Shown: one piece after another, positions 1 through 64,000 of the stretch
Layout: each line of letters begins with the position of its first letter
How positions within the stretch are numbered: position 1 is the stretch's first letter
Source: Squalus acanthias
Taxonomy: Eukaryota
DNA length: 64,000 nucleotides
Direction: 5' to 3'
Assembly (NCBI GenBank): GCA_030390025.1
Contig: CM059431.1
Coordinates: 127,474,001 to 127,538,000 of the forward strand
Program-made: the position numbers and the translations under genes
Notes under the pieces: generated by a model
Seen by the model: the letters and a program-made list of their open reading frames with translations, nothing else
Database searches by the model: none
What the model was told of the DNA's origin: nothing

Positions 1-400
1 AAATCTGATCATTTGTGGGCTGGAACCATATAAAATAACCGTGAAAGCTGCTGGATTGTTGTAAAAGAACCAAGTGATTCATTAATGGCCTCAGGGAAAG
101 GAACCTGTCACCCCCTACCTTTATGTGATACCACTCCCACATAAACATGGTTGGCTCTTAATGCTTTAATGGAAACTAGGAATGGACAATAAGTGTGGTC
201 ATGTGAGTGCCACCCACCTCCTGAGAAAAAATATAAAAACAACACATCCCAGAGTGTCTGATATGGATATCGCATGTTAAGGTGTTCAGGAGGCCTTGAT
301 ATGTGTCCTTGGATGGGGACCCATGCAATAGGTCATTTAAAATTACTAGAAAATATCAATGAAGCACAACTGTTTTCGCAGCCTCTGTTTCACCAGTGAG

Positions 401-1455
401 ACATAGAACATAGAACAGTACAGCACAGTACAGGCCCTTCGGCCCTCGATGTTGTGCCGAGCATTGTCCGAGACCAAGATCAAGCTATCACACTCCCTAT
501 CACTCTGGTGTGCTCCATGTGCTTATCCAATAACCGCTTGAAAGTTCCTAAAGTGTCCGACTCCACTATCACAGCAGGCAGTCCATTCCACACCCCAACC
601 ACTCTCTGAGTAAAGAATCTACCTCGGACATCCCTTCTATATCTCCCCCCATGCACCTTATAGTTATGCCCCCTTGTAACAGCTGCCTCTACCCGAGGAA
701 ATAGTCTCTGAACATCCACTCTATCTATCCCCCTCATCATCTTATAAACCTCTATTAAGTCGCCTCTCATCCTCCTCCGCTCTAAAGAGAAAAGCCCCAA
801 CTCCCTCAATCTTTCCTCATAAGACCTCCCCCCCAAACCAGGCAGCATCCTGGTAAATCTCCTTTGCACTCTTTCCAATGCTTCTACGTCCTTCCTATAG
901 TGAGGTGACCAGAACTGCACACAATATTCCAAATGTGGTCTCACCAAGGTCCTGTACAGTTGCAGCATAACCTCACGGTTCTTAAACTCAAACCCTCTGT
1001 TAATAAACGCCAACACACCATAGGCCTTCTTTACTGCTCTATCCACTTGAGTGGCAACCTTCAGAGATCTGTGGATATGAACCCCCAGATCCCTCTGCTC
1101 CTCCACATTCCTCAGAACCCTGCCGTTGTCCCTGTAATCCTTATTCAAATTTGCCCTACCAAAATGAATCACCTCGCACTTATCAGGGTTAAATTCCATC
1201 TGCCATTTTTCGGCCCAGCTCTGCATCCTATCAATGTCTCTTTGCAGCCTACAACTGCCCTCCACCTCATCCACTACTCCACCAATCTTGGTGTCATCAG
1301 CAAATTTACTGATCCACCCTTCAATCCCCTCCTCCAAGTCGTTGATAAAAATCACAAACAGCAGAGGACCCAGCACCGACCCCTGTGGCACACCGCTGGT
1401 AACTGGTCTCCAGTCCGAAAATGTTCCATCCACCACCACCCTCTGCCTTCTATGA
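401..1455 (-). mobile_element. CR1-type LINE, 3' part (RT C-terminal half and 3' tail); continues at 4912-~4975 beyond the Penelope insertion
   Basis: ORF 480-1455 has GVPQGSVLGPLLF, KFADD and RPHLEYCVQFWSP motifs; acatagaacatagaac tail at ~401-417. Confidence 0.93.
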
Positions 1456-1547
1456 TCATGATGTGGAGATGCCGGCATTGGACTGGGGTGGACAAAAATG
1501 AGAAGTCGCACAACACCAGGTTATAGTCCAACAGATTTATTTAATTT

Positions 1548-1580
1548 TACAAGCTTTCGGAGCTGTCGCTCCTTCGTCAG
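1548..1580 (-). ncRNA. Minimal hammerhead-ribozyme-like motif in the Penelope terminal repeat
   Basis: CTGACGA-A-GGAGC-GACA-GCTCC-GAAA-GCTTGTA on the minus strand. Confidence 0.7.
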
Positions 1581-1824
1581 GTAAGTTAGCAATGAGAGAA
1601 TCTCCCAGAATTCACAATTTAAACCCAGACAAAATCTATTCACATAATTCGCTACAACAAAGAGCACAGCCAAGACAATGAGATGTGTCCCAGGGGGTCC
1701 AACGTGTCAAACCACCTGCTGGCTGCATATCCTGTCAATTTGTGTTCTTGTGTTAGCCTTTTTAAAAAAAAACAAAAAAAACAAAACAAAAAAAACACCT
1801 GGGAAGACCGGCCATGATGTCAAG

Positions 1825-3311
1825 TCACGTTCTGTATCGTGACATGAACCCGATATCGCGATTGAGGCCATCCTCATGAGTGCGGAACTTGGCTATCAGT
1901 TTCTGCTCTATGATTTTGCGCTGTCGTGTATCTCGAAGGCCGCCTTGGAGAACGCTTACCCGCAGATCCGAGGCTGAATGCCCCTGGCTGCTGAAGTGTT
2001 CCCCGACTGGGAGGCAACCCTCCTGCCTGGCGATTGTTGCGCGGTGTCCATTCATATGTTGTCTCAGTGTCTGCATGGTCTCGCCAATGTACCATGCTCT
2101 GGAGCATCCTTTACTGCAACGTATCAGGTAGACAACGTTGGCCGAGTCACATGAGTATGTACCGTGTACCTGGTGGGTAGTGTCCTCACGTGTAATGATG
2201 GTATCTGTGTCCATGATTTGGCATGTCTTGCAGAGGTTGCCGTGGCAGGGTTGTGTGGTGTCTTGGTTGCTGTTCTCCTGAAAGATGGGTAATCTGCTGC
2301 GAACGATGGTACTTTTGAGGTTAGGCGGCTGCTTGAAGGCGAGTAGTGGAGGCGTGGGGATGGCCTTAGCAAGGTGTTCGTCGTCATCGATGACATGCTG
2401 AAGGCTGCGAAGAACATGGCGTAGTTTTTCCGCTCCGGGGAAGTACTGGACGACGTAGGGTACTCTGTTGGTTGTGTCCCGTGTTCGTCTTCTGAGGAGG
2501 TCTATGCGGTTTTTCGCTGTGGCCCGTCGGAACTGTCGATCGACGAGTCGAGCGTCATATCCCGTTCTTACGAGAGCGTCTTTCAGTGTCCGTAGGTGTC
2601 CATCGCATTCCTCCTCGTCTGAGCAGATCCTGTGTATTCGCAGGGCTTGTCCATAGGGGATGGCTTCTTTAACGTGGTTAGGGTGGAAGCTGGAGAAGTG
2701 GAGCATCGTGAGGTTGTCCGTGGGCTTGCGGTAGAGTGAAGTGCTGAGGCGTCCGTCTTTGATGGAGATTCGTGTGTCCAAGAATGAAACCGATTCTGAG
2801 GAGTACTCCATGGTGAGTTTGATGGTGGGATGGAACCTGTTGATGCTATCGTGTAGTCCTTTCAGTGATCCTTCGCCGTGGGTCCAAAGGAAGAAGATGT
2901 CGTCGATGTATCTGGTGTACAGCGTTGGTTGGAGGTCCTGTGCAGCGAAGAAGTCTTGCTCGAACTTGTGCATGAAGATGTTGGCGTATTGGGGTGCGAA
3001 TTTGGTCCCCATGGCTGTTCCGTGTGTTTGGGTGAAAAAATGGTTGTCGAAGGTGAAGACATTGTGGTCAAGGATGAAGCAGATGAGTTGTAAGATGGCG
3101 TCCGGAGATTGGCTGTTGTTGGTGTTGAGTACTGAGGCTGTCGCAGCGATGCCGTCATTGTGGGGGATATTGGTGTAGAGTGCCGATACGTCCATTGTGA
3201 CGAGGAGTGTTCCTGGTTCAACTGGTCCATGGGTGCTGAGTTTCTGCAAGAAGTCTGTAGTGTCGCGACAGAAGCTGGGGGTTCCCAGTACGATGGGTTT
3301 CAGGATGCCCT
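1825..3311 (-). CDS. Penelope RT + GIY-YIG endonuclease, 5'-truncated (left arm)
   Basis: MDVSALYTNI, GTAMG, YTRYIDDIF and VVYLIRC...WYIGET motifs; frame is open up to the inversion junction. Confidence 0.9.
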
Positions 3312-3313
3312 CG

Positions 3314-4577
3314 ACTCATCCGCTTCATCCTTGACCACAATGTCTTCACCTTCGACAACCATTTTTTCACCCAAACACACGGAACAGCCATGGGGACCAA
3401 ATTCGCACCCCAATACGCCAACATCTTCATGCACAAGTTCGAGCAAGACTTCTTCGCTGCACAGGACCTCCAACCAACGCTGTACACCAGATACATCGAC
3501 GACATCTTCTTCCTTTGGACCCACGGCGAAGGATCACTGAAAGGACTACACGATAGCATCAACAGGTTCCATCCCACCATCAAACTCACCATGGACTACT
3601 CCTCAGAATCGGTTTCATTCTTGGACACACGAATCTCCATCAAAGACGGACGCCTCAGCACTTCACTCTACCGCAAGCCCACGGACAACCTCACGATGCT
3701 CCACTTCTCCAGCTTCCACCCTAACCACGTTAAAGAAGCCATCCCCTATGGACAAGCCCTGCGAATACACAGGATCTGCTCAGATGAGGAGGAACGCGAT
3801 GGACACCTACGGACACTGAAAGACGCTCTCGTAAGAACGGGATATGACGCTCGACTCGTCGATCGACAGTTCCGACGGGCCACAGCGAAAAACCGCATAG
3901 ACCTCCTCAGAAGACGAACACGGGACACAACCAACAGAGTACCCTACGTCGTCCAGTACTTCCCCGGAGCGGAAAAACTACGCCATGTTCTTCGCAGCCT
4001 TCAACATGTCATCGATGACGACGAACACCTTGCTAAGGCCATCCCCACGCCTCCACTACTCGCCTTCAAGCAGCTGCCTAACCTCAAAAGTACCATCGTT
4101 CGCAGCAGATTACCCATCTTTCAGGAGAACAGCAACCAAGACACCACACAACCCTGCCACGGCAACCTCTGCAAGACATGCCAAATCATGGACACAGATA
4201 CCATCATTACACGTGAGGACACTACCCACCAGGTACACGGTACATACTCATGTGACTCGGCCAACGTTGTCTACCTGATACGTTGCAGTAAAGGATGCTC
4301 CAGAGCATGGTACATCGGCGAGACCATGCAGACACTGAGACAACGTATGAACGGACACCGCGCAACAATCGCCAGGCAGGAGGGTTGCCTCCCAGTCGGG
4401 GAACACTTCAGCAGCCAGGGGCATTCAGCCTCGGATCTGCGGGTAAGCGTTCTCCAAGGCGGCCTTCAAGATACACGACAGCGCAAAATCATAGAGCAGA
4501 AACTGATAGCCAAGTTCCGCACTCATGAGGATGGCCTCAATCGCGATATCGGGTTCATGTCACGATACAGAACGTGA
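3314..4577 (+). CDS. Penelope RT + GIY-YIG endonuclease, more 5'-truncated (right arm)
   Basis: ORF 3390-4577 is nearly identical to the left-arm protein. Confidence 0.9.
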
Positions 4578-4813
4578 CTTGACATCATGGCCGGTCTTCC
4601 CAGGTGTTTTTTTTTTGTTTGTTTTTTTTTTAAAAGGCTAACACAAGAACACAAATTGACAGGATATGCAGCCAGCAGGTGGTTTGACACGTTGGACCCC
4701 CTGGGACACATCTCATTGTCTTGGCTGTGCTCTTTGTTGTAGCGAATAATGTGAATAGATTTTGTCTGGGTTTAAATTGTGAATTCTGGGAGATTCTCTC
4801 ATTGCTAACTTAC

Positions 4814-4846
4814 CTGACGAAGGAGCGACAGCTCCGAAAGCTTGTA
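4814..4846 (+). ncRNA. Minimal hammerhead-ribozyme-like motif in the Penelope terminal repeat
   Basis: CTGACGA core, GGAGC/GCTCC stem II, GAAA, palindromic AAGCTT in the stem III region. Confidence 0.7.
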
Positions 4847-5099
4847 AAATTAAATAAATCTGTTGAACTATAACCTGGTGTTGTGCGACTTCTCATTTTT
4901 GCCTTCTATGAGATAGCCAGTTACTTATCCAATCGGCCAAATTTCCCTCTATCCCACAATTCCTTACTTTCTTCATGCGATATAGTTCAGCTCTCTGTCG
5001 GAATAGGACCTGCACACAATCTCCATTACAGGGATAGTACTGCTAGTGGCAGTCAGGGCCACCACAGCCCTGAACTCTTATGCCTTTGATTCATTACAA

Positions 5100-6750
5100 G
5101 CTTCCTCAGGAGCAGCAACAGCAATCAATCCCCAATACACATATGCATCAAATAGGTCATGGATATGTTGTTCTTTACTTTCCCCATGGAAAATCAGCAG
5201 CAGAATGAACAGAAACTGCAAGATTTCCATAATCCAGGGTGGTATTGATGGCACCCATCTGCAATGTTCCCTGTAATTTTTGTTTTGGTTGCGCGGTCCC
5301 TTTAACTGGCTGCGCGGCACATTCAAATTTTTGCGCAAGCGCAGTTTGTTACATTGAAAGGCCAGTGGGCAGCCTGTGCGGGTCCTCCAGACCACCACGC
5401 AAATTAACAGGAATGTTGCCCATGTGGCCATCCAGGTTCCTACATGTAATCCCATGGCCTTCATGATTGGTAAGGTCTTCCACTCCAGCAGTGTACAGAA
5501 AGTCAATGACCAAGCACAGGATCATACACATCAATGCCCACATTCCAGGCAGCAGTCATGATTACTTCATTTTAAGGCAATCTTATGTGCCTAGACTATT
5601 CAAAGGAGAAGGCAAACTGGAAGGTAGCTCCTAGATGACGTATGTTACACTTTTCAGACGTTGTTCATAATGAGCCAGATTTTGCATCTCACGGTGTGCC
5701 CAGATAGTTAGACTTTTTCTGCAACCTTCAGCTCAAATTTTGTTTGTGCCGTAGCTTGCTATCAGAAGTTCCAGCTGATAATGGCGCGGCGAGTGCAAAG
5801 GGGCATCTGGGACCTCTGTGAATGGCAGGACCAACAGTGTATCTCCTCAACCAATGAGATTGAACGATTGAGAAAGAAACCGAGGAACACCTGAGAAGGA
5901 GGGTGAATTAGAGTCAAATCAGGTACAGAAAGAAAATAAAGAGAAGGAAAGAAAGATTGGATTAAGAGAGAGAGATAAAAGATACAGAAAGGAAAAGTAA
6001 GAAAAAAGTTTAAAAATGGAAAATTTAAAAAATCTCCAAGAACAATTTACCACCTGAAGGAATGAGACTCCGCAGTTTAAGCTGTTCAATTTCTGGATCA
6101 GAGAGGTTGATTGGCATTTTATTAACAATTATCATGTCAGTAAAAGGGTACTTACGCTGTTAGTTACCCGACTTAACTTTCTGTGGCAAGTTTAATAGGC
6201 AATTAATGTGCGAATACAGCAAGTTCTTAAAAATAACCAAGGTTTGTGCGAAGCAAATGGCAGAGCAGTGTAAATCGACTAGCAGGTTCTGGATATTCAC
6301 AACTCATGGCATATCTCTTAATCCCCTGAACCTGCTGGCCAATTTGCACATTAATAACTCCTTGCATCATTAACATGCAGTTATTTCTAGAGCATGACCC
6401 AACCCGTTATGTTGCATCAGCCAGCAACATTAGCTCAGCAAAAATACAACAAATCCTATGTAGCCACCAAGGTCATTACTGAGCATATTATAGGCAACAT
6501 GAAACAATGCTTCTGATGCTTGGAGAGGTCAGGAGACATATAACAGTACAGCACTGCCATGGTCTCCAAGATCATCACTGTCTGCTGCCTGCTGTACAAT
6601 TTTGTGACCCAGAGAGGCCTAACTAAGAAGCAGTGGAGGAGGATGGCTACCCGAAGCCAAGATCAAAGCAAGACACTGATAATGATACTGAAGAGAACTC
6701 CACTGAAACAGCTTTGCAAGCAGCAAAAGTTATTCCTCAGGTACTCATAG
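5100..6750 (+). pseudogene. Old, fragmented Harbinger (HARBI1-like) transposase remnant
   Basis: GGIDGTH(V)AIQ split by a MITE; ...QYSTAMVSKIITVCCLLYNFVTQRGL at ~6540-6620. Confidence 0.65.
5262..5418. mobile_element. hAT-like MITE
   Basis: Imperfect TIRs CAATGTTCCCTGTAATTT / AAATTAACAGGAATGTTG; 8-bp TSD CCCATCTG / CCCATGTG. Confidence 0.7.
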
Positions 6751-7524
6751 ACGAGACCTTCAATTAAATGCCTGAGCCACCAAGTGCATTAACAGGTGTA
6801 TGCACATGTACACATCACAGGGGCCCAAAGCACGTGCCTAAATTGTCCTCTGGAATAGCTCAACTACCATGGATAGCCATCCTTTTATCTGCTGCTGCCT
6901 TATTCTGCACCATCAGAAGAAAATTCTATTGGCAAAGTAAAAATCAAGTGCAACTAAAATGAATAAGGTAAAAGTTAGTAATGTATATGCTTCGTGGGTT
7001 TATCTCAGCGCTTTCCTTCAGTTACAATATTAGTACATCTGCCCTGACATATCCTGTGGTCCTTGATGCTTCCCCAGTGTGAGTAAGTGAAGTAGGTGAC
7101 TGCTGGCTGTGAGTATAGAGGCCTTGTACCTTATCGTGCTAGGTTATGAAATGGCCCTGCACCTGTTTCAGCCACATCCACTGCTGCAATGACTGCTAAT
7201 CCTGCCTGCTCTCTGGCACATCTTCTGTCATTTATGTAGTGTCAGGGGAGTTGGATGGACTGAACACGGCATTGACCTGAGGCAGTAGCTTCGTCCACAA
7301 CTTCTCCAGCCATACTCTGGCTGCTGGGCACTCCCTCATTATGTCCACTGATCTGTGTGGGAGCAGAATTCTGGACATAATGAGGTTTGTGAAGCCTTGC
7401 ATAACAGTTCTCTCCATCTGATCCCGAAGCATGTTGAAACAGAAAATAAAAGCTAAGCATGAACATTGTCTGCAGTCATTTAGGTGTGTGTGCAAAATTT
7501 AGCTACATCTGTGGAGGTGTCCAT

Positions 7525-7692
7525 TACCCACTCCAGACCCTTGAGCACATAATCTTGTCTGACACTTTAGTGCAGTACTGAGGGAGTGCTGCACTGTCAC
7601 CAGTGTCTTCTTTCAGATGAGACATCTGGCCTCTCGGCTGGTTGTAAAAGGTCCCATGGCACTATTCAAATAAGATCAGCAGCGTTCTCCCC
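7525..7692 (+). mobile_element. Deu-domain SINE fragment
   Basis: tgcagtactgagggagtgctgcactgtc and cccatggcactatt, matching the fuller copy at 37285-37750. Confidence 0.75.
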
Positions 7693-8450
7693 AATTCAGT
7701 GAGTTCCTGCAGCAAGCCCACTCCAGACAAGGAGTTCACAACGAACGTATAATAAGGCCAACCCTGGCAAAATCAGCAGTTCCTAATCTGTGTGAGCATA
7801 AAGTCCCATGGCTTTGGCAGCAGCAACAGAAAAAAATATCCTTTAATCTTTTGGTTTTGGTTCTCATCTCCAAAATAAACAATGGGGCCTGTGAGGCAGA
7901 GGAAAACACACAAGTGTTTAAAACTCCTACTTAAGTAGCTTTCTTACTGTAATAGAAGCAATTGCTTCAGCATCACTTTGTGAGCTGATAACTTTAAATT
8001 GGCTGGCCCAATTTCCAAGAATCTGCCAACAGTCTAAGGATTAAGTAGTTCCAATGCTCATAACGAGTGAATTTCAATATTATTAAAGTAATCTAGGGCC
8101 ACCTATCATTTAAAAAAATATTTCTGTGAAAACCTGACAGTCATTTGGAAGGATTTTTTCTTTAATATATAGCATTTACTCCAATTTTTCTACTGTTTTC
8201 TCTCTGGGAGTTAAATCGCGTAAGCCCTGAAAACAGACACAAGGATCGCGGTGCGTGATTAACCCATGCCCGTTCATTGCGTTGCATGAAGCACATTAAA
8301 TTCGTGCAGCCTGCTGCTTTACATGATTGCTCTATGCAGCCAATGCTCCCCGCACTGTTCATTGGCTGCACGCATCAGCAGAGGGCCCGATATCATGAGT
8401 GGCTAGCACTGCTTAAAGGCCGCCTGCACCTCTTAAATGAAAGGTACATT

Positions 8451-9297
8451 GGCCCAGAAATTCGCCTCTCCGGCTTGCCGCGGGGGTAAGGATTGCGCGC
8501 GCACTTACCTACCGCGCCTGCCGTTGTGTTTTGGGCCCACGGGAACTTCAGCTCCTGGTCCTGCTCCAAGAGCCGGCGCGCAATGCGTGCGTGTCCCAGG
8601 GGTGCAGTTAGTGCGATGCGTCCCCTGGGATCATGTGGGCCATGGAGAGCCAATGGCAGCAGACCATCTTTCATTCATAGATTTGACAGGAGACCTGTCA
8701 AATCTGTGAATTGAAATCGGCCCCAAAAGAACAGCTAAACTTAAAATAATTTTTTTAAAAAACCAGCACATTTATAAAATAACTATAGTTAAATAAATTA
8801 ACCACTTTAAAAAAAAAAATTGAAAAAATTAAAATACTTTTTAAAAGTGATAAAAATAAACTTACCTTTCTTTAAAGTATCTAACAAAGATAAACCTGTT
8901 GAAAATTTTTTTAAATTATACTTAATTAACCACTTACCTTGTTGAAAACGGGTCCTGCGCCTTCTTTTTATAATGATGCGGACGAAGGAGCAGCGCTCCG
9001 AAAGCTTGTGATTTCAAATAAAACTGTTGGACTATAACCTGGTGTTGTGCGACTTCTCCTTTTTATAAGCGTAGTTTCTTCAATACTTACCCTCCCGTAG
9101 AAACCTGAAAAAAAATCTAAGTTTGCTGCGTGCGCGCAGCCTCTACCGCGCACGCGGTTCACCTAGGAACCGCCCCCTTCACCATACCGGAAGGTTTCCC
9201 GCGCATGCGCAGTGCATGCAGGAAACAGGCACTTCAGGACGCTTTACGGGTGAGTACGGACTGTGTACTCACCCGGGAAGGGCCGAATTTTTGGCCC
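8451..9297. mobile_element. Non-autonomous TIR element (Harbinger-type MITE)
   Basis: Termini GGCCCAGAAATTCG / CGAATTTTTGGCCC; internal blocks shared with 58629-59931. Confidence 0.6.
8974..9058 (+). mobile_element. Penelope terminal fragment with a degenerate hammerhead motif
   Basis: Matches 4815-4895; TSD CTTTTTATAA at 8964-8973 and 9059-9068. Confidence 0.8.
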
Positions 9298-9359
9298 AAT
9301 TGTTTGTAAGGAATGGTGCATGTTTTTTGAAAAGTGAATCTGTGCTGTGATACTTTAAG

Positions 9360-9600
9360 AAATGGCTGAACATGCGAGAGAGCGAGCACTAAGTATTTCT
9401 GATAATGCACTAGAAGCCTTGGTGCAAGAGATGGAAAGAAGGAGAGATGCCTGTACCCACAGGGGGACAATAGGCTGTCCAGACAGATGCTCAGGAAGCA
9501 GTGGGAAGAAGTAACGGCGGGGGTCAATGCCAGGAGTGTTGCTCCAAGAACATGGATGCAGTGCAGGAAGAAGTTTAACAATCTCACACGAGTTGTCAAG
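9360..9600 (+). pseudogene. Degenerate Harbinger Myb/SANT-like exon 1
   Basis: WEEVTAGVNARSVAPRTWMQCRKKFNNLTRVVK followed by a GT donor at the same position as in the other copies. Confidence 0.7.
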
Positions 9601-9789
9601 GTGAGGGAGTTCAATCTTCAAATGGCACATCCTACCAACTACACTACTCGCCTCATCCACCGCTCAATTTACTACACCCCATCAACTATCTCTTAATTTG
9701 CTTGGAGTTTCCAAATGCACTTGATAAAAGTTCCACATGTGAAACTTTTAAAGATTGTCAATGCAATCATTTTTTCTAGCTTTTACTTT

Positions 9790-10465
9790 GTTTTGTATTT
9801 GGAATGTGGGTGATGCTAGCAAGACCATATTTATTGCCCGTACCTGTGGTGGTGGGCCTTCTCCTTAAGCTGCAGTAGTCCTTGTGATGATGCTGCTCCC
9901 ATGATGGTGGTGGCTAGGAAATTCCAGGATACTGACCCAGTGACAATGAAAGAACGGCAATAAAAGTCCATTCAGGGAGGAGTGTGACTTGGAATAAAAC
10001 TTGGTGTTCTGACAATATTACTGCTCTTGTCTTTCTCAGTGATAGAGGTTACAAGGTAGGGAGGTGCAGTTGATGTGACATTGGTGAGTTGCTGCAGTGC
10101 ATCCTGTAGACCATGTACACTGCAGCTGCAGTGCGCTCATAATGGAGGGGGTGGATACTGAGTCCAGTGGTCGGGGTGCCGATGAAGCTAACTGCTCTGT
10201 CCTGGATGCTGTTGAACTTCGAGTGTTGTTGTGGCTGTACTTATCCAGGCAAGTGCTGAGTATTCTGTCACACTACTGACTTGTGCCTTATAGGTGGAGA
10301 GGTTTTGATGAGTCAGGAGGTGAGCCATTCATCGCAGAATATCCCGACTCTGTCATAACTTAGTAGCCACAATGTTGAAATGGCTGGTCCAGTTCAGCTT
10401 CTGGTTAGTGATGAGCCTTCACTCAATATATGCATGATGGGAGACTTGGCGATAGTCGTTGTGTT
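9790..10465 (-). mobile_element. Degenerate CR1/L2-group LINE 3' part; continues at 14629-~15240 beyond the Harbinger insertion
   Basis: Colinear similarity to 43440-44805 and 59945-60915. Confidence 0.7.
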
Positions 10466-10752
10466 TAAGGGGGCGATTTTCCCAATGGAGTCGGGTTGGA
10501 GGAGGGTTTTGGTTTGGGTGGGTTCCAAACTCACCTCTACTGAGAGGTGGGAAAAAATTGTGATTTTCCCCTAATTTGCCAGTTGATTTCAGAGGTGTGG
10601 GTTGCCCTTGGCCAATTAGTGTTTTGGGACTGAAACTCGCCTCTGCTGACATCACTTATCCAGCCTCATTTAAGGGCTGCTTGCTGCCTTGGCTCATTCC
10701 ACTGGATTTTTGTCGATGCTGCACCACCTCCAACATTTTTTCAGCTTCTACA

Positions 10753-12650
10753 ATGGCCAACTCCAATGCAAGGGTTCTCAGATGAGGCGCTGGGTATCCT
10801 GGTTAAGGGGGCGAGAGCTAGCAGGGAGGTGCTCTTCCCCTCATCTGGGAGGAAGAGGCCTCCCAAAGAAACCAAGGCTGTCTGGGTGCAGCTGGCAAGA
10901 ATCACCTCCAGATCGGTGTGCAGCAGAACATCGATGCAGTGCCGTAAAAGGTTCAATGACCTTGTAAGATCAGGCAAAGTGAGTATACCTTCAGCTTGAC
11001 CCTCCTTCTGCTCCCCTTCTCCTCTCATCACCAGCACTCTGCATTGTCAACATCCTCCTACATATCCCACTTTACCCTTACAACACTTGCACCCTTCACC
11101 ATCCCTCTCACTCTAGGAACCCAATCACTTGAATATTCGACTATGCTGCCCTCACACTCCCTATCAATGTTATGCAATGACAATGACTAACAACGCACAG
11201 GAACCTCACTCCATTTTTGTCTCCTTCTAAGCATTTATGCTCTGGACTCTCTACGCTCACTCCATCATTCTCACTCCAACTCCACTTGTCTCCCTCACTG
11301 CAGGAAAAGAGAGCCCACAATAGAAGGGAAAGGGCAAAGACAGGAGGAGGGCCACCTTCCTTCACTCTTCTCACCCAGGCTGAAGAGGTGGCCCTGGACA
11401 TCGTCGGCGCAGAGGTGGAGGTGAAAATGGGGGACAGACAGACGGGTGAGGCAGACCAAGCTGGTGACAGAATAGTTTTGCCTCTCTCTCATTTACACTG
11501 CTTGAGTGACTGAAATGGCTGCTGGTGTACATTATTAGAATGCCACTTGAGCATCTGCACTATTGCATCAGTATGCCACACTTCTGTCAAATGTCTAACC
11601 CATGCTTTTACTCCCCACAGGACCATCCACAGAGCCCCACTGTCCAGGAGGAAGAGGCTGAGCAGCAAGACTCCTCAGGGGAACCTGCAACCTCTGAGGG
11701 CGCAGCATCAGCAGAATTAAGCGCACCCAGCACCAGCGCAGACACTCACACCTCGGTGGGACCTTCGGGACATAGAGTAGTGTTGTCACCGAGTGTGTCA
11801 CATCTCACAGGTGAGCATCAGCAGGTGGTGGAGACAGGGACAGCAGTAGAGAGTCCTCGGCGGAGGGCGCAGAGCGCTCCTAGCTCTGCTCAGCTGCATG
11901 TGGACCCTGTGCCTCTGGGTCCATCCAGGAGAGCGGTGCTGGAACTCCAGGAGCAGGTGCAGGAGTCTCTGACAGGTCTTTTCTCCAGGGTCACTGCGAG
12001 TGTGGAGAGGATGGAGGAGTCCAGCTCTAACCTGAGCAGTGCCATTGGGGAGGCAATGGCACATGAACGCACCACCATGGAAAGGATCGCAACCTCCGTG
12101 GAAAGGCTGGCTACGGCCATGGAGGCAATAAGTCACCAGAGTGAGGAAAACATGGTGATTATTCAGAATAGTCTGACATCTCTGGAGGAGCGATGGGCAG
12201 CTATTGAACAGAGAAACCAGAGCTTCATGGAAGTCCTTCTGAGTAGGACTGCCAGTGCAGAGACAGGTCCCCATGGCCCCCCCTGACGTGCAGCAAGGTG
12301 CTCTCAAGCCACTTGCAAGCACTGAGGTGGGCCTGACCCATGAGAGGGAAGTTGGTGGCAGACAACAAGGAAGTGGGGGCTCCTCTCCAAGTGCTCACAC
12401 TTCCATGCCACTGCATAGCCCTCGGTCAGAGCCCCACCAGAGTCCGCACCCAACTGAGATGGGCATCTCAGCCCCTGCACTGCCGCAGGATAAGCAGATG
12501 TTTGGCGAGCCCTCACAGGCTCGGAAACCCAGAGGACACCCGCCAAAGGTGTCGAAGCAGGAGCAGCATGAAAGTGAGCAAGGGGCCTCCACTTCTGCTG
12601 AAGCCACAGGGGGAGCAAAATAAGAGAAAAATAATGCACCATTAGTCACA
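10753..12650 (+). pseudogene. Harbinger Myb/SANT-like DNA-binding protein, 3 exons (~10753-10978, 11304-11463, 11621-~12650)
   Basis: FSDEAL..LV...REVLFP...W...QCRKRFNDL, then EKRAHNRRERAKTGGGPP; GT-AG introns; frameshifts. Confidence 0.8.
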
Positions 12651-12902
12651 GGGGTAGCCACTTGGGTGAATGTTTATGTGTATTGATGAAATGCCATCCT
12701 TGTTGGAAAGTATAAAAATGATTTGATGGCCAGCTGTTGGCGTGATGGCATCTGTTATTTCGCCTTAGGCAGCTCCACATTGCGGGCTCTGCGACACTTG
12801 CGTGGTCAGGTTGGTGGTCAGAGTGAAAGGAGGCCAGAGAGTCATGTCCATTGTCTATCATGTCTTAAGATGGAGCCAAGGACATGTGCCAACATGGGTA
12901 AC

Positions 12903-14123
12903 CTATGCAAATCTGGCCAGGATAAGTGCATGCCTTGCATCACGGGCAGCCATGTGCTCGCGTGCTGCCGGTCGATAGGCTGGCGCTCGGTCCTCCTCCT
13001 GCTCCTCCTCCTCCTCATCCTGCTCCTCCTCCTCCTCATCCTCATCCTCATCTGAGGAGGCTATGAACTGAGCCACTTGCTCATCAGGAAGCTGCAAGCC
13101 ACGATGCTGTGCCATGTTGTGCAGTGCACAGCAGACCACGACCATTCTGGAGACCCTGGCTGCTGAATACTGCAGGGCTCCACCTGATCTGTCAAGGCAT
13201 CTGAATCGCATCTTCAACAACCCAATGGTTTGCTCTATGATGGACCTGGTCGAAGTGTGGCTGGCGTTGTAGCGCTCTTCAGCCTCGTTAGTTGGCCTCC
13301 TGATCAGCGTCATTAGCCACTTCTTCAGGGGGTAGCCCTTGTCACCAAGGAGCCATCTGTTAAGTTGGTTTGGCGGATTGAAGAGCGGAGGAACACTAGA
13401 GTTCCGCAGGATGAAAGAGTCATGGCAACTACCACAGAACTTGGCGCAAAAATGCAAAATCTCCTTCTATACATTGAGGGAGTCGAAGCCCTTTTGGTTG
13501 ACAAAGATAGCTGGGTTGTGATGGGGAGCCCTAAGGGCTACATGTGTGCAGTCTAGGACACCCTGCACCATTGGCAAGCCTGCCATATTTTCAAAGCCAA
13601 CTGAACGTGCGGTGACACTTGCTTGATCCCTTAAGAAGTAGATGTAATTGTGGGCCTTTGCGAAAAGGGCATTGGTAACCTACGTGATGCAACTGTGGGC
13701 GGCTGACTGGGAGATGCCGCTGATGTTGCTGATGGTCCCTGGAAGGAGCCTGAGGCAAAAAAGTTCAGTGCGGTGGTGACTTTGACAGCCACTGGTAAGG
13801 GGTGTCCACCCGCTCCTCTGGGCTCCAGGTGTTGGTGCAGCAGAGCGCAGATGTCTCGGACAACATCTCGCGAAAGTCTCAGCCTCCTTTGGCACTGCTG
13901 CTCTCTCATGTTGAGGTAGCTCATCCTCTGTCTGTAAACCCTCTGTTGGGGGTATCTCCTGCAGTGAGGTGCTTCGATGCGCTGGCGCCTTCTGCCCTTT
14001 GCAGCATTAGGAGGGTGAGCAGGAGGTTGGGGCTCCTGCTGCTGTTGCCTGGTTCTGCTGCTGCCGTGGCTGCTCCTCATCCGAATCTGAGCTCCATGGT
14101 GAAAGGAAATAAATGGTTCCCAT
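12903..14123 (-). pseudogene. Harbinger DDE transposase (HARBI1-like), frameshifted
   Basis: [43 protein letters not shown] and an acidic tail. Confidence 0.88.
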
Positions 14124-14681
14124 GCTGCTGGCAGATACCTCCGTTGGGGAAGCGCTCAGTCCAAGCGGGGAGTTGAGAGATAGAAGCTGCAGCACCTCCG
14201 ACTTCGGTAGGCCTGCTAAAAGTGCTGAAAAACCATTTGTACAGAAGTTCTGCCACCTGCAACTGATCCCTGATGAAAGCTCTGTTTTAATGGTGGAGCT
14301 GCAGCTGTGAGGAGGTCACCCACTTGTCAACCTGCCAGGTTTAGCTGGCGTGGTTTAGGAGGGTTGTGGAACACGCTGAAAATGTGGAAAAATAAAGAGG
14401 GCCTGTCAAAATAGGAATATAGAGGCCCTTAACTACTATTTAAGGGTCTTAACTACCTCTCTGGATTGCTGGAGGCGGGACCGAATCGCACCCATCAAAA
14501 CCGCCTCTGGCAAAATTGCGCAGTGGCGGGTTGGAGGCGGGTTCCGAACCTGCACTCAGTTTTTGCTATTTTGCCAACTGTCCCACCTCCAAACCCCCCT
14601 CTTCGGGGCTGGGAAAATCGTCCCCTAAGACTTTTCCTTGATGGAATGGTCATTACATAGCACTTATGTGGTGCCAATGTT

Positions 14682-14765
14682 CTTCTTCTTCTTCTTAGGC
14701 AGTCCCTCGGAACCGAGGATGACTTGCTTCCACATTAAAAATGAGTTCTCAGATGACTGATGAGT
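14682..14765 (-). mobile_element. RTE LINE 3'-end fragment
   Basis: Matches 26455-26530; (AAG)n tail; TSD CCAATGTT at 14674-14681 and 14766-14773. Confidence 0.8.
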
Positions 14766-15274
14766 CCAATGTTACCTGTCACTTGTCAGCCCAAGCCTGG
14801 ATATTATGCAGTTCCTGCTGTAGGTGGGCATGGGCTGCTTTTTTTTTGGAGGTGTTATGAATGGAGCCGAACACTGTATAGTCATTAATGAACAGCCCCA
14901 CTCCTGACATTATGATGGAGGGAAGGTCATTGATGAAGCCACTGAAGATGGCTGGGCCAAGGATACTTCTCTGAGGAACATCTGCAGCGATGTACTAGAC
15001 TGTGATGATTGTTCCCTGGCAACCATAACTGTCTTCCTTTGCATCAAGTATGAATCTAGCCACTGTAGGAATTTTCCCTGACCTCTGTTTTTTGGGGCCC
15101 CTTGGTGCAATTCTCAGTCAAATTCTGCCTTAATGTCGAGGGGAGCTACCCTCACCTTTAATCTGTTATTCAGCTCTTGCAACTATGTTTGGACCAAGGC
15201 TGTGATAAAGTCTGGAGCGGAGTGGTTTTGCCCAAATCTCTCCCCCGATCTGTTTTAATGATGACTGATGATTA

Positions 15275-15535
15275 ATAAATATTGGCCAGGACACTGGGGA
15301 GAACTCCGCTTCATCTTCTTCAAAGTAGTGCCATGGGATCTTTTATGTCCAGCTGAGAGGGCAGAGGAGGCCTCAGTTTAGCATCTCATACAAAAGACGA
15401 CGCCTTCGACAAAGTAGCACTCCCTCAATACTGCACTGGAGTGTCAGCCTAGATCTTTTGCTCAAATCTCTGAGAATGGGGCTTGAACCCACAACCTTCT
15501 GACTCAGAGGTGAAAGTGCTGCCACTGAGTCACGC
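15275..15535 (-). mobile_element. Deu-domain SINE, 5' half
   Basis: tRNA-like head (ggttcaagccc on the minus strand) plus Deu core, as at 37285-37750. Confidence 0.8.
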
Positions 15536-15957
15536 GGACCAACCAAACCAGCAGCTCTTAAAGTGAGTGATGGAGGCTGCTCAAAAAATGGCCCAGGAAG
15601 TTCTTCATTTTTATTTTCGTGGGATCAGGGGGAGCTGCAGTGCTCCTCCTGGGCCCACAAAAAAGCTCCAATCCTCCTCACTGGGATCGTCTCCACCCCC
15701 TGCAGACTGACCTGTCCACTGGCTCAGTGTGGCTCAGCCAGAAAATTTCTCACTCAATGCATTCGCTCATTTGCAGCCCAGAACTCGTGGGAGGCAGGCA
15801 CATGAGCATCAAACTGAAAATAGTTTGATTCCTCGACATGGATGCAGAGCGGCCAGTGTCGGGGAGAGGTGCAGCTATTGTATCGACTTTGTGACCGTTG
15901 TGGGTGGAGGTCACTGATTGGCCCCAATGAGTAGCACAATGATGGTGAATTTTGCAA

Positions 15958-16135
15958 AATATCTGGTCATTATCTCATTGCTGTTTGTGGGAGCTTGCTG
16001 TCTGCACATTGGCTGCCACGTTCTCTACATTACAAAAGTGACTACACTTAAAAAGTACATAATTGGGTGTAAACGCTTTGGGACATCCTGAGGTAATGAA
16101 AGGCCCTTTATATAAATGCTAGTCCTTCTTTATCT
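15958..16135 (+). mobile_element. Deu-domain SINE, 3' part
   Basis: tatctggtcattatctcattgctgtttgtggg...tatataaatgc. Confidence 0.75.
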
Positions 16136-16149
16136 TGTATCTTCAGGTA

Positions 16150-16590
16150 CATGGAGAGATGAGAGAAGCTGGAATTGTTCAGCTTAGAGCAGAGAAGGTT
16201 AAGGGGAGATTTAATTGAGGTGCTCAAAATTATGAGGCGTTTTGATAGAATAAATAAGGAGAAATTGTTTTCACTGGCAGGAAGGGTTGGTAACCAGAGG
16301 ACATAGATTTAAGGTAATTGGCAAAAGAACCAGAGGGGCGATGAGGAGAATTCTTTTTACGGAACGAGTTTTTGAGATCTGAAATGCGCTGCATGAAAGG
16401 GTGGTGGAAGCAGATTCAATAGTAACTTTCAAAAGGAAATTAGCTAAATTGATCAAAAGGAAACATTTGCAAGGTTATGGGGAAAGAGCAGGGGAGTGGG
16501 ACTAATTGGATAGCTCTTTCAAAGAGCCGGCGCAAGTATGATAGGCCGAATGTCCTTCTTCTGTGCTGTACAATCCTGTGATTCTACGAT
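16150..16590 (+). mobile_element. CR1 LINE 3' end
   Basis: LFSLEQRRLRGDLIEV-like coding remnant followed by the CR1 3' UTR. Confidence 0.8.
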
Positions 16591-16909
16591 CTTATTTTTA
16601 AAGTGTATGCGGTGCACAGAACCTATCGATTACATGATGCTAACAATTATAGTATATCAGATTGAAGGGTTAGATTATGTCCACAGTCAGCACAATCCTT
16701 TTCCCAAGTTGCAATAATTGAAAAAAATACTGAAATAGTAATGAGGCAATTCTCTTGTGTAACTAGTAGATCATACAGCAAACATTTTAGAGAAACATAT
16801 TTGGTTCTGTCTATAGCCTGGCAGTGTTACAGCTCTGCTCAAATGCTGAGTAAACCACCCAGTTAGTTTATAAATACATTTTTGATTTCCTACTGCTTGA
16901 GGGCAGAGA

Positions 16910-17205
16910 TTTTTTTAATTTGTTCATGGGATGTGGGCGTCGCTGGCAAGGCCGGCATTTATTGCCCATCCCTAATTGCCCTTGAGAGGCTTGCTAGGCC
17001 ATTTCAGTGGGCAGTTAAGAGTCAACCACATTGCTGTGGGTCTGGAGTCACATATAGGCTGGACCGGGTAAGAACGGCAGATTTCCTTCCCTGAAGGACA
17101 TTAGTGAACCAGATGGGATTTTACGACAATCCGGTAGTTTCATGGTCACCATTACTGATACCAGCCTTTTTATTCCAGATTTATTTAATTAACTGAATTT
17201 AAATT
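16910..17205 (-). mobile_element. LINE-related 3' fragment or SINE sharing the CR1/L2-group tail
   Basis: catgggatgtgggcgtcgctggcaaggcc...gcccatccctaattgccctt, as at 43457-43516. Confidence 0.65.
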
Positions 17206-17289
17206 CCCTGTAGTGTTACTAATTTAACATGAGGTGGTGTTAGTGACATCGCTTCCTATGTCTCACTGTTCAGCGCCTAAGGAGTTTAC

Positions 17290-17393
17290 CTTTTGTGAGT
17301 TCAATCCCCTTTTTTCCAATGCTACTAATGGATACATTCACACCATCACAACAACTCGCTGGGATAAGCAAATGTTCATGCACGCATAAATAA
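17290..17393 (-). CDS. Candidate host coding exon, gene unidentified (YLCVHEHLLIPASCCDGVNVSISSIGKKGIELTK)
   Basis: Pyrimidine-rich acceptor ...ttctaatttccaaaag, donor AAG|gtaaac, open frame, non-repetitive context. Confidence 0.35.
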
Positions 17394-17609
17394 CTTTTGG
17401 AAATTAGAATAATAGAAAACACAAACAGGGGGACAGCTAGCGAGCCTGTCAATTTGGTCAGCTGCCAGGTGGGAAACGGAATAAAAAATGCTAATGATGT
17501 CCAGTCATTATGTCCAGGACCTCCAAGTTCCCTGGCCTTGCCGGGTTCTTCATCTGCTCGGTCTCCCCAGCTCCCTCCCTGCGTCCCCATAAATATCGGG
17601 GGCTATGCC

Positions 17610-18030
17610 TCTATAAATAAAGCCAAGGATCCCATATACTTTTTTAACAGCCTTCTCAACTTATCCTGCCCCCTTCAAAGACTTATGTATATACACCCCC
17701 CAGGTTTCTCTTTAAAAGTGTACCATTTAGTTTATATTGCCTCTCCTCATTCTTCCTCCCAAAATGCATCACTTGACACTTCTCTGCGTTAAATTGCATC
17801 TGGCATGTGTCTGCCCATTTAGCCAGTCTGTCTATGTCCTCCTGACTGTTTACTACATTTCTGAGTTTTGCGTCAGCTGCAAACTTTGAAATTCTGCCCT
17901 GTATATCCAATTCCAATATATTAATATATATCAAAAAGAGCAGTGGTCCTAATACCGAGCCCTGGGGGACACCATTGTATACGTCCTTCCAGTTTGAAAA
18001 GCAACTGTTCACCACTGCTCTCTGCTTTCT
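17610..18030 (-). mobile_element. CR1 LINE RT fragment
   Basis: GVPQGSVLGPLLFLIYIN, KFAADAKL, QMQFNAEKCQVMHFG. Confidence 0.85.
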
Positions 18031-20198
18031 GTCTCTTTCATTTAAGGTTATGCAGATAATCATCAATATGTACGTGTAAATATAAAGTCCGCACAGCACC
18101 TCAAAAGGATGAAATTCAGCTCCAAATTTCCTTTGATGTTGCGTAGCCTCATATTTTCTCTAATCCTAATTACTACTAAAGTAAAATCTTTTCTACAGTG
18201 TAAGCTACTCAGAAAAAGATGAATAAATTAATAATGAAGATAATATGTTAGACATCATTTTGAACTGCCTTGGGCTGTATTACTATAGCAACTTCTCTAC
18301 TCATTTACTTTGGATTGAAAGGTAAAGCTTATTCATTTTTTTAGCATACCTTAATATGGTGAGGATTTTTGAATTTGTTTTGTAATGCCTTGTTCGGATA
18401 TAAGGTTTATTATCTATTCCTTTGTCAGACCAGCCATCATATTAACTTGGACTTTGTATTCCTTATGCATCGCAGGGGAGTTTGATTATGCTAATTTAGT
18501 AATAAAGATGGGGATTTTATTACCATTTTGAAACTGACCTATTCCATCTGAGTAAGATAATTAGCTCCGAGGTGTTCAGATTCTGATTACTTTCAATTCT
18601 GCCATTGTTGTGTAATGATGCCTACTATTTTGAACTATTCTAGTGCAGTAGTCCTGTAATGTTGCTCAGAGTGACTCAAAGGATATGGGAATTGCTAGGT
18701 TGTAAGTTTATTCAGAAAGAGTGAAGTGAGAGGAGGGTTCCAGGGATGAACTACTGCTATGGATACATTTAAAATATTCCTTCTGGTACACCTATACTTA
18801 CAACTAATTTGTTCTTAGCTGCTTTTAACACATTAACAATTGAGTTTGTATTGTGCAGACACTGCCAGGAGCTACTTTGTGCTTACCATACATTCAAATG
18901 CTTTTATAAAGTGAAACATTAAATAGATATTATTATGCTATAGATTTAACTCCTGATAGAATTTTTTTTTTTAATTATCTGTTGGGTCGTTCAATAGATT
19001 CGATAAGAATCTTAGTGATAAGCTGAATTCACTCAAAAGATGAAATAAACTTAAGATTCCCAGATGGATTAGCTGATGAATCAAACATATAGCTAAGCAT
19101 TTAGACCATAAAACCCCCAGTTTCACTTCCAGGCCAAGAGTCTCTCTTTAAGGCAGAATTATGGTGGGGTGGAGCTCCTGCCCGCCCTTCCAAGTCTGCC
19201 CAACCTCGACCCATTTCCCTAGGTTCATCCTTAAGAATGCCAGGCTCTCAGTGGGATTCTTGCCACCAGGACGGTGTCTGCCAGTGCTGCAGTGGGGATG
19301 CCGATACTGCACCAGAAGAGCTGCAGAGACCCCTGAAAGAGTTCGAAGCACCCCAAAGATTAGAATCACAGTCCCACTGAAGTCCTTGGCCAAGACTAAG
19401 GCCATCAGCAGGTAAGTGGGGTCAGACTAAAGGTAAATGAAGCCACTAAAAGGATCTCTCCTTCCATGAGGGGACTTTAAGGCCTTTACTACCACTTCCC
19501 AGGGCCTACCCAGGACAAGAGCCCTTTGTTGCTATTTTCATGCAGCAGGTAGGGGCAGAGTGAGGAAAATTCTGGTTGGAAAGATGAGGTGACAGTAGAC
19601 CTCTCTGCCCAAATTTTACCCTCATTTTCTGCCACGATTTCAGCTGGGTTGTAGAGGAGAATCCTGGTTACAATCATTTTCTACGCCCCTATCCAGCCTA
19701 AATTTAGCCTCAGCCCCCTTAGTTTGAGGAGATGGTGGGGTGTGGGAGGCGGGGAGGAATCTGTCCCCAGTTGTAAAATATGCATGCGTGAACATTGGGT
19801 ACAGACAGGAATGGGTTCATTGTGAAATGCCATGTAGTCAATTAGCATGCCAGCACTCACTGTCTCAGCTCACACATGAAGAATCAACACTTCAGTGAAG
19901 TACCAGAGGCAGATCAGCACTTGTGGAACTGTACTGGAGAAGAGAATAAAACTTTGCAACAACTTGGGAGAAAAGTTCACATTGTACAGACAAATCACCA
20001 TTATTTCAATAACAATTCAATAACTTTCAGTAAGTATTTTGCATGAAAATATGTCTGTACCAAGTCTTTAATTCTGACATTCTAAATCTAAAGGATAGAT
20101 ACATTTGATTTTTTTAAGCTAGAATTTAATTAACGTTTTCTAACTGGGTCAGCAGAATATCAGTTCAATTATACTGAAACCTGTTTAAATACACATGC

Positions 20199-20291
20199 CT
20201 TGAAATCCGGCTCTTCAAACAATATTCGGAGGTATAAAATCCCTCTCTCTTCTATTTTCTCTACTATTTTAATGGAAGCAATAACCGGCGA
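20199..20291 (-). CDS. Candidate host coding exon, gene unidentified (SPVIASIKIVEKIEERGILYLRILFEEPDFK)
   Basis: 93 nt, phase 0; acceptor ctctttgctactttaaag; possible GC donor AAG|gcatgt; CpG-containing segment within AT-rich DNA. Confidence 0.45.
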
Positions 20292-20689
20292 CTTTAAAGT
20301 AGCAAAGAGATTTCATGCTAACGTGTTAAAGATTCATGCACTAATATTCAAATAGCCAAATATCAAGGCAACAGTTTCTGACGTTAATTTATAATTTAAA
20401 CGTGAAGGACATTTTTCTAATGTTATGCTTATTATTTTAGCCTATATTTTTAATGTTAGAACCATATACAATATATTAATTCACAAGTCAACTTCTTAAA
20501 TTACCAGAAATTATTTCAAAACTTAAAATCCAGTTGTTCCTGACAATTTTCATTAACTCTTTTCCTTTCATTCATTTAAATGTTAGCACAGTTGAATTTT
20601 CAATAAGATAAATAATGCAGCACTCTATTTTATAATTTAAAAAAAGTATAAGTTGTGCGATTAAGATTAAGGAAAGTTTAAAACATTTG

Positions 20690-21581
20690 GCGGGAAAAAT
20701 TCAGTCGCGCCCCGTTTGGGGCGCAAATATCGTCCGGGCGCAAAGATTAGCGTCTGGCGCTAATTATCGCCACTGACTGGAAACTTCACTTTTAAGCCCC
20801 GGGAGGTGATTGGAGCGCTAAATCAGGCGCTGCACACCTGTCTTAAGGCGCAAAGGCCGAGGAGTGAGGCGCTAACTCAGAGCGCTGGCGAAGCTCATGT
20901 GATGTCAGTCAGCAATGGAACACACACACAATGGCACGGGCCAGTTCTTAAAGGGGATGGTTGATCTTGCTTTCCATCCACATCCTGCTCATTGCAGCCT
21001 TGAATCTCGGCCTGGAGAGACCTGCACATCAAATCTGCTGGAAAGAACAATGGAGAGTACCAGGCAAAGAGCTCAGAGTGCAGCCCCCACAGTCTCTTCT
21101 AAATCGATACAAGGAATGGCAAATCAAAATGAACCTGCAAAGTGCTGCTCAGTACCCAAAACTCCTTCACACAACGTTGAATCTCTCCAGAAGTCTCTCT
21201 CACTCTCTCTCAGAATCCGTAGTTCAAAAATGGCACCAACAATAAAAGGCAGGAAGCAGTCACCTTTAAATAGCGCTCCCCCTTTCCCTTCATGACAGAA
21301 GAACGCTCCTATCAACCTGTCGTTGCTAGCGTCAGGCGGTAAGGCAGGGGGCGCCACTCAATATCCGCTCCGGGGCAATACCGGGGCGTTGCGCACTCGA
21401 GTGACGTCACGATCTGCCGGCGCAGGAGATCGTGGCGGTAGTGTTTAGCGCCGCCGCAAAATGTCTAGTTAATTTCGCGAGCGGCGCAAACTTCGCCGCG
21501 CCCGGGCGCTACCTGCTTTGCGCCCCATTAGCGCCCTCTTAAGGCGCTAATGGGAGGCACAACCAACTGAATTTTTCCCCC
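20690..21581. mobile_element. Non-autonomous Harbinger-type element
   Basis: TIRs GCGGGAAAAATTCAGT / ACTGAATTTTTCCCCC; 3-bp TTG on both sides; CpG-rich subtermini. Confidence 0.8.
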
Positions 21582-21733
21582 TTGTTATTTTAGAAACTCT
21601 AGTTGTTTTGATGGATAGCTGTATAAGGAAGAGAAGTCCTTTTGGCACAATTTCCAAGCTGGACATTAAAACCTGCTGAACTGTGGCAAAGCAGCGAAAC
21701 CAGATGGTGCTAGCAAGAAGGAACAAAGACTTT

Positions 21734-23670
21734 GGCCGCAATTTTGCGCCTGGAGGCGGGATGGTGGTGGGTCCGCTGTTCGGTGGGTTCCGAACCCACT
21801 CCTGGCTCCCGCCGCCCTGCAGTTGAAATTTTCCATTGATTGGCCTCGTTAAGGCCGACGCGCGGGTTCTCCAAGGCAATTGTTGGTGCGGGTCAGCTGC
21901 TCGGTCTGATGAAGCGATGTTGGACTGATTATTTAAAGGGGCCATGTCCCCTCTGCAGATTCATTCCCATTTTGTTCCCTGAAGTGCTGGCTGCTGCAGG
22001 TATGGCAGCGCAAAAACCTAAGGCTGCTCCCCGCTTCGATGAGGACTACCTGCATGCTCTTGTGGAGGGAGTATGAGGACGTAAGGAGGTCCTCTTCCCT
22101 GGAGGCGGAAGGAGGCGGCCTCCTCAGCATACCAAGGCAGCTTGGCTGCAAATTGCTGAGGAGGTCAGCATACGCACCTGGGAGCAGTGTCCAAGAGGTA
22201 TAATGATCTGTAGCATTCAGCAAAAGTGAGTATAGCATCACACTTACCTTCCATCTGCCTCCCATCTCTTCTCATCCCCATCACTCTGCATTGGCAACCT
22301 TCCCCTGCACATCCCAACTCAGTCTAACATCCTATGCACTCTCACCCATCCCTCTCTTCATCTGTACAGAATCACGTCACCATCTTACACCCTTATGCAA
22401 TGCCAACAATTAACAATGCACAGGGAGGGAACTTGGTTTGTGCACATCACTCCTTCATAGTCTCCCTCTAAACATCTATGTCATCCATTCTTTACATTCA
22501 CTCCATCAATCTCTCTCAAACTCCACTTGTGTCCCTCATTACAGGAGAAGAAAGCCCACAATAAAAGGGAGAGGGGGAGGACAGGAGGAGGCCCACCATC
22601 CCTGGCGCACCTAACGAGCGCTGAGGAGGCAGCCCTGGAGATCGTCAGAGGTGCAGAGGAGCTGGAAGTGGGGGACGGAGAGACGGATATAGAACAGCAA
22701 GCTGGTGACAGAATTGATTTCCAACCTTCTGATTTAGCATTCATGAGTGACAAATATGGGAGATGATGTTCATAGAGATTGAGTGCTAAGCATCTGCACA
22801 ATGGGTGCCTTTACTCCCTCACAGGATCATCGAGAGCCCCGCTCCCCATTGTCCAGGAGGAAGAGTAGGAGCATTCCTCAGAAGAACCACCAGCCTCTGA
22901 GGGAGCAACGTCACCAGCATTCAGCGCACACAGCACCAGCGCAGAGACGTACACCTCGGTGGGTAGTTTGCGAGATAGAGTAGTTGTCACCTGGTGAATC
23001 ACAGCTCGCAAGTGAGCAGGAGCAGATGTTGGAGACAGGTACAGCAGTGGAGAGTCCTCGTCGGAGGACGCTGGGCTCTCCCAGCTCTGCTCAGCTGCAT
23101 GTAAACACTGAGCCTCTGGGCCATCCAGAAAGAGAGCGGTGCTGGAGCTTCAGGAACAAGTGCAGGAGGCTCTGAGTGGGTTTGCTTCCATGGTAACTGC
23201 GAGTGTGCAGAGAATGGAGGAGTCCATTTTAAACATTAGCAATGCGGTGGTGAACGCTATGGGTAATCTAGGTGCTGCCATGGAAAGGATGGCAACCTCC
23301 ATGGAGGACCTAGCTCGCCAGACACAAGCCAACATGGTGGCTCTTCTAGATAGATGGGCAGCTATGGAGGATAGAAGGCCATCTATCATGGAGAGGAACC
23401 AGAGGTACATGGACATCCTGGTTATGAGGACTGTCAGGACAGAGATGGGTCCACATGGCCCCACCGATGTGCAGCAAGGTGCTCTCCAGCAACTTGCTAG
23501 CAGTGAAGTGCGGTTGACTGATGAGAGGGACGGTGGTGTTCGAGCACAAGGAAGTGGGGGCACCTCTCCAAGCGCTCACACTCCCTTGCCACTGTCGAGC
23601 ACTCGGTCAGAGCCCCATCTGCCTGAGCCAACAGAGATGGCCGAGTCTGCCCCTGAACAGCCGCAGGTGC
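21734..23670 (+). mobile_element. Harbinger copy 2, truncated; only the Myb/SANT-like gene (from ATG 22002) remains
   Basis: Terminus GGCCGCAATTTT; AAPRFDEDYLHALVEGV, EKKAHNKRERGRTGGGPP, LELQEQVQEAL. Confidence 0.8.
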
Positions 23671-23949
23671 GGGACTTCCTTGTCAACCCCGGTGTCTCCT
23701 TCCTGTACGCGTGGCCTTTCAAACAAAGGACCATGCTGACCACCGGGCAAAGGAGCCCCTACTGACTTCTGCCGTTTTGTGTCTTCACAAACAAAGAACA
23801 CATGCTGACTTCCTACATTTTGAATCCGTCTGTAACCATTTCACAATTCATTCTGAACTTCGATCTGCACACGGTAGCAGGGGTTTTATTACAATTTTTA
23901 GAATCTTACAAATCACAAGGGTTCTCACTTGGGTGTTATGATAGATTTA

Positions 23950-24225
23950 TTTGCTCCACCTTCCCTTTTGTCTCTTAATCTCTCCTGCCTTCCATCCTAT
24001 CACAGACCTTCCCTTTTGTTTTTTCCTCCCTTCCCCCCTCTCCCTGCCCTTCCACTTGCTTAAAAACCTGTTCCATCTCCAACTTTTTCCAGTTCTGACA
24101 AAGGGTCATCGACCTGAAACGTTAACTCTGTTTCTCTCTCTACAGATGCTGCCTGACCTGCTGAGTATTTCCTGCATTTTCTGTTTTTATTTCAGATTTC
24201 CAGCATCCGCAGTATTTTGCTTTTG
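23950..24225 (+). mobile_element. Terminal fragment of a second Penelope-like family with a hammerhead-like motif at 24095-24125
   Basis: CTGACAA-A-GGGTC-ATC-GACCT-GAAA-CGTTAAC (one core base deviates from CTGANGA). Confidence 0.6.
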
Positions 24226-24395
24226 AGATAGTGGATGCATTGGTTGTCATTTTCCAAAATTCCATAGATTCTAGAACGGTTCCTGCAGATTGAAAGGTAG
24301 CAAATGTAACCCCACTATTTAAGAAAGGAGGGAGAGAGAAAACGGGAAACTACAGACCAGTTAGTCTGACATCAGTAGCAGGGAAAATGCTTGAA
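24226..24395 (+). mobile_element. CR1 LINE fragment
   Basis: ANVTPLFKKGGREKTGNYRPVSLTS coding remnant. Confidence 0.75.
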
Positions 24396-24639
24396 CCCAA
24401 ATACTGCCATTTAGATTAGTTACTGACTAGTGAAACAACAACAAATAGACTTCAAGAAAACAATTTTAACCAGTAAATTGGTGAGGAAATGATTTCAAAA
24501 GAAACATCATCCGTGTCAAAACTTGAGTTTATTTCATTCAAATCTAATTTAATTAAAGGACTAAGGCAATTTTGCTCACTCACAAGATCAATAAATGCTC
24601 ATTGATATTAACCCCATGCACTTTCTGTATTCTGATTGA

Positions 24640-24929
24640 ATACCAAAGAAAGAAAAAAAATGTGTATTATATATAGTGCTTCATCACATCTTTAGGACAT
24701 CTCAGAGCATTTCACCTCCAATGAATTGCTTTTTGAAGTGTTGTCACTGCAATGTAGGTAAACATTGCAGCCAATTTGCACACTTAAAGGTCCCATAATC
24801 AGCACTGAGATAAATGGGCAATTATCGGTTTTTGGAAGTGTTTGTTGAGGGATAAATGTTGGCAAGGATACTGGAGAACTTAGTGTTCTTCTTCGAATAG
24901 TGATATGGCCTCTTCATGGCATCTTTTAC
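24640..24929 (-). mobile_element. Deu-domain SINE, interrupted by the RTE; continues at 26534-~26720
   Basis: Similar to 37300-37570. Confidence 0.65.
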
Positions 24930-26533
24930 GCCGTAATTGTGACCATCTTCAAGAAAGGTGACAAGTCTGATTGCGGTAATTACAGAGGAGTTTCCCTGCT
25001 GTCTGTCACAGGGAAAGTCATCGCAAGAATCCTCCTCAATCGCCTTCTCCCAGTGGCTGAGGAGCTCCTCCCAGAGTCGCAATGCGGATTCCGCCCACTA
25101 AGGCGCACAATGGACATGATCTTCACCGCGCACCAATTACAAGAGAAATGCAGGGAACAGCACTAACCACTGTACATGGCTTTCTTTGACCTCACAAAGG
25201 CCTTTGACACTGTCAACCGTGAGGGATTATGGAGTGTCCTCCTCAAATTCGACTGCCCTCAAAAGTTTGTCACCATTCTCCGCCTGCTTCACGACGACAT
25301 GCAAGCCATGATCCTAACCAACGGTTCCACCACAGACCCAATTCATGTACGGACCGGGGTCAAGCAAGGCTGTGTCATTACACCAACGCTCTTCTCGATC
25401 TTCCTTGCGGCAATGCTCCATCTCACCCTCAGTAAGCTCCCCGCTGGAGTGGAGCTAATTTACAGAACAAACGGGAAACTGTTCAACCTCCGTCGCCTCC
25501 AGTCCAGATCCAAGGTCGTCCCTTCCTCTGTCGTCGAATTACAGTATGCAGACGACGCTTGCGTCTGCGCACACTCGGAGGTCGAAATCCAAACCATCAT
25601 TAACACCTTCACCGAAGCGTATGAGAGCATGGGCCTTACACTAAACATCCGTAAGACAAAGGTCCTCTACCAACTTGCCCCCGCCACACAGTACTGCCCC
25701 CCGATTATCAAAATCCATGTCAAGGCCTTGGACAACGTGGACCACTTTCCATACCTCGGGAGCCTACTGTCAACAAGGGCAGACATCGATGACGAAGTCC
25801 AACACCACCTTCAGTGTGCCACTGCAGCCTTCAGTCGCCTGAGGAAGAGAGTGTTTGAAGACCAGGACCTCAAACCCGGCACCATGCTCATGGTCTACAG
25901 AGCAGTAGTAATACCCACCCTCCTGTATGCCTCAGAGACATGGACCATGTACAGCAGGCACCTCAAAGCACTGGAGAGGTACCACCAATGCTGCCTCCTC
26001 AAGATCCTGCAAATCCATTGGCAGGATAGGCGCACCAACGTCAGTGTTCTCGCTCAGGCCAATATCCCCAGCATCGAAGCTTTGACCACGCTCGCTCAGC
26101 TCCTATGGACGGGTCACTTCGTCCGCATGCCCGATACGAGACTCCCAAAACAAACGCTCTACTCGGAGCTCCGACATGGCAAGAGAGCCCAAGGTGGGCA
26201 GAGGAAACGCTTCAAGGACACCTTGAAAAAGTGCAACATCCCCACCGACACCTGGAAATCCCTGGCCCAAGACCGTACAAAGTGGAGGAGAAGCATCTGG
26301 GAAGGCGCCGAACACCTCGAGTCTCTTCGCCGGGAGCAAGCAGAAGCCAAGCGTAAGCAGCGGAAGGCGCGCACGTCAACCCAAGCACCCCACCCACCCG
26401 CCCCTTCAACCACCGTCTGCCCCACCTGTGACAGAGACTGTCGGTCCCGCATTGGGCTCATCAGTCACCTGAGAACTCATTTTTAATGTGGAAGCAAGTC
26501 ATCTTCAGTTCCGAGGGACTGCCTAAGAAGCAG
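24930..26533 (+). mobile_element. RTE-clade LINE, 5'-truncated (RT 24930-26486 with one stop at 25164-25166)
   Basis: PESQCGFR, DLTKAFD, GVKQGC, YADD, C-terminal CxxC...HxxxH; AAG tail; 76-bp flanking direct repeat. Confidence 0.93.
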
Positions 26534-27104
26534 AAATGTTGGCAACGATACTGGAGAACTTAGTGTTCTTCTTCAAATAGTGATATGGCCTCTTCTTGGC
26601 ATCTTTTACATCAACCGTAACAAGTTGACAGGACCTCGGTTTAATGTCTTCTGAGCATGAGACATTAGACTGAATAATGTAGGTCGGAACTGAATAATGT
26701 AGATTGATACCCTGGAGCTGCACATCATTATACTGAAGGTTAGCAGTACATTCACAGTGCTTTATCTTCTTGAAAGCTGTACTTTTGGATAGCCATCTCC
26801 TTCAGGAGAATAAATAGTGGGATCGCATTCATAATGGGGTAATTTATACATGATAAGTAAAAGCAACAGTATCATTGGGCCAAATAGTCTTCTCGTGTTG
26901 CATATTCATACTATCATCGGCATTGCAGATCTAGATTGTAAAATTGCATTAATATTCTGGAATTTTGTTTGACTACCTTTGATAGTGGGTAGAGATTTTA
27001 TAGAACAATATCTTCTTAGACATTTCGCAAGTTGAGGCTTTTTTCCACAGACATTGTACAATTTGCCTCTTCATGGGCTCTCAACTGACTCAAACTACCC
27101 AGTA

Positions 27105-27362
27105 ATAAAGAAAGAAAGAAAATAATAAAGAAAGAACATTTGCATTTACATAGCAGCTATCATGCCTTTCAGAAATAGCTCAAAACACTTTACCTACAAT
27201 TAATTAATTGAAGAGCAGTGACTATTGTAATGGAAGAAAATGCTGCATTCATTTTGCACACAGCAAAATCTCACAAGCAACAATGAGATGAACAAGAGGT
27301 ATCTTGCTCAGGACACGGGGAGAACTACATACTCTCCTTTGAATAGTGCCTTAGGATCTTTA
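27105..27362 (-). mobile_element. Degenerate Deu-domain SINE, 3' part
   Basis: (AAAG)n tail plus ttgcatttacatagc...ctttgaatagtgcc. Confidence 0.6.
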
Positions 27363-27369
27363 ACTAATA

Positions 27370-27664
27370 GCCTTAATCTAATTTTAAGATTGTGCCCCAT
27401 TATTCTGGATTCCCCCCTTCACCACTGAGGAAACAGCTTCTGGTATCTACCCTATCGAATCCCTTTAAACACCTCCATTAGATCATTCCTAAAACTTTTA
27501 AACTCAAGTGAATACAAGCCAAGTTTATGCAATGTGTCCTTATAATTTAAGCCCCAGCATCATTCTGGTAAATCTGCGCTATACCCCCTCCAATATATCC
27601 TTCCTGAGGTGCGGTGCCCAGAACTGAATTTAGTACTCCAGATCGAGTCTAACCAAGGCTGTGT
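27370..27664 (-). mobile_element. CR1 fragment hosting the provirus; continues at 37133-~37285
   Basis: Joining the flanks restores ...ctaaccaaggctGTGTacaac..., similar to the CR1 at 940-960. Confidence 0.75.
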
Positions 27665-29357
27665 TGTAAGGGATTCTGACCCTGCGTGTCTCGCAGCCTG
27701 TGAGATTCACGCGGCTCTGTGCAGCCTGTATGTCAGTGCGGGTCTAGGCCTTGTTGCCTGTTCTGGTCTCCAGCCAGTCTGGGAACACTAGACACACCTG
27801 TGAGTGGTTCGAATCACTCTCCCTTACGGTTCTAGACACTGGACTTAGATGCGAGAGCAGTAATGGAGATGAAACTCATGTAGACTCGGTTTGAATGGTA
27901 CGAAATGGAAAATCTTTATTGCATGATACTTAAGATTATGAAATACATGTCATAAGCACAGATTAATGACAGTACAATCTTACAAACAGTTATATAGTCG
28001 ATCTTAGGGAAACGAGGAACAAACGGCACAAAGTAAATAGGGGCACACATTACAAATATCCTTAATCCTTAAACCCTCCCCTATCAATATCTATCCTAAA
28101 CTAGATTCGTAGGATTTCGAGACTCATGCTCACCACTCGTGATAACTCGGAGAAATTCCGAATAGCTGATCGGATGTTTTTCACCGCAGCACCCACGTGT
28201 CGGTCAGGAGATCTCCTGGTCCCACTTGTTTACTTGCTTCTGCTGCTCCGGCTAGCAGGCTGGACCGTCTGCTGTGATGAAGACCTGTGTTGGTTGGTTT
28301 AACAGGTACTTTTCGAGCACAGTTGTCAATATCGTCGATACGATATGGCTTTCACATTCCAGTTACTTTGGGCACAGTCCAGTTATCATCGATGCAATAT
28401 GTTTCGTTATAAGTTCGAAGAAGTCTTCCTGGCGAGGAAAACTTGGATAATCGACCTACAGGCGCGGTCGGGATTTACTGACCGTGGCGATGGATATGGT
28501 CTTCCTCTCTTCTCATCTCATCTCATCTCATCTCATCTCATCTCGGGCCTTCGGTTCCGCTGCCAGTTACCAACATAGGTCTTCGTTACGCGACACGAGG
28601 TAGATCCGAACGGATCAGAAAGTTCAACAGTCTTTTCAGAAGAGGCAACAGGCAAGCAGGAGCGAGCCCAACTACGAGTACACAGGAGCAGCCACGAGGT
28701 TACGAAATAAGAGCACAGGATAAGAGAGAGCTGGACGGTTTGGAGCCTGCAATTATAGTGCAAAATCTTCCGTTTCCCGCCCAACTATAATGTCCATTCT
28801 TTTGTTTAGGGTTTGGCGCTCAAATGTCTTGTATGGGTGATCTCCGTTCTTAATGGGTTTCGGGGCTACTCGTAAATGTCTGAGTACCTGTTAATATTTC
28901 TCCCATTGTTAAATCGGTCGGTGTTCTCCCTGGAGGGGTTTGGGGCTTCCAAGTGTCCTGTATAACTACCTGCTAACGGCTCTCTCATCGTAGAGTCGTT
29001 GGGATTTTACATATTAATGTCTTTTGGATGGGCCCTTGATTACTCGGTACAATGGCTTTCCTTTGTACCTGGGAGACCGATTTCAGTATCTATGTGTATA
29101 CTGCAAACCCATAATGTCTCGTGTATTATCTTCACTGTGCTGAATCTTAATCGATCTTGCACAAATGTTTATTGGAACGCCATCTTGTCTGCCTGTTGAA
29201 AAGTCTAGAATGTTCTGTCACGAGGTGCGGCGGCCATTTTACAGGCTGCTTGTGTCCACTTTAAACCTGCCAGCATTCTACTGAAATAAAAGCTGTTTCA
29301 CGAAACTTTGTGTTTTTCTCCTTATTATTAAAATCGCGATATATTGCGAATTCTACA
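27665..29357 (-). repeat. 3' LTR
   Basis: Direct repeat of 35436-37128; sense AATAAA at ~27916-27921; internal (CATCT)n at ~28511-28544. Confidence 0.97.
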
Positions 29358-29369
29358 GTCCCTCCTGTT
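29358..29369 (-). promoter_or_regulatory. Polypurine tract
   Basis: Sense AACAGGAGGGAC abuts the TGTAG start of the 3' LTR. Confidence 0.8.
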
Positions 29370-29807
29370 GATGCGAATAACTCCGCTTATCGTATCAAAA
29401 ATCATAGTGGTGAGCAATATTATCTCGATTTCTCTCCGAATCCAGTAAATTAATCCCATAATTTTAACTTAGCTAGGGTCTCTGTGTCGTCCTCATTTCC
29501 CAAGAAAATTACATTTTATATCACCGTAGGCATTATTTGCCCTTAAACTTACACCACTTGTTTTCCTTCCCGGCGTAACCAGGCCGATGCCTCTCGTATC
29601 ACCTGTATATTCGTCTTTTATTCAGGGAAAGGAAAAAGAAAACCCAAAACCAAACAATCATTTTTAACTATAACACCATCACCAAAATAATCAACACCAA
29701 CTCTTAAAACATGTCGAGTTCCCAACGTATTTACAATCTCTGAAAATCTTATATGAGTACAGGCTTCCGCGGCGCACGTGGCGAGCGGGAGTGACGCCAT
29801 TTTCCGA

Positions 29808-32159
29808 TTACACGGTGCTCTCATCGTGCACGCGCACGTAACGTTCTCGCCACTCTCCCGTGTTTTCATGCTTGGTGAGGCGTTTGTCTCTTTTACAATG
29901 TACAACCAATAGGTACACTACAATGAAAACTTGGCATACGACTAAAATGTGGGAGGCTATTCTGATCCATGAAGGTACTTCAATATTGGTGAACAGATTC
30001 CACCACGGTGGAACTACTATATCCAGAATGTCTGTTCCTATTTCGACAGTTTTCTGCTCTAATGTATAAAAATGTTTCTGTGACACCGCGACGGCTTTCA
30101 AAAGCTTGGTGAGGTGTTCAGGGAGAGGGGGAATGAGGTATCCAAAATGCGCGACGAATCGCTGCAAGTCGGTGAAATTCTCTTTTACTGTGAGATGAAC
30201 AGTGGATGGTTCAGGGATTGGGATAATTCGCTGTTGTGCTACTTGAACTTCCGCCCTGGGTTTAAAACAGAAACTGCTGTCACTCACCGGACACCGGCTA
30301 CGGTTTCCATGCTGGTAGTGTTGCGCTGCAGTGGTAACACAATATGTTCCACCCCGATGTATGCTACCTGCGGAGGCACATGATCTTGTGCCATTGCCTC
30401 CATGGTGCAATTCATGGACTTGGCGCCAGCCGTTCTGAACCCGCACTGTGGTGTTAAAAAAGGCATTCAAGTGCTGGGGGCACAGTATTATGTGTGCTCC
30501 CCTGCCACGACAACCAGAGAGATCTGTACCTGTCATCGTTTGCTCCCAGCGGATGACGTAAGGTGGAACCGCTGCGTAACGAATGTGGGCTCCCCCCTGA
30601 ATGACACCAATGTTCTCTACCCGATACACCGGGGCGGGCTTTGCTGTGTCGCCCAAAACCGGCATGCGTAAAACTATACCCATAATAGTATGGTTTGAAC
30701 GTCCGCAGTCCACGGGGACTGGGTAAGCTTCTGAAGCTAGCCTGAGCTGGCACGGACTTAATGCGTTCTGAAAAGGGTGGAGCGCCCGCAGGTGTTTGTT
30801 ACTTATCCAGGACGGAACCAAACCTTGTTTTAAATCCTCCAAATTACTGCGGCCCTCGCCCAGTAACCACGCCCCGTAAAGCACGCACACCTCGTTCTGC
30901 GCAGCTTGATCGGATGCATTCCGATCTTCCCTAATCAGGGCATTTACCGTTTTTGCATGTTTCTCCAGCTCTGCTATAATTTCCTTTAAATGGAGAGTCA
31001 TGGCTTGGTCCTCGTGTAAACCCGACCCTACCACTTTATTCTCATCTGTTAGAATGTCTTTTAATTGTGTCTTTAAACCATTAATCTGGGTCTGCAGCTC
31101 CACACTGTCTAGAGCGTTGACCACAGATGTACCTGTGTTAAAAGCAGTGAACGCATCGTTCACCAAACCCCTTCTTTGCCTCCCTACTTGATCCAAAACT
31201 TCCTGTGGTGCGGTGTACAAACTTGTTTTATCAATTTCCGCGAAATCGAATTCGTAAAATTGTCTGAACATCTTGGTCAACAGGACCTGATACAACTGTT
31301 CCGTCTTTTTGGGGCACCACTCTGGTAACCGCACCTCAGTGAGATTTAAAATCACCGAGGCCACCGCGTAATGTACCCCCTGAAATAGTATCTGGTCTGT
31401 GGGGACCAGTACCAAACCATTCCCGGGTCCCTTCCTAGTTTTAGGGCACCCTTCTTCCTCAGCTAGAACCACCGGAATCGTGGGCGGGGCTTTGCGTGGG
31501 CGCGTAATGAGCTCAGTGGCATTTACTGGGATCGGGGAGAATGGGGCTCCGCACCCCCTGGTGCTCGCATCCCACCTCATCCCCTGTCCGTTATCCTGCC
31601 ATTGATTAATAAAAAATATGGAGATGCCTTTGGGGCAAACGTACTTTGACCCCCACATACATACATAAATTCCCTCATCCGGTTCCCACCATTTGTCCCA
31701 ACAGACTTTCACTTGTCCGTCTGTCCCCGTAATTGTCCGATGGGTATTATTACCCAGTCGTTCCCACTCGACCGAAGAGTTCCTCATAGTTTTGCTCAGC
31801 TTTCGCAGCCACCACCATCGGCTCAATGGGACCTTCCCACTACAAGTCAAACAAATCCGTTTGCCGACGGTGACGCTGATCCTGGGTGCGATGATCCTTA
31901 CTTTGGGGCACAGTAAAGAAGTCTCTTTGTAGGCAAACCCCGATGTGCTGGAATACTCCGTTGAGTTCGTTCCCAGCCATCCTGGCCACCTTCCCTTGTG
32001 GAAATAGGTGCTGGTCTCCTCTGCCTCCCGTCTTCCGGTCCCATCCACCGCGATGGGGGCCGTGTCCCCGGAACATCCAAACACCACGACATCCTTGGTG
32101 CGGCCTCGATAGGCCAATCCACATCCGATTGCCACGAGCAATACTAGAATTCGTTCCAT
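29808..32159 (-). CDS. env: Envelope glycoprotein (783 aa): signal peptide, Ig-like domain, furin site, class I fusion subunit, TM
   Basis: MERILVLLVAIGCGLA signal; RQRR|GLVNDAFTAF cleavage site and fusion peptide at 31170-31181, then a heptad repeat; DLSGC...CPQ Cys-rich region; TM IASHILVVCQVFIVVYLLVV; several N-x-S/T sites. Confidence 0.88.
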   Translation of the reverse strand: MERILVLLVAIGCGLAYRGRTKDVVVFGCSGDTAPIAVDGTGRREAEETSTYFHKGRWPGWLGTNSTEYSSTSGFAYKETSLLCPKVRIIAPRISVTVGKRICLTCSGKVPLSRWWWLRKLSKTMRNSSVEWERLGNNTHRTITGTDGQVKVCWDKWWEPDEGIYVCMWGSKYVCPKGISIFFINQWQDNGQGMRWDASTRGCGAPFSPIPVNATELITRPRKAPPTIPVVLAEEEGCPKTRKGPGNGLVLVPTDQILFQGVHYAVASVILNLTEVRLPEWCPKKTEQLYQVLLTKMFRQFYEFDFAEIDKTSLYTAPQEVLDQVGRQRRGLVNDAFTAFNTGTSVVNALDSVELQTQINGLKTQLKDILTDENKVVGSGLHEDQAMTLHLKEIIAELEKHAKTVNALIREDRNASDQAAQNEVCVLYGAWLLGEGRSNLEDLKQGLVPSWISNKHLRALHPFQNALSPCQLRLASEAYPVPVDCGRSNHTIMGIVLRMPVLGDTAKPAPVYRVENIGVIQGGAHIRYAAVPPYVIRWEQTMTGTDLSGCRGRGAHIILCPQHLNAFFNTTVRVQNGWRQVHELHHGGNGTRSCASAGSIHRGGTYCVTTAAQHYQHGNRSRCPVSDSSFCFKPRAEVQVAQQRIIPIPEPSTVHLTVKENFTDLQRFVAHFGYLIPPLPEHLTKLLKAVAVSQKHFYTLEQKTVEIGTDILDIVVPPWWNLFTNIEVPSWIRIASHILVVCQVFIVVYLLVVHCKRDKRLTKHENTGEWRERYVRVHDESTV

Positions 32160-32364
32160 CTTTCCTTGGTTCCTGTGATCAGATAGAATGAGGTAGCCAG
32201 CCTCGCAAGAGTCTCTGGCTTTTGTGAAGGGTGAGCGGGTCCCCTGACCTCGCCTCACGTAAACTTCAACGTTCGCTGAATAAACTTCAACTAAACCTAT
32301 CTTTAAAGCTCCCATCATTTTATCGTTTTCTGTTAAAAACACTACAAACTTAACCTTAATAAAG

Positions 32365-32452
32365 CTTAAAACTTAACCTTGAACTATAAACTTAAAACTT
32401 AACCTTGAACTATAAACTTAAAACTTAACCTTGAACTATAAACTTAAAACTT
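32365..32452. repeat. About 3.3 copies of a 26-bp tandem unit between ORF2 and env
   Basis: AAAACTTAACCTTGAACTATAAACTT repeated. Confidence 0.9.
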
Positions 32453-32497
32453 ATTACTACTTACTATACAGTGCCGCCCGTTCTCAGGGCGGCCCCT

Positions 32498-33619
32498 TTA
32501 AATTCTGAGAAGGCTGCTGCGAGCTCTTCCCGACGGTGGGAGGGCACTGACCCTTCCCTCTGATCTGCCGCAGCCTGTTACTGCTGCGATGTGGCCGGTC
32601 TGTATCTGGGTTATCTTAACCTTAAATTTTCGCCTTGGGGCAGTCTGGGGACATGACCACATCCTCCTGGGCTGGGGTTCTCTACTTGACCTACGGGGAG
32701 TTGCTATGGGCGGGGTTTCCGTGACGGACGGACCGGGTTCCGAGACTTCCATCGGGATGACCTGGGGTTCCATCACAGTCGCTGGCTCCGCCTCCGCTGA
32801 CTCCGCCTCCCTAACCTCGGGGCTGGCAGTTCGTGGCTCCGCCCTGCTCGGCCCAGCAGGCGGCCCTTCACTCGTGATCTCTGCCTCCCCCGAGGACTGG
32901 ACGTTCAAAGCGGGCGGCCACATCTCTGGGAGCCACACCGGTACTCTCTGTGCTCCCATAGCGGCTGGCCCTGCCTCCTCTAGCTCCTCCCTCCTGTCTT
33001 CGAGACCTGCAGCTCGTGTGTCCACCCTGTGTGGATCTCTACCTGCAGCCCCCGTCCCCTCCATATCGTAAAAGGGACCGTTCCTCCGAAACCACCCGTC
33101 GTCATCACTATCCTCATCTGCACTATCCTCATCTGACCCGGGTACCCTGAATTCTTCCTCATCTAACCCCCAATTCCAGAAAAACGCTGCATGATCGTCC
33201 GGGATGTCCCTTCCCCTGATGCAAGCTGCTATGCCTGCCTGTGTGCCTTGTGGTCCTACCTGGGGCTGTGCTTTCCCACTGGCGGGATTTACCCCTGTAG
33301 TTTTCCCTTGCGCACCTGGCTTGTACAGTTTGCACTGGTTTGCATCCTCATACTCCCGGCTTTTGGCTACCCTGTAGGCTGCTTTTATCTCTCTAAGCTG
33401 CGCTTCTAGCCTGAGCACGTCTAACTTTCCCATTGATCGGGCGTTCTCCTCCCGCAGGGCCTGCTCTCTAAGCTGCCCTTCCAGCCCATCTATTTTCCCT
33501 ATTAAGCGGGCGTTCTCCTCCCGCAAGGCCTGCTCTTTTAACCTGGCCTCCTCACCGCAGACCCCCTCCTGTGCGTGTCTTTTAAAAGGACACAGGTAGG
33601 CAGGCTGCGTGGGCTCTAG
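32498..33619 (-). CDS. ORF2 in the pol position, in frame after the gag stop; gag-derived coiled coil plus an acidic/Pro-rich region
   Basis: Frame is open from 33619 (LEPTQPAYLCPFKRH...) to the stop at 32498; no enzyme motifs. Confidence 0.75.
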   Translation of the reverse strand, partial: LEPTQPAYLCPFKRHAQEGVCGEEARLKEQALREENARLIGKIDGLEGQLREQALREENARSMGKLDVLRLEAQLREIKAAYRVAKSREYEDANQCKLYKPGAQGKTTGVNPASGKAQPQVGPQGTQAGIAACIRGRDIPDDHAAFFWNWGLDEEEFRVPGSDEDSADEDSDDDGWFRRNGPFYDMEGTGAAGRDPHRVDTRAAGLEDRREELEEAGPAAMGAQRVPVWLPEMWPPALNVQSSGEAEITSEGPPAGPSRAEPRTASPEVREAESAEAEPATVMEPQVIPMEVSEPGPSVTETPPIATPRRSSREPQPRRMWSCPQTAPRRKFKVKITQIQTGHIAAVTGCGRSEGRVSALPPSGRARSSLLRI

Positions 33620-35431
33620 TCATTGGGTACTATTAGACGGTCCTGCGACACCTACGGGGCCGGTTGCGACCGCCACCTGTCCACGCGCATTCAAGACCAG
33701 CTTGCGCATGGCTCCTAACACTGCTTCGAGGTCGTCAGGAGGGGTGGGTGCCTTGGCTTCCTTAGCCGGGACAGGCGCCTGGGCTCGGACCGCGGGATTT
33801 TTATCCTTGGAATCCTTCCAAGGGTTCCTGCAATGCTTGCGCCAGTGCCCTGTCTTCCCACACCCGTAACAAGCATTACTTGCCTGTGGGACGCGATTAC
33901 CCTCCTGATGCCACTCTCTTTGATACGGGGCTGCGGGTCGTACCTCATGTACTCTTCCCTTAAGGGGACGTGTTGCCATACCCCTTATATTGCGATAACC
34001 TAACGTGAGTCGATTCAAGACCGACTCTTCCGTAATGTTGGGGTCATTGGGATCAAACCATGCTTTTGTCTGCTCTCTGACGGCTGGTAAACTGTTGGCT
34101 ATTATGCACCTAAGCCAATGAGTTAAAGCTAAACCTTCCACATCTTCGCGCTCGGGCGCACCTAGACAGCTGCGCTCATATACTGGCCACAGCCTGTCGG
34201 CAAAAACCTTCGGGGGTTCTCCCTCCATCTGCACTGTCTGTCCCACTCTAGCAAACGGACCTTCGTCGTTCGCCCCCAACACTTCCAGGACCTCATTCTT
34301 TAATTCCTCATAACTCTTGGTTCCCCTCTTGCTCTCGCCTGAGAGACACTGAAGGACCGAGCTGTCTAATGAGAACAGCAGCATTTTTGCTGTTTCCCCA
34401 TCATCGCAGCCGTTAATGGCTGCGGCTTGCTCAACTTCTCTGAAATGTACGGAAGGGTCGTCTGCCTCGGTCAGCTTCCGTACGTGATTTATCATAGCTC
34501 TCAGCTGATGTGAACTGTGAGGCAACACCAGCTGTCCGAGGAGATCCCCCGGTTCTTCCCCACCGTTTCTGCTTGGGCCCCTTTTAATACCCGTTACTGG
34601 ATATAACGATCCCTTTCCTACTTCTTTTTCAATGGGCTCTTTTGTTTCTTCCATTGCTTCCTCCCTAACCCAGGTTTCTGAATAGCTGGGTGGCGCGGAG
34701 GGCGCAGTGACTACTACTCCTTCTGCTTTACTTGGTGGGGATTTTCTAAATCTCTCATTTACTAGCGGCTGGTGTGCCGACGGATTGATAAGGCACACCA
34801 TGCCGTTCGCATTGTTCACGGCCTTTTTGAGGTGCTCTATCTCCCTTTGGCAGGCGCTATGATCGGCTCCCTGAAACTTATCCTCAAGGGCCAACTTATA
34901 TGCCGCCCTAACCCCCGTCAAGCTCTCTTCTTGAGTTCTTATCTGGGCAGCTTGGCGGTTACATCTTTCCTTTAACCTGCTCTCATTCAATTTTGCCTCA
35001 GTGACCTGGCACTCGAGATAATCTATCCTTGTTTTAAGGTGACTGGAGACTTCCTGGCTTTCTTGGTGTAACTCATTTAAATTCTTAATGAGCACCTCCC
35101 CTCCAGAAACCTTCTCCTCCATTTCTCCCTCTAAATGACTGATTCGAGCTACTAGCGCTGTAATGGTCTGGTTTGAAATCTGAACCTGCCTTTTGTAACA
35201 CATAAGCCAGACTGCTTTCTCAAGTGTCTTTCTATGTTCTTTACTATCTGTCCACCTTTCAGCTGCCTCTAGTGGGCTCTTATCCGCTAACAATTCACTT
35301 ATCCATTTCTTAGTTAGATTAACCTTTCCAAACACATAATCCGCTATCTTTTCCTGCATAACATTTCGTACAGTCATTCCAAAATCTAACACACTACCCT
35401 CTCGCTGCCAGTGTCCTGCCGCGGTCGCCAT
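33620..35431 (-). CDS. gag: Gag (603 aa) with a coiled coil, capsid-like region and CCHC zinc knuckle
   Basis: CYGCGKTGHWRKHC; QMEGEPPKVFADRL capsid/MHR-like motif; ATG 5 nt after the 5' LTR. Confidence 0.92.
   Translation of the reverse strand: MATAAGHWQREGSVLDFGMTVRNVMQEKIADYVFGKVNLTKKWISELLADKSPLEAAERWTDSKEHRKTLEKAVWLMCYKRQVQISNQTITALVARISHLEGEMEEKVSGGEVLIKNLNELHQESQEVSSHLKTRIDYLECQVTEAKLNESRLKERCNRQAAQIRTQEESLTGVRAAYKLALEDKFQGADHSACQREIEHLKKAVNNANGMVCLINPSAHQPLVNERFRKSPPSKAEGVVVTAPSAPPSYSETWVREEAMEETKEPIEKEVGKGSLYPVTGIKRGPSRNGGEEPGDLLGQLVLPHSSHQLRAMINHVRKLTEADDPSVHFREVEQAAAINGCDDGETAKMLLFSLDSSVLQCLSGESKRGTKSYEELKNEVLEVLGANDEGPFARVGQTVQMEGEPPKVFADRLWPVYERSCLGAPEREDVEGLALTHWLRCIIANSLPAVREQTKAWFDPNDPNITEESVLNRLTLGYRNIRGMATRPLKGRVHEVRPAAPYQREWHQEGNRVPQASNACYGCGKTGHWRKHCRNPWKDSKDKNPAVRAQAPVPAKEAKAPTPPDDLEAVLGAMRKLVLNARGQVAVATGPVGVAGPSNSTQ
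35414..35430 (-). promoter_or_regulatory. Primer-binding site, tRNA-Ser-like, overlapping the gag ATG
   Basis: TGGCGACCGCGGCAGGA 5 nt after the LTR; resembles the complement of tRNA-Ser 3' ends (TGGCG....GGCAGGA). Confidence 0.65.
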
Positions 35432-35435
35432 TTTC

Positions 35436-37128
35436 TGTAAGGGATTCTGACCCTGCGTGTCTCGCAGCCTGTGAGATTCACGCGGCTCTGTGCAGCCTGT
35501 ATGTCAGTGCGGGTCTAGGCCTTGTTGCCTGTTCTGGTCTCCAGCCAGTCTGGGAACACTAGACACACCTGTGAGTGGTTCGAATCGCTCTCCCTTACGG
35601 TTCTAGACACTGGACTTAGATGCGAGAGCAGTAATGGAGATGAAACTCATGTAGACTCGGTTTGAATGGTACGAAATGGAAAATCTTTATTGCATGATAC
35701 TTAAGATTATGAAATACATGTCATAAGCACAGATTAATGACAGTACAATCTTACAAACAGTTATATAGTCGATCTTAGGGAAACGAGGAACAAACGGCAC
35801 AAAGTAAATAGGGGCACACATTACAAATATCCTTAATCCTTAAACCCTCCCCTATCAATATCTATCCTAAACTAGATTCGTAGGATTTCGAGACTCATGC
35901 TCACCACTCGTGATAACTCGGAGAAATTCCGAATAGCTGATCGGATGTTTTTCACCGCAGCACCCACGTGTCGGTCAGGAGATCTCCTGGTCCCACTTGT
36001 TTACTTGCTTCTGCTGCTCCGGCTAGCAGGCTGGACCGTCTGCTGTGATGAAGACCTGTGTTGGTTGGTTTAACAGGTACTTTTCGAGCACAGTTGTCAA
36101 TATCGTCGATACGATATGGCTTTCACATTCCAGTTACTTTGGGCACAGTCCAGTTATCATCGATGCAATATGTTTCGTTATAAGTTCGAAGAAGTCTTCC
36201 TGGCGAGGAAAACTTGGATAATCGACCTACAGGTGCGGTCGGGATTTACTGACCGTGGCGATGGATATGGTCTTCCTCTCTTCTCATCTCATCTCATCTC
36301 ATCTCATCTCATCTCGGGCCTTCGGTTCCGCTGCCAGTTACCAACATAGGTCTTCGTTACGCGACACGAGGTAGATCCGAACGGATCAGAAAGTTCAACA
36401 GTCTTTTCAGAAGAGGCAACAGGCAAGCAGGAGCGAGCCCAACTACGAGTACACAGGAGCAGCCACGAGGTTACGAAATAAGAGCACAGGATAAGAGAGA
36501 GCTGGACGGTTTGGAGCCTGCAATTATAGTGCAAAATCTTCCGTTTCCCGCCCAACTATAATGTCCATTCTTTTGTTTAGGGTTTGGCGCTCAAATGTCT
36601 TGTATGGGTGATCTCCGTTCTTAATGGGTTTCGGGGCTACTCGTAAATGTCTGAGTACCTGTTAATATTTCTCCCATTGTTAAATCGGTCGGTGTTCTCC
36701 CTGGAGGGGTTTGGGGCTTCCAAGTGTCCTGTATAACTACCTGCTAACGGCTCTCTCATCGTAGAGTCGTTGGGATTTTACATATTAATGTCTTTTGGAT
36801 GGGCCCTTGATTACTCGGTACAATGGCTTTCCGTTGTACCTGGGAGACCGATTTCAGTATCTATGTGTATACTGCAAACCCATAATGTCTCGTGTATTAT
36901 CTTCACTGTGCTGAATCTTAATCGATCTTGCACAAATGTTTATTGGAACGCCATCTTGTCTGCCTGTTGAAAAGTCTAGAATGTTCTGTCACGAGGTGCG
37001 GCGGCCATTTTACAGGCTGCTTGTGTCCACTTTAAACCTGCCAGCATTCTACTGAAATAAAAGCTGTTTCACGAAACTTTGTGTTTTTCTCCTTATTATT
37101 AAAATCGCGATATATTGCGAATTCTACA
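35436..37128 (-). repeat. 5' LTR
   Basis: Differs from the 3' LTR at 35587, 36234 and 36833 (by eye). Confidence 0.97.
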
Positions 37129-37284
37129 GTGTACAACTTTTGTAACCCAACCCCCTTGAGATAAATGCCAACATTCCATTAGCCTTTTTGATTACTCTTT
37201 GTACCTCTTCATTAGCTTTTAGCCATTTTTGTACCTGAACACCCAAATCTCTTTGCTCCTCCAGTTTATATTCTCTCGCCATTT

Positions 37285-37750
37285 AAGAAAGAAAGACAGA
37301 AAGACTAACATTTATATCGTGCCTTTCATGACCACCGGGTGTCTCAAAGCGCTTTACAGCCAATGAAGTACTTTTTGAAGTGTAGTCACTGTTGTAATGT
37401 GGGAAACACGGCAGCCAATTTGCACACAGCAAGCTTCCACAAACAGCAATGTGATAATGACCAGATATTCTGTTTTTGTTGTGTTGATTGAGGGATAAAT
37501 ATTGGCCAGGACACCGGGGATAACGCCCCTGCTCTTCTTTGAAATAGTGCCATGGGATCTTTTACGTCCACCTGAGAGAGCAGATGGGGCCTTGGTTTGG
37601 CGTCTCATCTGAAAGACGGCACCTCCAACAGTGCAGCACTCCCTCAGCACTGCACTGGAGTGTCAGCCTAGATTTATGTGCTCAAGTTCCCTGGAGTGGG
37701 ACTTGAACCCACAACCTTCTGACTCAGAGGCGACTGAGCCACAGCTGACC
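37285..37750 (-). mobile_element. Near full-length tRNA-derived Deu-domain SINE (SacSINE1/AmnSINE-like)
   Basis: tRNA-like head (tggctcagt...ggttcaagtccc), Deu core gatcccatggcactatttc, (CTTT)n tail. Confidence 0.85.
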
Positions 37751-39272
37751 CTAGAAAATAATGGAATAGTGCTATCCATCCCACTAATTAACAGGATGTA
37801 GAATTTTGAGCAGTTTGAAAGGGAATAAAATGGAAGGAGATAGAGAGAAAAAGTTATTTATATTAAAAAATCAAGAATAATCAGAGACATCTCAAGGGAA
37901 ATGCTAGCAAAGCAATTAAAAAATGCTGGAAGGAATAACATTCTTAAGTGTATGAACTTGCAATATTGATGCATTTGAATCAATTTAATTTGTTCTAATT
38001 TACTTTCTGCTTGTGTGCTCCCATTTCTGATCCTCACCCATCAGGAGCTCATATCGGGAAATTGCATACCTTGTAGGGGGTGGTGTGTGGGGTCAGTTTC
38101 ACCTCTGACTCAGTGAGTGGTTTGAATCGCTCCCACGTCCCTGATTCTAGACCTTGGACTTATTTAGGGGTTGTGAACAAAGATGCAGTAGACAGCAGGT
38201 TTTGATGAAAGAATTTTGACTTTATTAACAAGAAAAAGGTAACAAACTTAAAACACACTTAACACTTAAACACAGGTTGGGGAACACGCGGTACAGGCGA
38301 GGGAAATAACATTAGAAGAATACTTCACCCCTCCCAATCCCACTTCACTAGCTAGGTTGGACTCTGGAGAACCAGGGATAATGCTCACCAAACGAATCCT
38401 TGACAGTTTAGAGTTAGGGTTTAGAGTCTTCTGAGTAAAAGGTTTCGTAAGGCCCTTGTTGCCGCGAGGTGTCCGATGGTCACTGAGGCAGTCGCTCTGG
38501 TTTCTTCTTGCGTGTCGGTCTGCTTGTGAAGTTGTTGGCCTTCTTTGTTGAACTTCTTGCTGTAACTCTGCCTCTGTTTAAACTGTCTTCTTCCGAGCTG
38601 TGGAACTGCCTTCTTGCAGAACTGTGGAAACTGCCTTCTGCCTGCTTCTCCTGAACTCTGTAACTCCAGCACTGACTTCTTGCTGAAAACTGGCTTTTCA
38701 ATTTGAACTGCAGAACTGCCTTCTGTTGAACTTGCACCATAACTGTTTGATGGGCCTTCAATTATACTAAATTGAAGTGGCCTTGCCAAAACCAAATCAA
38801 ATCCTGCTCATTGTAAGACCTCGTTAACAGTAACAACTTTACTAAGTGTCAAATGGCTTGCGTCCTGTCGATCTCTTCGGTTGATTACAAGTGATTGGTT
38901 TCGTGTTTTGGGTTTCGAGGCTGGAGTCGGGTTTTTCTATCGAATGGTCCCGAGCGATTTGAATGGTTTTGATGGGTCTGTGATAGGTTTTAATGGGGCC
39001 TGTGTTTTGGGTGGGGCTGCCTTCTCCCAGGGTCTATTGTCCAAATGTTAATGCTTGCTGGGGCTTGAGTGAGGTCATCCCGATTCCCCAGACAATGCAA
39101 TTTAACTGCAATACCCAAAACTGCTATTACAGAGGTCTAAACCATCTCCTGTGCAGCCTTTTCTCCCTTACAGGTCCAGACATGTCTTTTAAAATGCCAA
39201 AACTTGGTCTTTGGTCTTAAATTCCTTATGTTAGGCCCAAATGCATTTTATCACTCTGAGGTAGTTCCAAAG

Positions 39273-40893
39273 TGTAGAGTTTCGCAATTATCGCGATTCA
39301 AAATAACATGAGAGAAGCAGTTTCAATTGATCATTTTTATTAAACAAAATGCTGACGTGGTAATAAAGGACACAGAAGCCTGTAAAATGGCCACCGTGCA
39401 TCGTGGCAGAAGCTTCCAGAGACACAGTGGGCAGACAAGATGGCATCGAATATACATTCAGTATGAGATCGGATGATACTCGGTACACATTGAAAAGGCA
39501 GGATGCAACCCGTTTGCATCCTGAACAATAGCAATGATATAAGTGCTGGAATTGTTTCCTACGCACAGTAAGGATCATTGAACTGGGCCATCGAGAACCC
39601 ATCTAGACACATCAATACACAAATACCCCCCCCGGCTCAACAATGAGAGAGACATTGGCGGGTGATTAAGCCAGTATTCGGGGGGCCCCAAAACCAGTCG
39701 AGGAGACGATTCATACACATCCTGGCTGGCTCAACATAGGAGAAGGTATTAACGGATAGTTGGCCAGTTTCAGGTGTTATCGAAACCCGTTAAGAAGATA
39801 ATCGCCCCATGCTGGGAGTTTTGGGCGCCAAAATCACACAAAGAATAAACGTTTAGATTTGAGCGGGAGATAAGGCCGACAAAACAGTATAACTATAGAG
39901 GACAAATGTCCATCGGTCTCTTGACTCTTGACTCTTGGCTCTGGACTCTTGACTCTCTTCCTGAAGCTCTTCCTGGACTCTTCCTTGACCCTTGGCTCTT
40001 GACTCTTAGCCGTGCTGGTCGATTATTCGAGTGTTGGGTGGAGCTCAATCGGAACGAGCCGCCTCGACAGGGCAAGTAACAGGGTACATCATCCCGAGTG
40101 TCGGTAAACGATGTCCGGACCCGGAGCCCCGAGTGACGAGAAGAAAGATGAGAAGAAAGACGAGAAGAAATTCCACGTGCCGTCACGGTCAGTAAACCCC
40201 GACTGCGCCCGAAGATATAATGACAGAATCCATCTTTGAATTCTACAGACTACGACATGAACCGTTTTCTTTGAATTCTACGGATTACTGCACGATCCGG
40301 TCTGAATCCATCGACCACTTCATGACATCAGGGAATCTGGCTTACCTTTCGCGGGAGCGAGAGTAAACAAGTGGGGTGCAGAAACCCTTACAAACACGTG
40401 ACAGTCAGGCGCTGCAGCAAAACGAGCTGAGTGCCTCACTTTAAATTTCCGAAGTGAGCCGAGTGGTGAGCATGTTTTCCGATCCTACAAATCCAGACGT
40501 AGTTTAGGTATATTAAGGGAGGGTGGTTTTTCTAAGGTTAATGTATAATGTGTTCCCCCTTTTACGATGTGTCGTGTGTTCCCCATTTCCATAGGCCAAG
40601 TTTTATGAACGTGTGTATACTTGTAGTCTCTTTGATCTGCGCCTATGACATGTATTTCATGATTTTAGACGCCATGCAATAAAGATATTCAGTTTGTGCT
40701 ATTCAACCGGGTCTATTTGAGTCTTTCTCTACATTACTGCTCCTTGCATCTAAGTCCAGGTGTCAGAACCGTAAGGGCGAGTGGGTCGAACCACTCACAG
40801 GTGCTTATTGCAAAAGTCTGGGCTGGAGACCAGAGCAAGCAATAGTATAGGCAACGAAGGCCTCACCTCGCACCAGTACCGTGACCCCTTACA
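39273..40893 (+). mobile_element. Solo LTR related to the provirus LTR, inserted in opposite orientation within the second element's LTR
   Basis: Begins TGTAGAGTTTCGCAATTATCGCGAT and ends CCCTTACA, like the sense provirus LTR; flanks AAAG / GAAG; AATAAA at ~40679. Confidence 0.85.
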
Positions 40894-41489
40894 GAAGTCC
40901 TTTTTCCTTAGGTTTTGGGGATCTGCAAATTTTGGAAACCTTACAGTCCCCCCTTCGATACTTTTAGTTCACTACAGTATCGTCCTGGGTGGACAAAATT
41001 CCTGATCCCCGAAAGCCAACCTTCCCCTGTATTACCTAAACTAAAACCCAAACATACATTCCCCTTTAAATGTTGTGTTTCAGGTACATACAGGTAAGAA
41101 TCAATAATACATACACATCCAAGCACGGAGGGGGTCCTACACCCCTACACTACTTGGAAAACTATAGTACATACATAGTAAAATAATACACGATCACAAA
41201 CTTTTTTCATTTTAATGAAAACAAATTGCAATGCTGGTCCCATGCTTTCTCATGTCGGGACCGGAGCACTCTATCCTTTCCCTGCCGATTTCCTTTCTGT
41301 AGGGACACACAAAACAGACAGCCATGTCCCGAGAAGGTTCTCTGGCTGGACAGGTGATCGATTCTCGAGAAACTTTCAAACTTACTCACTAAAATCCTTA
41401 ATTCTTAAAAATCCTAAAACTACCAAACTGTAAAACACTAAAATACATTAAAACTCTGTACATTCGCCGCACGTCTCCGAGCGGCCAGA

Positions 41490-42437
41490 CTAAACCCTGT
41501 TCGGGCTCTGCCTTTTGCTGCTTCTGGGCAGCCGGTAAGGTGGCCTGTACCGCAGGATCCTGAGAGTCCTTCTTCTACAGCATACTGACCCCTTTGGTGT
41601 GGCTGCTTCTGAGTCCCTGTCCTGTCCTGTGGGTTCCTCGCAGCCTGAGACCGTAGGCTGGGGACCCTTCTTGTGTTCTTGGCTCACAGCTGCCTCTGTG
41701 AAACCCTCTCTGCAGGAGGCTGTAGGCTGGAGATCCCTGTCCTCAGACTGATCCCTGACCTTGGGTGTTTCTTTACGGGTTACAACCCTCTTTGGGTGGG
41801 ACCCTTTAAACTGATACACTGGAGACCAGGGTGGTTTAGGCTGTGGTGTGCGGGGAGACCTTCTTAGGACTCTGGCCACTGGGGGAGTGCCTGAGTCCCA
41901 CATAATCGATGGAGTATACCCTTCTGTGATACAAGCCCCTGTCCTCACCGCTGCAGTCTGTGAGTCTGCCACAGCTGCTGGCTGGGGATTTCTATCCTCA
42001 GGCTGTACCTCTTCTAAACCTGTCTCGGGGGCAGGTAACTCTCTGCAGCCTAATGCTGTTGCTCTTGCTGCAGGCTGAGGATTTCTATCCTGTTTTAGTT
42101 TGGGCAACTCTGCTACCATGGCTTGCAACTGCGGGGTGGTGAATTCCCCCGGGGTTGTTAAGCAAACCATCCCTCTGGCTTTGGATAGGGCTTGGGTCAG
42201 ACCTTTTATCCTTTCCTCACAGGGCCCATGGTTTAAATACTAATACCCCCTGCTCCTGGCTACCCTGTAGGCTGCCTTTATGTCTCTAAGCTGCCCCTCT
42301 AACCCGTCTACTTTACCCGTTAAGCAGGCGTTCTCCTCCCGTAAGGCCTGCTCATTTAAACTGGCCTCCTTACGGGAGGTCTTTTCCTGTGCGTGTCTTT
42401 CAAGGGGACACAGGTAGACAGGCTGCGCTGGTTCTAG
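41490..42437 (-). pseudogene. ORF2 homologue of element 2, one premature TAG at 42240-42242
   Basis: LEPAQPVYLCPLERHAQ...EQALREENA...IKAAYRVA...GMVCL, in frame after TGA-CTAG. Confidence 0.8.
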
Positions 42438-42715
42438 TCATAGGTCTGGGTTGTATTGGGCAGATGGGGTCAGAGCACCGGTGGTTGCTGCTACCTTCCC
42501 TGGGCCAGTCAATAGGGTCTTCATGGCGTCCAAAAATGACTTGACCGTGGCGGGAGGGATCCCTGTCTCTGCCTTTTGGGCTGGGGTTGAGGAATTCTTA
42601 CCCTTGTTATCTTTCCAAGGATTCTTAAACTCCTTCCTCCAGTGTCCATCCTTCTCACACCCATAACAGTTAAGCTTTGTGCTGGAAGGGTTATTCCCTT
42701 CCTGATGCCACGTAA
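42438..42715 (-). pseudogene. gag: gag C-terminal remnant of element 2
   Basis: WHQEGN...CYGCEKDGHWRKEFKNPWKD aligns with the first element's gag. Confidence 0.85.
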
Positions 42716-43439
42716 CTTCTAACTTTTCAAGTGTAAGTCTAGAAATTGGTGTCAATCTAAAGCCTTCTGCTGACAGCAATTGTTCAGTAGGGCACAGCAA
42801 TTTCCGCGGTTAATGGCTCTTATATGCTTTGTACCCATTGGGGAGAAATTGGTTATGGGCCATTTTTGGGTGTGAGCTTAGCAGCCTGTGTACAGCTGGG
42901 ACCAGAAGCCTGAGGCCTGAGAGGCCTGAGGCTTGTCCCAAATAAAGGCCTTGGGCCTCGTCGGACTAATTCCGGCAAGCTTCAGATGTCAATCAGGGAT
43001 CCAGAGGCAGCTTGCCGGTTTGCAGCAGATCAACTTGCTCCACCCTGGTCCGCATCAAGACAAATTAAAAGCAAAAACTTCAAATTTGGCTGACAACCTC
43101 CAGCTGTCCCTTTCAGGGCATCTGGCTAGGCTGCAGACAAATTTCACAGCGGAGTCGTGAAACAAGTGCTAGGCCCCTCATTAGCATATGCAAGAGTCTT
43201 AATGCTGTTTCAGATGGCCACGCGGGACATCTCAATATTGCCTGATTGCCAATACGGCATCAGATTTACTTCAGCATTTGTCGTTCGTGCCTGGGAGACA
43301 GCACTGCAAAATTGGTGCTATTTGCCCCCATTAAGTCACTGTAAAACAGGCACAATGTGGTCCAATTTCTTCCCCATTGTTTCTAATTGATGCAAGCCTT
43401 TACAGTGGGTGTTGTGCTCTCCTGCCCAGACTATGTGAT

Positions 43440-44805
43440 TTCTTTTTTTAACTCATTCATGGGATGTGGGCGTCGCTGGAAAGGCCAGCATTTAATGCCC
43501 ATCCCTAATTGCCCTTAAGAAGGAGGTGGGGTACCGCCTTCTTGAATCGCTGCAGCCCGTGTGGTGAAGGTACTCCCACAGAGCTGTCAGGGAGGGAGTT
43601 CCATGACTTTGACCCGGTGACAATGAAGAAACGGTGATATATTTCCAAATCAGGATGGTGCGTGACTTGGAGGAACTTGCAGGTGGTGGTGTCCTCATGT
43701 GCCTGCTGCCCTTGTCCTTCTAGTTGGTAGAGCTCGCAGGTTTGGAAGGCGCTGTCCAAGGAGCCTTGGCGAGTTGCTGCAGTTCATTTTGTAAATGGAA
43801 TACACTCCAGCCACGGTGCGCCGGTGGTGGAGGGACTGAATGTTTAAGGTGGTGGATGGGGTGCCAGTCAAGTGGGCAGCTTTGTCCTGGATGGTCTTGA
43901 GTTCCTTGAGTGTTGTTGGAGCTGGCAAGTGGAGAGTATTCCATCATACTCCTGACTTGTGCCTTGTAGATGGTGGAAAGGCTTTGGGGAGTCAGGAGGT
44001 GACCTGCTCTTGTAGCCAGTATTTATGTGGCTGGTCCAGTCAAATTTCTGGTCGATGGTGACCACCAGGATGGTGGTGGTGGGGGATTCAGTGATGGTAA
44101 TCCCGTTGAATGTTAAGGGGACGTGGAAAGACTCTCTCTTGTTGGAGATGGATATTGCCTAGCACTCATGGAGCACAAATGTTACTTGCTACTTATCAGC
44201 CCAAGCCTGAATGTTGTCCAGGTCTTGCTGCATGCGGGCATGGACTGCTTCATTAACTGAGGAGTTGAAAATGGAACTGAACACTGCAATCATCAGCGAA
44301 CATCCTCACATCTGACCTTATGATGGAGGGAAGGCCATTGATGAAGCAGCTGAAGATTGTTGGGCCTAAAACATTGCCCTGAGCAATTCCTGCAGCGATG
44401 TCCTGGGGCTGAGATGATTAGCCTCCAACAACCAAAATCATCTCCCTTTGTGCTAGGTATGACTCCAGCCAGTGGAGAGTTTTCCCCCTGATTCCCATTG
44501 ATTTCAATTTTACTAGGGCTCCTTTTTGCCAGACTCGGTAAAATGCTGCCTTGATGTCAAGGGCAGTCACTCTCACCTCACCTCTGGAATTCAACGCTTT
44601 TGTCCATGTTTGGACCAAGGCTGTAATGAGGTCTGGAGCCGAGTGGTCTTGGCAGAACCCAAACTGAGCATCAGTGAGCAGGTTATTGGTGAGTAAGTGC
44701 CGCTTAATAGCACTGTCAACGACACCCTCCATCACTTTGCTGATGATTGAGTGTAGGCTGATGGGGCGGTAATTGGCTGGATTGGATTTTTCTTGCTTTC
44801 TAATC
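43440..44805 (-). mobile_element. CR1/L2-group LINE 3' half, decayed
   Basis: NYRPISL, DAQFGF and ALDIKAAF RT motifs; same family as 59945-60915. Confidence 0.85.
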
Positions 44806-45139
44806 ACCGAGTAATTGAAAACCAGCCATTATTGGCATTTAAGGAGGGAGCAAACAAAAATTGCAGTTTTTATTCATCACTCCTGCGATAACCCATATAA
44901 AATAGTGTTTGTTTTGGACAGGAATGGAAACTCTCAAGTACCTAGGCAATTGCACTGATCTTTTGAGAGCCTTGTGAGCACCAGTGAACTGTCATACAGG
45001 TGGGAGCTAACATGCTCCATACTGTCCACGATTGATCAGCCCTGCACTCTCTTAGAGTGCTTGGGGCTGCTATGTGCGTATTGCAGGTGTCATTGATGAC
45101 CATTCCCAGCCTTAGCCTTCAATGACCGCAGTATTGGCC

Positions 45140-45380
45140 CTTCCCTTTAAGGGAGGGAAGGAGCCTGTAAAACCGGCAGCGCTGCACGGAACACTGTGCA
45201 GCGCTCTGCCGCTACCGCCCCTCTCGCTCCCTTTAGCGCTCTAAGGGAAGTGGTAGCGCTTGATTTTTGGAGCGCTAAACCGGAAGTTCCCGTCGGAATC
45301 AATTGTGTAGCGCCGGCGATACTTCTGTGCTCCTGCAAAAGTTATCGCCCCAAACGGGGCGCTATGCAATTTCTAGCCCT
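45140..45380 (-). mobile_element. Terminal fragment of a Harbinger-type MITE
   Basis: Terminus GGGCTAGAAATTG and the cgccccgtttggggcg palindrome also seen at 20708-20723. Confidence 0.5.
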
Positions 45381-45524
45381 CAGTATGAATCAGTGAAGCT
45401 GAGCAGAAATCAAAGGGCTATGGACAATGAAAATAGGTATTTTGAATCTAAGAAGGGAAAGCAGATCACAAGGCTAACTAATGCTGGTCTTTTTACAAAT
45501 ACAACACAATCCAAGAGGCATACA

Positions 45525-46440
45525 AACATACTAAAATGACGGGCAGGAAAAGACAAGCTGGTCCAACATGCTTGCCCCACACTCATGATGTCTTGACCAT
45601 CATGACCAGACCCTTCCCAAACCTCCCCCGCAGGTATCTAATCTCCTGGGGGAGGCAAAAAAAAGCAGAAAATCCCAGGACCAATAAGGGAAAAAAAAGG
45701 GAAAATTCCTCTCTGACCCCCTCAGGCAATCAAAACCACTCCAGGAGTTCACAATGACCATACATACATTAACTGTAAATCCACCTACCTTTCATATGAT
45801 GCGATCTCTGCCCAAACCATCAACTGGTCCAGCTCCCTCTTGAAGTTTTGCAGAGAGTCAGCACCCACTGCACAAGCCTGCAACGCATTCCAGAGGCTCA
45901 CTACTCTCTGGGAAGAGAAGAACCGCCCAACACCCTGTTTATTCCTACCTCTGCATTGTTTAAACACATGTCCGCTGGTCTTCCCCAATTTGTCAAACTG
46001 AAATAATCTATCCATAGGCACGTAATCCAGCCCTTTCATTATTTTATATACCTTATCAGGCCTCCTCTAAATCTACACTACTCTAAAGTAAATATTGTAA
46101 ATTCTGGGAGATTCTCTCACAGCTACCCTACCTGAAGAAGGAGCGAACAGCTCCGAAAGCTTGTAAAATTAAATAAATCTGTTGGACTATAACCTGGTGT
46201 TGTGCGACTTCTCACTAAAGTAAATAGACGGAGCTCTTTAAGCCTATCTGAGTAACTAAGGTTCTTTAAGCTAGTGACCATACTGGTAGCTCTCTTCTGA
46301 AACTTTACCAAGGCCACTCTATCATTCACCATGTGAGGGGACCAAAACTGGGTGCAGTGCTTCAAATCTGATCTAACCAATGACCTGTATAATGACAGAA
46401 TGATGTCCTTGGATTTGAGACTGTTTGAGCTCATAAGGTA
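45525..46440 (-). mobile_element. CR1 LINE 3' part
   Basis: LYRSLVRSDLKHCTQFWSPH; FFSSQRVVSLWNAL. Confidence 0.8.
46095..46214 (+). mobile_element. Penelope terminal fragment with a hammerhead-like motif
   Basis: CTGAAGA-A-GGAGC-GAACA-GCTCC-GAAA; TSD CTAAAGTAAATA at 46083-46094 and 46215-46226. Confidence 0.85.
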
Positions 46441-46545
46441 TGAGGCAACGAGTAATGCAAGTCGTTCAAATTTAGGAAGAATTTCTTTTAACTTTCACAT
46501 GAGCATAGTGAATGGGATGCAGACAAAAGAGCTTTGGGACCCAGG

Positions 46546-46790
46546 GGGCTTGATTTTAACAGCCCTGAGGAGGCGGGTTTGGGCTTGATTTTAACAGCCC
46601 TGAGGAGGCGGGTTTGGGCTTGATTTTAACAGCCCTGAGGAGGCGGGTTTGGGCTTGATTTTAACAGCCCTGAGGAGGCGGGTTTGGGCTTGATTTTAAC
46701 AGCCCTGAGGAGGCGGGTTTGGGCTTGATTTTAACAGCCCTGAGGAGGCGGGTTCGGGCTTGATTTTAACAGCCCTGAGGAGGCGGGTTT
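46546..46790. repeat. Seven tandem copies of a 35-bp unit comprising the Harbinger terminus
   Basis: GGGCTTGATTTTAACAGCCCTGAGGAGGCGGGTTT x7, one substitution at 46755. Confidence 0.95.
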
Positions 46791-49700
46791 GGAGGCGGAT
46801 CAGCTGCTAAAATCGGAAAAAATGGCTTCAGAGAAACAACCCGCCTCCATCCCGCCCCACGCGATTTTCGTGAGTGTCTGTTCAGCTGCTCCCAAACTGA
46901 CCCGACTCCAACCGGAGGGACAGGTAGTTAAGGCAGTTAAGAGCCTGTTAACTCTCTTGATAATTCTATTTTAACAGAGGTTTCCCATTTTCGTGCCTCT
47001 GGCTCCTGTTTCCCGTCTTGTCAGAAACACGCCAGCTTCAAGGAGGCGAGTTGGTGGAGGACATAATCTGTAGTCATTATTGGTGCAGAACTTTAAAAGC
47101 GCTCCTGTAACATGGCTGGCATTCAAATGCAACAACTTTGTTGCTGGAGGTTTGGGATAAGATTTTGCAAATCTACTGACCTTGTGACTGGTCAAGCTGA
47201 CACACATCTGCTGTTTGAACTGATTGGGAATAATTTCAGGCCACTTTGAGTGTGCGCTTGCAAGCTTCTTGCCTCAACTGAAATCTATAACAACGGGATG
47301 GGAACCGTTTACATCCTCTCATCCTGGTCATCAGATTCGGAGGAAGAGCAGCGCGGCTTAGTGCTGCCGGATGAACAAGTGACTCAGCACACAGCCTCCT
47401 TGGAGGAAGATGAAGAGGACGAGGAAGAGGATGAGGAGGAGGACGTGGAGTGACGCCTTGCGGGGCCGGATGTGGCCAACCCAGCAGCAGGCGACCACAT
47501 TGCTGGTTGTCAGGCAAGGGATGCACTCATCCATGCCAGTTTCACATGAGCTTACACTTCAAACACAGGGGTGGCTGGCAGATGGAGATGAAAATAAGGT
47601 CAAGATTCTTCACACACCATACATCATCTGTCCAATAAATGGTGCTTTATGATCACTGTCACCGCCATCATTATAAATGGAATTAGCCCTGAGCCCTCAC
47701 TGTGCAACTTCCATTTCCCAAAACACATAGACCAGAACCTCAACTGCTTGCCATCACTTTTCTTTAATGACATCACAAAAGGAGGACACTCGATAATTTA
47801 CAGCACAATAACACACCCATGTGACTACCCTTGTGACTATTTATGTGTTAACTTCCTCTTACGCGTGCTTCTACGTGGTGCTTCCCCTGGGGCTTCAGCA
47901 GATGTAGAGGCACCTTGCTCACTTTGACGCTGCGCCTGCCTAGACGCCTTTGGCGGGCGTCCTCTGGGTTTGGGAGCCTGGGAGGGCTCCTCCACAGTCT
48001 GCTCTTCCTGCGGCTGTGCAGGGGCTGAGACGGCCATTTCAGTTTGGTGTGGAATCTGGGGCTCTGACCGAGGGCTCCGCAGTGGCATGGGAGTGTGAGC
48101 GCTTGGAGAGCAGCCCACACTTGCTTGTTGCCTGCCACCAACATCCCTCGCATGGGTCAGCCGCACTTCAATGCTAGCAAGTGGCTGGAGAGCACCTTGC
48201 TGCACGTCAGGAGGACCATGAGTATCGTCTCTGTACTGGCAGTCCTCATAAGAAGGACGTCCATGAAGCTCTAATGTCTCTCCTCAATAGATGCCCAACT
48301 CTCCTCCATTGCAGACAATCTATTTTGAAGAGTAACCATGTTTTCGTTAGTCTGGCGACTTATGACTTCCATGGCAGTTGCCACCCTCTTCATGGCGGAA
48401 TGGTCATGCGACATTGCCTCCACAAAGGCAGTGCTCATGTCAGAGATTGTCTCCTCCATTCTCTTCATACTCGCAGTTACCCTGGATGCAAACCCTGTCA
48501 GAGACTCCTGCACTTGTTCCTGGAGTTCCAGCACCGCTCTCTTTCTGGATGGCCCCAGAGGCACAGCGTCCACATGCAGCTGAGCAGAGCTAGGAGCGCC
48601 CTGCGACCTCTGACGAGGACTCTACACTGCTGTCGCTGATGCTCACTTGTGAACTGTGATACACCAGGTGACAACACTACTCTATCTCGCGAAGGCCCCG
48701 CCAAGGTGTGCATTGCTGCGCTGGTGCTGGGTGCGCTGGTGCTGGTGACGCTGCTCCCTCAGCGGCTGTAGGTTCCTCTGAGGAGTTGTCCAGCTCTTCC
48801 ACCTGGACAGTGGGGAGGGGGACTCTCGATGGTCCTGTGGGAGAGTAAAGGCATGAGTTAGACATCTGATTTTTAGGTAGCAGACACATCCTATTGTGCA
48901 GATGATCAGAAGTCAATCTCTATGAGCATCATATGCCATTGCAGTCAATCATGAATTGTAATTGCGAGGGATGAAAATGCATTCTGTCACCGGCTTCCTC
49001 AACTGCACCCATCTCTCCGCCCCCCACTTCCAGCTCCTCGCCACCTCCCACGATGTCGTGAGCAGCCTCCTCAGCGTTTGTTAGTGTGGCCAGGGATGGT
49101 GTGCTTCCTCCTGTCTTTGATCTCTCCCTCTTATTGTGGAATATCTTTACCTGCATGGAGGGACACAAGTGGAGTTTCAGCGAGAGTGATGGAGTGAGTG
49201 TGAAGAATCCAAAACCTAGAAGCTTAGAGGGAGACGAAGATGGAGTGAGGTGGCAAGAGGAAGCTGCCTCCCTGTGCGTTGTTAGTTGTTGTCATTGCAT
49301 AACAGTGAGAACAAGTTTGAGGGGTGCATAGTAGAATAGTGAAGTGATTCAGTACAGAGAGAGAGATAGAGAGGTAAGGGTGCAAGGGAAGTAAGGGTAA
49401 GGTGGGATTTGGAGGAGCAGGCTGACAATGCAGAGTGCTGGTGATGAGAAGAGTAGGGAAGCAGTTTGAAGGTAAGTGTGATGTGATACTCACTTTTGAT
49501 GTTCGCACAAGATCATTGAAGCGTTTTCTGCACTGTACCCAGGTGCATGTACATAGCGACCTTACGCTTACAACCTCAGCAATCTGCAGCCAGGCTGCCT
49601 TTGTCTGATGAGGAGGCTTCCTCCGGCCATCGGCAGGGAACAGAATCTCCCTGCGTCCTCTTACTCCCTGCACAAGAGCTTGCAGGGACTCCTCAGTGAA

Positions 49701-50004
49701 TTGGGGAGCAGCCTTGGATTTTGCAGCACTCATGGTCACCTTGGCCCATTCAAGAAGCAGCAGTGAAGAGAAATGAGAGGCTGAGGCTACATGGAGGCCT
49801 TAAAAACAAGTGCAGCAATGACCTCATCAGTGCAGACCAACAGACCCGCTCCCAGGCAATTCAGCAGGCAGTGCGCACGATGGAACTAATTGATCCCATT
49901 AAGCAAAAACGGGACACAGGGAGCGGCAGAAACCGGCAGCGGGTCCAAAACCCGCCCACCAGGAAGCCCGCCCTCAACCCGCCTCCATGTGTAAAATCGG
50001 GGCC
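46546..50004. mobile_element. Harbinger copy 3; transposase core deleted, Myb/SANT-like gene at 47837-49733 (-)
   Basis: Termini GGGCTTGATTTTA / TAAAATCGGGGCC; AAPQFTEESLQALVQGV...QCRKRFNDL; transposase stub at 47298-47550. Confidence 0.85.
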
Positions 50005-50489
50005 AGGGTGTTCCTTCACTATAATTCATCCACTATGTGAGGGGCAAAGTTACTTACCTTAGGAGGCGCTGGAAAAGCACAGAAATACACTTGGCCAGAG
50101 TTTGGCTGGAATATTTCACAAATACAGGGCTGATAGGAGTTGAGGTCTATTCATCCGAGCCATTTGAGGTGTAGACTGCAAATGACGTGGAAACTGAAGA
50201 CAAACAGTATGAGGAAATGGAGGCCAGAGCACTGCAAAGAAGAGTGGGCTTTGCCAAACCAGCACAATCCGCTGCAGAAGTCACAAATAGAGTGGCCCAG
50301 GCTAGCCTCTCTCACCTGAGCAGAGTCTGGGGGCAATGTGATTTTAGGTTGAGGACATGTTGGGCTCAGCTCGAGCACAGCAAAGGCATGCAAAGCAGTA
50401 ACAGCAAATGATCTCTAGTGTTTGATCAGCTGAAAAGGTGAGATATAGAAGTCAAAGGGAATTGGAGGACGTGCAGAGCCTGCTCCTCC

Positions 50490-51640
50490 TTTCAATAAGA
50501 TCATGGCTGATCTTCTACCTTAACTCCACCTTCCCGCACTATCCCCATATCCCTTGATTCCCTTAATATCCAAAAATTTGTTGATCTCTGTCTTGAATAT
50601 ACTCAACAACTGAGCCTCCACAGCCCTCTGGAGTAGAGAATTCCAAAGATTCACAACTCTTTGAGTGAAGAAATGTCTCCTCATCTCAGTCCTAAATGGC
50701 CAACCACTTATTCTGAGACTGTGAGCCCTAGTTCTAGACTCCCCAGCCAGGAGAAACATCCTCCCAGCATCTACCCTGTCAAGTCCTGTAAGAATTTTAT
50801 ATGTTTCAATGAGATCACCTCTCATTCTTCTAAATTCTAGGGAATATAGGCCCAGTCTCCTCAATCTCTCCTCATATTAGAACCCCCCCCCCCCATCCCA
50901 GGAATCAGTCTGGTGAACCTTCATTGCACTCCCTCTATGGCAAGTATATCATTCCTTTGGTAAGGAGATCAAAACTATACACAGTATTCTAAGTGTGGCC
51001 GCAACAAGGCCCTATATAATTGCAGTAAGACTTCTTTACTCTTATACTTCCATCCTTTTGTAATAAAGGCTAACATATCATTTGTTTTCCTAATTGCTTG
51101 CTGTACTTGCATGTTAACTTTCAGTGATTCGTGTACAAGGATACCCGGGTCCCTCTGAATAACAATATTTCCCAATCTCTCACCATTCAAAAAATATTCT
51201 GCTTTTCTATTTTTCCTACCAAAGTGGATAACTTCACATTTCTCCACATTATATTCCATCTACCGTGCTCTTGCCCACTCACTTAACCTGTCTATATCCC
51301 TTTGCAGCCTCTTTGCATCCTCCTCACACCTTACTTTCCCACCTAGCTTTGTATCATCAGCAAACTTGGATATATTACACTCGGTCCCCTCACCTGTCAT
51401 TGATGTAAATTGTGAATAGCTGAGGCCCAAACACTGATCCTTGCAGTTTCCCCACTAGTTACTGCCTGCCAACCCAAAAATGACCCGTTTATTCCTACTC
51501 TCTGTTTTTTGTCCATTAATCAATCCTTAATCAATGCTAACATATTACCCCCAATCCCATGAGCCCTAATTTTGAGTAGTAACCTCTTGTGTGGCACCTC
51601 AGAAATTCTTTTTGATAATCCAAATACACCACATCCACTT
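50490..51640 (-). mobile_element. CR1 LINE 3' part, decayed
   Basis: MEYNVEKCEVIHFG, RPHLEYCV, LYSLEFRRMRGDLIE. Confidence 0.88.
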
Positions 51641-52627
51641 AGAGCTTTATAAATTAGGGCCCCTTGTCCTAGAAATGACTTAGAAAAACTCGTACTGAGA
51701 GTGGGATTCAGGAAAAGTAATCCATTTATGAAGCTGGTTTATTTTCAGAGGCAGAAAAATGGAAATAGGTTAGATTTTTCTTTTATCAAATTAAGGGAAT
51801 GTCACTTGAAACGAATAAGATTTAACAGACCTATTGATGCTGCATAACTATGTTGAATCTCCAGATGTATTGTACTCTACTGCAATCATAAAAACTAAAA
51901 AGATATTTGTTCTCAAATAGTTGGATCCAAACCAAGAGATAATAGAGTAAAATAATGCATATTTTTCAAAAACTAATGTACACGTAAAAAAATTAGCATT
52001 TTGAACATTGTAACACTGTCTCTTTTTCCAGACTATAATTAAAATGCAATCAGACAAAAATAAGATAGAAAAAATTATAATGGCCGGAATTTACCGGCTG
52101 CTATGCGTGCGGGATTGGAGGCGGGTCAGGAGTGAAAATTCAAATAAATCGGAGCGGGAACCGGCTATCATCCTGCCTCCTCACGCCTTTTACTCGGGCC
52201 TTTGCCTTGGGACTCGGCAGCGACCCGAACGGCAGAAGTGGCCGACCTAATTTAGATCATTATTAGGTTGTTGTCAGACCCTTAAGCGTCCATTTAACCC
52301 TACCTTTGAAATTTCACTGCATGACCACGGGAATCACGCAGCTCAGGATCCAAGTCTGCAAACCTGAGGCGGAAGTTCAGTGGCCATTGATGGAACTCAT
52401 TACTGCAGAGCATGGAAAGCACAATAAATACTCCCACCTGACACCGGGTTACTTTCCTAAGGCAGATGCTGTTGCTGAGTGCATTGTCAGCACAGATTTA
52501 GCTTTCTAGAGGTTGGAAGTGTTTTCAGCAAATTTGGGAACTGCTGTCACCTCATTGCTATAACCTATCACACCATTGACAGATTACTTCTCTCATCTCT
52601 ACTTGACCTGCCATCTATTACATCAGC

Positions 52628-53540
52628 ATGGGTGCTGTTTATACAGTGTCACCTTGGTCAGAATCGGACCACGATGAGCCCCAACACCAGCAGCACCAGG
52701 CACACCAGCAGCAACAACAACAACACCACCAACCTTCTCCTCACCAACATGATACTGCACAGGACAGAGGGCATCAGCGCAGGGCTGCACCATGCCGGAG
52801 GCGATACCCCCAACACATGGCATACAGGCAGAGGATGAGCTTCCTCAACATGACTGGGCAGCAGTGCCAAAAGAGGCTCAATCTATCGCACCAGGTCATC
52901 GCAGACATTTGCAGCTTGCTGGAGCAAGACCTGCAGCCCAGAGGAGTGGGTAGACATGCCTTACCTGTGGCTGTCAAAGTCACCAGTGCCCTTAACTTCT
53001 TCGCCTCAGGCTCCTTCCAGGGATCTGCAGCAGACTCTTTTGTCCTGCGTCAGTCCACCCTCCATCAGCTCTTCGTACCTCCAAACAGCTGGCTGCTTGG
53101 AGACAAGGGCTATACACTGAAGACGGGGCTCATGACACCCTTGAGGAGACCAAGTACTGAAGCCCGGGAGAGACATAATGAAAAGCCACATTTCCACCAG
53201 ATGTGTCATAGAGCAGACAATAGGCATGCTCAAAATGCACTTCAGATGCCTTGATAGATCTGGAGGAGCCCTTCAGTACACACCAGCCAGGATCTCCAGA
53301 ATCGTCATCATCTGCTGCGCGCTGCACAGCATAACACAGCAACGAGGATTAGTGCTGCATGAGGAGCAAGGCACTGAGCGCACAGCCTCTTCAGAGGAGG
53401 AGGAGAATGAGGAGGAGGAGCACCAGCTGGAAGATGAGGAGGAGGAGCAAGAGGAACCTGCGGTCCAGATCCCACCAGTACCCGAGCACATTGCTGCCTG
53501 GGAGGCCAGGGATGGGCTCATCATGGCCAGATTTACTTAA
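52628..53540 (+). pseudogene. Harbinger transposase with an internal deletion and frameshift
   Basis: GSFQGSAA joined directly to DSFVLRQ; LLGDKGY; VIEQTIGMLK. Confidence 0.85.
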
Positions 53541-53834
53541 CTTCAGACAGTACACCCATATGGCTGCCATGTGTTGCGCCAAGTTCCCCCCATGCCACAG
53601 CAACACCATAAAGCACCCCTACAATGACCAAGCCATTCCTTTCACACTGACCACCATTGCTGGAGTTAACGTTATGTCACACCATTCACTCCAACTCACT
53701 AAGCCACTTCCAAATTTACAGACAAAATTGGCCATAACCCGCAAGTGGTGAAAATAGTTTAATCTGTGATGTAAGAGTAACGGAAGCTTAACACAAACAG
53801 TTATTAAAACAACCAAGTGCTTACCCTTGTGCAT

Positions 53835-55695
53835 CTACTAGTGTTTCATCTTTCTCTTATGCGTGCTTCTACAAGGTTCTACCCCTGTGGCTTCAGCAGA
53901 GGTAGAGGCAGCAGGCTCACTTCCCTACTGCGACTGCATAGACACTTTTGGTGGACGTCCTCTGGGTCTTGGAGATTTTGATGGCCCCCCCCAAAGTCTG
54001 CTCCTCCTGCAACTGTGCAGGGGCAGACTCGGCCGTAGCGATCCCAGGAGGCATCTAGGGCTCTGACTGAGGGGGTGGCAATGGGGGAGAAGTGTGTGTG
54101 ATTTGAGTGAAGCCCCCACTTGCATGTCCCCTCTCACAGTCATCCCTCTCATGGGCCACCTGCACTTCCCTGCTAGCAAGGAGCTGGAGAGCACCTTGCT
54201 GCACAGCAGTGGGGCCATGAGGAACTAAGTCTACATTGACATCGCTTCTAGAGAGGAGGTCTGTGAGCCTCTGTCATCCATTCTCCATTGATAGCATGTG
54301 CTCATATGAGTGGCGCATTAGCTGCTCCATGTAGGTGGCCATCCTTTCCATGGAAGAGCCTACAGTCGCCATCACCTGCGACACGGTGGTGCTCATGTTA
54401 GAGATGGACTCTTCCATTCTCTGCAAATTTGCAGACATCGTGGTCGCAATACCTGTCAAAGCCTCCTGCACTTCTTCCTGCACCTCCAGGGTCGCCTTCT
54501 TTATGGATGGCCCCCGAGACTCAGGGTCTGCATGCAGCTGAGCAGAGCTGGGAGTGTCCTGCGTCCTCCGGCGAGGAGTCTCCACTGCTGTCCCTTTCGC
54601 CAGCATCTGCTCTTGCTCACTTGTGACACACCAGGTGATAACTCTACTCTATCTCGCGTGGAACCAACCAAGGTGTGCGTATCTGCGTTGGTGCTGGGTG
54701 CGCTTATGTCTGCTGACGGTGCACCCTCAGAGGCTGGACGATCCTCTGAGGAGTCATCTTCCACTTCCTCCTGGAGAGTGGTGGGAGGGCTCTTGATGGA
54801 CCTGTGGGAGAGTAAAGAGATGATTTAGAACTGTTGTATCAAGAATGGGTAACGATACCATTATGCACATGATAAACATTCACTGGCTGCTGACATCAGT
54901 CCCCATATGAGTGACTGCTGTATGCCATGTGGTTGTATGAGATGTAATTCTGTCACCAGGTTGCTGAGATGTTCCCCTCTCGCCATCTCCCACCTCCAGC
55001 TGCTCTGCAACTCCTGAGACCTCCAGGGCGACCTCCTCTGCTGCAGTTAATGTGGCAAATGATGGAGGGCCATCTCTGGTTCTCTCCCTATCTTTCTTAT
55101 TGTGGGTTCTCTTCTCCTGCAAGAAGGGAAAGAAGTTTAGAGTGAGAGTGTTGGAATGAATGTAAGGAATGGATGCATTACATCTGTAGAGGGTGACTAT
55201 GAGGAAGTGTCGTGCCAATGCCAAATGGCCTCCTTGTATGGTGTTACTTGGTATGATTACATTAGGATGAGGGTGAGTGCGAGGGGTGGCTAGTCAGATG
55301 GGGATGTGATAATGTAGATTGAGAGAGAGGGATGGGTAGATGTGCAAGGTATGTTGGTGTGAGTAATGATGTGCAGGAGTAAGGTTGGGAAGGCAGTGTG
55401 ATGGAGATGTGATGAGAGGCACAGCAGGATGAAGTTGAGTGTGGCTTTGCACTCACAGATCCTGATCTAATGAGATCACTGAAGCGTTTCCGGCACTGCA
55501 CCCAGGACCTCCTCACAACAACTCTGCCGTTCACCTCCTCTGCTATCTCCAGCCAGGCTCGTTTGGTCTTCTGGGGAGGTCTCCCGCACCCATCAGAAGG
55601 GAAGAGGACCTTCCTGCGTGGTCCCACTCCCTCCACAACCATATGGAGCGAGTCATCTGAGAACCTGGGTGCAGCCTCTGCCTCTGTGCAGTCAT
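53835..55695 (-). pseudogene. Harbinger Myb/SANT-like gene, 3 exons, decayed
   Basis: WLEIAEEV...WVQCRKRFSDL; EKRTHNKKDRERT; LEVQEEVQEAL. Confidence 0.8.
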
Positions 55696-56664
55696 ATTTT
55701 CAAGGCTTAGCAAGACCCAAATGCTCTAATACAGCGCCTGCACACTCCTCGATGGACCTTCAAATGCAATGTGGCCATGGCTCCTTTAAATATCCCGGGA
55801 GGAAATGAGTCATCAATGTCGTCATCAGACCCGCACCATTTAATAGGGCCAGGCAACACGCAGGGCTGCCTTAAAAGGCCCCATTAAGGGAAAGTTGCTC
55901 TGAGGTGTGGCATGGAATGAGGAACGGGGTTGTGACCCGCCACGCTGACCGTCCGCACCCGACCCACCAGGTAAACAAAATTCCAGCCAATAATGGTAAC
56001 ATTTTCAATTTAGTTTAAATTATTGACCAAAGGGGCAAATTTAATCATACCCGCCTGGTGGAAACCAAGTGAGCGGGCAGTTAAAATCATGCATGGGACT
56101 CACCTGCCGACATCCCACTCTAATCCCACAGGCTACTATTTTAACCAGCTCCTCTGAGCAACCGAAAAAGAGACTCCTTTAAATTTGCAGATCGGGCTCT
56201 GATGCTATCATTAGAAGGCAAATGTTATTTTAACCACGAGCCTGGGTGGATAAATAATTGTGGTTATCCTGCTGCTCTTCCTAGTGGGAGAAGAGGGCCA
56301 ATTAGGTACATTTTTTTGAGCTTTTCTTGCTTTTTCTTCTGGGGCCATGAGGAGCATGGGAGAAAAGTGGGACCAAAATTGGAAGTGTACGTTAATGCAC
56401 TATGCACAATCTCTGACCAGTCCATTTCATGTTGCTGGCAGTTGTAGAAGGATTCTGTGCAGTAAGTGCACAATGCTGGTGATAGTGCACAACACTGGTG
56501 AGGAGCTCATGGACTTCGTTGTCACCAACATTGAGACTATCTGTTTGGCTGTCTGCTGGCTCCCCTTGCCCACCAAGGCCAACCTCCTTCCAGGCTCCTC
56601 CCTGGCCTAGCCTTGAACGCTGGTCTTTCTCTAACTTCTCCACCATTTTCCCCTATGCCCCCTC

Positions 56665-56945
56665 CAAGCTCCTCTTTGAATAGTGCCATGGGATCTTTTA
56701 CGTCACCAGAAAGGACAGACAGGGCGCGGAATCTATCCCTCAATCAACATCACTAAAAGCAGATTATCTGGTCATTATCACGTTGCTGTTTGTGGGAGCT
56801 TGCTGTGTGCAAACTGGCTGCTGTGTTTTCTGCATTACAACAGTGACTACATTTCAAAAGTATTTCATTGGCTGTAAAGTGCTTTGGGACGACCTGAGGT
56901 TGTGAAAGGCGGTATATAAATGCAAGTTCTTTCTTTTTTTTCTTA
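56665..56945. mobile_element. Deu-domain SINE fragments (short inverted piece plus a + strand 3' part)
   Basis: gaatagtgccatgggatcttttacgtc (-), then tatccctcaatcaacatcact...tataaatgcaagttctttc (+). Confidence 0.7.
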
Positions 56946-57614
56946 AAACATGTAACCAGACTTTATCTTCAATATATTGTTCCTGCAAATATGATATGTA
57001 ACCAGAGTTCTGTCGTCACTGTGTTGTGCTACTGAAAGTCTGTTTACTTGCTGCTCTCTATTTTCTCTTTTATTTGCCTCTCTCCTCCTGGAGTTCTAAA
57101 ATTTTAGTACATACTTGGATATTTTTCTTTTCTGTTCAGTCAATAAAGCTTACTTTTACAATGCTTTAGAATACCCAGATACACACTTACATGGGCACAC
57201 TGTGCAAAACTATGGAGTTGCAGTGAGTACAGTTATTGTAGTAAATTTACTCTCGTTAATCTGTTCAGCATGCTCATATGAAAGCAGCATCTCTAAACCA
57301 CGCCATTCTTTAAGTTGCCAATCAGAGGTTTCTCAAGACCTATGAAAACCTTTCCATAGTTACTTTGCATCCAGCACATATCTATCGCATCGATGACTTA
57401 AAAAGAAAAACCTCAGATATTGTAAATCTGAAATGAAACCACAGAATACTGCAAATAAAAGAATAAAAAGAATGATGTTTTGGTTGTAATCTTCCCTCAG
57501 AACATTCTTCTGTAGCATCTTCTAGAGGATCTCTCCAGTCCTGGGACATCCCAAAGCTTTGCTGCCAGTGTTTTGCAACACTTACATTGTTGCAGTTGTG
57601 CATAAAATCATTGT

Positions 57615-57950
57615 GATCTTTTGGATGAGCCAAAAAACCGAGGCCCCATCTGCCCTCTCCGGTGGACGTAAAGGATCCCATGGCACTATTTTGGAAAAAA
57701 AAACAAGGGAGTTCTCCCTGGTGTCCTGGTCAACATTTATCCTTTAACCAAAATCACTAGAAAAAAAAAACTGGTTATCTGGTTATTATCTCATTGCTGT
57801 TTGTGGGACCTGCTGTGTGCACTGCTGTGGTTTCCTACAATACAACAGTGACTATAATTCAAAAGTACTTCATTGCCTGTAAAGCATTTGGGATAGCCTG
57901 AGGTTGTGAAAGGCACTATATAAATGCAAGTTATTTCTTTCTTCTTCCTT
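57615..57950 (+). mobile_element. Deu-domain SINE, 3' two-thirds
   Basis: accgaggccccatctgccctctc...gatcccatggcactatttt. Confidence 0.8.
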
Positions 57951-58628
57951 TCTTTGTTGCAGACTTTGCAGTTATGTATGTGTGATTTATTTGAAGAATT
58001 AGCTATTCCTTTACTTTCACCACTTGAAGCTGTTCTGATACAAACTATATTGATATTGATTTCACAATACAAGCTAAAATTTAATTTCCCTTTGATAATT
58101 TTTTCCAGTTTTAAATTAAGTGATTTATTTTTCTTCTTTATGTTTCCTTAGTCCTGATTTTACCCTGGAAAGATATAAAAAAAGAACAACTTAAGTCACA
58201 TTGATTTTACCATTATGATATAAGTTAAGGGCTGATTTATCTGTAATGTATAATTCCAGTAGAATATGCCATATATATATTCATAATTAAAAATAATTGG
58301 ATCTCTGCTCCCCCTATACTGTATAATTGAGTTTTTACTCTACTTATATTGGAATTTGCTAATTGGCATTGTTATCACCCAAATTCCTCATAATACTTAA
58401 AGTGTCATTTATTTCATCTCACAAATTGTCATCAGAATTACTGACAGTCAGGTTATCACCCCAAAATGAGGTATACTTAGAATCCTCAAGAAAACAAAAG
58501 AAAAACAACACTCATAATTAATGTATAATTAGATACTCCAGATATACAGGGAATTTGCTTGAAGAATGAATGTTGCTGGGTATTATCCCAATATTCAAAA
58601 TAAGAGTAGAAATCAATTGGGAAATATT

Positions 58629-59931
58629 GGGCTGGATTTTCCAATAGGAGGCTTCCTGCGTGCGGATGCCTCCGATCGAGAAAAATCTACGCACTTACCT
58701 GCTGACTCCATAGGTCCTGAGGCTTGCGATCCTGAGCCTCTCCACTACGATATGCGCAGAGGCCCAGGTATCCCAGGGGCGCATGCGGTTTAAAGTGCCC
58801 CTGGGATCACGTGGGCCATGGGGAACCAATCAAAGAAGGGAATCTCCCTTCACACTTTTGACAGGTCTGTATGCATAGATCTGTCAAAAGTATTGTAAGA
58901 GTAAAAAAAATTAATTGTAATAATGTAAGGGAAATCAGTTGTAATGTTTAAGATTAGTTGAACTGCTTAAAGGACTATAGTAAAGGTCAAAGTATCTCCC
59001 AAAGGCATGGAGACAGGGGTATAATTAGATAAAGACCAACTTGCTTAGGCTGCAGTATAGATAATGCAGACACTGCAGAACAAAAATGTTAATCATTGTT
59101 TTTCTATAAACTAACCTCGAATAGGTGTAAGAATGAAACCTTGCAGCGCACGCAGATGGCTGAAAAAAAGCAGAAGTAAAACATAAGTTTCGCTGACAGT
59201 GTAAGATTCTGATCAAGTTGTTTTTAGAGACCATAAGGGTCGCTTATGATGTAATGACTGTGCTGAGGTTTGTATTTTCTGGCTTCTGGAAGTGTATAAA
59301 AAAGCATGGCTCTCATTGTTAAATTGAGAAGCGGGTCATGAGACCGCAGGCTGTGACCGTTCTCCCAGAGCGCTCTGAATAATAAACTGTGATCTTTTGC
59401 TTTAAGACAGAATCGAGTGAATTAATTTTTCACCAACAGTATGAATGGGGATCACTTAAAAAAGTTAAACATTAAATAATTTTTTTTTAACTCACGTATT
59501 TAAAATTAGTTCAAATTTACATAAAATTAAATATTTTAAACAAAAATATAATTTTTTGAAAAAGATAATTAAAGTTTTTTTATGGGGCTAAAAATAAAGT
59601 TACCATTTTTAAATTATAAATGAGTGAAAAAAAAAATATTTTTTATTTTTTTAAACTCTTATGCTGGTAAAAGAAGGCCTTACACATGCTTTTACCAGGC
59701 GTAAGATTTCTAAAGGTTGTCAGCAGGTAGAAGTTGTGCAGAAAGCGGAATTCTCTGCCTGCGGAGGACCTTTTACTGGGCAGACGGATGATCTGACAAG
59801 AGAATTCTTGACAGATCGGAAGTGCTGGGTTTTAGCGCATGCACTTCGCATGCTTAAACCCGGCACTTGCGAGGCCCCTACGGGTGCATACACACCTCGT
59901 ACGCACCCGTGGGGGTCAGAAAATCCAGCCC
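58629..59931. mobile_element. Harbinger-type MITE interrupted by a solo LTR
   Basis: TIRs GGGCTGGATTTTC / GAAAATCCAGCCC; shares blocks with 8451-9297. Confidence 0.75.
58894..59438 (+). mobile_element. Solo LTR (545 bp) of an unrelated family
   Basis: TG...CA ends; TSD GTAT at 58890-58893 and 59439-59442; TATAAAA at ~59295; AATAAA at ~59381. Confidence 0.8.
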
Positions 59932-59944
59932 TATAGTTTATTTC

Positions 59945-60915
59945 CTAGGCCCAACCATCTTCAGCTGCTTCATAAATGACCTTCCCTCCAACATAAGGTC
60001 AGAAATGGGGATGTTTGCTGATGACTGCACAGTGTTCAGTGCCATTCACAACTCCTCAGATAATGAAGCAGTCCATGTCAACATGCAACAAGACCTGGAC
60101 GACGTTCAGGCTTGGGCTGATAAGTGGCAGGTAACATTCGCGCCACACAACTGCCAGGCAATGACTATCTCCAACAAGCGAGAGTCTAACCACCACCCCT
60201 TGACATTCAACGGCATTACCATCACCAAATCCCCCACCATCAACATCCTGGGGGTCACCATTGACCAGAAACTTAACTGGACCAGCCACATAAATACTGT
60301 GGCAACAAGAGCAGGTCAGAGGCTAGGTATTCTGCGGCGAGTGTCTCACTTCCTGACTCAGCAAAGCCTTTCCACCATCTACAAGGCACAAGTAAGGAGT
60401 GTGATGGAATACTCTGCACTTGCCTGGATGAGTGCAGCTCCAACACCAAGAAGTTCGACATAATTAAGGACAAAGCAGCCCGCTTGATTGGCACCCCATC
60501 CACCACCTTAAACATTCACTCCCTCCACCACCGGCGTACCGTGGCTACAGTGTGTACCATCTACAAGATGCACTGCAGCAACTCGCCAAGACGTCTTCTG
60601 CAGCACCTCCCAAACCCGCGACCTCTACCACCTAGAAGGACAAGGGCAGCAGGCGCATGGGAACACCACCACCTCCAAGTTCCCCTTCAAGTCACACACC
60701 ATCCTGACTTGGAAGTATATCGCCGTTCCTTCATCGTCACTGGGTCAAAATCCTGGAACTCCCTCCCTAACAGCACTGTGGGAGTACCTTCACCACACAG
60801 ACTGCAGCGGTTCAAGAAGGCGGCTCACCAGCACCTTCTCAAGGGCAACTAGGGATGGGCAATAAATGCTGGCCTTGCCAGCAACGCCCACATCCCATGA
60901 ACAAATAAAAAAAAA
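59945..60915 (+). mobile_element. CR1/L2-group LINE 3' part
   Basis: LGPTIFSCFINDLP, MFADD, YKAQVRSVMEYS; A-rich tail. Confidence 0.88.
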
Positions 60916-61151
60916 TTAACAGCATCAGGTGGTAAAATTAAAGGTGAGGAAAATGCCTGAGGGTATTTTATAAAATGCTATCTGAAGAGTCAGCTGCCTA
61001 TAAAGAGCAGTCAGCATGATACTTACGGCAATAGATTGTGCCTCAGAAATCTACTGGAATTATTTGCTAATTTATTGGGCATAAAGGGAGGTGATTTATT
61101 CTGTTCACTATTGATAGAAAAAACGTAAATTCAAATATAAAGAGTCACATA

Positions 61152-64000
61152 GGCCGGAATTTTCTCGGGTGCATGTGGGCGCGATCGGAGGCGGGTCAGG
61201 TGGGAAATTTGCAATATCTTGGAGCGCGTCGGAAACCCGTCGTCATCCCGCCCCCACGTGCCTTTCTGTCGGGCACGTTGGCCGGCATGGCAGCGACCCG
61301 AATGGCAGAGGCAGGCGAGCTAATTTAAATCATGATCAGGTAGTTGTCAGACCCTTAAGAGTCTTTTGAACCATACCTTTCAAATTTCCTGGAATACCAC
61401 AGAAATCACACAGCTCGGGAACCATGTCTGTCAACCTGAGGCAGAAGTTGAGTGGCCATTGATCCAGCTGATTAGTGCACAGCATGGAAAGTACAATAAA
61501 AACTCCCACCTCACAGCTGAATCACTTTCCTCAGACAGAAGCTGTTGCTGACTGCATTCCCAGCACAGATTTAGCTTTCTAGAGGCTGGAAGTGTTTCCA
61601 GCAAAGCCGCCATCCAGTCTCACCTCATTATTAGAATCTATCACATCATTGACAGATTGCTTCTCTCAACTCTACTTGACCTGCCATCTATTACATCAGC
61701 ATGGGTGCCATTTATACTGTCTCACCGTGGTCCTCAGAATCGTACCACGATGAGCCCGAACACCAGCAGCACCAGGCACACAAGCAGCACCAACAAGGAC
61801 ACCACCAACCTTCTCCTCAATCAACTGATGCTGCACAGGACAGAGGGCATCAGCGCAGGGCTTCACTGCGCAGGAGGCGATACCTCCAACACAGGGTATA
61901 CAGGCAGAGGATGAGCTTCCTCAACATGACTGAGCAGCAGTGCCAAAGGAAGCTCAGGCTATCGCGCCAGGTCGTCGCAGACATTTGCACATTGATGGAG
62001 CAAGACCTGCAGCCCAGAGGAGCGGGTGGACATGCCTTATCAGTAGCTGTCAAAGTCACCAGCGCCCTCAACTTCTTCGCCTCAGGCTCCTTCCAGGGAT
62101 CTGCAGCAGGCATTTGCGACATCTCGCAGTCGGCCACCCACATATGCATCACACAGGTCACTGATGCCCTGTTTGACAAGTCAGCCAATTATATCAACTT
62201 TGCCACTGATGAAGCCAGTGTTACTGAGTGGGCGCTCGGCTTTGCCACTCTGGCTGGCTTCCCACGGGTGCAGGGCATCATCGACTGCACACATGTGGCC
62301 ATCAGGGCAGCCCATCATCACCCAGGAGTCTTTGTCAACCACAAGGTCTTCCACTCTATCAATGTGCAGCTGGTCTGCAACCACAGGGAGATCATCATGC
62401 ATGTGTGCGCCAAATTCCCTGGCAGCTGCCATGACTTTTTCACTCTTCTAAACAGACTTTCCAGCTGGCTGCTTGGAGATAAGGGCTATCCACTGAAGAC
62501 ATGACTCATGACACCCTTGAGGTGGCCAAGTACAGAGGCCCAGGAGAGATATAATGAAATCCACATTTCCACCAGATGTATCATAGAGCAGACAATAGGC
62601 ATGCTGAAAATGCACTTCAGATGCCTTGACAGATCTGGAGGAGCCCTTCAGTACGCACCAGCCTGAGTCTCCAGAATTGTCGTGGTCTGCTGTGTCATGC
62701 ACAACATAGCGCAGTAGCAAGGATTAGCGCTGCATGGGGAGCAAGGCACAGGGCGCACAGACTCTTCAAGGAGGAGGAGGAGGAGCATCAGCTGGAAGAC
62801 GAGGAGGAGGAGCAGGAGGAACCTGTGGTCCAGATTCCGCCAGCACCCAAGCACATTGCTGCCGGGAGGCCAGGGATGGCCTCATCATGACCAGATTTAC
62901 TTAACTTTACACAGTACATCCATATGGCTGCCACATGCTGCGTCAGGTTGGCACCACTCCACAGCAACACCATAAAGCATCCCTACAATGACCAAACCAT
63001 TCCTTTCACACTGATCAACATTGCTGGAGGTAACGTTATGTCTCACCATTCACTCCAACTCATTAAGCCACTTCCAAAGGTGCGCACAAATTTGTCCAAG
63101 ATCCGGAAAGTGTTGAAAATAAAGATTTTTATGTGTGACATCACAGTAATTGAAACTTTACAGAAACTTTGAATAAAACACCCAAGTGCTTACCCTTGTG
63201 AATCTACTTGTGTGTCATCTTTCTCTTACGTGTGCTGCTACAAGGTGCTAACCCTGTGGCTTCAGCAGAGCTAAAGGCAGATTGCTCGCTTCCCTGCTCC
63301 TTAGACACTCTTGGAGGACGTTCTCTGGGTTTTGGAGCCTCTGATGGCCCCACCAAAGTCTGCTCCTCCAGCGACTGTGCAGGGGCAGACTCGGCCATTG
63401 CCATTCGAGGAAGCATCTGGGGATCTGACTGAGGGGGTGGCAACGGGGGAGAAGTGTGAGCGCTTTGAGAGGAGTCCCCACTGCCATCTCCCCTCTCTCC
63501 ATTATCCCTCTCATGGACCACCCGCACTTCCCTGCTAGAAAGGAGCTGGAGAGCACCTTGTTGCACAGCAGTGGGGCCATGAGGACCCACGTCTACATTG
63601 GCATCCCTCCTAGAGAGGAGGTCTATGACCCTCTGCCAGCTATTTTCCATAGAGACCATGTGCTCCTGTGAGTGACGCATTAGCTGCTTCATGCAGGTGG
63701 CTATCCTTTCCAAGAGCCTACAGTCGCCATCGCCTGCGACATAATGGTGTTCATGTTGGAGACGGACTCCTCCATTCTCTGCACATTTGCAGACATCGCG
63801 CTCTTAAAACCTCTCAAAGCCTCCTGCACTCCTTGCTGCACCTCCAGGATCGCTCTCTTTCTGGATGGCTCCCGAGGCTCAGCGTCTGCATGCAGGTGAG
63901 CAGAGCTGGGAGCGTCCTGTGCCCTCCGGCGAGGAATCTCCACTGCTGTCCCTTTCGCCAGCATCTGTTCTTGCTCACTTGTGAGCTGTGACACACCAGG
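61152..64000. mobile_element. Harbinger copy 5, running off the window end; same family as copy 4
   Basis: Terminus GGCCGGAATTTT; last exon of the Myb-like gene at 63204-64000 (-). Confidence 0.88.
61701..62905 (+). pseudogene. Harbinger DDE transposase with in-frame stops
   Basis: [42 protein letters not shown]. Confidence 0.9.

Follow-up and report, generated by a model that had tools for sequence, protein, structure and literature searches.

Mouse ETn/MusD elements and the deletion forms of IAP are non-autonomous, internally deleted endogenous retrovirus (ERV) subfamilies that are mobilised in trans. Chicken EAV-HP is a non-autonomous ERV without any pol. Friend SFFV is a replication-defective retroviral genome that depends on MLV as its helper. 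The BHIKHARI elements of zebrafish (Bik-1 and Bik-2) are described as gag-only non-autonomous relatives of lokiretroviruses, with a Gag of about 600 aa (coiled coil at the N terminus, CA domain; bioRxiv 10.1101/2024.03.25.586437). Lokiretroviruses themselves were reported in 0 of 6 chondrichthyan genomes screened (Wang and Han 2020, PMC7947760). The literature searched (bioRxiv supplements excluded) yielded no ERV with an F-type Env and no gag+env family lacking pol in cartilaginous fishes, and a paper on gamma-type Env makes no mention of F-type Env.

The element described here is a provirus of 9,464 bp on the minus strand of a Squalus acanthias sequence, at positions 27665-37128 of the window (the whole 64,000-nucleotide stretch of DNA that was analysed). 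It very probably represents a non-autonomous, pol-deleted subfamily (short form, S, 9.46 kb) of a very young and abundant ERV, with the full-length form (F) in the same genome and the window copy a recent insertion.

Structure of the provirus in the window

The 5’ LTR (35436-37128, element sense) and the 3’ LTR (27665-29357) are each 1,693 nucleotides in length and run from TG to CA. They differ by three mismatches and no indel. The element is flanked by a perfect 4-bp target-site duplication (TSD), GTGT on the plus strand, at 27661-27664 and 37129-37132. As the original prediction had read from these near-identical LTRs, the window copy is a recent insertion. Its 3’ LTR has many copies genome-wide that are 96-100% identical.

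The predicted primer binding site (PBS) and polypurine tract are both present. The PBS (35413-35430) overlaps the first ATG of gag, and all 18 of its nucleotides are complementary to the 3’ end, with CCA, of a tRNA-Arg(TCG) gene found in this genome. This gene lies in one unit of a tandem array (C26); no tRNA was present in four loci returned by a pattern search or in two further sampled places (L047 and L048). The polypurine-like tract, as read from the sequence, adjoins the 3’ LTR at 29358-29371, reads AACAGGAGGGAC in the sense orientation, and has the core AGGAGGGA. The three open reading frames described below also lie on the minus strand.

The gag ORF (33620-35431) encodes 603 aa and ends with TGA followed by CTAG. 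Because its first ATG falls within the PBS, translation may instead begin at Met19 or Met25. Gag contains (N- to C-terminal) a long coiled coil, a helical CA-like region, and a CCHC knuckle of the form CX2CX4HX4C at residues 521-534 (33830-33871), for which the Pfam zf-CCHC score is weak (E 0.29). Structure prediction for Gag was poor (mean pLDDT 47.6), and Foldseek returned nothing at E<=0.001; its best weak rows are the Arc, MLV, PNMA2, and HIV capsids.

The frame of gag continues open for 373 codons past the TGA-CTAG, down to position 32498. The first 10 codons after the stop (33588-33619) are common to S, F, and a gag-only family called here family B, and TGACTAGA follows gag in all three as well as in 20 of 20 further loci examined at the junction. 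These codons are followed by a 246-bp filler in the position of pol (33342-33587) and by a 3’ remnant of pol (32498-33341) that holds the last ~295 Pol residues and no Pfam domain. Across whole S copies the frame is open over its full length in 8 of 9, and of 20 further S loci, for each of which 259 codons were fetched, 17 have it open throughout that stretch. S copies with flanks 7-10% diverged are among those with an open post-gag frame.

The original prediction placed an ordered ORF in the pol slot. This ‘ORF2’ (32498-33433, 311 aa) is indeed open, from the gag stop onward and in the gag frame, but it is a chimera in which the family B-related filler is joined to the final ~295 pol codons, and no independent gene. 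The remnant forms its bulk: residues 19-311 align with residues 1206-1511 of the Pol of a full-length copy (L001) at 91% identity. This Pol tail is rich in Asp, Glu, and Pro and lies behind the SH3-like domain of integrase. Pfam identified no protease (PR), reverse transcriptase (RT), RNase H (RH), or integrase (IN) domain in the three window ORFs. When full-length pol was compared with the window by blastn and tblastx, only its first 36 nucleotides and last ~880 nucleotides matched. The predicted lack of these four enzymes is thus borne out for the internal region.

The filler is in frame, is coiled-coil-like, and contains an internal duplication of ~70 bp. The full-length form has 3,621 bp of pol (PR-RT-RH-IN) in its place. 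At ~79% identity the filler resembles the beginning of ORFx in family B, whose layout (L041) is LTR-gag-ORFx-LTR, with the in-frame ORF behind the same TGA-CTAG stop. After the shared peptide, family B continues like S, whereas F goes directly into the protease motif LLDTGAS. Another part of the full-length element was considered as the source of the filler; no match was found there. At 79% identity, the donor is a relative of family B rather than the sampled family B itself. The diverged neighbour named in the original prediction is a member of family B and not an older gag+env element.

Env of the window copy and its fold

The env frame is open from 29808 to 32318, which gives 836 aa from the first ATG. 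In-frame ATGs occur up to this position, and the ORF is 783 aa in length when counted from the signal-peptide Met at 32159 (29808-32159). A furin-type RQRR site is located at residues 327-330 (31170-31181) and is followed by the hydrophobic sequence GLVNDAFTAF..., a predicted fusion peptide. Helices are modelled at residues 333-444, and a transmembrane (TM) helix is located at 734-755 (29895-29960). Env contains 11 N-glycosylation sequons.

Compared with 14 of 14 other copies, the window env contains one +1 and one -1 indel ~105 nucleotides apart. This compensated double frameshift places 35 conserved codons (residues 568-602; 30354-30458) in the wrong frame, and removes two cysteines conserved in distant homologues. 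Contigs from 4 of 4 public runs have the family-normal state at 30351 and 30456. The original prediction had described both gag and env as open, which they are at 603 and 783 aa, but the openness of env is misleading. Because 35 conserved residues are out of frame, the window copy is an Env dead end, and it would not make an envelope of its own as had been proposed.

The fold was examined using the Env of a sister copy (L014), in a model whose pLDDT averages 55 overall and lies at 75-90 for most of residues 236-650. All top 50 Foldseek rows of this model against solved structures are F proteins. These include hPIV3 (1ztm, E 1.8e-12), RSV, NDV, and henipaviruses, with listed rows to 4.6e-07. 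The modelled ectodomain matches the class I fusion fold of the paramyxovirus and pneumovirus F type. The order of parts is also that of F, with a signal peptide, a multibasic site (cleavage predicted from sequence), directly followed by a hydrophobic peptide, a long heptad helix, and a C-terminal TM segment.

Sequence searches gave less. No match to Pfam PF00523 was present at E<=0.1 in 34 Env relatives or at E<=1 for the window Env, and phmmer of a single Env against the PDB returned no match. A profile search gave a weak match to foamy gp130 (E 0.016). The nearest language-model clusters, which serve as a lead only, belong to the Gypsy/Baculo_F and Fusion_gly families. Neither CX6CC nor CWLC is present in the window Env or the L014 Env. 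By these motifs the Env is not gamma-type, and the F-like Env that had been predicted agrees with the model. Membership in the lokiretroviruses is not established.

An F-type fusion protein in this element extends the host range of such proteins in retroviral elements to an elasmobranch, and is relevant to the disputed question of where the envelopes of retroviruses and lokiretroviruses came from. The nearest relatives are from a skate and a sawshark. In public gene sets, element proteins are mis-modelled as host genes.

Short and full-length copies in the genome

LTR pairs in the genome can be sorted by spacing into two classes, one of ~7.7-7.85 kb and one of ~11.13-11.18 kb. The copies analysed (nine S and six F) were chosen as the best LTR matches to the window element. 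The fetched short copies (8 of 8) are collinear with the window element across 9,464 bp and 97.1-97.9% identical to it. The filler occurs in all 8 short copies and in none of 6 long copies. At 20 of 20 further loci, chosen by means of the filler, the junction is collinear over 1,246 bp. In total, all 28 other loci that were checked have the identical short-form junction. Among public-run contigs, some span the gag/filler junction (X1 and X11), and others continue into pol at position 33341 (X1, X2, and X11). No splice joint was found in the contigs of four public runs of unstated library type, in which depth is not readable as expression; none of the 14 public runs is listed as RNA. A deletion after insertion, or an assembly error, at the window locus is refuted as the source of the pol-less layout by the 28 other loci and by these independent contigs, and we give it practically no chance.

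Searches were made with 246-bp probes. The first-look candidates numbered 1,343 for filler, 1,832 and 1,250 for pol, 1,415 for gag, and 1,610 for env; these copy numbers are lower bounds only and the counts are not additive, so no S to F ratio is given. All scored places of the filler search (40 of 40) are full-length at ~100% identity, and those of the pol search (40 of 40) are at 99-100%.

Copies of S could also have multiplied chiefly at the DNA level, by segmental or tandem duplication and unequal crossing-over, with no need of a helper. Tandem arrays of the form LTR-int-LTR-int-LTR are frequent (C3448, C3311, and C1604), and four closely spaced pairs occur among the 40 matches in each of two probe searches, as this explanation would have it. 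It is largely refuted by the TSDs. The six simple S insertions with readable flanks, including the window copy, lie on six contigs in unrelated flanks and have six different perfect 4-bp TSDs. One S copy is nested in the gag of another copy. The two LTRs within one S copy are 0-0.18% apart, versus 2-3% between copies, and S filler copies are scattered over many chromosome-sized contigs. Multiplication chiefly at the DNA level is therefore highly improbable. The same layout at different TSDs, together with the junction shared by the 8 whole short copies and the 20 further loci, upholds the original view that the element was already without pol when it integrated.

Type F is 12.8 kb in length, has the layout LTR-gag-TGA-pol-env-LTR, and is ~97-99% identical to S outside the deletion. 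Five long copies match positions 1-3541 and 3788-9464 of the element, with 3,621 bp extra between them. This extra stretch contains a 1,511-codon ORF in the gag frame. Its Pfam matches are RVT_1 (5e-36), RT_RNaseH_2, RNase_H (2e-19), Integrase_H2C2, rve, and a weak RVP. The F Pol has a dual RNase H, with RT_RNaseH_2/RT_RNaseH at residues 470-602 and RNase_H at 650-793. A dual RNase H is also common to canonical retroviruses. Against solved structures the RT-RH region scores best with MLV/XMRV RT (E 2e-70), followed by foamy PR-RT (E 4e-64), at 241 bits for MLV, 220 for foamy, 146 for Ty3, and 62 for HIV-2. Among named relatives, Pol is nearest to anuran ‘NYNRIN-like’ models (40-44%). The pol ORF is open in three of the six sampled F copies, and gag, pol, and env are all open in two of six. 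A TSD is present in 4 of 4 non-tandem copies. F has LTRs, a PBS, gag, and env that match those of S, and on these sequences it qualifies as the putative autonomous partner, one of the pol-containing relatives that the original prediction had proposed to look for.

S and F share most of their variation. Of 93 informative biallelic sites, 73 have both alleles in S as well as in F, and a single difference is fixed between the two. In the gag and env trees S and F are interspersed, and one env split with 96% support has both types on each side; support for most branches is weak (starred branches, 0 of 12 in gag and 2 of 12 in env). Two loci (L028 and L032) have a filler 99.3-99.6% identical to that of the window next to a tail of only ~90%. 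S and F are read as one population that would be co-packaged, recombining, and driven by infection.

High-copy ERV families usually lose env. Here env has been retained and strongly constrained during amplification, even in the form without enzymes. The dN/dS check that had been proposed gave pairwise values of 0.04-0.05 for env, 0.26-0.32 for gag, and 0.36-0.52 for the tail, the sums being non-independent because the copies are few and picked by LTR, with two of the S rows belonging to a single tandem array. Variable env sites number 15, 5, and 54 at the three codon positions. At a dN/dS of about 0.05, env shows strong purifying selection. Recombination between S and F makes selection on gag and env of S inseparable from that on F. 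The same purifying selection could be taken to mean that gag, env, or both are host-co-opted genes whose frames are kept for that reason, and the BHIKHARI preprint reports developmental roles for the zebrafish gag-only relatives (bioRxiv 10.1101/2024.03.25.586437). The signal, however, is dispersed over many very young, near-identical copies shared with F, with no single orthologous locus, and the window env is scrambled. Co-option is very improbable.

A single origin of the S form is probable, through two template switches while co-packaged RNAs were being reverse-transcribed. One of them would have occurred first, within the 10 conserved codons after the gag stop, onto the RNA of a family B relative, and the second 246 nucleotides further, back to F RNA near the end of integrase. 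S retains the LTRs, the tRNA-Arg PBS, the polypurine tract, and the 5’ region, together with gag, env, and the terminal ~295 pol codons. It cannot alone process Gag, reverse-transcribe, or integrate, and because its own enzymes are lost it would spread only with those borrowed from full-length relatives. S is probably packaged with F, whose PR, RT, RNase H, and IN would copy and integrate it. Its spread would proceed through Env-mediated reinfection. Readthrough of the TGA-CTAG would yield a fusion of Gag, coiled coil, and Pol tail. S and F LTRs diverge by only 0-0.6%, and the sequence therefore still records the mode of replication. Trans-complementation, recombination after co-packaging, and Env-dependent reinfection, which are normally blurred by age, become testable.

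The term ‘satellite-like’ was an overstatement. Since S is 97-99% identical to F and shares its polymorphisms, its genome is not unrelated to that of the helper, as a strict satellite would be, and S is a non-autonomous defective derivative.

S may further be an adapted defective-interfering or satellite-like retrovirus, whose readthrough fusion and shorter genome let it out-replicate its helper; we consider this possible but doubtful. The 246-bp insert preserves the gag frame and is free of stops, and the frame behind the gag stop is mostly open (8 of 9 and 17 of 20, as above), although open frames at 1-3% divergence can be explained by youth alone. The filler is almost invariant on diverged backbones, but this invariance is biased because the junction loci were selected by filler identity. 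The gag-only relative also has an in-frame ORF after the same stop; the tail dN/dS of just 0.36-0.52, alike in S and F, speaks against adaptation. LTR divergence is lower in S (0-0.18%, n=9) than in F (0.12-0.64%, n=5), a contrast in age that comes from a small, non-random sample of non-independent copies.

The defective derivative and its helper can be joined in a wider but only tentative reading. An infectious retrovirus with an F-type Env would circulate, now or very recently, in cartilaginous fishes, together with an adapted parasite derived from itself. This parasite, a recombinant genome, would retain the genes for capsid and envelope, would have its enzymes swapped for an in-frame coiled-coil module, would form a Gag readthrough fusion, would hop between diverged helper backbones by recombination, and would insert more often than the helper.

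Comparison with known systems

One genome thus contains a full-length retrovirus and two dependants, one with gag and env but no pol and one with gag only. Like the deleted ERV subfamilies EAV-HP, ETn/MusD, and IAP, S shares its cis signals with an autonomous partner, has its enzymes deleted, and has many independent insertions. Unlike them, it retains the whole of gag and env. Its deletion is exact, in frame, and filled by a 246-bp piece of another non-autonomous family, and what is left can be read as a fusion made by Gag readthrough. The F-type Env and the elasmobranch host are further differences.

S resembles Friend SFFV and other defective genomes in that it lacks pol, appears to keep the packaging and LTR signals, would depend on a helper, and seems to recombine with that helper. 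In contrast to Friend SFFV, it has many germline-fixed copies and no captured oncogene.

The likeness to BHIKHARI is one of layout. S is non-autonomous and has a coiled-coil Gag of ~600 aa, and family B shares the gag-only layout. S differs in having env, and in a Gag with a CCHC knuckle where Bik-1 has a glycine-rich patch.

Relative to the lokiretroviruses (PMC7947760), F has gag-pol-env between LTRs and a dual RNase H. The Env likewise has a signal peptide, a furin-type site, a fusion peptide, a coiled coil, a TM segment, and a resemblance to the F proteins of Mononegavirales. Coiled-coil (‘smc’-like) additions are present in some lokiretroviruses and may be compared with the coiled coils found here. 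Set against these shared features, the Env relatives lack a PF00523 match (0 of 34), and the F RT-RH is nearest to MLV/XMRV and foamy virus among solved structures. For the Env, the closest known counterparts are the F proteins of paramyxoviruses and pneumoviruses, alongside baculovirus F, errantivirus Env, and foamy-virus gp130. The Env also differs from the F proteins of paramyxoviruses and pneumoviruses, with which its sequence identity is only 9-14%. Its N-terminal subunit of ~330 aa is much longer than F2, and the first 235 residues have pLDDT values under 50.

Structure of the provirus and its full-length counterpart

The provirus at window positions 27665–37128 lies on the minus strand, as does every long frame within it. 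In the sense of the element, the 5’ LTR occupies 35436–37128 and the 3’ LTR 27665–29357 (both minus strand). Each is 1,693 bp long, beginning with TG and ending with CA, and the pair differs by 3 mismatches and 0 indels over that length. The target-site duplication (TSD) at both ends is GTGT, and the 3’ LTR is adjoined by a purine-rich tract. The three frames, all on the minus strand, are gag (33620–35431, 603 aa), with a CX2CX4HX4C zinc knuckle at Gag residues 521–534, the frame called ORF2 (32498–33433, 311 aa), and env (29808–32318). Counted from its first ATG, the latter encodes 836 aa; counted from the Met that opens a signal-peptide-like stretch, it encodes 783 aa.

The primer binding site (PBS; 35413–35430, minus strand) pairs without mismatch, over all 18 positions, with the 3’ end of a tRNA-Arg(TCG) gene in this genome extended by CCA. 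These tRNA genes are carried by a long tandem array on contig C26 of genome G000 (approximately 40.5–40.9 Mb) with a period of about 1,623 bp and at least 90 units, and by this complementarity the tRNA-Arg(TCG) of the array is the putative primer of this retrovirus family. The 603-aa gag has its first ATG (35429–35431) within the PBS, 4 nucleotides behind the LTR. The conserved N-terminus of the Gag models, MATAAGHW, may be merely translated PBS, and the true gag start may be Met19 or Met25.

No Pfam match to protease, RT, RNase H, or integrase was found in the three frames, and only the first 36 and last ~880 nucleotides of the full-length pol of a sister copy match the window. The original prediction of a provirus with two LTRs of this length and three differences, a 4-bp TSD, PBS, polypurine tract, and open gag and env, and with none of these four enzymes, was confirmed.

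The 3.7-Gb assembly contains at least 40 near-identical copies of the LTR (3,454 first-look candidates). The spacings of LTR pairs form two classes, one of ~7.7–7.85 kb and the other of ~11.13–11.18 kb; 8 short and 6 long copies were fetched for comparison. The 9,464 bp of the window element are collinear with all 8 short copies at 97.1–97.9% identity. Of the long copies, five align with element positions 1–3541 and 3788–9464 and have 3,621 bp of extra sequence between them, and the sixth (contig C1198) is rearranged and matches the same two parts piecewise. At locus L001, a long copy with an open pol, the extra DNA lies within a 1,511-codon frame directly behind the gag stop and in the gag frame. 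This frame contains RVT_1 (E 5e-36), an RT-connected RNase H-like tether, RNase_H (2e-19), an integrase zinc domain, an integrase core, and a weak protease match. The full-length form (F) is therefore LTR-gag-TGA-pol-env-LTR, 12.8 kb in length, and the window element is a pol-deleted short form (S). The protease motif of F, LLDTGAS, is about 45 codons past the gag stop. The F copies are pol-containing relatives of the kind that the original prediction proposed to search for.

Divergence between the LTRs of one copy is 0–0.18% in S and 0.12–0.64% in F, and a TSD is present in 4 of 4 non-tandem F copies. Among S copies, gag is open in 8 of 9, the post-stop frame is whole in 8 of 9, and env is open in 7 of 9. 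Among the six F copies, gag is open in five, pol in three, and all three frames in two.

Tandem arrays of the pattern LTR-internal-LTR-internal-LTR are common for S and for F (C3448, C3311, C1604), and that of C3448 is flanked as one unit by a single TSD, GATG. For a gag probe and for an env probe alike, about 8 of the 40 best matches sit in such tandem pairs. Loci L017 and L018 hold nested copies: one S copy lies in the gag of another family copy, and the other lies inside an older relative with a pol tail 84–87% identical.

Pol-less state at integration and the replacement of pol

The S junction, at which a 246-bp piece (the filler) replaces 3,621 bp of pol, is identical across all 8 whole short copies and absent from all 6 long copies. 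The filler was present at ~100% identity in 40 of 40 scored genome places (1,343 first-look candidates), and in the 20 places compared with 1.2 kb of context, the gag end, filler, and pol tail were collinear in every case. Six short copies, the window copy included, each have a different perfect 4-bp TSD, and a seventh short insertion, a tandem dimer, has one TSD. This recurrence of one junction at loci with different TSDs bears out the claim that the element was already pol-less when it integrated. The contrary case of a layout unique to this locus does not apply, the junction being present at all short loci examined.

The gag/filler junction is also bridged by contigs of public sequencing runs X1 and X11, and contigs of X1, X2, and X11 continue from 33341 into sequence equal to the L001 pol. 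The presence of the junction at all short loci examined and in contigs of independent public runs excludes both a local deletion and a misassembly at the window locus. Contigs across the whole internal region were found in X1, X2, X9, and X11, which have four organism codes and are not necessarily different species; about one third of the run contigs are at least 99% alike to the internal region.

Residues 19–311 of ORF2 correspond to Pol residues 1206–1511 at 91% identity. This retained Pol tail is Asp/Glu/Pro-rich, is located behind the integrase SH3-like domain, and contains no Pfam domain. The 246 bp upstream of it have no counterpart in F. In one short copy, L040 (G000 C19:18433674-18435343), a 424-bp tandem duplication extends across the filler. 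The gag frame of the window element is open from the gag stop to 32498, a length of 373 codons. S, F, and neighbouring family B all have TGA-CTAG at the gag stop, as do all 20 junction loci; UGA-CUAG is known as a context that favours readthrough. The Gag-Pol of F would evidently be made through readthrough of the stop, and readthrough in S would yield a fusion of Gag with a coiled-coil-like piece of 82 residues and the Pol tail.

Family B is a second, gag-only non-autonomous family, for which the genome yields 2,361 first-look candidates. The diverged neighbour of the window element is a fragment of it (41490–42809, minus strand), containing the C-terminal end of Gag, which includes a CCHC knuckle, and the same TGA-CTAG stop context. 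Past the stop, its sequence and the opening part of the S readthrough frame are 53% identical at the protein level. A whole copy of family B (L041) is LTR-gag-ORFx-LTR, ~5.9 kb in length, with LTRs 94.8% alike and without pol or env. The family B Gag is 43% identical to that of the window element, and ORFx is in the gag frame behind the TGA-CTAG stop. Ten codons (LEP.QP.YLCP) are common to S, F, and B, after which S is B-like (…RHAQE…LREENA…) and F proceeds to protease. The original prediction of an ordered open ORF in the pol slot, shared with this neighbour, needs correction: ORF2 is what remains of pol in chimeric form, read in frame with gag. DNA identity to B is ~79% for the filler and ~65% for gag; the filler is closer to B than gag is, and the donor would therefore not have been B but one of its closer relatives. 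Family B is likely the kind of element that donated the filler. The simplest history of S would be two template switches between co-packaged RNAs.

Three further features were identified in the window. An LTR-like fragment (39273–40842, plus strand) is 70–74% identical to parts of the window element’s LTR and is in opposite orientation to the adjoining family B fragment. A tandem repeat with a 35-bp unit occupies 46511–46827, and an ORF at 44418–44828 (minus strand) has a translation that by eye resembles part of a reverse transcriptase of the non-LTR (LINE) type.

Envelope, recombination, and selection

By sequence, the Env has a signal peptide, an RQRR site at 327–330 followed by a hydrophobic stretch, long helices, and a TM anchor at 734–755. 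Sequence searches gave no match to the Pfam F-protein family; the profile matched foamy-virus gp130 weakly (E 0.016), and language-model neighbours, taken as a lead only, were the Gypsy/Baculo_F and Fusion_gly families. An AlphaFold model of a family-normal sister Env (34-row alignment) had a mean pLDDT of 55, with ~75–90 over most of residues 236–650 and the first 235 residues unmodelled. All 40 Foldseek matches listed for this model among ranks 1–50 were paramyxovirus or pneumovirus F, with a best E of 1.8e-12. Neither of the gamma-type motifs, CX6CC and CWLC, occurs in the window Env or the sister Env (L014). On this model, the predicted F-like rather than gamma-type character of the Env holds at fold level.

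The window env is open yet aberrant. It contains +1 and −1 indels ~105 nucleotides apart when compared with 14 of 14 other copies, and residues 568–602 are therefore read in another frame. Distant homologues retain the family-normal frame with its conserved CGF and NCT cysteines, and contigs of all four public runs have the family-normal state at both indel places. Because the stretch between the indels departs from the frame kept by homologues, the Env of the window copy is most likely non-functional, and the claim that this copy makes its own envelope was not sustained.

Polymorphism was compared across nine S and six F copies, with the window’s frames as anchor. Gag, tail, and env together gave 93 informative biallelic sites; both alleles occur in both classes at 73 of them, and 1 is a fixed difference. 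S and F are intermixed in the gag and env trees, most branches of which are weakly supported. The S/F label changes 3 times on the gag tree and 5 times on the env tree, the latter no better than shuffled labels, and one env split with 96% support has S and F types on each side. In L028 and L032, picked by filler identity, the filler is 99.3–99.6% identical to that of the window, the adjoining tail ~90%, and the gag end 94–97%; even so, this difference between filler and directly adjoining sequence indicates recombination onto diverged backbones.

Summed pairwise dN/dS, proposed with the original prediction as a check, is 0.04–0.05 for env, 0.26–0.32 for gag, and 0.36–0.52 for the tail, with values alike within S, within F, and between S and F. 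Variable env sites at codon positions 1, 2, and 3 number 15, 5, and 54. Copies differ from one another by 1–3% and their own LTR pairs by 0–0.6%, so replicating genomes are the source of most of the variation. Spread by reinfection is suggested by how strongly env is constrained, and S and F would form one recombining, infection-driven population. Since S recombines with F, the constraint cannot be assigned to S’s own gag and env.

Comparison with known elements

The window element lacked pol when it integrated, carries an F-type Env, and very probably depends on a helper. The core of the original prediction is thereby upheld, but the term satellite fits S less well than that of a non-autonomous derivative of its helper, formed by recombination. 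Elements of this kind are familiar among ERVs. As a variant, S is new in retaining both gag and env, in the exact in-frame replacement by a piece of a second dependent family, in its high copy number at near-zero age, and in having an F-type Env in an elasmobranch-like host.

Against solved structures, the RT-RH region has its best scores with MLV/XMRV RT (E 2e-70) and foamy PR-RT (4e-64), followed by Ty3 (1e-41) and HIV-2 (4e-16). Among named relatives of Pol, the nearest are anuran gene models (40–44% identity). Relatives of Env and Gag occur in a skate (76% and 50% identity) and a sawshark, which makes an elasmobranch the probable host. Sawshark models P0002 and P0003 have Env-family pieces fused to host-like genes (Niban-1-like, ZFP2-like), and skate model P0001 represents an Env interrupted by a gap; all three are probably ERV-derived mis-annotations.

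By description, the lokiretroviruses have the same architecture and F-like Env as the family of the window element (PMC7947760), and that survey reports them from 0 of 6 chondrichthyan genomes. Gag-only relatives of lokiretroviruses are described in zebrafish (bioRxiv 10.1101/2024.03.25.586437), and, from chicken, an EAV-HP insertion that lacks pol.

Follow-up and report, generated by a model that had tools for sequence, protein, structure and literature searches.

A provirus without pol

The window, that is, the whole stretch of 64,000 nucleotides of Squalus acanthias DNA that was analysed, carries on its minus strand a young endogenous provirus that lacks pol and is organized as LTR-gag-ORF2-env-LTR (Table 1). 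It is flanked by a 4-bp target duplication (ACAC), and we consider the insertion young because its two LTRs differ at 3 positions in 1,692 aligned columns; for rates of 1e-9 to 2.2e-10 substitutions per site and year, this dates it to some 1-4 Myr ago, the slower rate being taken from the available text of PMC4422223. The tRNA end complementary to the primer-binding site has 422 matches in the genome, and ARAGORN called tRNA-Arg tcg at both loci checked (2/2). Relatives of the window gag were found in skate, catshark, horn shark, and whale shark. Its match to the Pfam zf-CCHC model is weak (E 0.3), and the region that we assigned to the capsid is likely to be one. The env-like ORF had no sequence match in PDB or in Pfam, whose PF00523 covers paramyxovirus F, the protein that lokiretrovirus Env resembles, and its single-sequence structure model was unusable (pLDDT 33); its product is 84-91% identical in amino acids to env of related loci that contain pol, which we refer to as pol-type, as opposed to ORF2-type. 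Searches with Pfam detected no pol enzyme domain anywhere in the provirus or in ORF2.

Table 1. Features of the provirus and of the second junction in the window
Feature	Position	Strand	Remarks
5' LTR	35436..37128	-	1,693 bp, TG...CA ends
Primer-binding site, complement of tRNA-Arg(TCG)	35413..35430	-	overlaps first gag ATG
gag, 603 codons	33620..35431	-	N-terminal half a coiled coil; probable capsid region; single CCHC knuckle
TGA-CTAG, family gag/pol junction stop, candidate readthrough site	33616..33622	-
ORF2 codons 1-12, pol start (protease N-terminus)	33584..33619	-
7-bp hairpin	33568..33596	-	a feature of ORF2-type copies; pairing in pol-type copies wobble-rich or lacking
ORF2 codons 13-93, gag-like cassette	33341..33583	-	resembles end of Gag coiled coil; internal tandem duplication
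ORF2 codons 94-373 and stop, pol tail	32498..33340	-	follows integrase SH3 in pol; same frame, same stop
env-like ORF	29808..32162	-	784 aa from chosen ATG; RQRR cleavage motif, C-terminal hydrophobic helix
3' LTR	27665..29357	-
Second junction, truncated env-less copy of another ORF2-type family	42432..42443	-	gag about 45% aa identical

On the minus strand, gag ends with ACC CAA TGA CTA GAG, where the stop codon occupies 33622-33620. It is followed by 373 in-frame sense codons (33619-32501) and then by TAA (32500-32498); the remaining two frames contain 19 stops apiece across ORF2. An earlier sequence-only reading of this DNA had described this arrangement correctly, as it had the same junction in a second element, which reads CTA TGA CTA GAA (42443-42432). 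In that element the ORF2 frame closes at codon 66 and gag is open for 123 codons only. The predicted fusion of 977 aa holds arithmetically (603 codons from the first ATG at 35431, the stop, and 373 codons), with the qualification that this ATG overlaps the primer-binding site and that Met 19 or Met 25 are alternative starts.

The gag/pol junction of the family

The genome was searched with a skate gag as the query, and 30 loci were recovered by gag alone: 16 pol-type loci (11 with CTAA and 5 with CTAG after the TGA), 13 ORF2-type loci with TGA-CTGG, and one locus without the stop. In pol-type loci, the frame continues past the shared stop into protease, reverse transcriptase (RT), tether, RNase H, and integrase, and env comes next; Pfam models matched the protease (RVP), RT (RVT_1), two RNase H folds, and integrase in this frame. 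The stop is single and in frame, with the zinc knuckle before it and the protease active site after it. In all 35 pol-type loci that were mapped, TGA-CTA-R shares its frame with the LDTGA protease motif (25 CTAG and 10 CTAA).

A genome-wide census was then based on a pattern anchored 3' of the stop, so that the stop context itself was unbiased. It returned 3,188 sites, with TGACTAG at 2,918, TGACTAA at 95, TGACTGG at 94, and other sequences at 81, and reversed-pattern controls gave 0 matches. Exact patterns assigned 2,056 junctions to the pol type and 1,133 to the ORF2 type, which carries the cassette described below. From the first 100 census matches we chose 20 loci for anchor variants unseen before; all 20 proved to be pol-type with TGACTAG, and 12 of them stay open for 1,494-1,511 codons, with C-terminal residues identical or almost identical to those of ORF2. 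Among ORF2-type copies, one subfamily has TGA-CTGG at 13/13 mapped loci (94 sites genome-wide); the TGACTAG counts in two other ORF2 families (30/30 and 27/30) are biased, as the queries used to find those loci contained the junction. TGA-CTAG is thus the gag/pol junction of this retrovirus family, because pol-bearing relatives share the stop and its context is conserved at 2,918 of 3,188 sites. The proposal that the window junction is an ancestral gag-pol site, with TGA-CTAG present in autonomous relatives and conserved in other copies, was borne out by these counts.

Synthesis of Pol through readthrough of the gag-pol stop is described for gamma- and epsilonretroviruses and for some fish and frog retroviruses in the available text of PMC13517186, and the family resembles them in placing an in-frame stop after the Gag zinc knuckle and ahead of the protease DTGA motif. 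According to the same text, the gag-pol stop is UGA in SSSV, ZFERV, and RMEV, whereas the retroviral hexamers it gives are UGAAGA, UGACGA, UGAAGU, and UAGGGC, with UGACUA not among them. The family also differs from known retroviral readthrough systems in that we found no stem near the stop and in that the signal also precedes a frame without enzymes. On the other hand, UGA-CUAG readthrough is known from alphaviruses and from the vertebrate genes OPRL1, OPRK1, AQP4, MAPK10, and MDH1; in vertebrate genes its level ranges from about 3.5% to 31%, varying with the flanking sequence (PMC4132726, available text). The seven-nucleotide context is identical to theirs at 2,918/3,188 sites, but its setting here is retroviral.

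The family shares a dual RNase H pol, a coiled-coil gag, and an env RXXR motif with the snakehead-retrovirus clade, frog and coelacanth endogenous retroviruses (ERVs), and lokiretroviruses, as these are described in the available parts of PMC7947760, PMC4422223, and PMC12193657. Its RT-connection region shares about 50% identity with ERV proteins of frogs and coelacanth, and the RT groups with these proteins inside retroviruses (support 96/93). The 280-aa segment that follows integrase was absent from the four frog and coelacanth pols with a visible end. Grouping of the RT with the Loki-like P0179 was disfavored (AU p 0.04, with this one anchor only), and the SnRV-like P0162 fell outside the RT clade in both trees, although a grouping with it was not rejected (AU p 0.115); the labels of both proteins were assigned by eye, on the basis of motifs given in the available portion of the PMC7947760 supplement. 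Lokiretrovirus identity had been our first guess and was dropped on the RT trees. The tether and RNase H are present in pol (RT_RNaseH and RNase_H matches) and are not diagnostic of lokiretroviruses because they are common to all retroviruses; the same supplement, in its available portion, gives 0/6 cartilaginous-fish genomes as positive for lokiretroviruses. In the open-access full-text literature, we found no paper on this retrovirus family or its junction. The family may already bear a name, e.g., in Repbase.

Composition and evolution of ORF2

ORF2 had been read as a non-enzymatic gene. It indeed contains no enzyme domain detectable with Pfam, but it is not an independent gene, for the tail of pol makes up 75% of it. 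This tail comprises 280 codons rich in Pro, Glu, Gly, and Ala, and it is 50% identical in amino acids to that of an older pol-type copy and 97-98% identical in DNA to that of the pol-type loci nearest to the window copy. Its first codon is number 1,218 in one pol-type copy; thus, the 81-codon cassette stands in for approximately 1,205 pol codons. Capture of a host or accessory gene was rejected as the origin of ORF2, which consists of the pol tail and a gag-like piece. The longer cassettes of families 2 and 4 match the Gag coiled coil (E 1e-7 to 1e-10, approximately 34% amino acid identity over 73 residues; E 6e-6 in another comparison). Homology between the cassette and gag is supported by these two families; the match between the window ORF2 and its own gag was not significant (E 2.5).

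Contigs from other organisms break at 33341 and 33588, i.e., at the cassette edges. Three of the 20 chosen pol-type loci are very close to the window copy, with 99% DNA identity in gag and the start of env and 97-98% in the tail, but with only 83-86% over the 35 nt from the stop onward, and they contain no match to the cassette. Across three ORF2 families, the cassette is 85-96% identical, whereas the 3' ends of their gag genes are only 61-77% identical. In view of these two contrasts, the cassette predates its present backbone and has moved between gag lineages. Such transfer would most simply reflect recombination between co-packaged genomes.

Another feature of ORF2 is the hairpin that follows the stop. 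A stem-loop in both window elements had been proposed, and the stem CCTGTGT/GCACAGG does fold in both, with 7 bp and a 15-nt loop; the fold is weak, as over 83 nt it was no better than shuffled sequences (z -1.2 and -0.5 for the two window copies). Folds of 123 nt reached z -2.5 and -3.0, aided by additional helices, and the fold of an ORF2 copy from the third family gave z -1.0. The stem is intact in 30/30, 27/30, and 13/13 loci of the three ORF2 families (70/73) and is nearly invariant. In contrast, pol-type loci have wobble-rich pairing at best at this position, and in a model of plain stems the folds of two pol-type junctions did not surpass those of shuffled sequences (z 1.2 and 0.2). The hairpin, whose first base is the 24th nucleotide past the stop, is a feature of the cassette and not an ancestral readthrough signal, contrary to the role that it had been given.

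Does selection act on ORF2? On the one hand, the frame is well maintained. Non-homologous joints number four: one leads from the pol start into the coil, one from the coil into a capsid-start fragment, and one from this fragment into the tail, and family 1 has a second joint of coil and tail. All four are in frame, for which the chance is approximately 1 in 81, with one joint judged by eye. The ORF2 frame is open for 369-386 codons in 25/30 family-1 loci, and three rearrangements at the cassette 3' end in other sequencing runs are all multiples of three. Shared indels in ORF2 were in frame in 10 cases and frameshifting in 2, compared to 15 and 24 for private indels and 1 and 7 for a non-coding control (Fisher p 0.009 and 0.005), a test that is inflated by possible helper-derived variants and by binning, which may count one event twice. 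Pol-type frames of 1,494, 1,507, and 1,511 codons differ in length by the same amounts as the 12- and 39-nt variants of ORF2, and a 171-nt ORF2 deletion also occurs in pol-type tails; several in-frame ORF2 indels probably came from helper tails. No in-frame stop was seen among 40-41 shared cassette changes, which is weak evidence with 1-2 expected.

On the other hand, the amino acid sequence showed no significant constraint. Shared substitutions in the cassette comprise 12 synonymous and 28-29 non-synonymous changes (dN/dS 0.90-0.91, p 0.44), compared to a dN/dS of 0.19 for the protease by the same method (68 cassette and 34 protease copies, after removal of four neighbouring duplicates) and 0.11 for integrase in pol-type copies. 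Pairwise medians for the cassette (0.53-0.65, p 0.14) were obtained from just 3-10 synonymous changes. For the whole of ORF2 in family 1, dN/dS was 0.68 (p 0.23); the gag signal was clear (p 1e-4), with single-copy gag counts inflated by large rearrangements in three loci (L024, L019, and L012). Even among pol-bearing copies, the pol tail evolves at a dN/dS of 0.99. Judged from these substitution and indel patterns, the ORF2 frame looks protected and its amino acids do not. By analogy with the mouse IAP 1-delta-1 element, this pattern would fit a frame whose translation is slightly beneficial, or a coil that is useful without being tightly specified. The stop context is explained by inheritance alone, because gag is 99% identical between the window copy and its nearest pol-bearing relatives; the view that the signal was kept to make a Gag-ORF2 fusion goes beyond this evidence, since inheritance suffices and ORF2 shows no significant amino acid constraint.

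Readthrough and competing explanations

We lean toward an explanation in which a pol-less satellite lineage inherited TGA-CTAG from this large family and the stop is likely read through at a low rate, giving a Gag-ORF2 fusion. From sequence comparisons, readthrough in pol-bearing copies is very probable, and it is probable that pol-less copies make some of the fusion. Pol-less copies must borrow enzymes in trans. Under this explanation, readthrough would be driven chiefly by the UGA-CUAG context rather than by the hairpin, and the cassette would have reached new backbones through recombination with co-packaged helper genomes. The open frame might be kept if its translation, or the addition of a coil to Gag, aids packaging or copying of the defective RNA; the exact amino acids of ORF2 would then matter little. 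That UGA-CUAG is a leaky context, as the sequence-only reading had it, is supported by reporter assays in which it was read through efficiently (PMC4132726, available text), although a gag-UGA-pol junction may not suffice for readthrough, as the available text on Tca2 indicates (PMC2194720). Contigs from 8 sequencing runs span the junction (8/14 runs were only guessed to be RNA), and such contigs by nature cannot reveal readthrough. A protein database search for longer Gag-Pol fusions found none, which is weak evidence. The TGA-CTGG subfamily multiplied too, an observation that counts against the explanation we favor.

The closest precedent is IAP 1-delta-1, as described in the available text of PMC6466679. 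Like that element, the window provirus is non-autonomous, with an internal pol deletion, an in-frame remnant, and enzymes supplied in trans. IAP 1-delta-1 has been very successful and has one continuous gag-pol fusion ORF that acts in cis, whereas the window provirus retains an undivided gag and env, has a leaky stop ahead of the remnant, and includes an inserted cassette; unlike the IAP fusion, its gag and ORF2 form one unbroken frame only if the TGA is read as sense.

A strong rival, even if we regard it as doubtful, is that readthrough serves helpers only: the stop context and the tail were recently inherited, the fusion is a by-product, and the open frame reflects luck and repeated refreshment from helpers. 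The close identity to helpers in gag and tail, the near-neutral dN/dS of cassette and tail, the probable derivation of several in-frame indels from pol-type tails, and the tolerance of the CTGG variant all agree with such a passive relic. It accounts less well for four non-homologous joints that are all in frame, for a cassette that is older than its backbone and present on three gag lineages, and, more weakly, for the lack of in-frame stops among shared cassette changes. In addition, the 2,056 pol-type and 1,133 cassette-type junctions account for nearly all of the 3,188 sites, so other losses of the pol start did not multiply. A bolder view is that a portable cassette spread across three or more gag lineages of this one family because it turns the readthrough slot into a Gag fusion with a second copy of the Gag coiled coil, which steers helper enzymes or packaging to the defective genome; this seems rather unlikely to us. 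A minority fusion of this kind would co-assemble with Gag and would amount to a satellite strategy built on programmed readthrough.

The conserved stem, the 123-nt folds of the window copies, and near-neutral protein evolution could also mean that the cassette is selected as RNA, with its hairpins aiding dimerisation, packaging, stability, or template switching and its frame incidental. We consider this improbable: the stem is nearly invariant and so provides no covariation, the third-family copy folds only at z -1.0, and in-frame joints are needless for RNA function. Foamy-virus pol is made without readthrough, from a separate mRNA. Production of pol and ORF2 from a spliced or internally initiated mRNA would suit an RT in a deep retroviral lineage and a long LTR, and the promoter at the Tca2 junction is a precedent for internal initiation (PMC2194720, available text). 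Nevertheless, we regard this route as highly improbable here, given that the stop is strictly in frame and its context a textbook leaky one, that the first pol Met is at codon 24 with none before the protease strand, that the ORF2 first Met varies between families, and that splice-type ends are lacking among 15 of the 28 joints listed (from runs guessed to be RNA).

The mechanism itself is known; relative to the literature as far as it was available, what is new is UGA-CUAG as a retroviral gag/pol context, its genome-wide count, and an unusual defective lineage. The family adds to retroviral gag/pol junctions a context previously known, in those sources, from alphaviruses and vertebrate genes, and it offers some 3,000 natural copies of the junction with two natural variants (CTAA and CTGG). 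If the fusion is not selected, the provirus is an ordinary deletion derivative. If it is selected, it would join mouse IAP 1-delta-1 as the second example of a defective provirus that favors itself via a pol remnant, and here the remnant would be dosed by a leaky stop.

Provirus arrangement and neighbouring repeats

Proviruses of family 1, the ORF2-type family to which the window provirus belongs, occur in tandem arrays in which one LTR is common to neighbours, with a spacing of ~7.7 kb (G000:C11:50289729-50300968); similar spacing was found on three other contigs of the same genome (C7, C352, and C1). The env gene of the window provirus (29808-32162) has a weak Ig-domain match (Ig_3, E 0.5), located upstream of a long helical fusion-like part. 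The primer-binding site and the other repeats of the window are listed in the table. Among the latter, the GIY-YIG/RT element is presumably Penelope-type, and we take the two ORFs of the Harbinger-like transposon to encode a Myb/SANT-like protein and a DDE nuclease.

Primer site and additional repeats in the window
Feature	Position	Remarks
tRNA-Arg primer-binding site	35413-35431	Overlaps first in-frame gag ATG
Two LTR-like stretches, related to the provirus family	38080-40900	Between the two ORF2-type elements; one on opposite strand; identified by eye
GIY-YIG/RT element	1493-4901	Two copies, 99% identical, inverted relative to each other
Two-ORF Harbinger-like DNA transposon	10900-14200, 22200-23700, 47800-55800, 61300-64000	Several copies

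The two ends of ORF2

Near the start of the gag-like cassette (window 33555-33575), pol-like DNA apparently continues to about codon 20, offset by one base, as judged by eye. Because of this offset, the cassette may have entered the readthrough frame through the gain of one base. The 280-aa tail that follows integrase in pol (window 32498-33340, and pol-bearing loci) has a dN/dS of ~1.0 even among pol-bearing copies, despite which its frame and end point are retained. In the four frog and coelacanth relatives whose pol end is visible, pol ends directly after the SH3 domain.

Stop junctions across ERV lineages

In one ORF2-type copy (L165, contig G000:C2), a small deletion has removed the gag stop, and gag is now out of frame with ORF2. 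In a separate ERV lineage of the same genome, gag and pol are also joined by an in-frame TGA, in the contexts TGA-CAG and TGA-CTAG (L136:3897-3960 and L140:3847-3910). Both loci carry a GGCCCCC...GGGGGCC stem ~7-8 nt 3' of the TGA; the z-scores for folding of the whole junction fragments were only 0.1 and -0.8. If a structured element stimulates readthrough, this common stem is a more promising candidate for that role than is the 7-bp hairpin that the sequence-only reading had proposed downstream of the window gag stop. In a third ERV lineage (L131-L133, L137, and L139), the gag/pol junction is an in-frame TGA-CGC. UGA-C junctions were found repeatedly in unrelated ERVs of this genome.

Follow-up and report, generated by a model that had tools for sequence, protein, structure and literature searches.

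The snakehead retrovirus (SnRV), reportedly described by Hart et al. in 1996, is said to have an Arg-tRNA primer site and a long Gag coil. SnRV-like endogenous retroviruses (ERVs) are known from the elephant shark, where they were named CmiERV lineage I (PMC4422223). Among recombinant ERVs, recKoRV joins koala retrovirus and PhER, with the middle of a young ERV swapped for a piece of another ERV (PMC6112702), and among non-autonomous fish ERVs, Bhikhari (Bik-1 and Bik-2) of zebrafish was recently active (PMC12067270). UGACUA is the type II readthrough hexamer (PMC13517186), and in reporters readthrough shields RNAs from NMD, with longer conditional ORFs needing more readthrough (PMC5360307). 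Here we describe an ERV in a 64,000-nt stretch of Squalus acanthias DNA (the window), in which gag and env are open, the enzymes are gone and a chimeric frame, ORF2, follows the gag stop.

Element 1 is a 9.5-kb LTR retroelement on the minus strand (27665-37128), flanked by a 4-nt target duplication, GTGT (27661-27664 and 37129-37132). The 5' LTR (35436..37128, minus; 1693 nt, TG...CA) carries a TATA-like box at 35767 and AATAAA at 35691, and the 3' LTR lies at 27665..29357 (minus). The two LTRs differ at 3 of 1693 sites (0.18%), and element 1 is a young ERV; at the shark rate assumed in PMC4422223, itself uncertain, the pair is about 4 million years old. The gene order is gag, ORF2 in frame directly behind the gag stop, and an env-like gene. 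The primer-binding site (35413..35430, minus) complements the 3' end of a tRNA-Arg(TCG)-like gene, for which a pattern of anticodon, T-loop and primer-site complement gave one genome match, and a version with longer spacing two, with none in the controls of either search; ARAGORN found no tRNA in the 64,000 nt of the window. The primer-binding site and the start codon of gag overlap (35413-35431), so that the site also encodes the first Gag residues; related Gags begin with similar residues.

The gag gene (33620..35431, minus) encodes 603 amino acids with a long N-terminal coil, a capsid and one CCHC knuckle. Its structural model was of low confidence overall (pLDDT 49), with a helix at residues 64-183 that was better predicted at 91-180 (pLDDT 67-79); the best fold matches of its capsid helices were retroviral capsids, at E 0.07 and weaker. 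The named relatives of Gag come from skates and sharks, apart from a distant Xenopus protein. The coil and an HxxC motif were recognisable in catshark, horn shark, whale shark and Xenopus proteins (P0016, P0018, P0021, P0026 and P0029). The env-like gene (29808..32159, minus) has an RQRR cleavage-like site, heptads and a transmembrane stretch. It matched no family and no PDB entry, Pfam gave no match to Mononegavirales F (PF00523) at E up to 1, and the predicted model was unusable (pLDDT 30). A weak Ig_3 match (E 0.5) was seen in the Env surface part (window 29808-32372), and a 13/26-nt tandem repeat of variable length among copies lies between ORF2 and env (32362-32453).

Other repeats were also found in the window. 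Two near-identical inverted copies of an element with RT and a GIY-YIG-like domain, 98-99% complementary, lie at 1493-4901 and are presumably Penelope-type. Decayed copies of a two-gene transposon with DDE and Myb-like ORFs, which we take to be Harbinger-like, lie at about 10600-14300, 22200-23800, 47800-49800, 52300-55800 and 61400-64000.

Copies of element 1 were selected by gag, as the first 20 chromosome-level loci of the best 73 gag matches, one per tandem array and at least 99% identical. Eight of the 20 continue from gag into protease-RT, and 12 into ORF2, which is open to its normal end in 11 of the 12; the other has a private frameshift. Among copies selected by ORF2, a biased set, 103 of 110 lack an internal stop. 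The pol-bearing relatives encode protease, RT, tether, RNase H and an integrase with an SH3 domain (Pfam). Element 1 shares gag (99% identical), the Pol tail and the env start with this helper family. Its LTRs, primer site and target duplication are intact, its enzymes are gone, a pol-bearing relative exists and the family has been amplified; by these features, element 1 is a non-autonomous satellite that would depend on a helper. Exact junction 24-mers numbered 803 of satellite type and 276 of helper type, both possibly inflated by unplaced contigs and the latter including some recombinant satellites. At the junction, three copies (L037, L049 and L056) combine bases of the helper and satellite types, as expected from co-packaging. 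Copies of the family often stand in tandem about 7.7 kb apart (C6, C11, C23, C264 and others), the spacing expected with a shared LTR.

ORF2 (33619-32498, minus; 373 codons) was read in the preliminary description, made from the letters of the window, as a chimera of a pol stub, a gag piece and a pol tail, and comparison with real helper sequences bore this out. By alignment, it consists of three parts joined in frame at short microhomologies. Specifically, codons 1-23 (33551..33619, minus; about 70 nt) are a degenerate pol start, having a 10-nt word in common with the pol of family A, where it is read in another frame; a guessed donor-pol pattern for this stub gave no genome matches. The stub joins the coil at GGAGG. 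Codons 24-93 (33341..33550, minus) are a Gag coil cassette resembling that of a gag family termed D, inside which 23 codons are duplicated from 33466 (minus) on; the EQALREENAR repeat pointed out earlier is thus real, with a period of 23 codons. From codon 94 onward (32498..33340, minus), ORF2 is a helper Pol C-terminal tail whose first residues belong to the last strand of the integrase SH3 domain; a 6-nt microhomology marks the join, and the tail runs to the pol stop. Contigs from four sequencing runs cover all 30 bins and those in X1 and X4 span the cassette, so the arrangement is not an assembly artefact.

The Pol tail is 92-93% identical in DNA to two helper pieces, gaps included, and differs from the helper by 4 synonymous and 15 nonsynonymous changes over 280 codons. 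The pol start and this tail are the only helper pol regions to which ORF2 could be mapped, and ORF2 gave no Pfam enzyme match to PR, RT, RNase H or integrase. The folded integrase portion is absent, the tail lying beyond nearly all of the SH3 domain. An RRS-R-PQP motif had been likened to integrase tails; in the form RRSxRxPQ, it lies in the Pol tail of ORF2 (about 32695, minus) and in that of all eight pol-bearing loci checked.

The coil had been taken for a diverged duplicate of the element's own gag coil. Its likeness to Gag is significant and survives correction for coiled-coil composition: the score of element 1 ORF2 against its own Gag (69) was reached by 0 of 500 plain and 1 of 3000 heptad-preserving shuffles, and the scores of ORF2 of element 2, a second element in the window, against Gag (119 and 116) by 0 of 500 and 0 of 3000. 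The own gag is nevertheless excluded as the source by DNA score, identity and trees. At the DNA level, the element 1 coil scores 29 against its own gag, with a shuffle mean of 30, which is no similarity; with LTRs differing at so few sites, this makes a recent self-duplication impossible. The ORF2 coils share 28-33% of residues with the window Gag coil, 47-51% with Gags of family A and of the L032 type, and 76% (75 columns) with the Gag of family D. The family A and L032-type gags were the best donor candidates until family D was found, and were then dropped. L059 and L060, which also matched the cassette in long frames, proved to be satellite copies whose gag stop has turned into a sense codon; in L059, Gag and ORF2 are read as a single frame.

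Family D was found with a pattern placing the cassette start behind normal Gag context, which gave 170 matches and none in controls. The single family D copy that was read (L061) matches the cassette at 159 of 215 nt and the first block of element 1 at 63 of 81, and CQVTEA, the normal Gag context, stands upstream of its coil. In the tree, family D is sister to all ORF2 coils (support 97/91). A clade of ORF2 coils with the window Gag was rejected in four trees in total, with p-AU 1e-33 when family D was included and p 0.0003-0.003 before it was added; in a first, smaller tree without families A and D, a grouping of ORF2 with the full set of six Gags of the element 1 type remained acceptable (p 0.10). 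Rows left out were L031 (broken coil), duplicate loci and L022 (no anchor match), and from two later coil trees also the near-copies L018, L020, L025, L029 and L035. In the ORF2 of element 1 itself, the aligned block is missing its second half, and the link to the other coils is by pairwise comparison only. No homologues of the cassette were found among 81 candidates.

These comparisons place the coil as a real Gag coil from a third gag family, neither the element's own nor the helper's. The earlier question of whether it is closer to the Gag of a helper than to its own is answered by neither, the own and helper gags being nearly identical. Descent from the element's own gag, for which the significant protein similarity speaks, is scarcely credible given the DNA result, the much higher identity to family D than to its own Gag (about 30%), the rejected clade and the normal Gag context of the family D coil. 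Family D and the cassette differ mostly at silent sites (ratio 0.27-0.33, which cannot be assigned to the ORF2 branch), suggesting that the true donor is a relative of family D outside the sequences read.

The coil cassette is monophyletic (support 98/91 to 100/100), and stub and coil together appear, by alignment, as one unit common to three satellite families with different gags and tails. The first is the family of element 1, with a helper C tail and env; the second is paired with helper B and has env (L016, L024 and L026); the third, that of element 2, has a different gag and tail and no env. Element 2 (41490..42710, minus) consists of a gag 3' remnant and an ORF2 broken by an in-frame stop after codon 65; its gag stop is UGA-CUAG (42438-42440, minus), as in element 1. 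Its ORF2 has a longer cassette, comprising coil, an HxxC...MVC helix and a capsid-helix-1-like piece, and a different Pol tail; the short capsid-helix-1 match is visible by eye. The 3' LTR of element 2 (38071-40893) is split by a solo LTR of family-B type in opposite orientation (39272-40893). In the family of element 1, two different joins have each removed the conserved HxxC...MVC part; the heptad part was retained in all cassette families and duplicated in the family of element 1 and in L026.

Coil-less satellites also exist (L030, L032, L033 and L035), with ORF2 still open to the tail motif. In these and in L019, ORF2 consists of a protease N-half with DTG, an RNase H end and a tail; L035 and L020 have two tails each, both with RRSxRxPQ. 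In every satellite family, translation in frame past the gag stop would arrive at this motif. In 40 locus rows, duplicates included, it was reached stop-free in 30, through one stop in 4 and not at all in 6, two of which were pieces read too short. Since the tail served to find the element-2 and coil-less loci, some of which were also picked for long frames, their open frames are a biased sample. In the gag-selected families, at least five family-level joins are in frame (stub-coil, B-type coil-tail, and two coil-tail joins and one duplication in the family of element 1), with a chance of about 0.004 if they are independent at 1 in 3 each. Between families, the cassette has accumulated 20-25 substitutions in 56 codons with no stop or frameshift.

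The gag stop of element 1 stands in a UGA-CUAG context (33616..33622, minus), in frame with ORF2. TGA-CTAG was found in all 20 gag-selected copies. Across 19 distinct junctions, TGA-CTA occurred 13 times and TGA-CTG 6 times, and four further loci gave no pattern match. A type II site is defined by UGACUA or UGACGG with an in-frame ORF; element 1 carries the former hexamer and such an ORF, with CUG instead at 6 of the 19 junctions. Readthrough is therefore the likely way in which both Pol and ORF2 would be expressed. In both element 1 and helper C, a hairpin was predicted over about +8 to +66 relative to the stop (+11 to +64 in element 1), with pair probabilities near 0.99 and differing 3' arms. 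Its z-scores were only -1.7 to -2.2 (element 1: -2.1), and 8 of 78 element tiles scored as low; no hairpin was found in families A and B or in the family of element 2. As a conserved readthrough element it did not stand out beyond the tile controls, and duplex tests were significant in few loci only; the predicted hairpin is a suggestive lead. Stub variants (L028, L024, L026, L060 and window 33619-33551) show a stepwise strengthening of the hairpin from -15.5 to -29.1 kcal/mol, the strongest near the -26 to -29 kcal/mol of the helper, which may reflect selection or conversion by the helper.

The coil is without clear purifying selection at the few sites available. Between families, dN/dS of the cassette was 0.5-1.1 and never significant, including 0.52 (p 0.12) for the coils of element 1 and the element 2 family; controls gave 0.29-0.42 for gag, 0.18-0.20 for pol and 0.02 for the integrase end. 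Within the family of element 1 (19 copies against the window), the coil had 2 synonymous and 5 nonsynonymous shared differences (pN/pS 0.98) and 1 and 2 private ones, and within-family controls were 0.33/0.57 for gag and 0.26/0.28 for env, both in 7 copies, and 0/0.27 for helper pol. The coil tests rest on 10-25 differences, with 20 of the 73 gag matches read, and are compatible with moderate constraint. For the Pol tail the signal was mixed: 0.60 (p 0.08) and 0.28 (p 0.0008) within the family, 1.4 against helper C and 0.8-1.0 between helpers. Tail indels of 12 and 39 nt also occur in helper Pol tails, and hence were not counted as independent evidence of frame keeping. The possibility raised earlier, that ORF2 evolves neutrally with frequent frameshifts, thus applies in part: the residues are near-neutral, but only one of the 12 gag-selected copies is frameshifted. 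An open frame seems more important than the coil as such.

ORF2 is probably, if far from assuredly, a recombination patch retained as an open readthrough frame in a helper-dependent satellite, with the coil mostly an in-frame filler. Template switching between co-packaged RNAs would have replaced pol with a foreign gag piece, the cassette arising once and then passing between helper lineages by the same route. A few percent of ribosomes would pass UGA-CUAG to make Gag-ORF2, which, carrying its own Gag part, could enter particles with no need of the coil. The satellite would make its own Gag and Env and receive enzymes in trans from helper Gag-Pol. Selection would keep translation unbroken from the gag stop to the natural pol stop, the gain being protection of unspliced RNA from NMD and possibly retention of the tail motif; the NMD gain may be small, with about 3 kb of untranslated env and LTR following the ORF2 stop. 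The spread of the cassette over three families, which is easier to explain if the cassette helps, counts against a filler. It would fit better if Gag-ORF2 were an accessory protein whose coil dimerises and presents the Pol tail with RRSxRxPQ, its partner being itself, Gag or helper Gag-Pol, so that the satellite captures helper enzymes or competes with the helper, and the cassette spread because it is useful. We consider this possible but doubtful. One monophyletic cassette behind different gags, LTRs and tails, a heptad part that is kept throughout and twice duplicated, a motif present in every pol-bearing locus checked and reached in frame in all satellite families, a tail pN/pS below 1 within the family and an element 1 coil dN/dS of 0.52-0.72 against other families (not significant) are all in keeping with it. 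In other viral proteins, nucleosomes are bound through arginine anchors (PMC9040877), and RRSxRxPQ as such an anchor would be a guess by analogy. Against a working coil stand the absence of significant purifying selection, the double loss of the HxxC...MVC part, the coil-less satellites and a donor coil only about 30% identical to the helper Gag coil.

The related proposal of the preliminary description, that the coil co-assembles with helper Gag or Gag-Pol or interferes with it, found no positive support: the coil shows no detectable purifying selection, has been cut short in two ways and duplicated once, and is missing from other pol-less families. A complex prediction of the own Gag coil with the ORF2 coil scored 0.00 and was counted neither way. 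Alternatively, ORF2 might be under no selection, founder recombinants having been in frame by chance and the families too young to decay. The small LTR divergence, several comparisons in which dN/dS of coil and tail came close to 1 and the indels also seen in helper tails would suit such drift. We regard it as quite unlikely in view of the five or more independent in-frame joins in gag-selected families, with more in coil-less ones, and of the cassette substitutions between families that left no stop or frameshift. It is unlikely, too, that stub and coil form a portable satellite-making module whose readthrough product is a dummy Gag-Pol capturing helper enzymes or crowding out the helper; if true, this would explain why satellites outnumber helpers about three to one.

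This genome holds several pairs of helper and satellite; pol disappeared by different routes among them, and each time the frame behind the readthrough-type stop stayed open, in hundreds of young copies. They form part of a large radiation of probably snakehead-like ERVs, active until recently, in a cartilaginous fish. They also make a question testable from sequence alone, namely whether a retroelement that can do without its own Pol still depends on ribosomes crossing its gag stop, be it to stabilise the RNA or to make the Pol tail. Should the coil act as a protein, it would be an adaptor of a parasite of a parasite, without precedent in the literature found.

The lineage of element 1 is likely SnRV-like. 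The two SnRV features named at the outset are matched here by the tRNA-Arg primer site and the large predicted Gag coiled coil, and a 47-residue block of the helper RT matches SnRV at 36 positions and Loki-Sri at 24 (by eye, in the alignments of the PMC7947760 supplement). The helper pol, with a tether plus RNase H (dual RNase H) and PR-RT-RH-IN order, is of a kind common to all retroviruses. Membership in the lokiretroviruses was rejected, the helper having an LPQGF-type motif and the listed Loki RTs CPFGY/LPFGY (PMC7947760); the GFHNSP motif was not found in the part of that supplement examined. The locus differs from the SnRV clade in its massive recent amplification and in the gag stop, which is UAGGGC in SnRV (PMC13517186) and UGA-CUA/CUG here. 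The portions of PMC4422223, PMC4977317 and PMC12193657 that were available do not mention pol-less satellites of this clade, and no description of the cassette was found in the literature searched; repeat libraries, most subscription journals and most supplements lay outside that search, and prior cataloguing is possible.

The stop context of the locus is that of type II (UGA-CUA) readthrough, as known from alphaviruses and from mammalian genes (PMC13517186). A stem starting about 8-11 nt after the stop, as at such sites, is predicted in element 1 and its helper but is missing in some families, and readthrough in the shark element is likewise a prediction. Like Bhikhari, element 1 is a recently active non-autonomous fish ERV with an intact Gag and an N-terminal coiled coil; unlike it, element 1 has env and a readthrough ORF2, whereas Bhikhari is lokiretrovirus-related with a single gag ORF (PMC12067270). 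As in recKoRV, the middle of a young ERV was swapped for a piece of another, with microhomologies at the breakpoints, and the product was re-mobilised to high copy number. Unlike in recKoRV, gag and env are open here, only the enzymes are replaced and the insert is gag-derived (PMC6112702); moreover, a readthrough-type stop precedes it in the same frame, and three helper backgrounds share a single cassette. Defective recombinant ERVs are known, and the new part is a portable gag cassette, in frame and placed for readthrough, in an element whose gag and env stay open.
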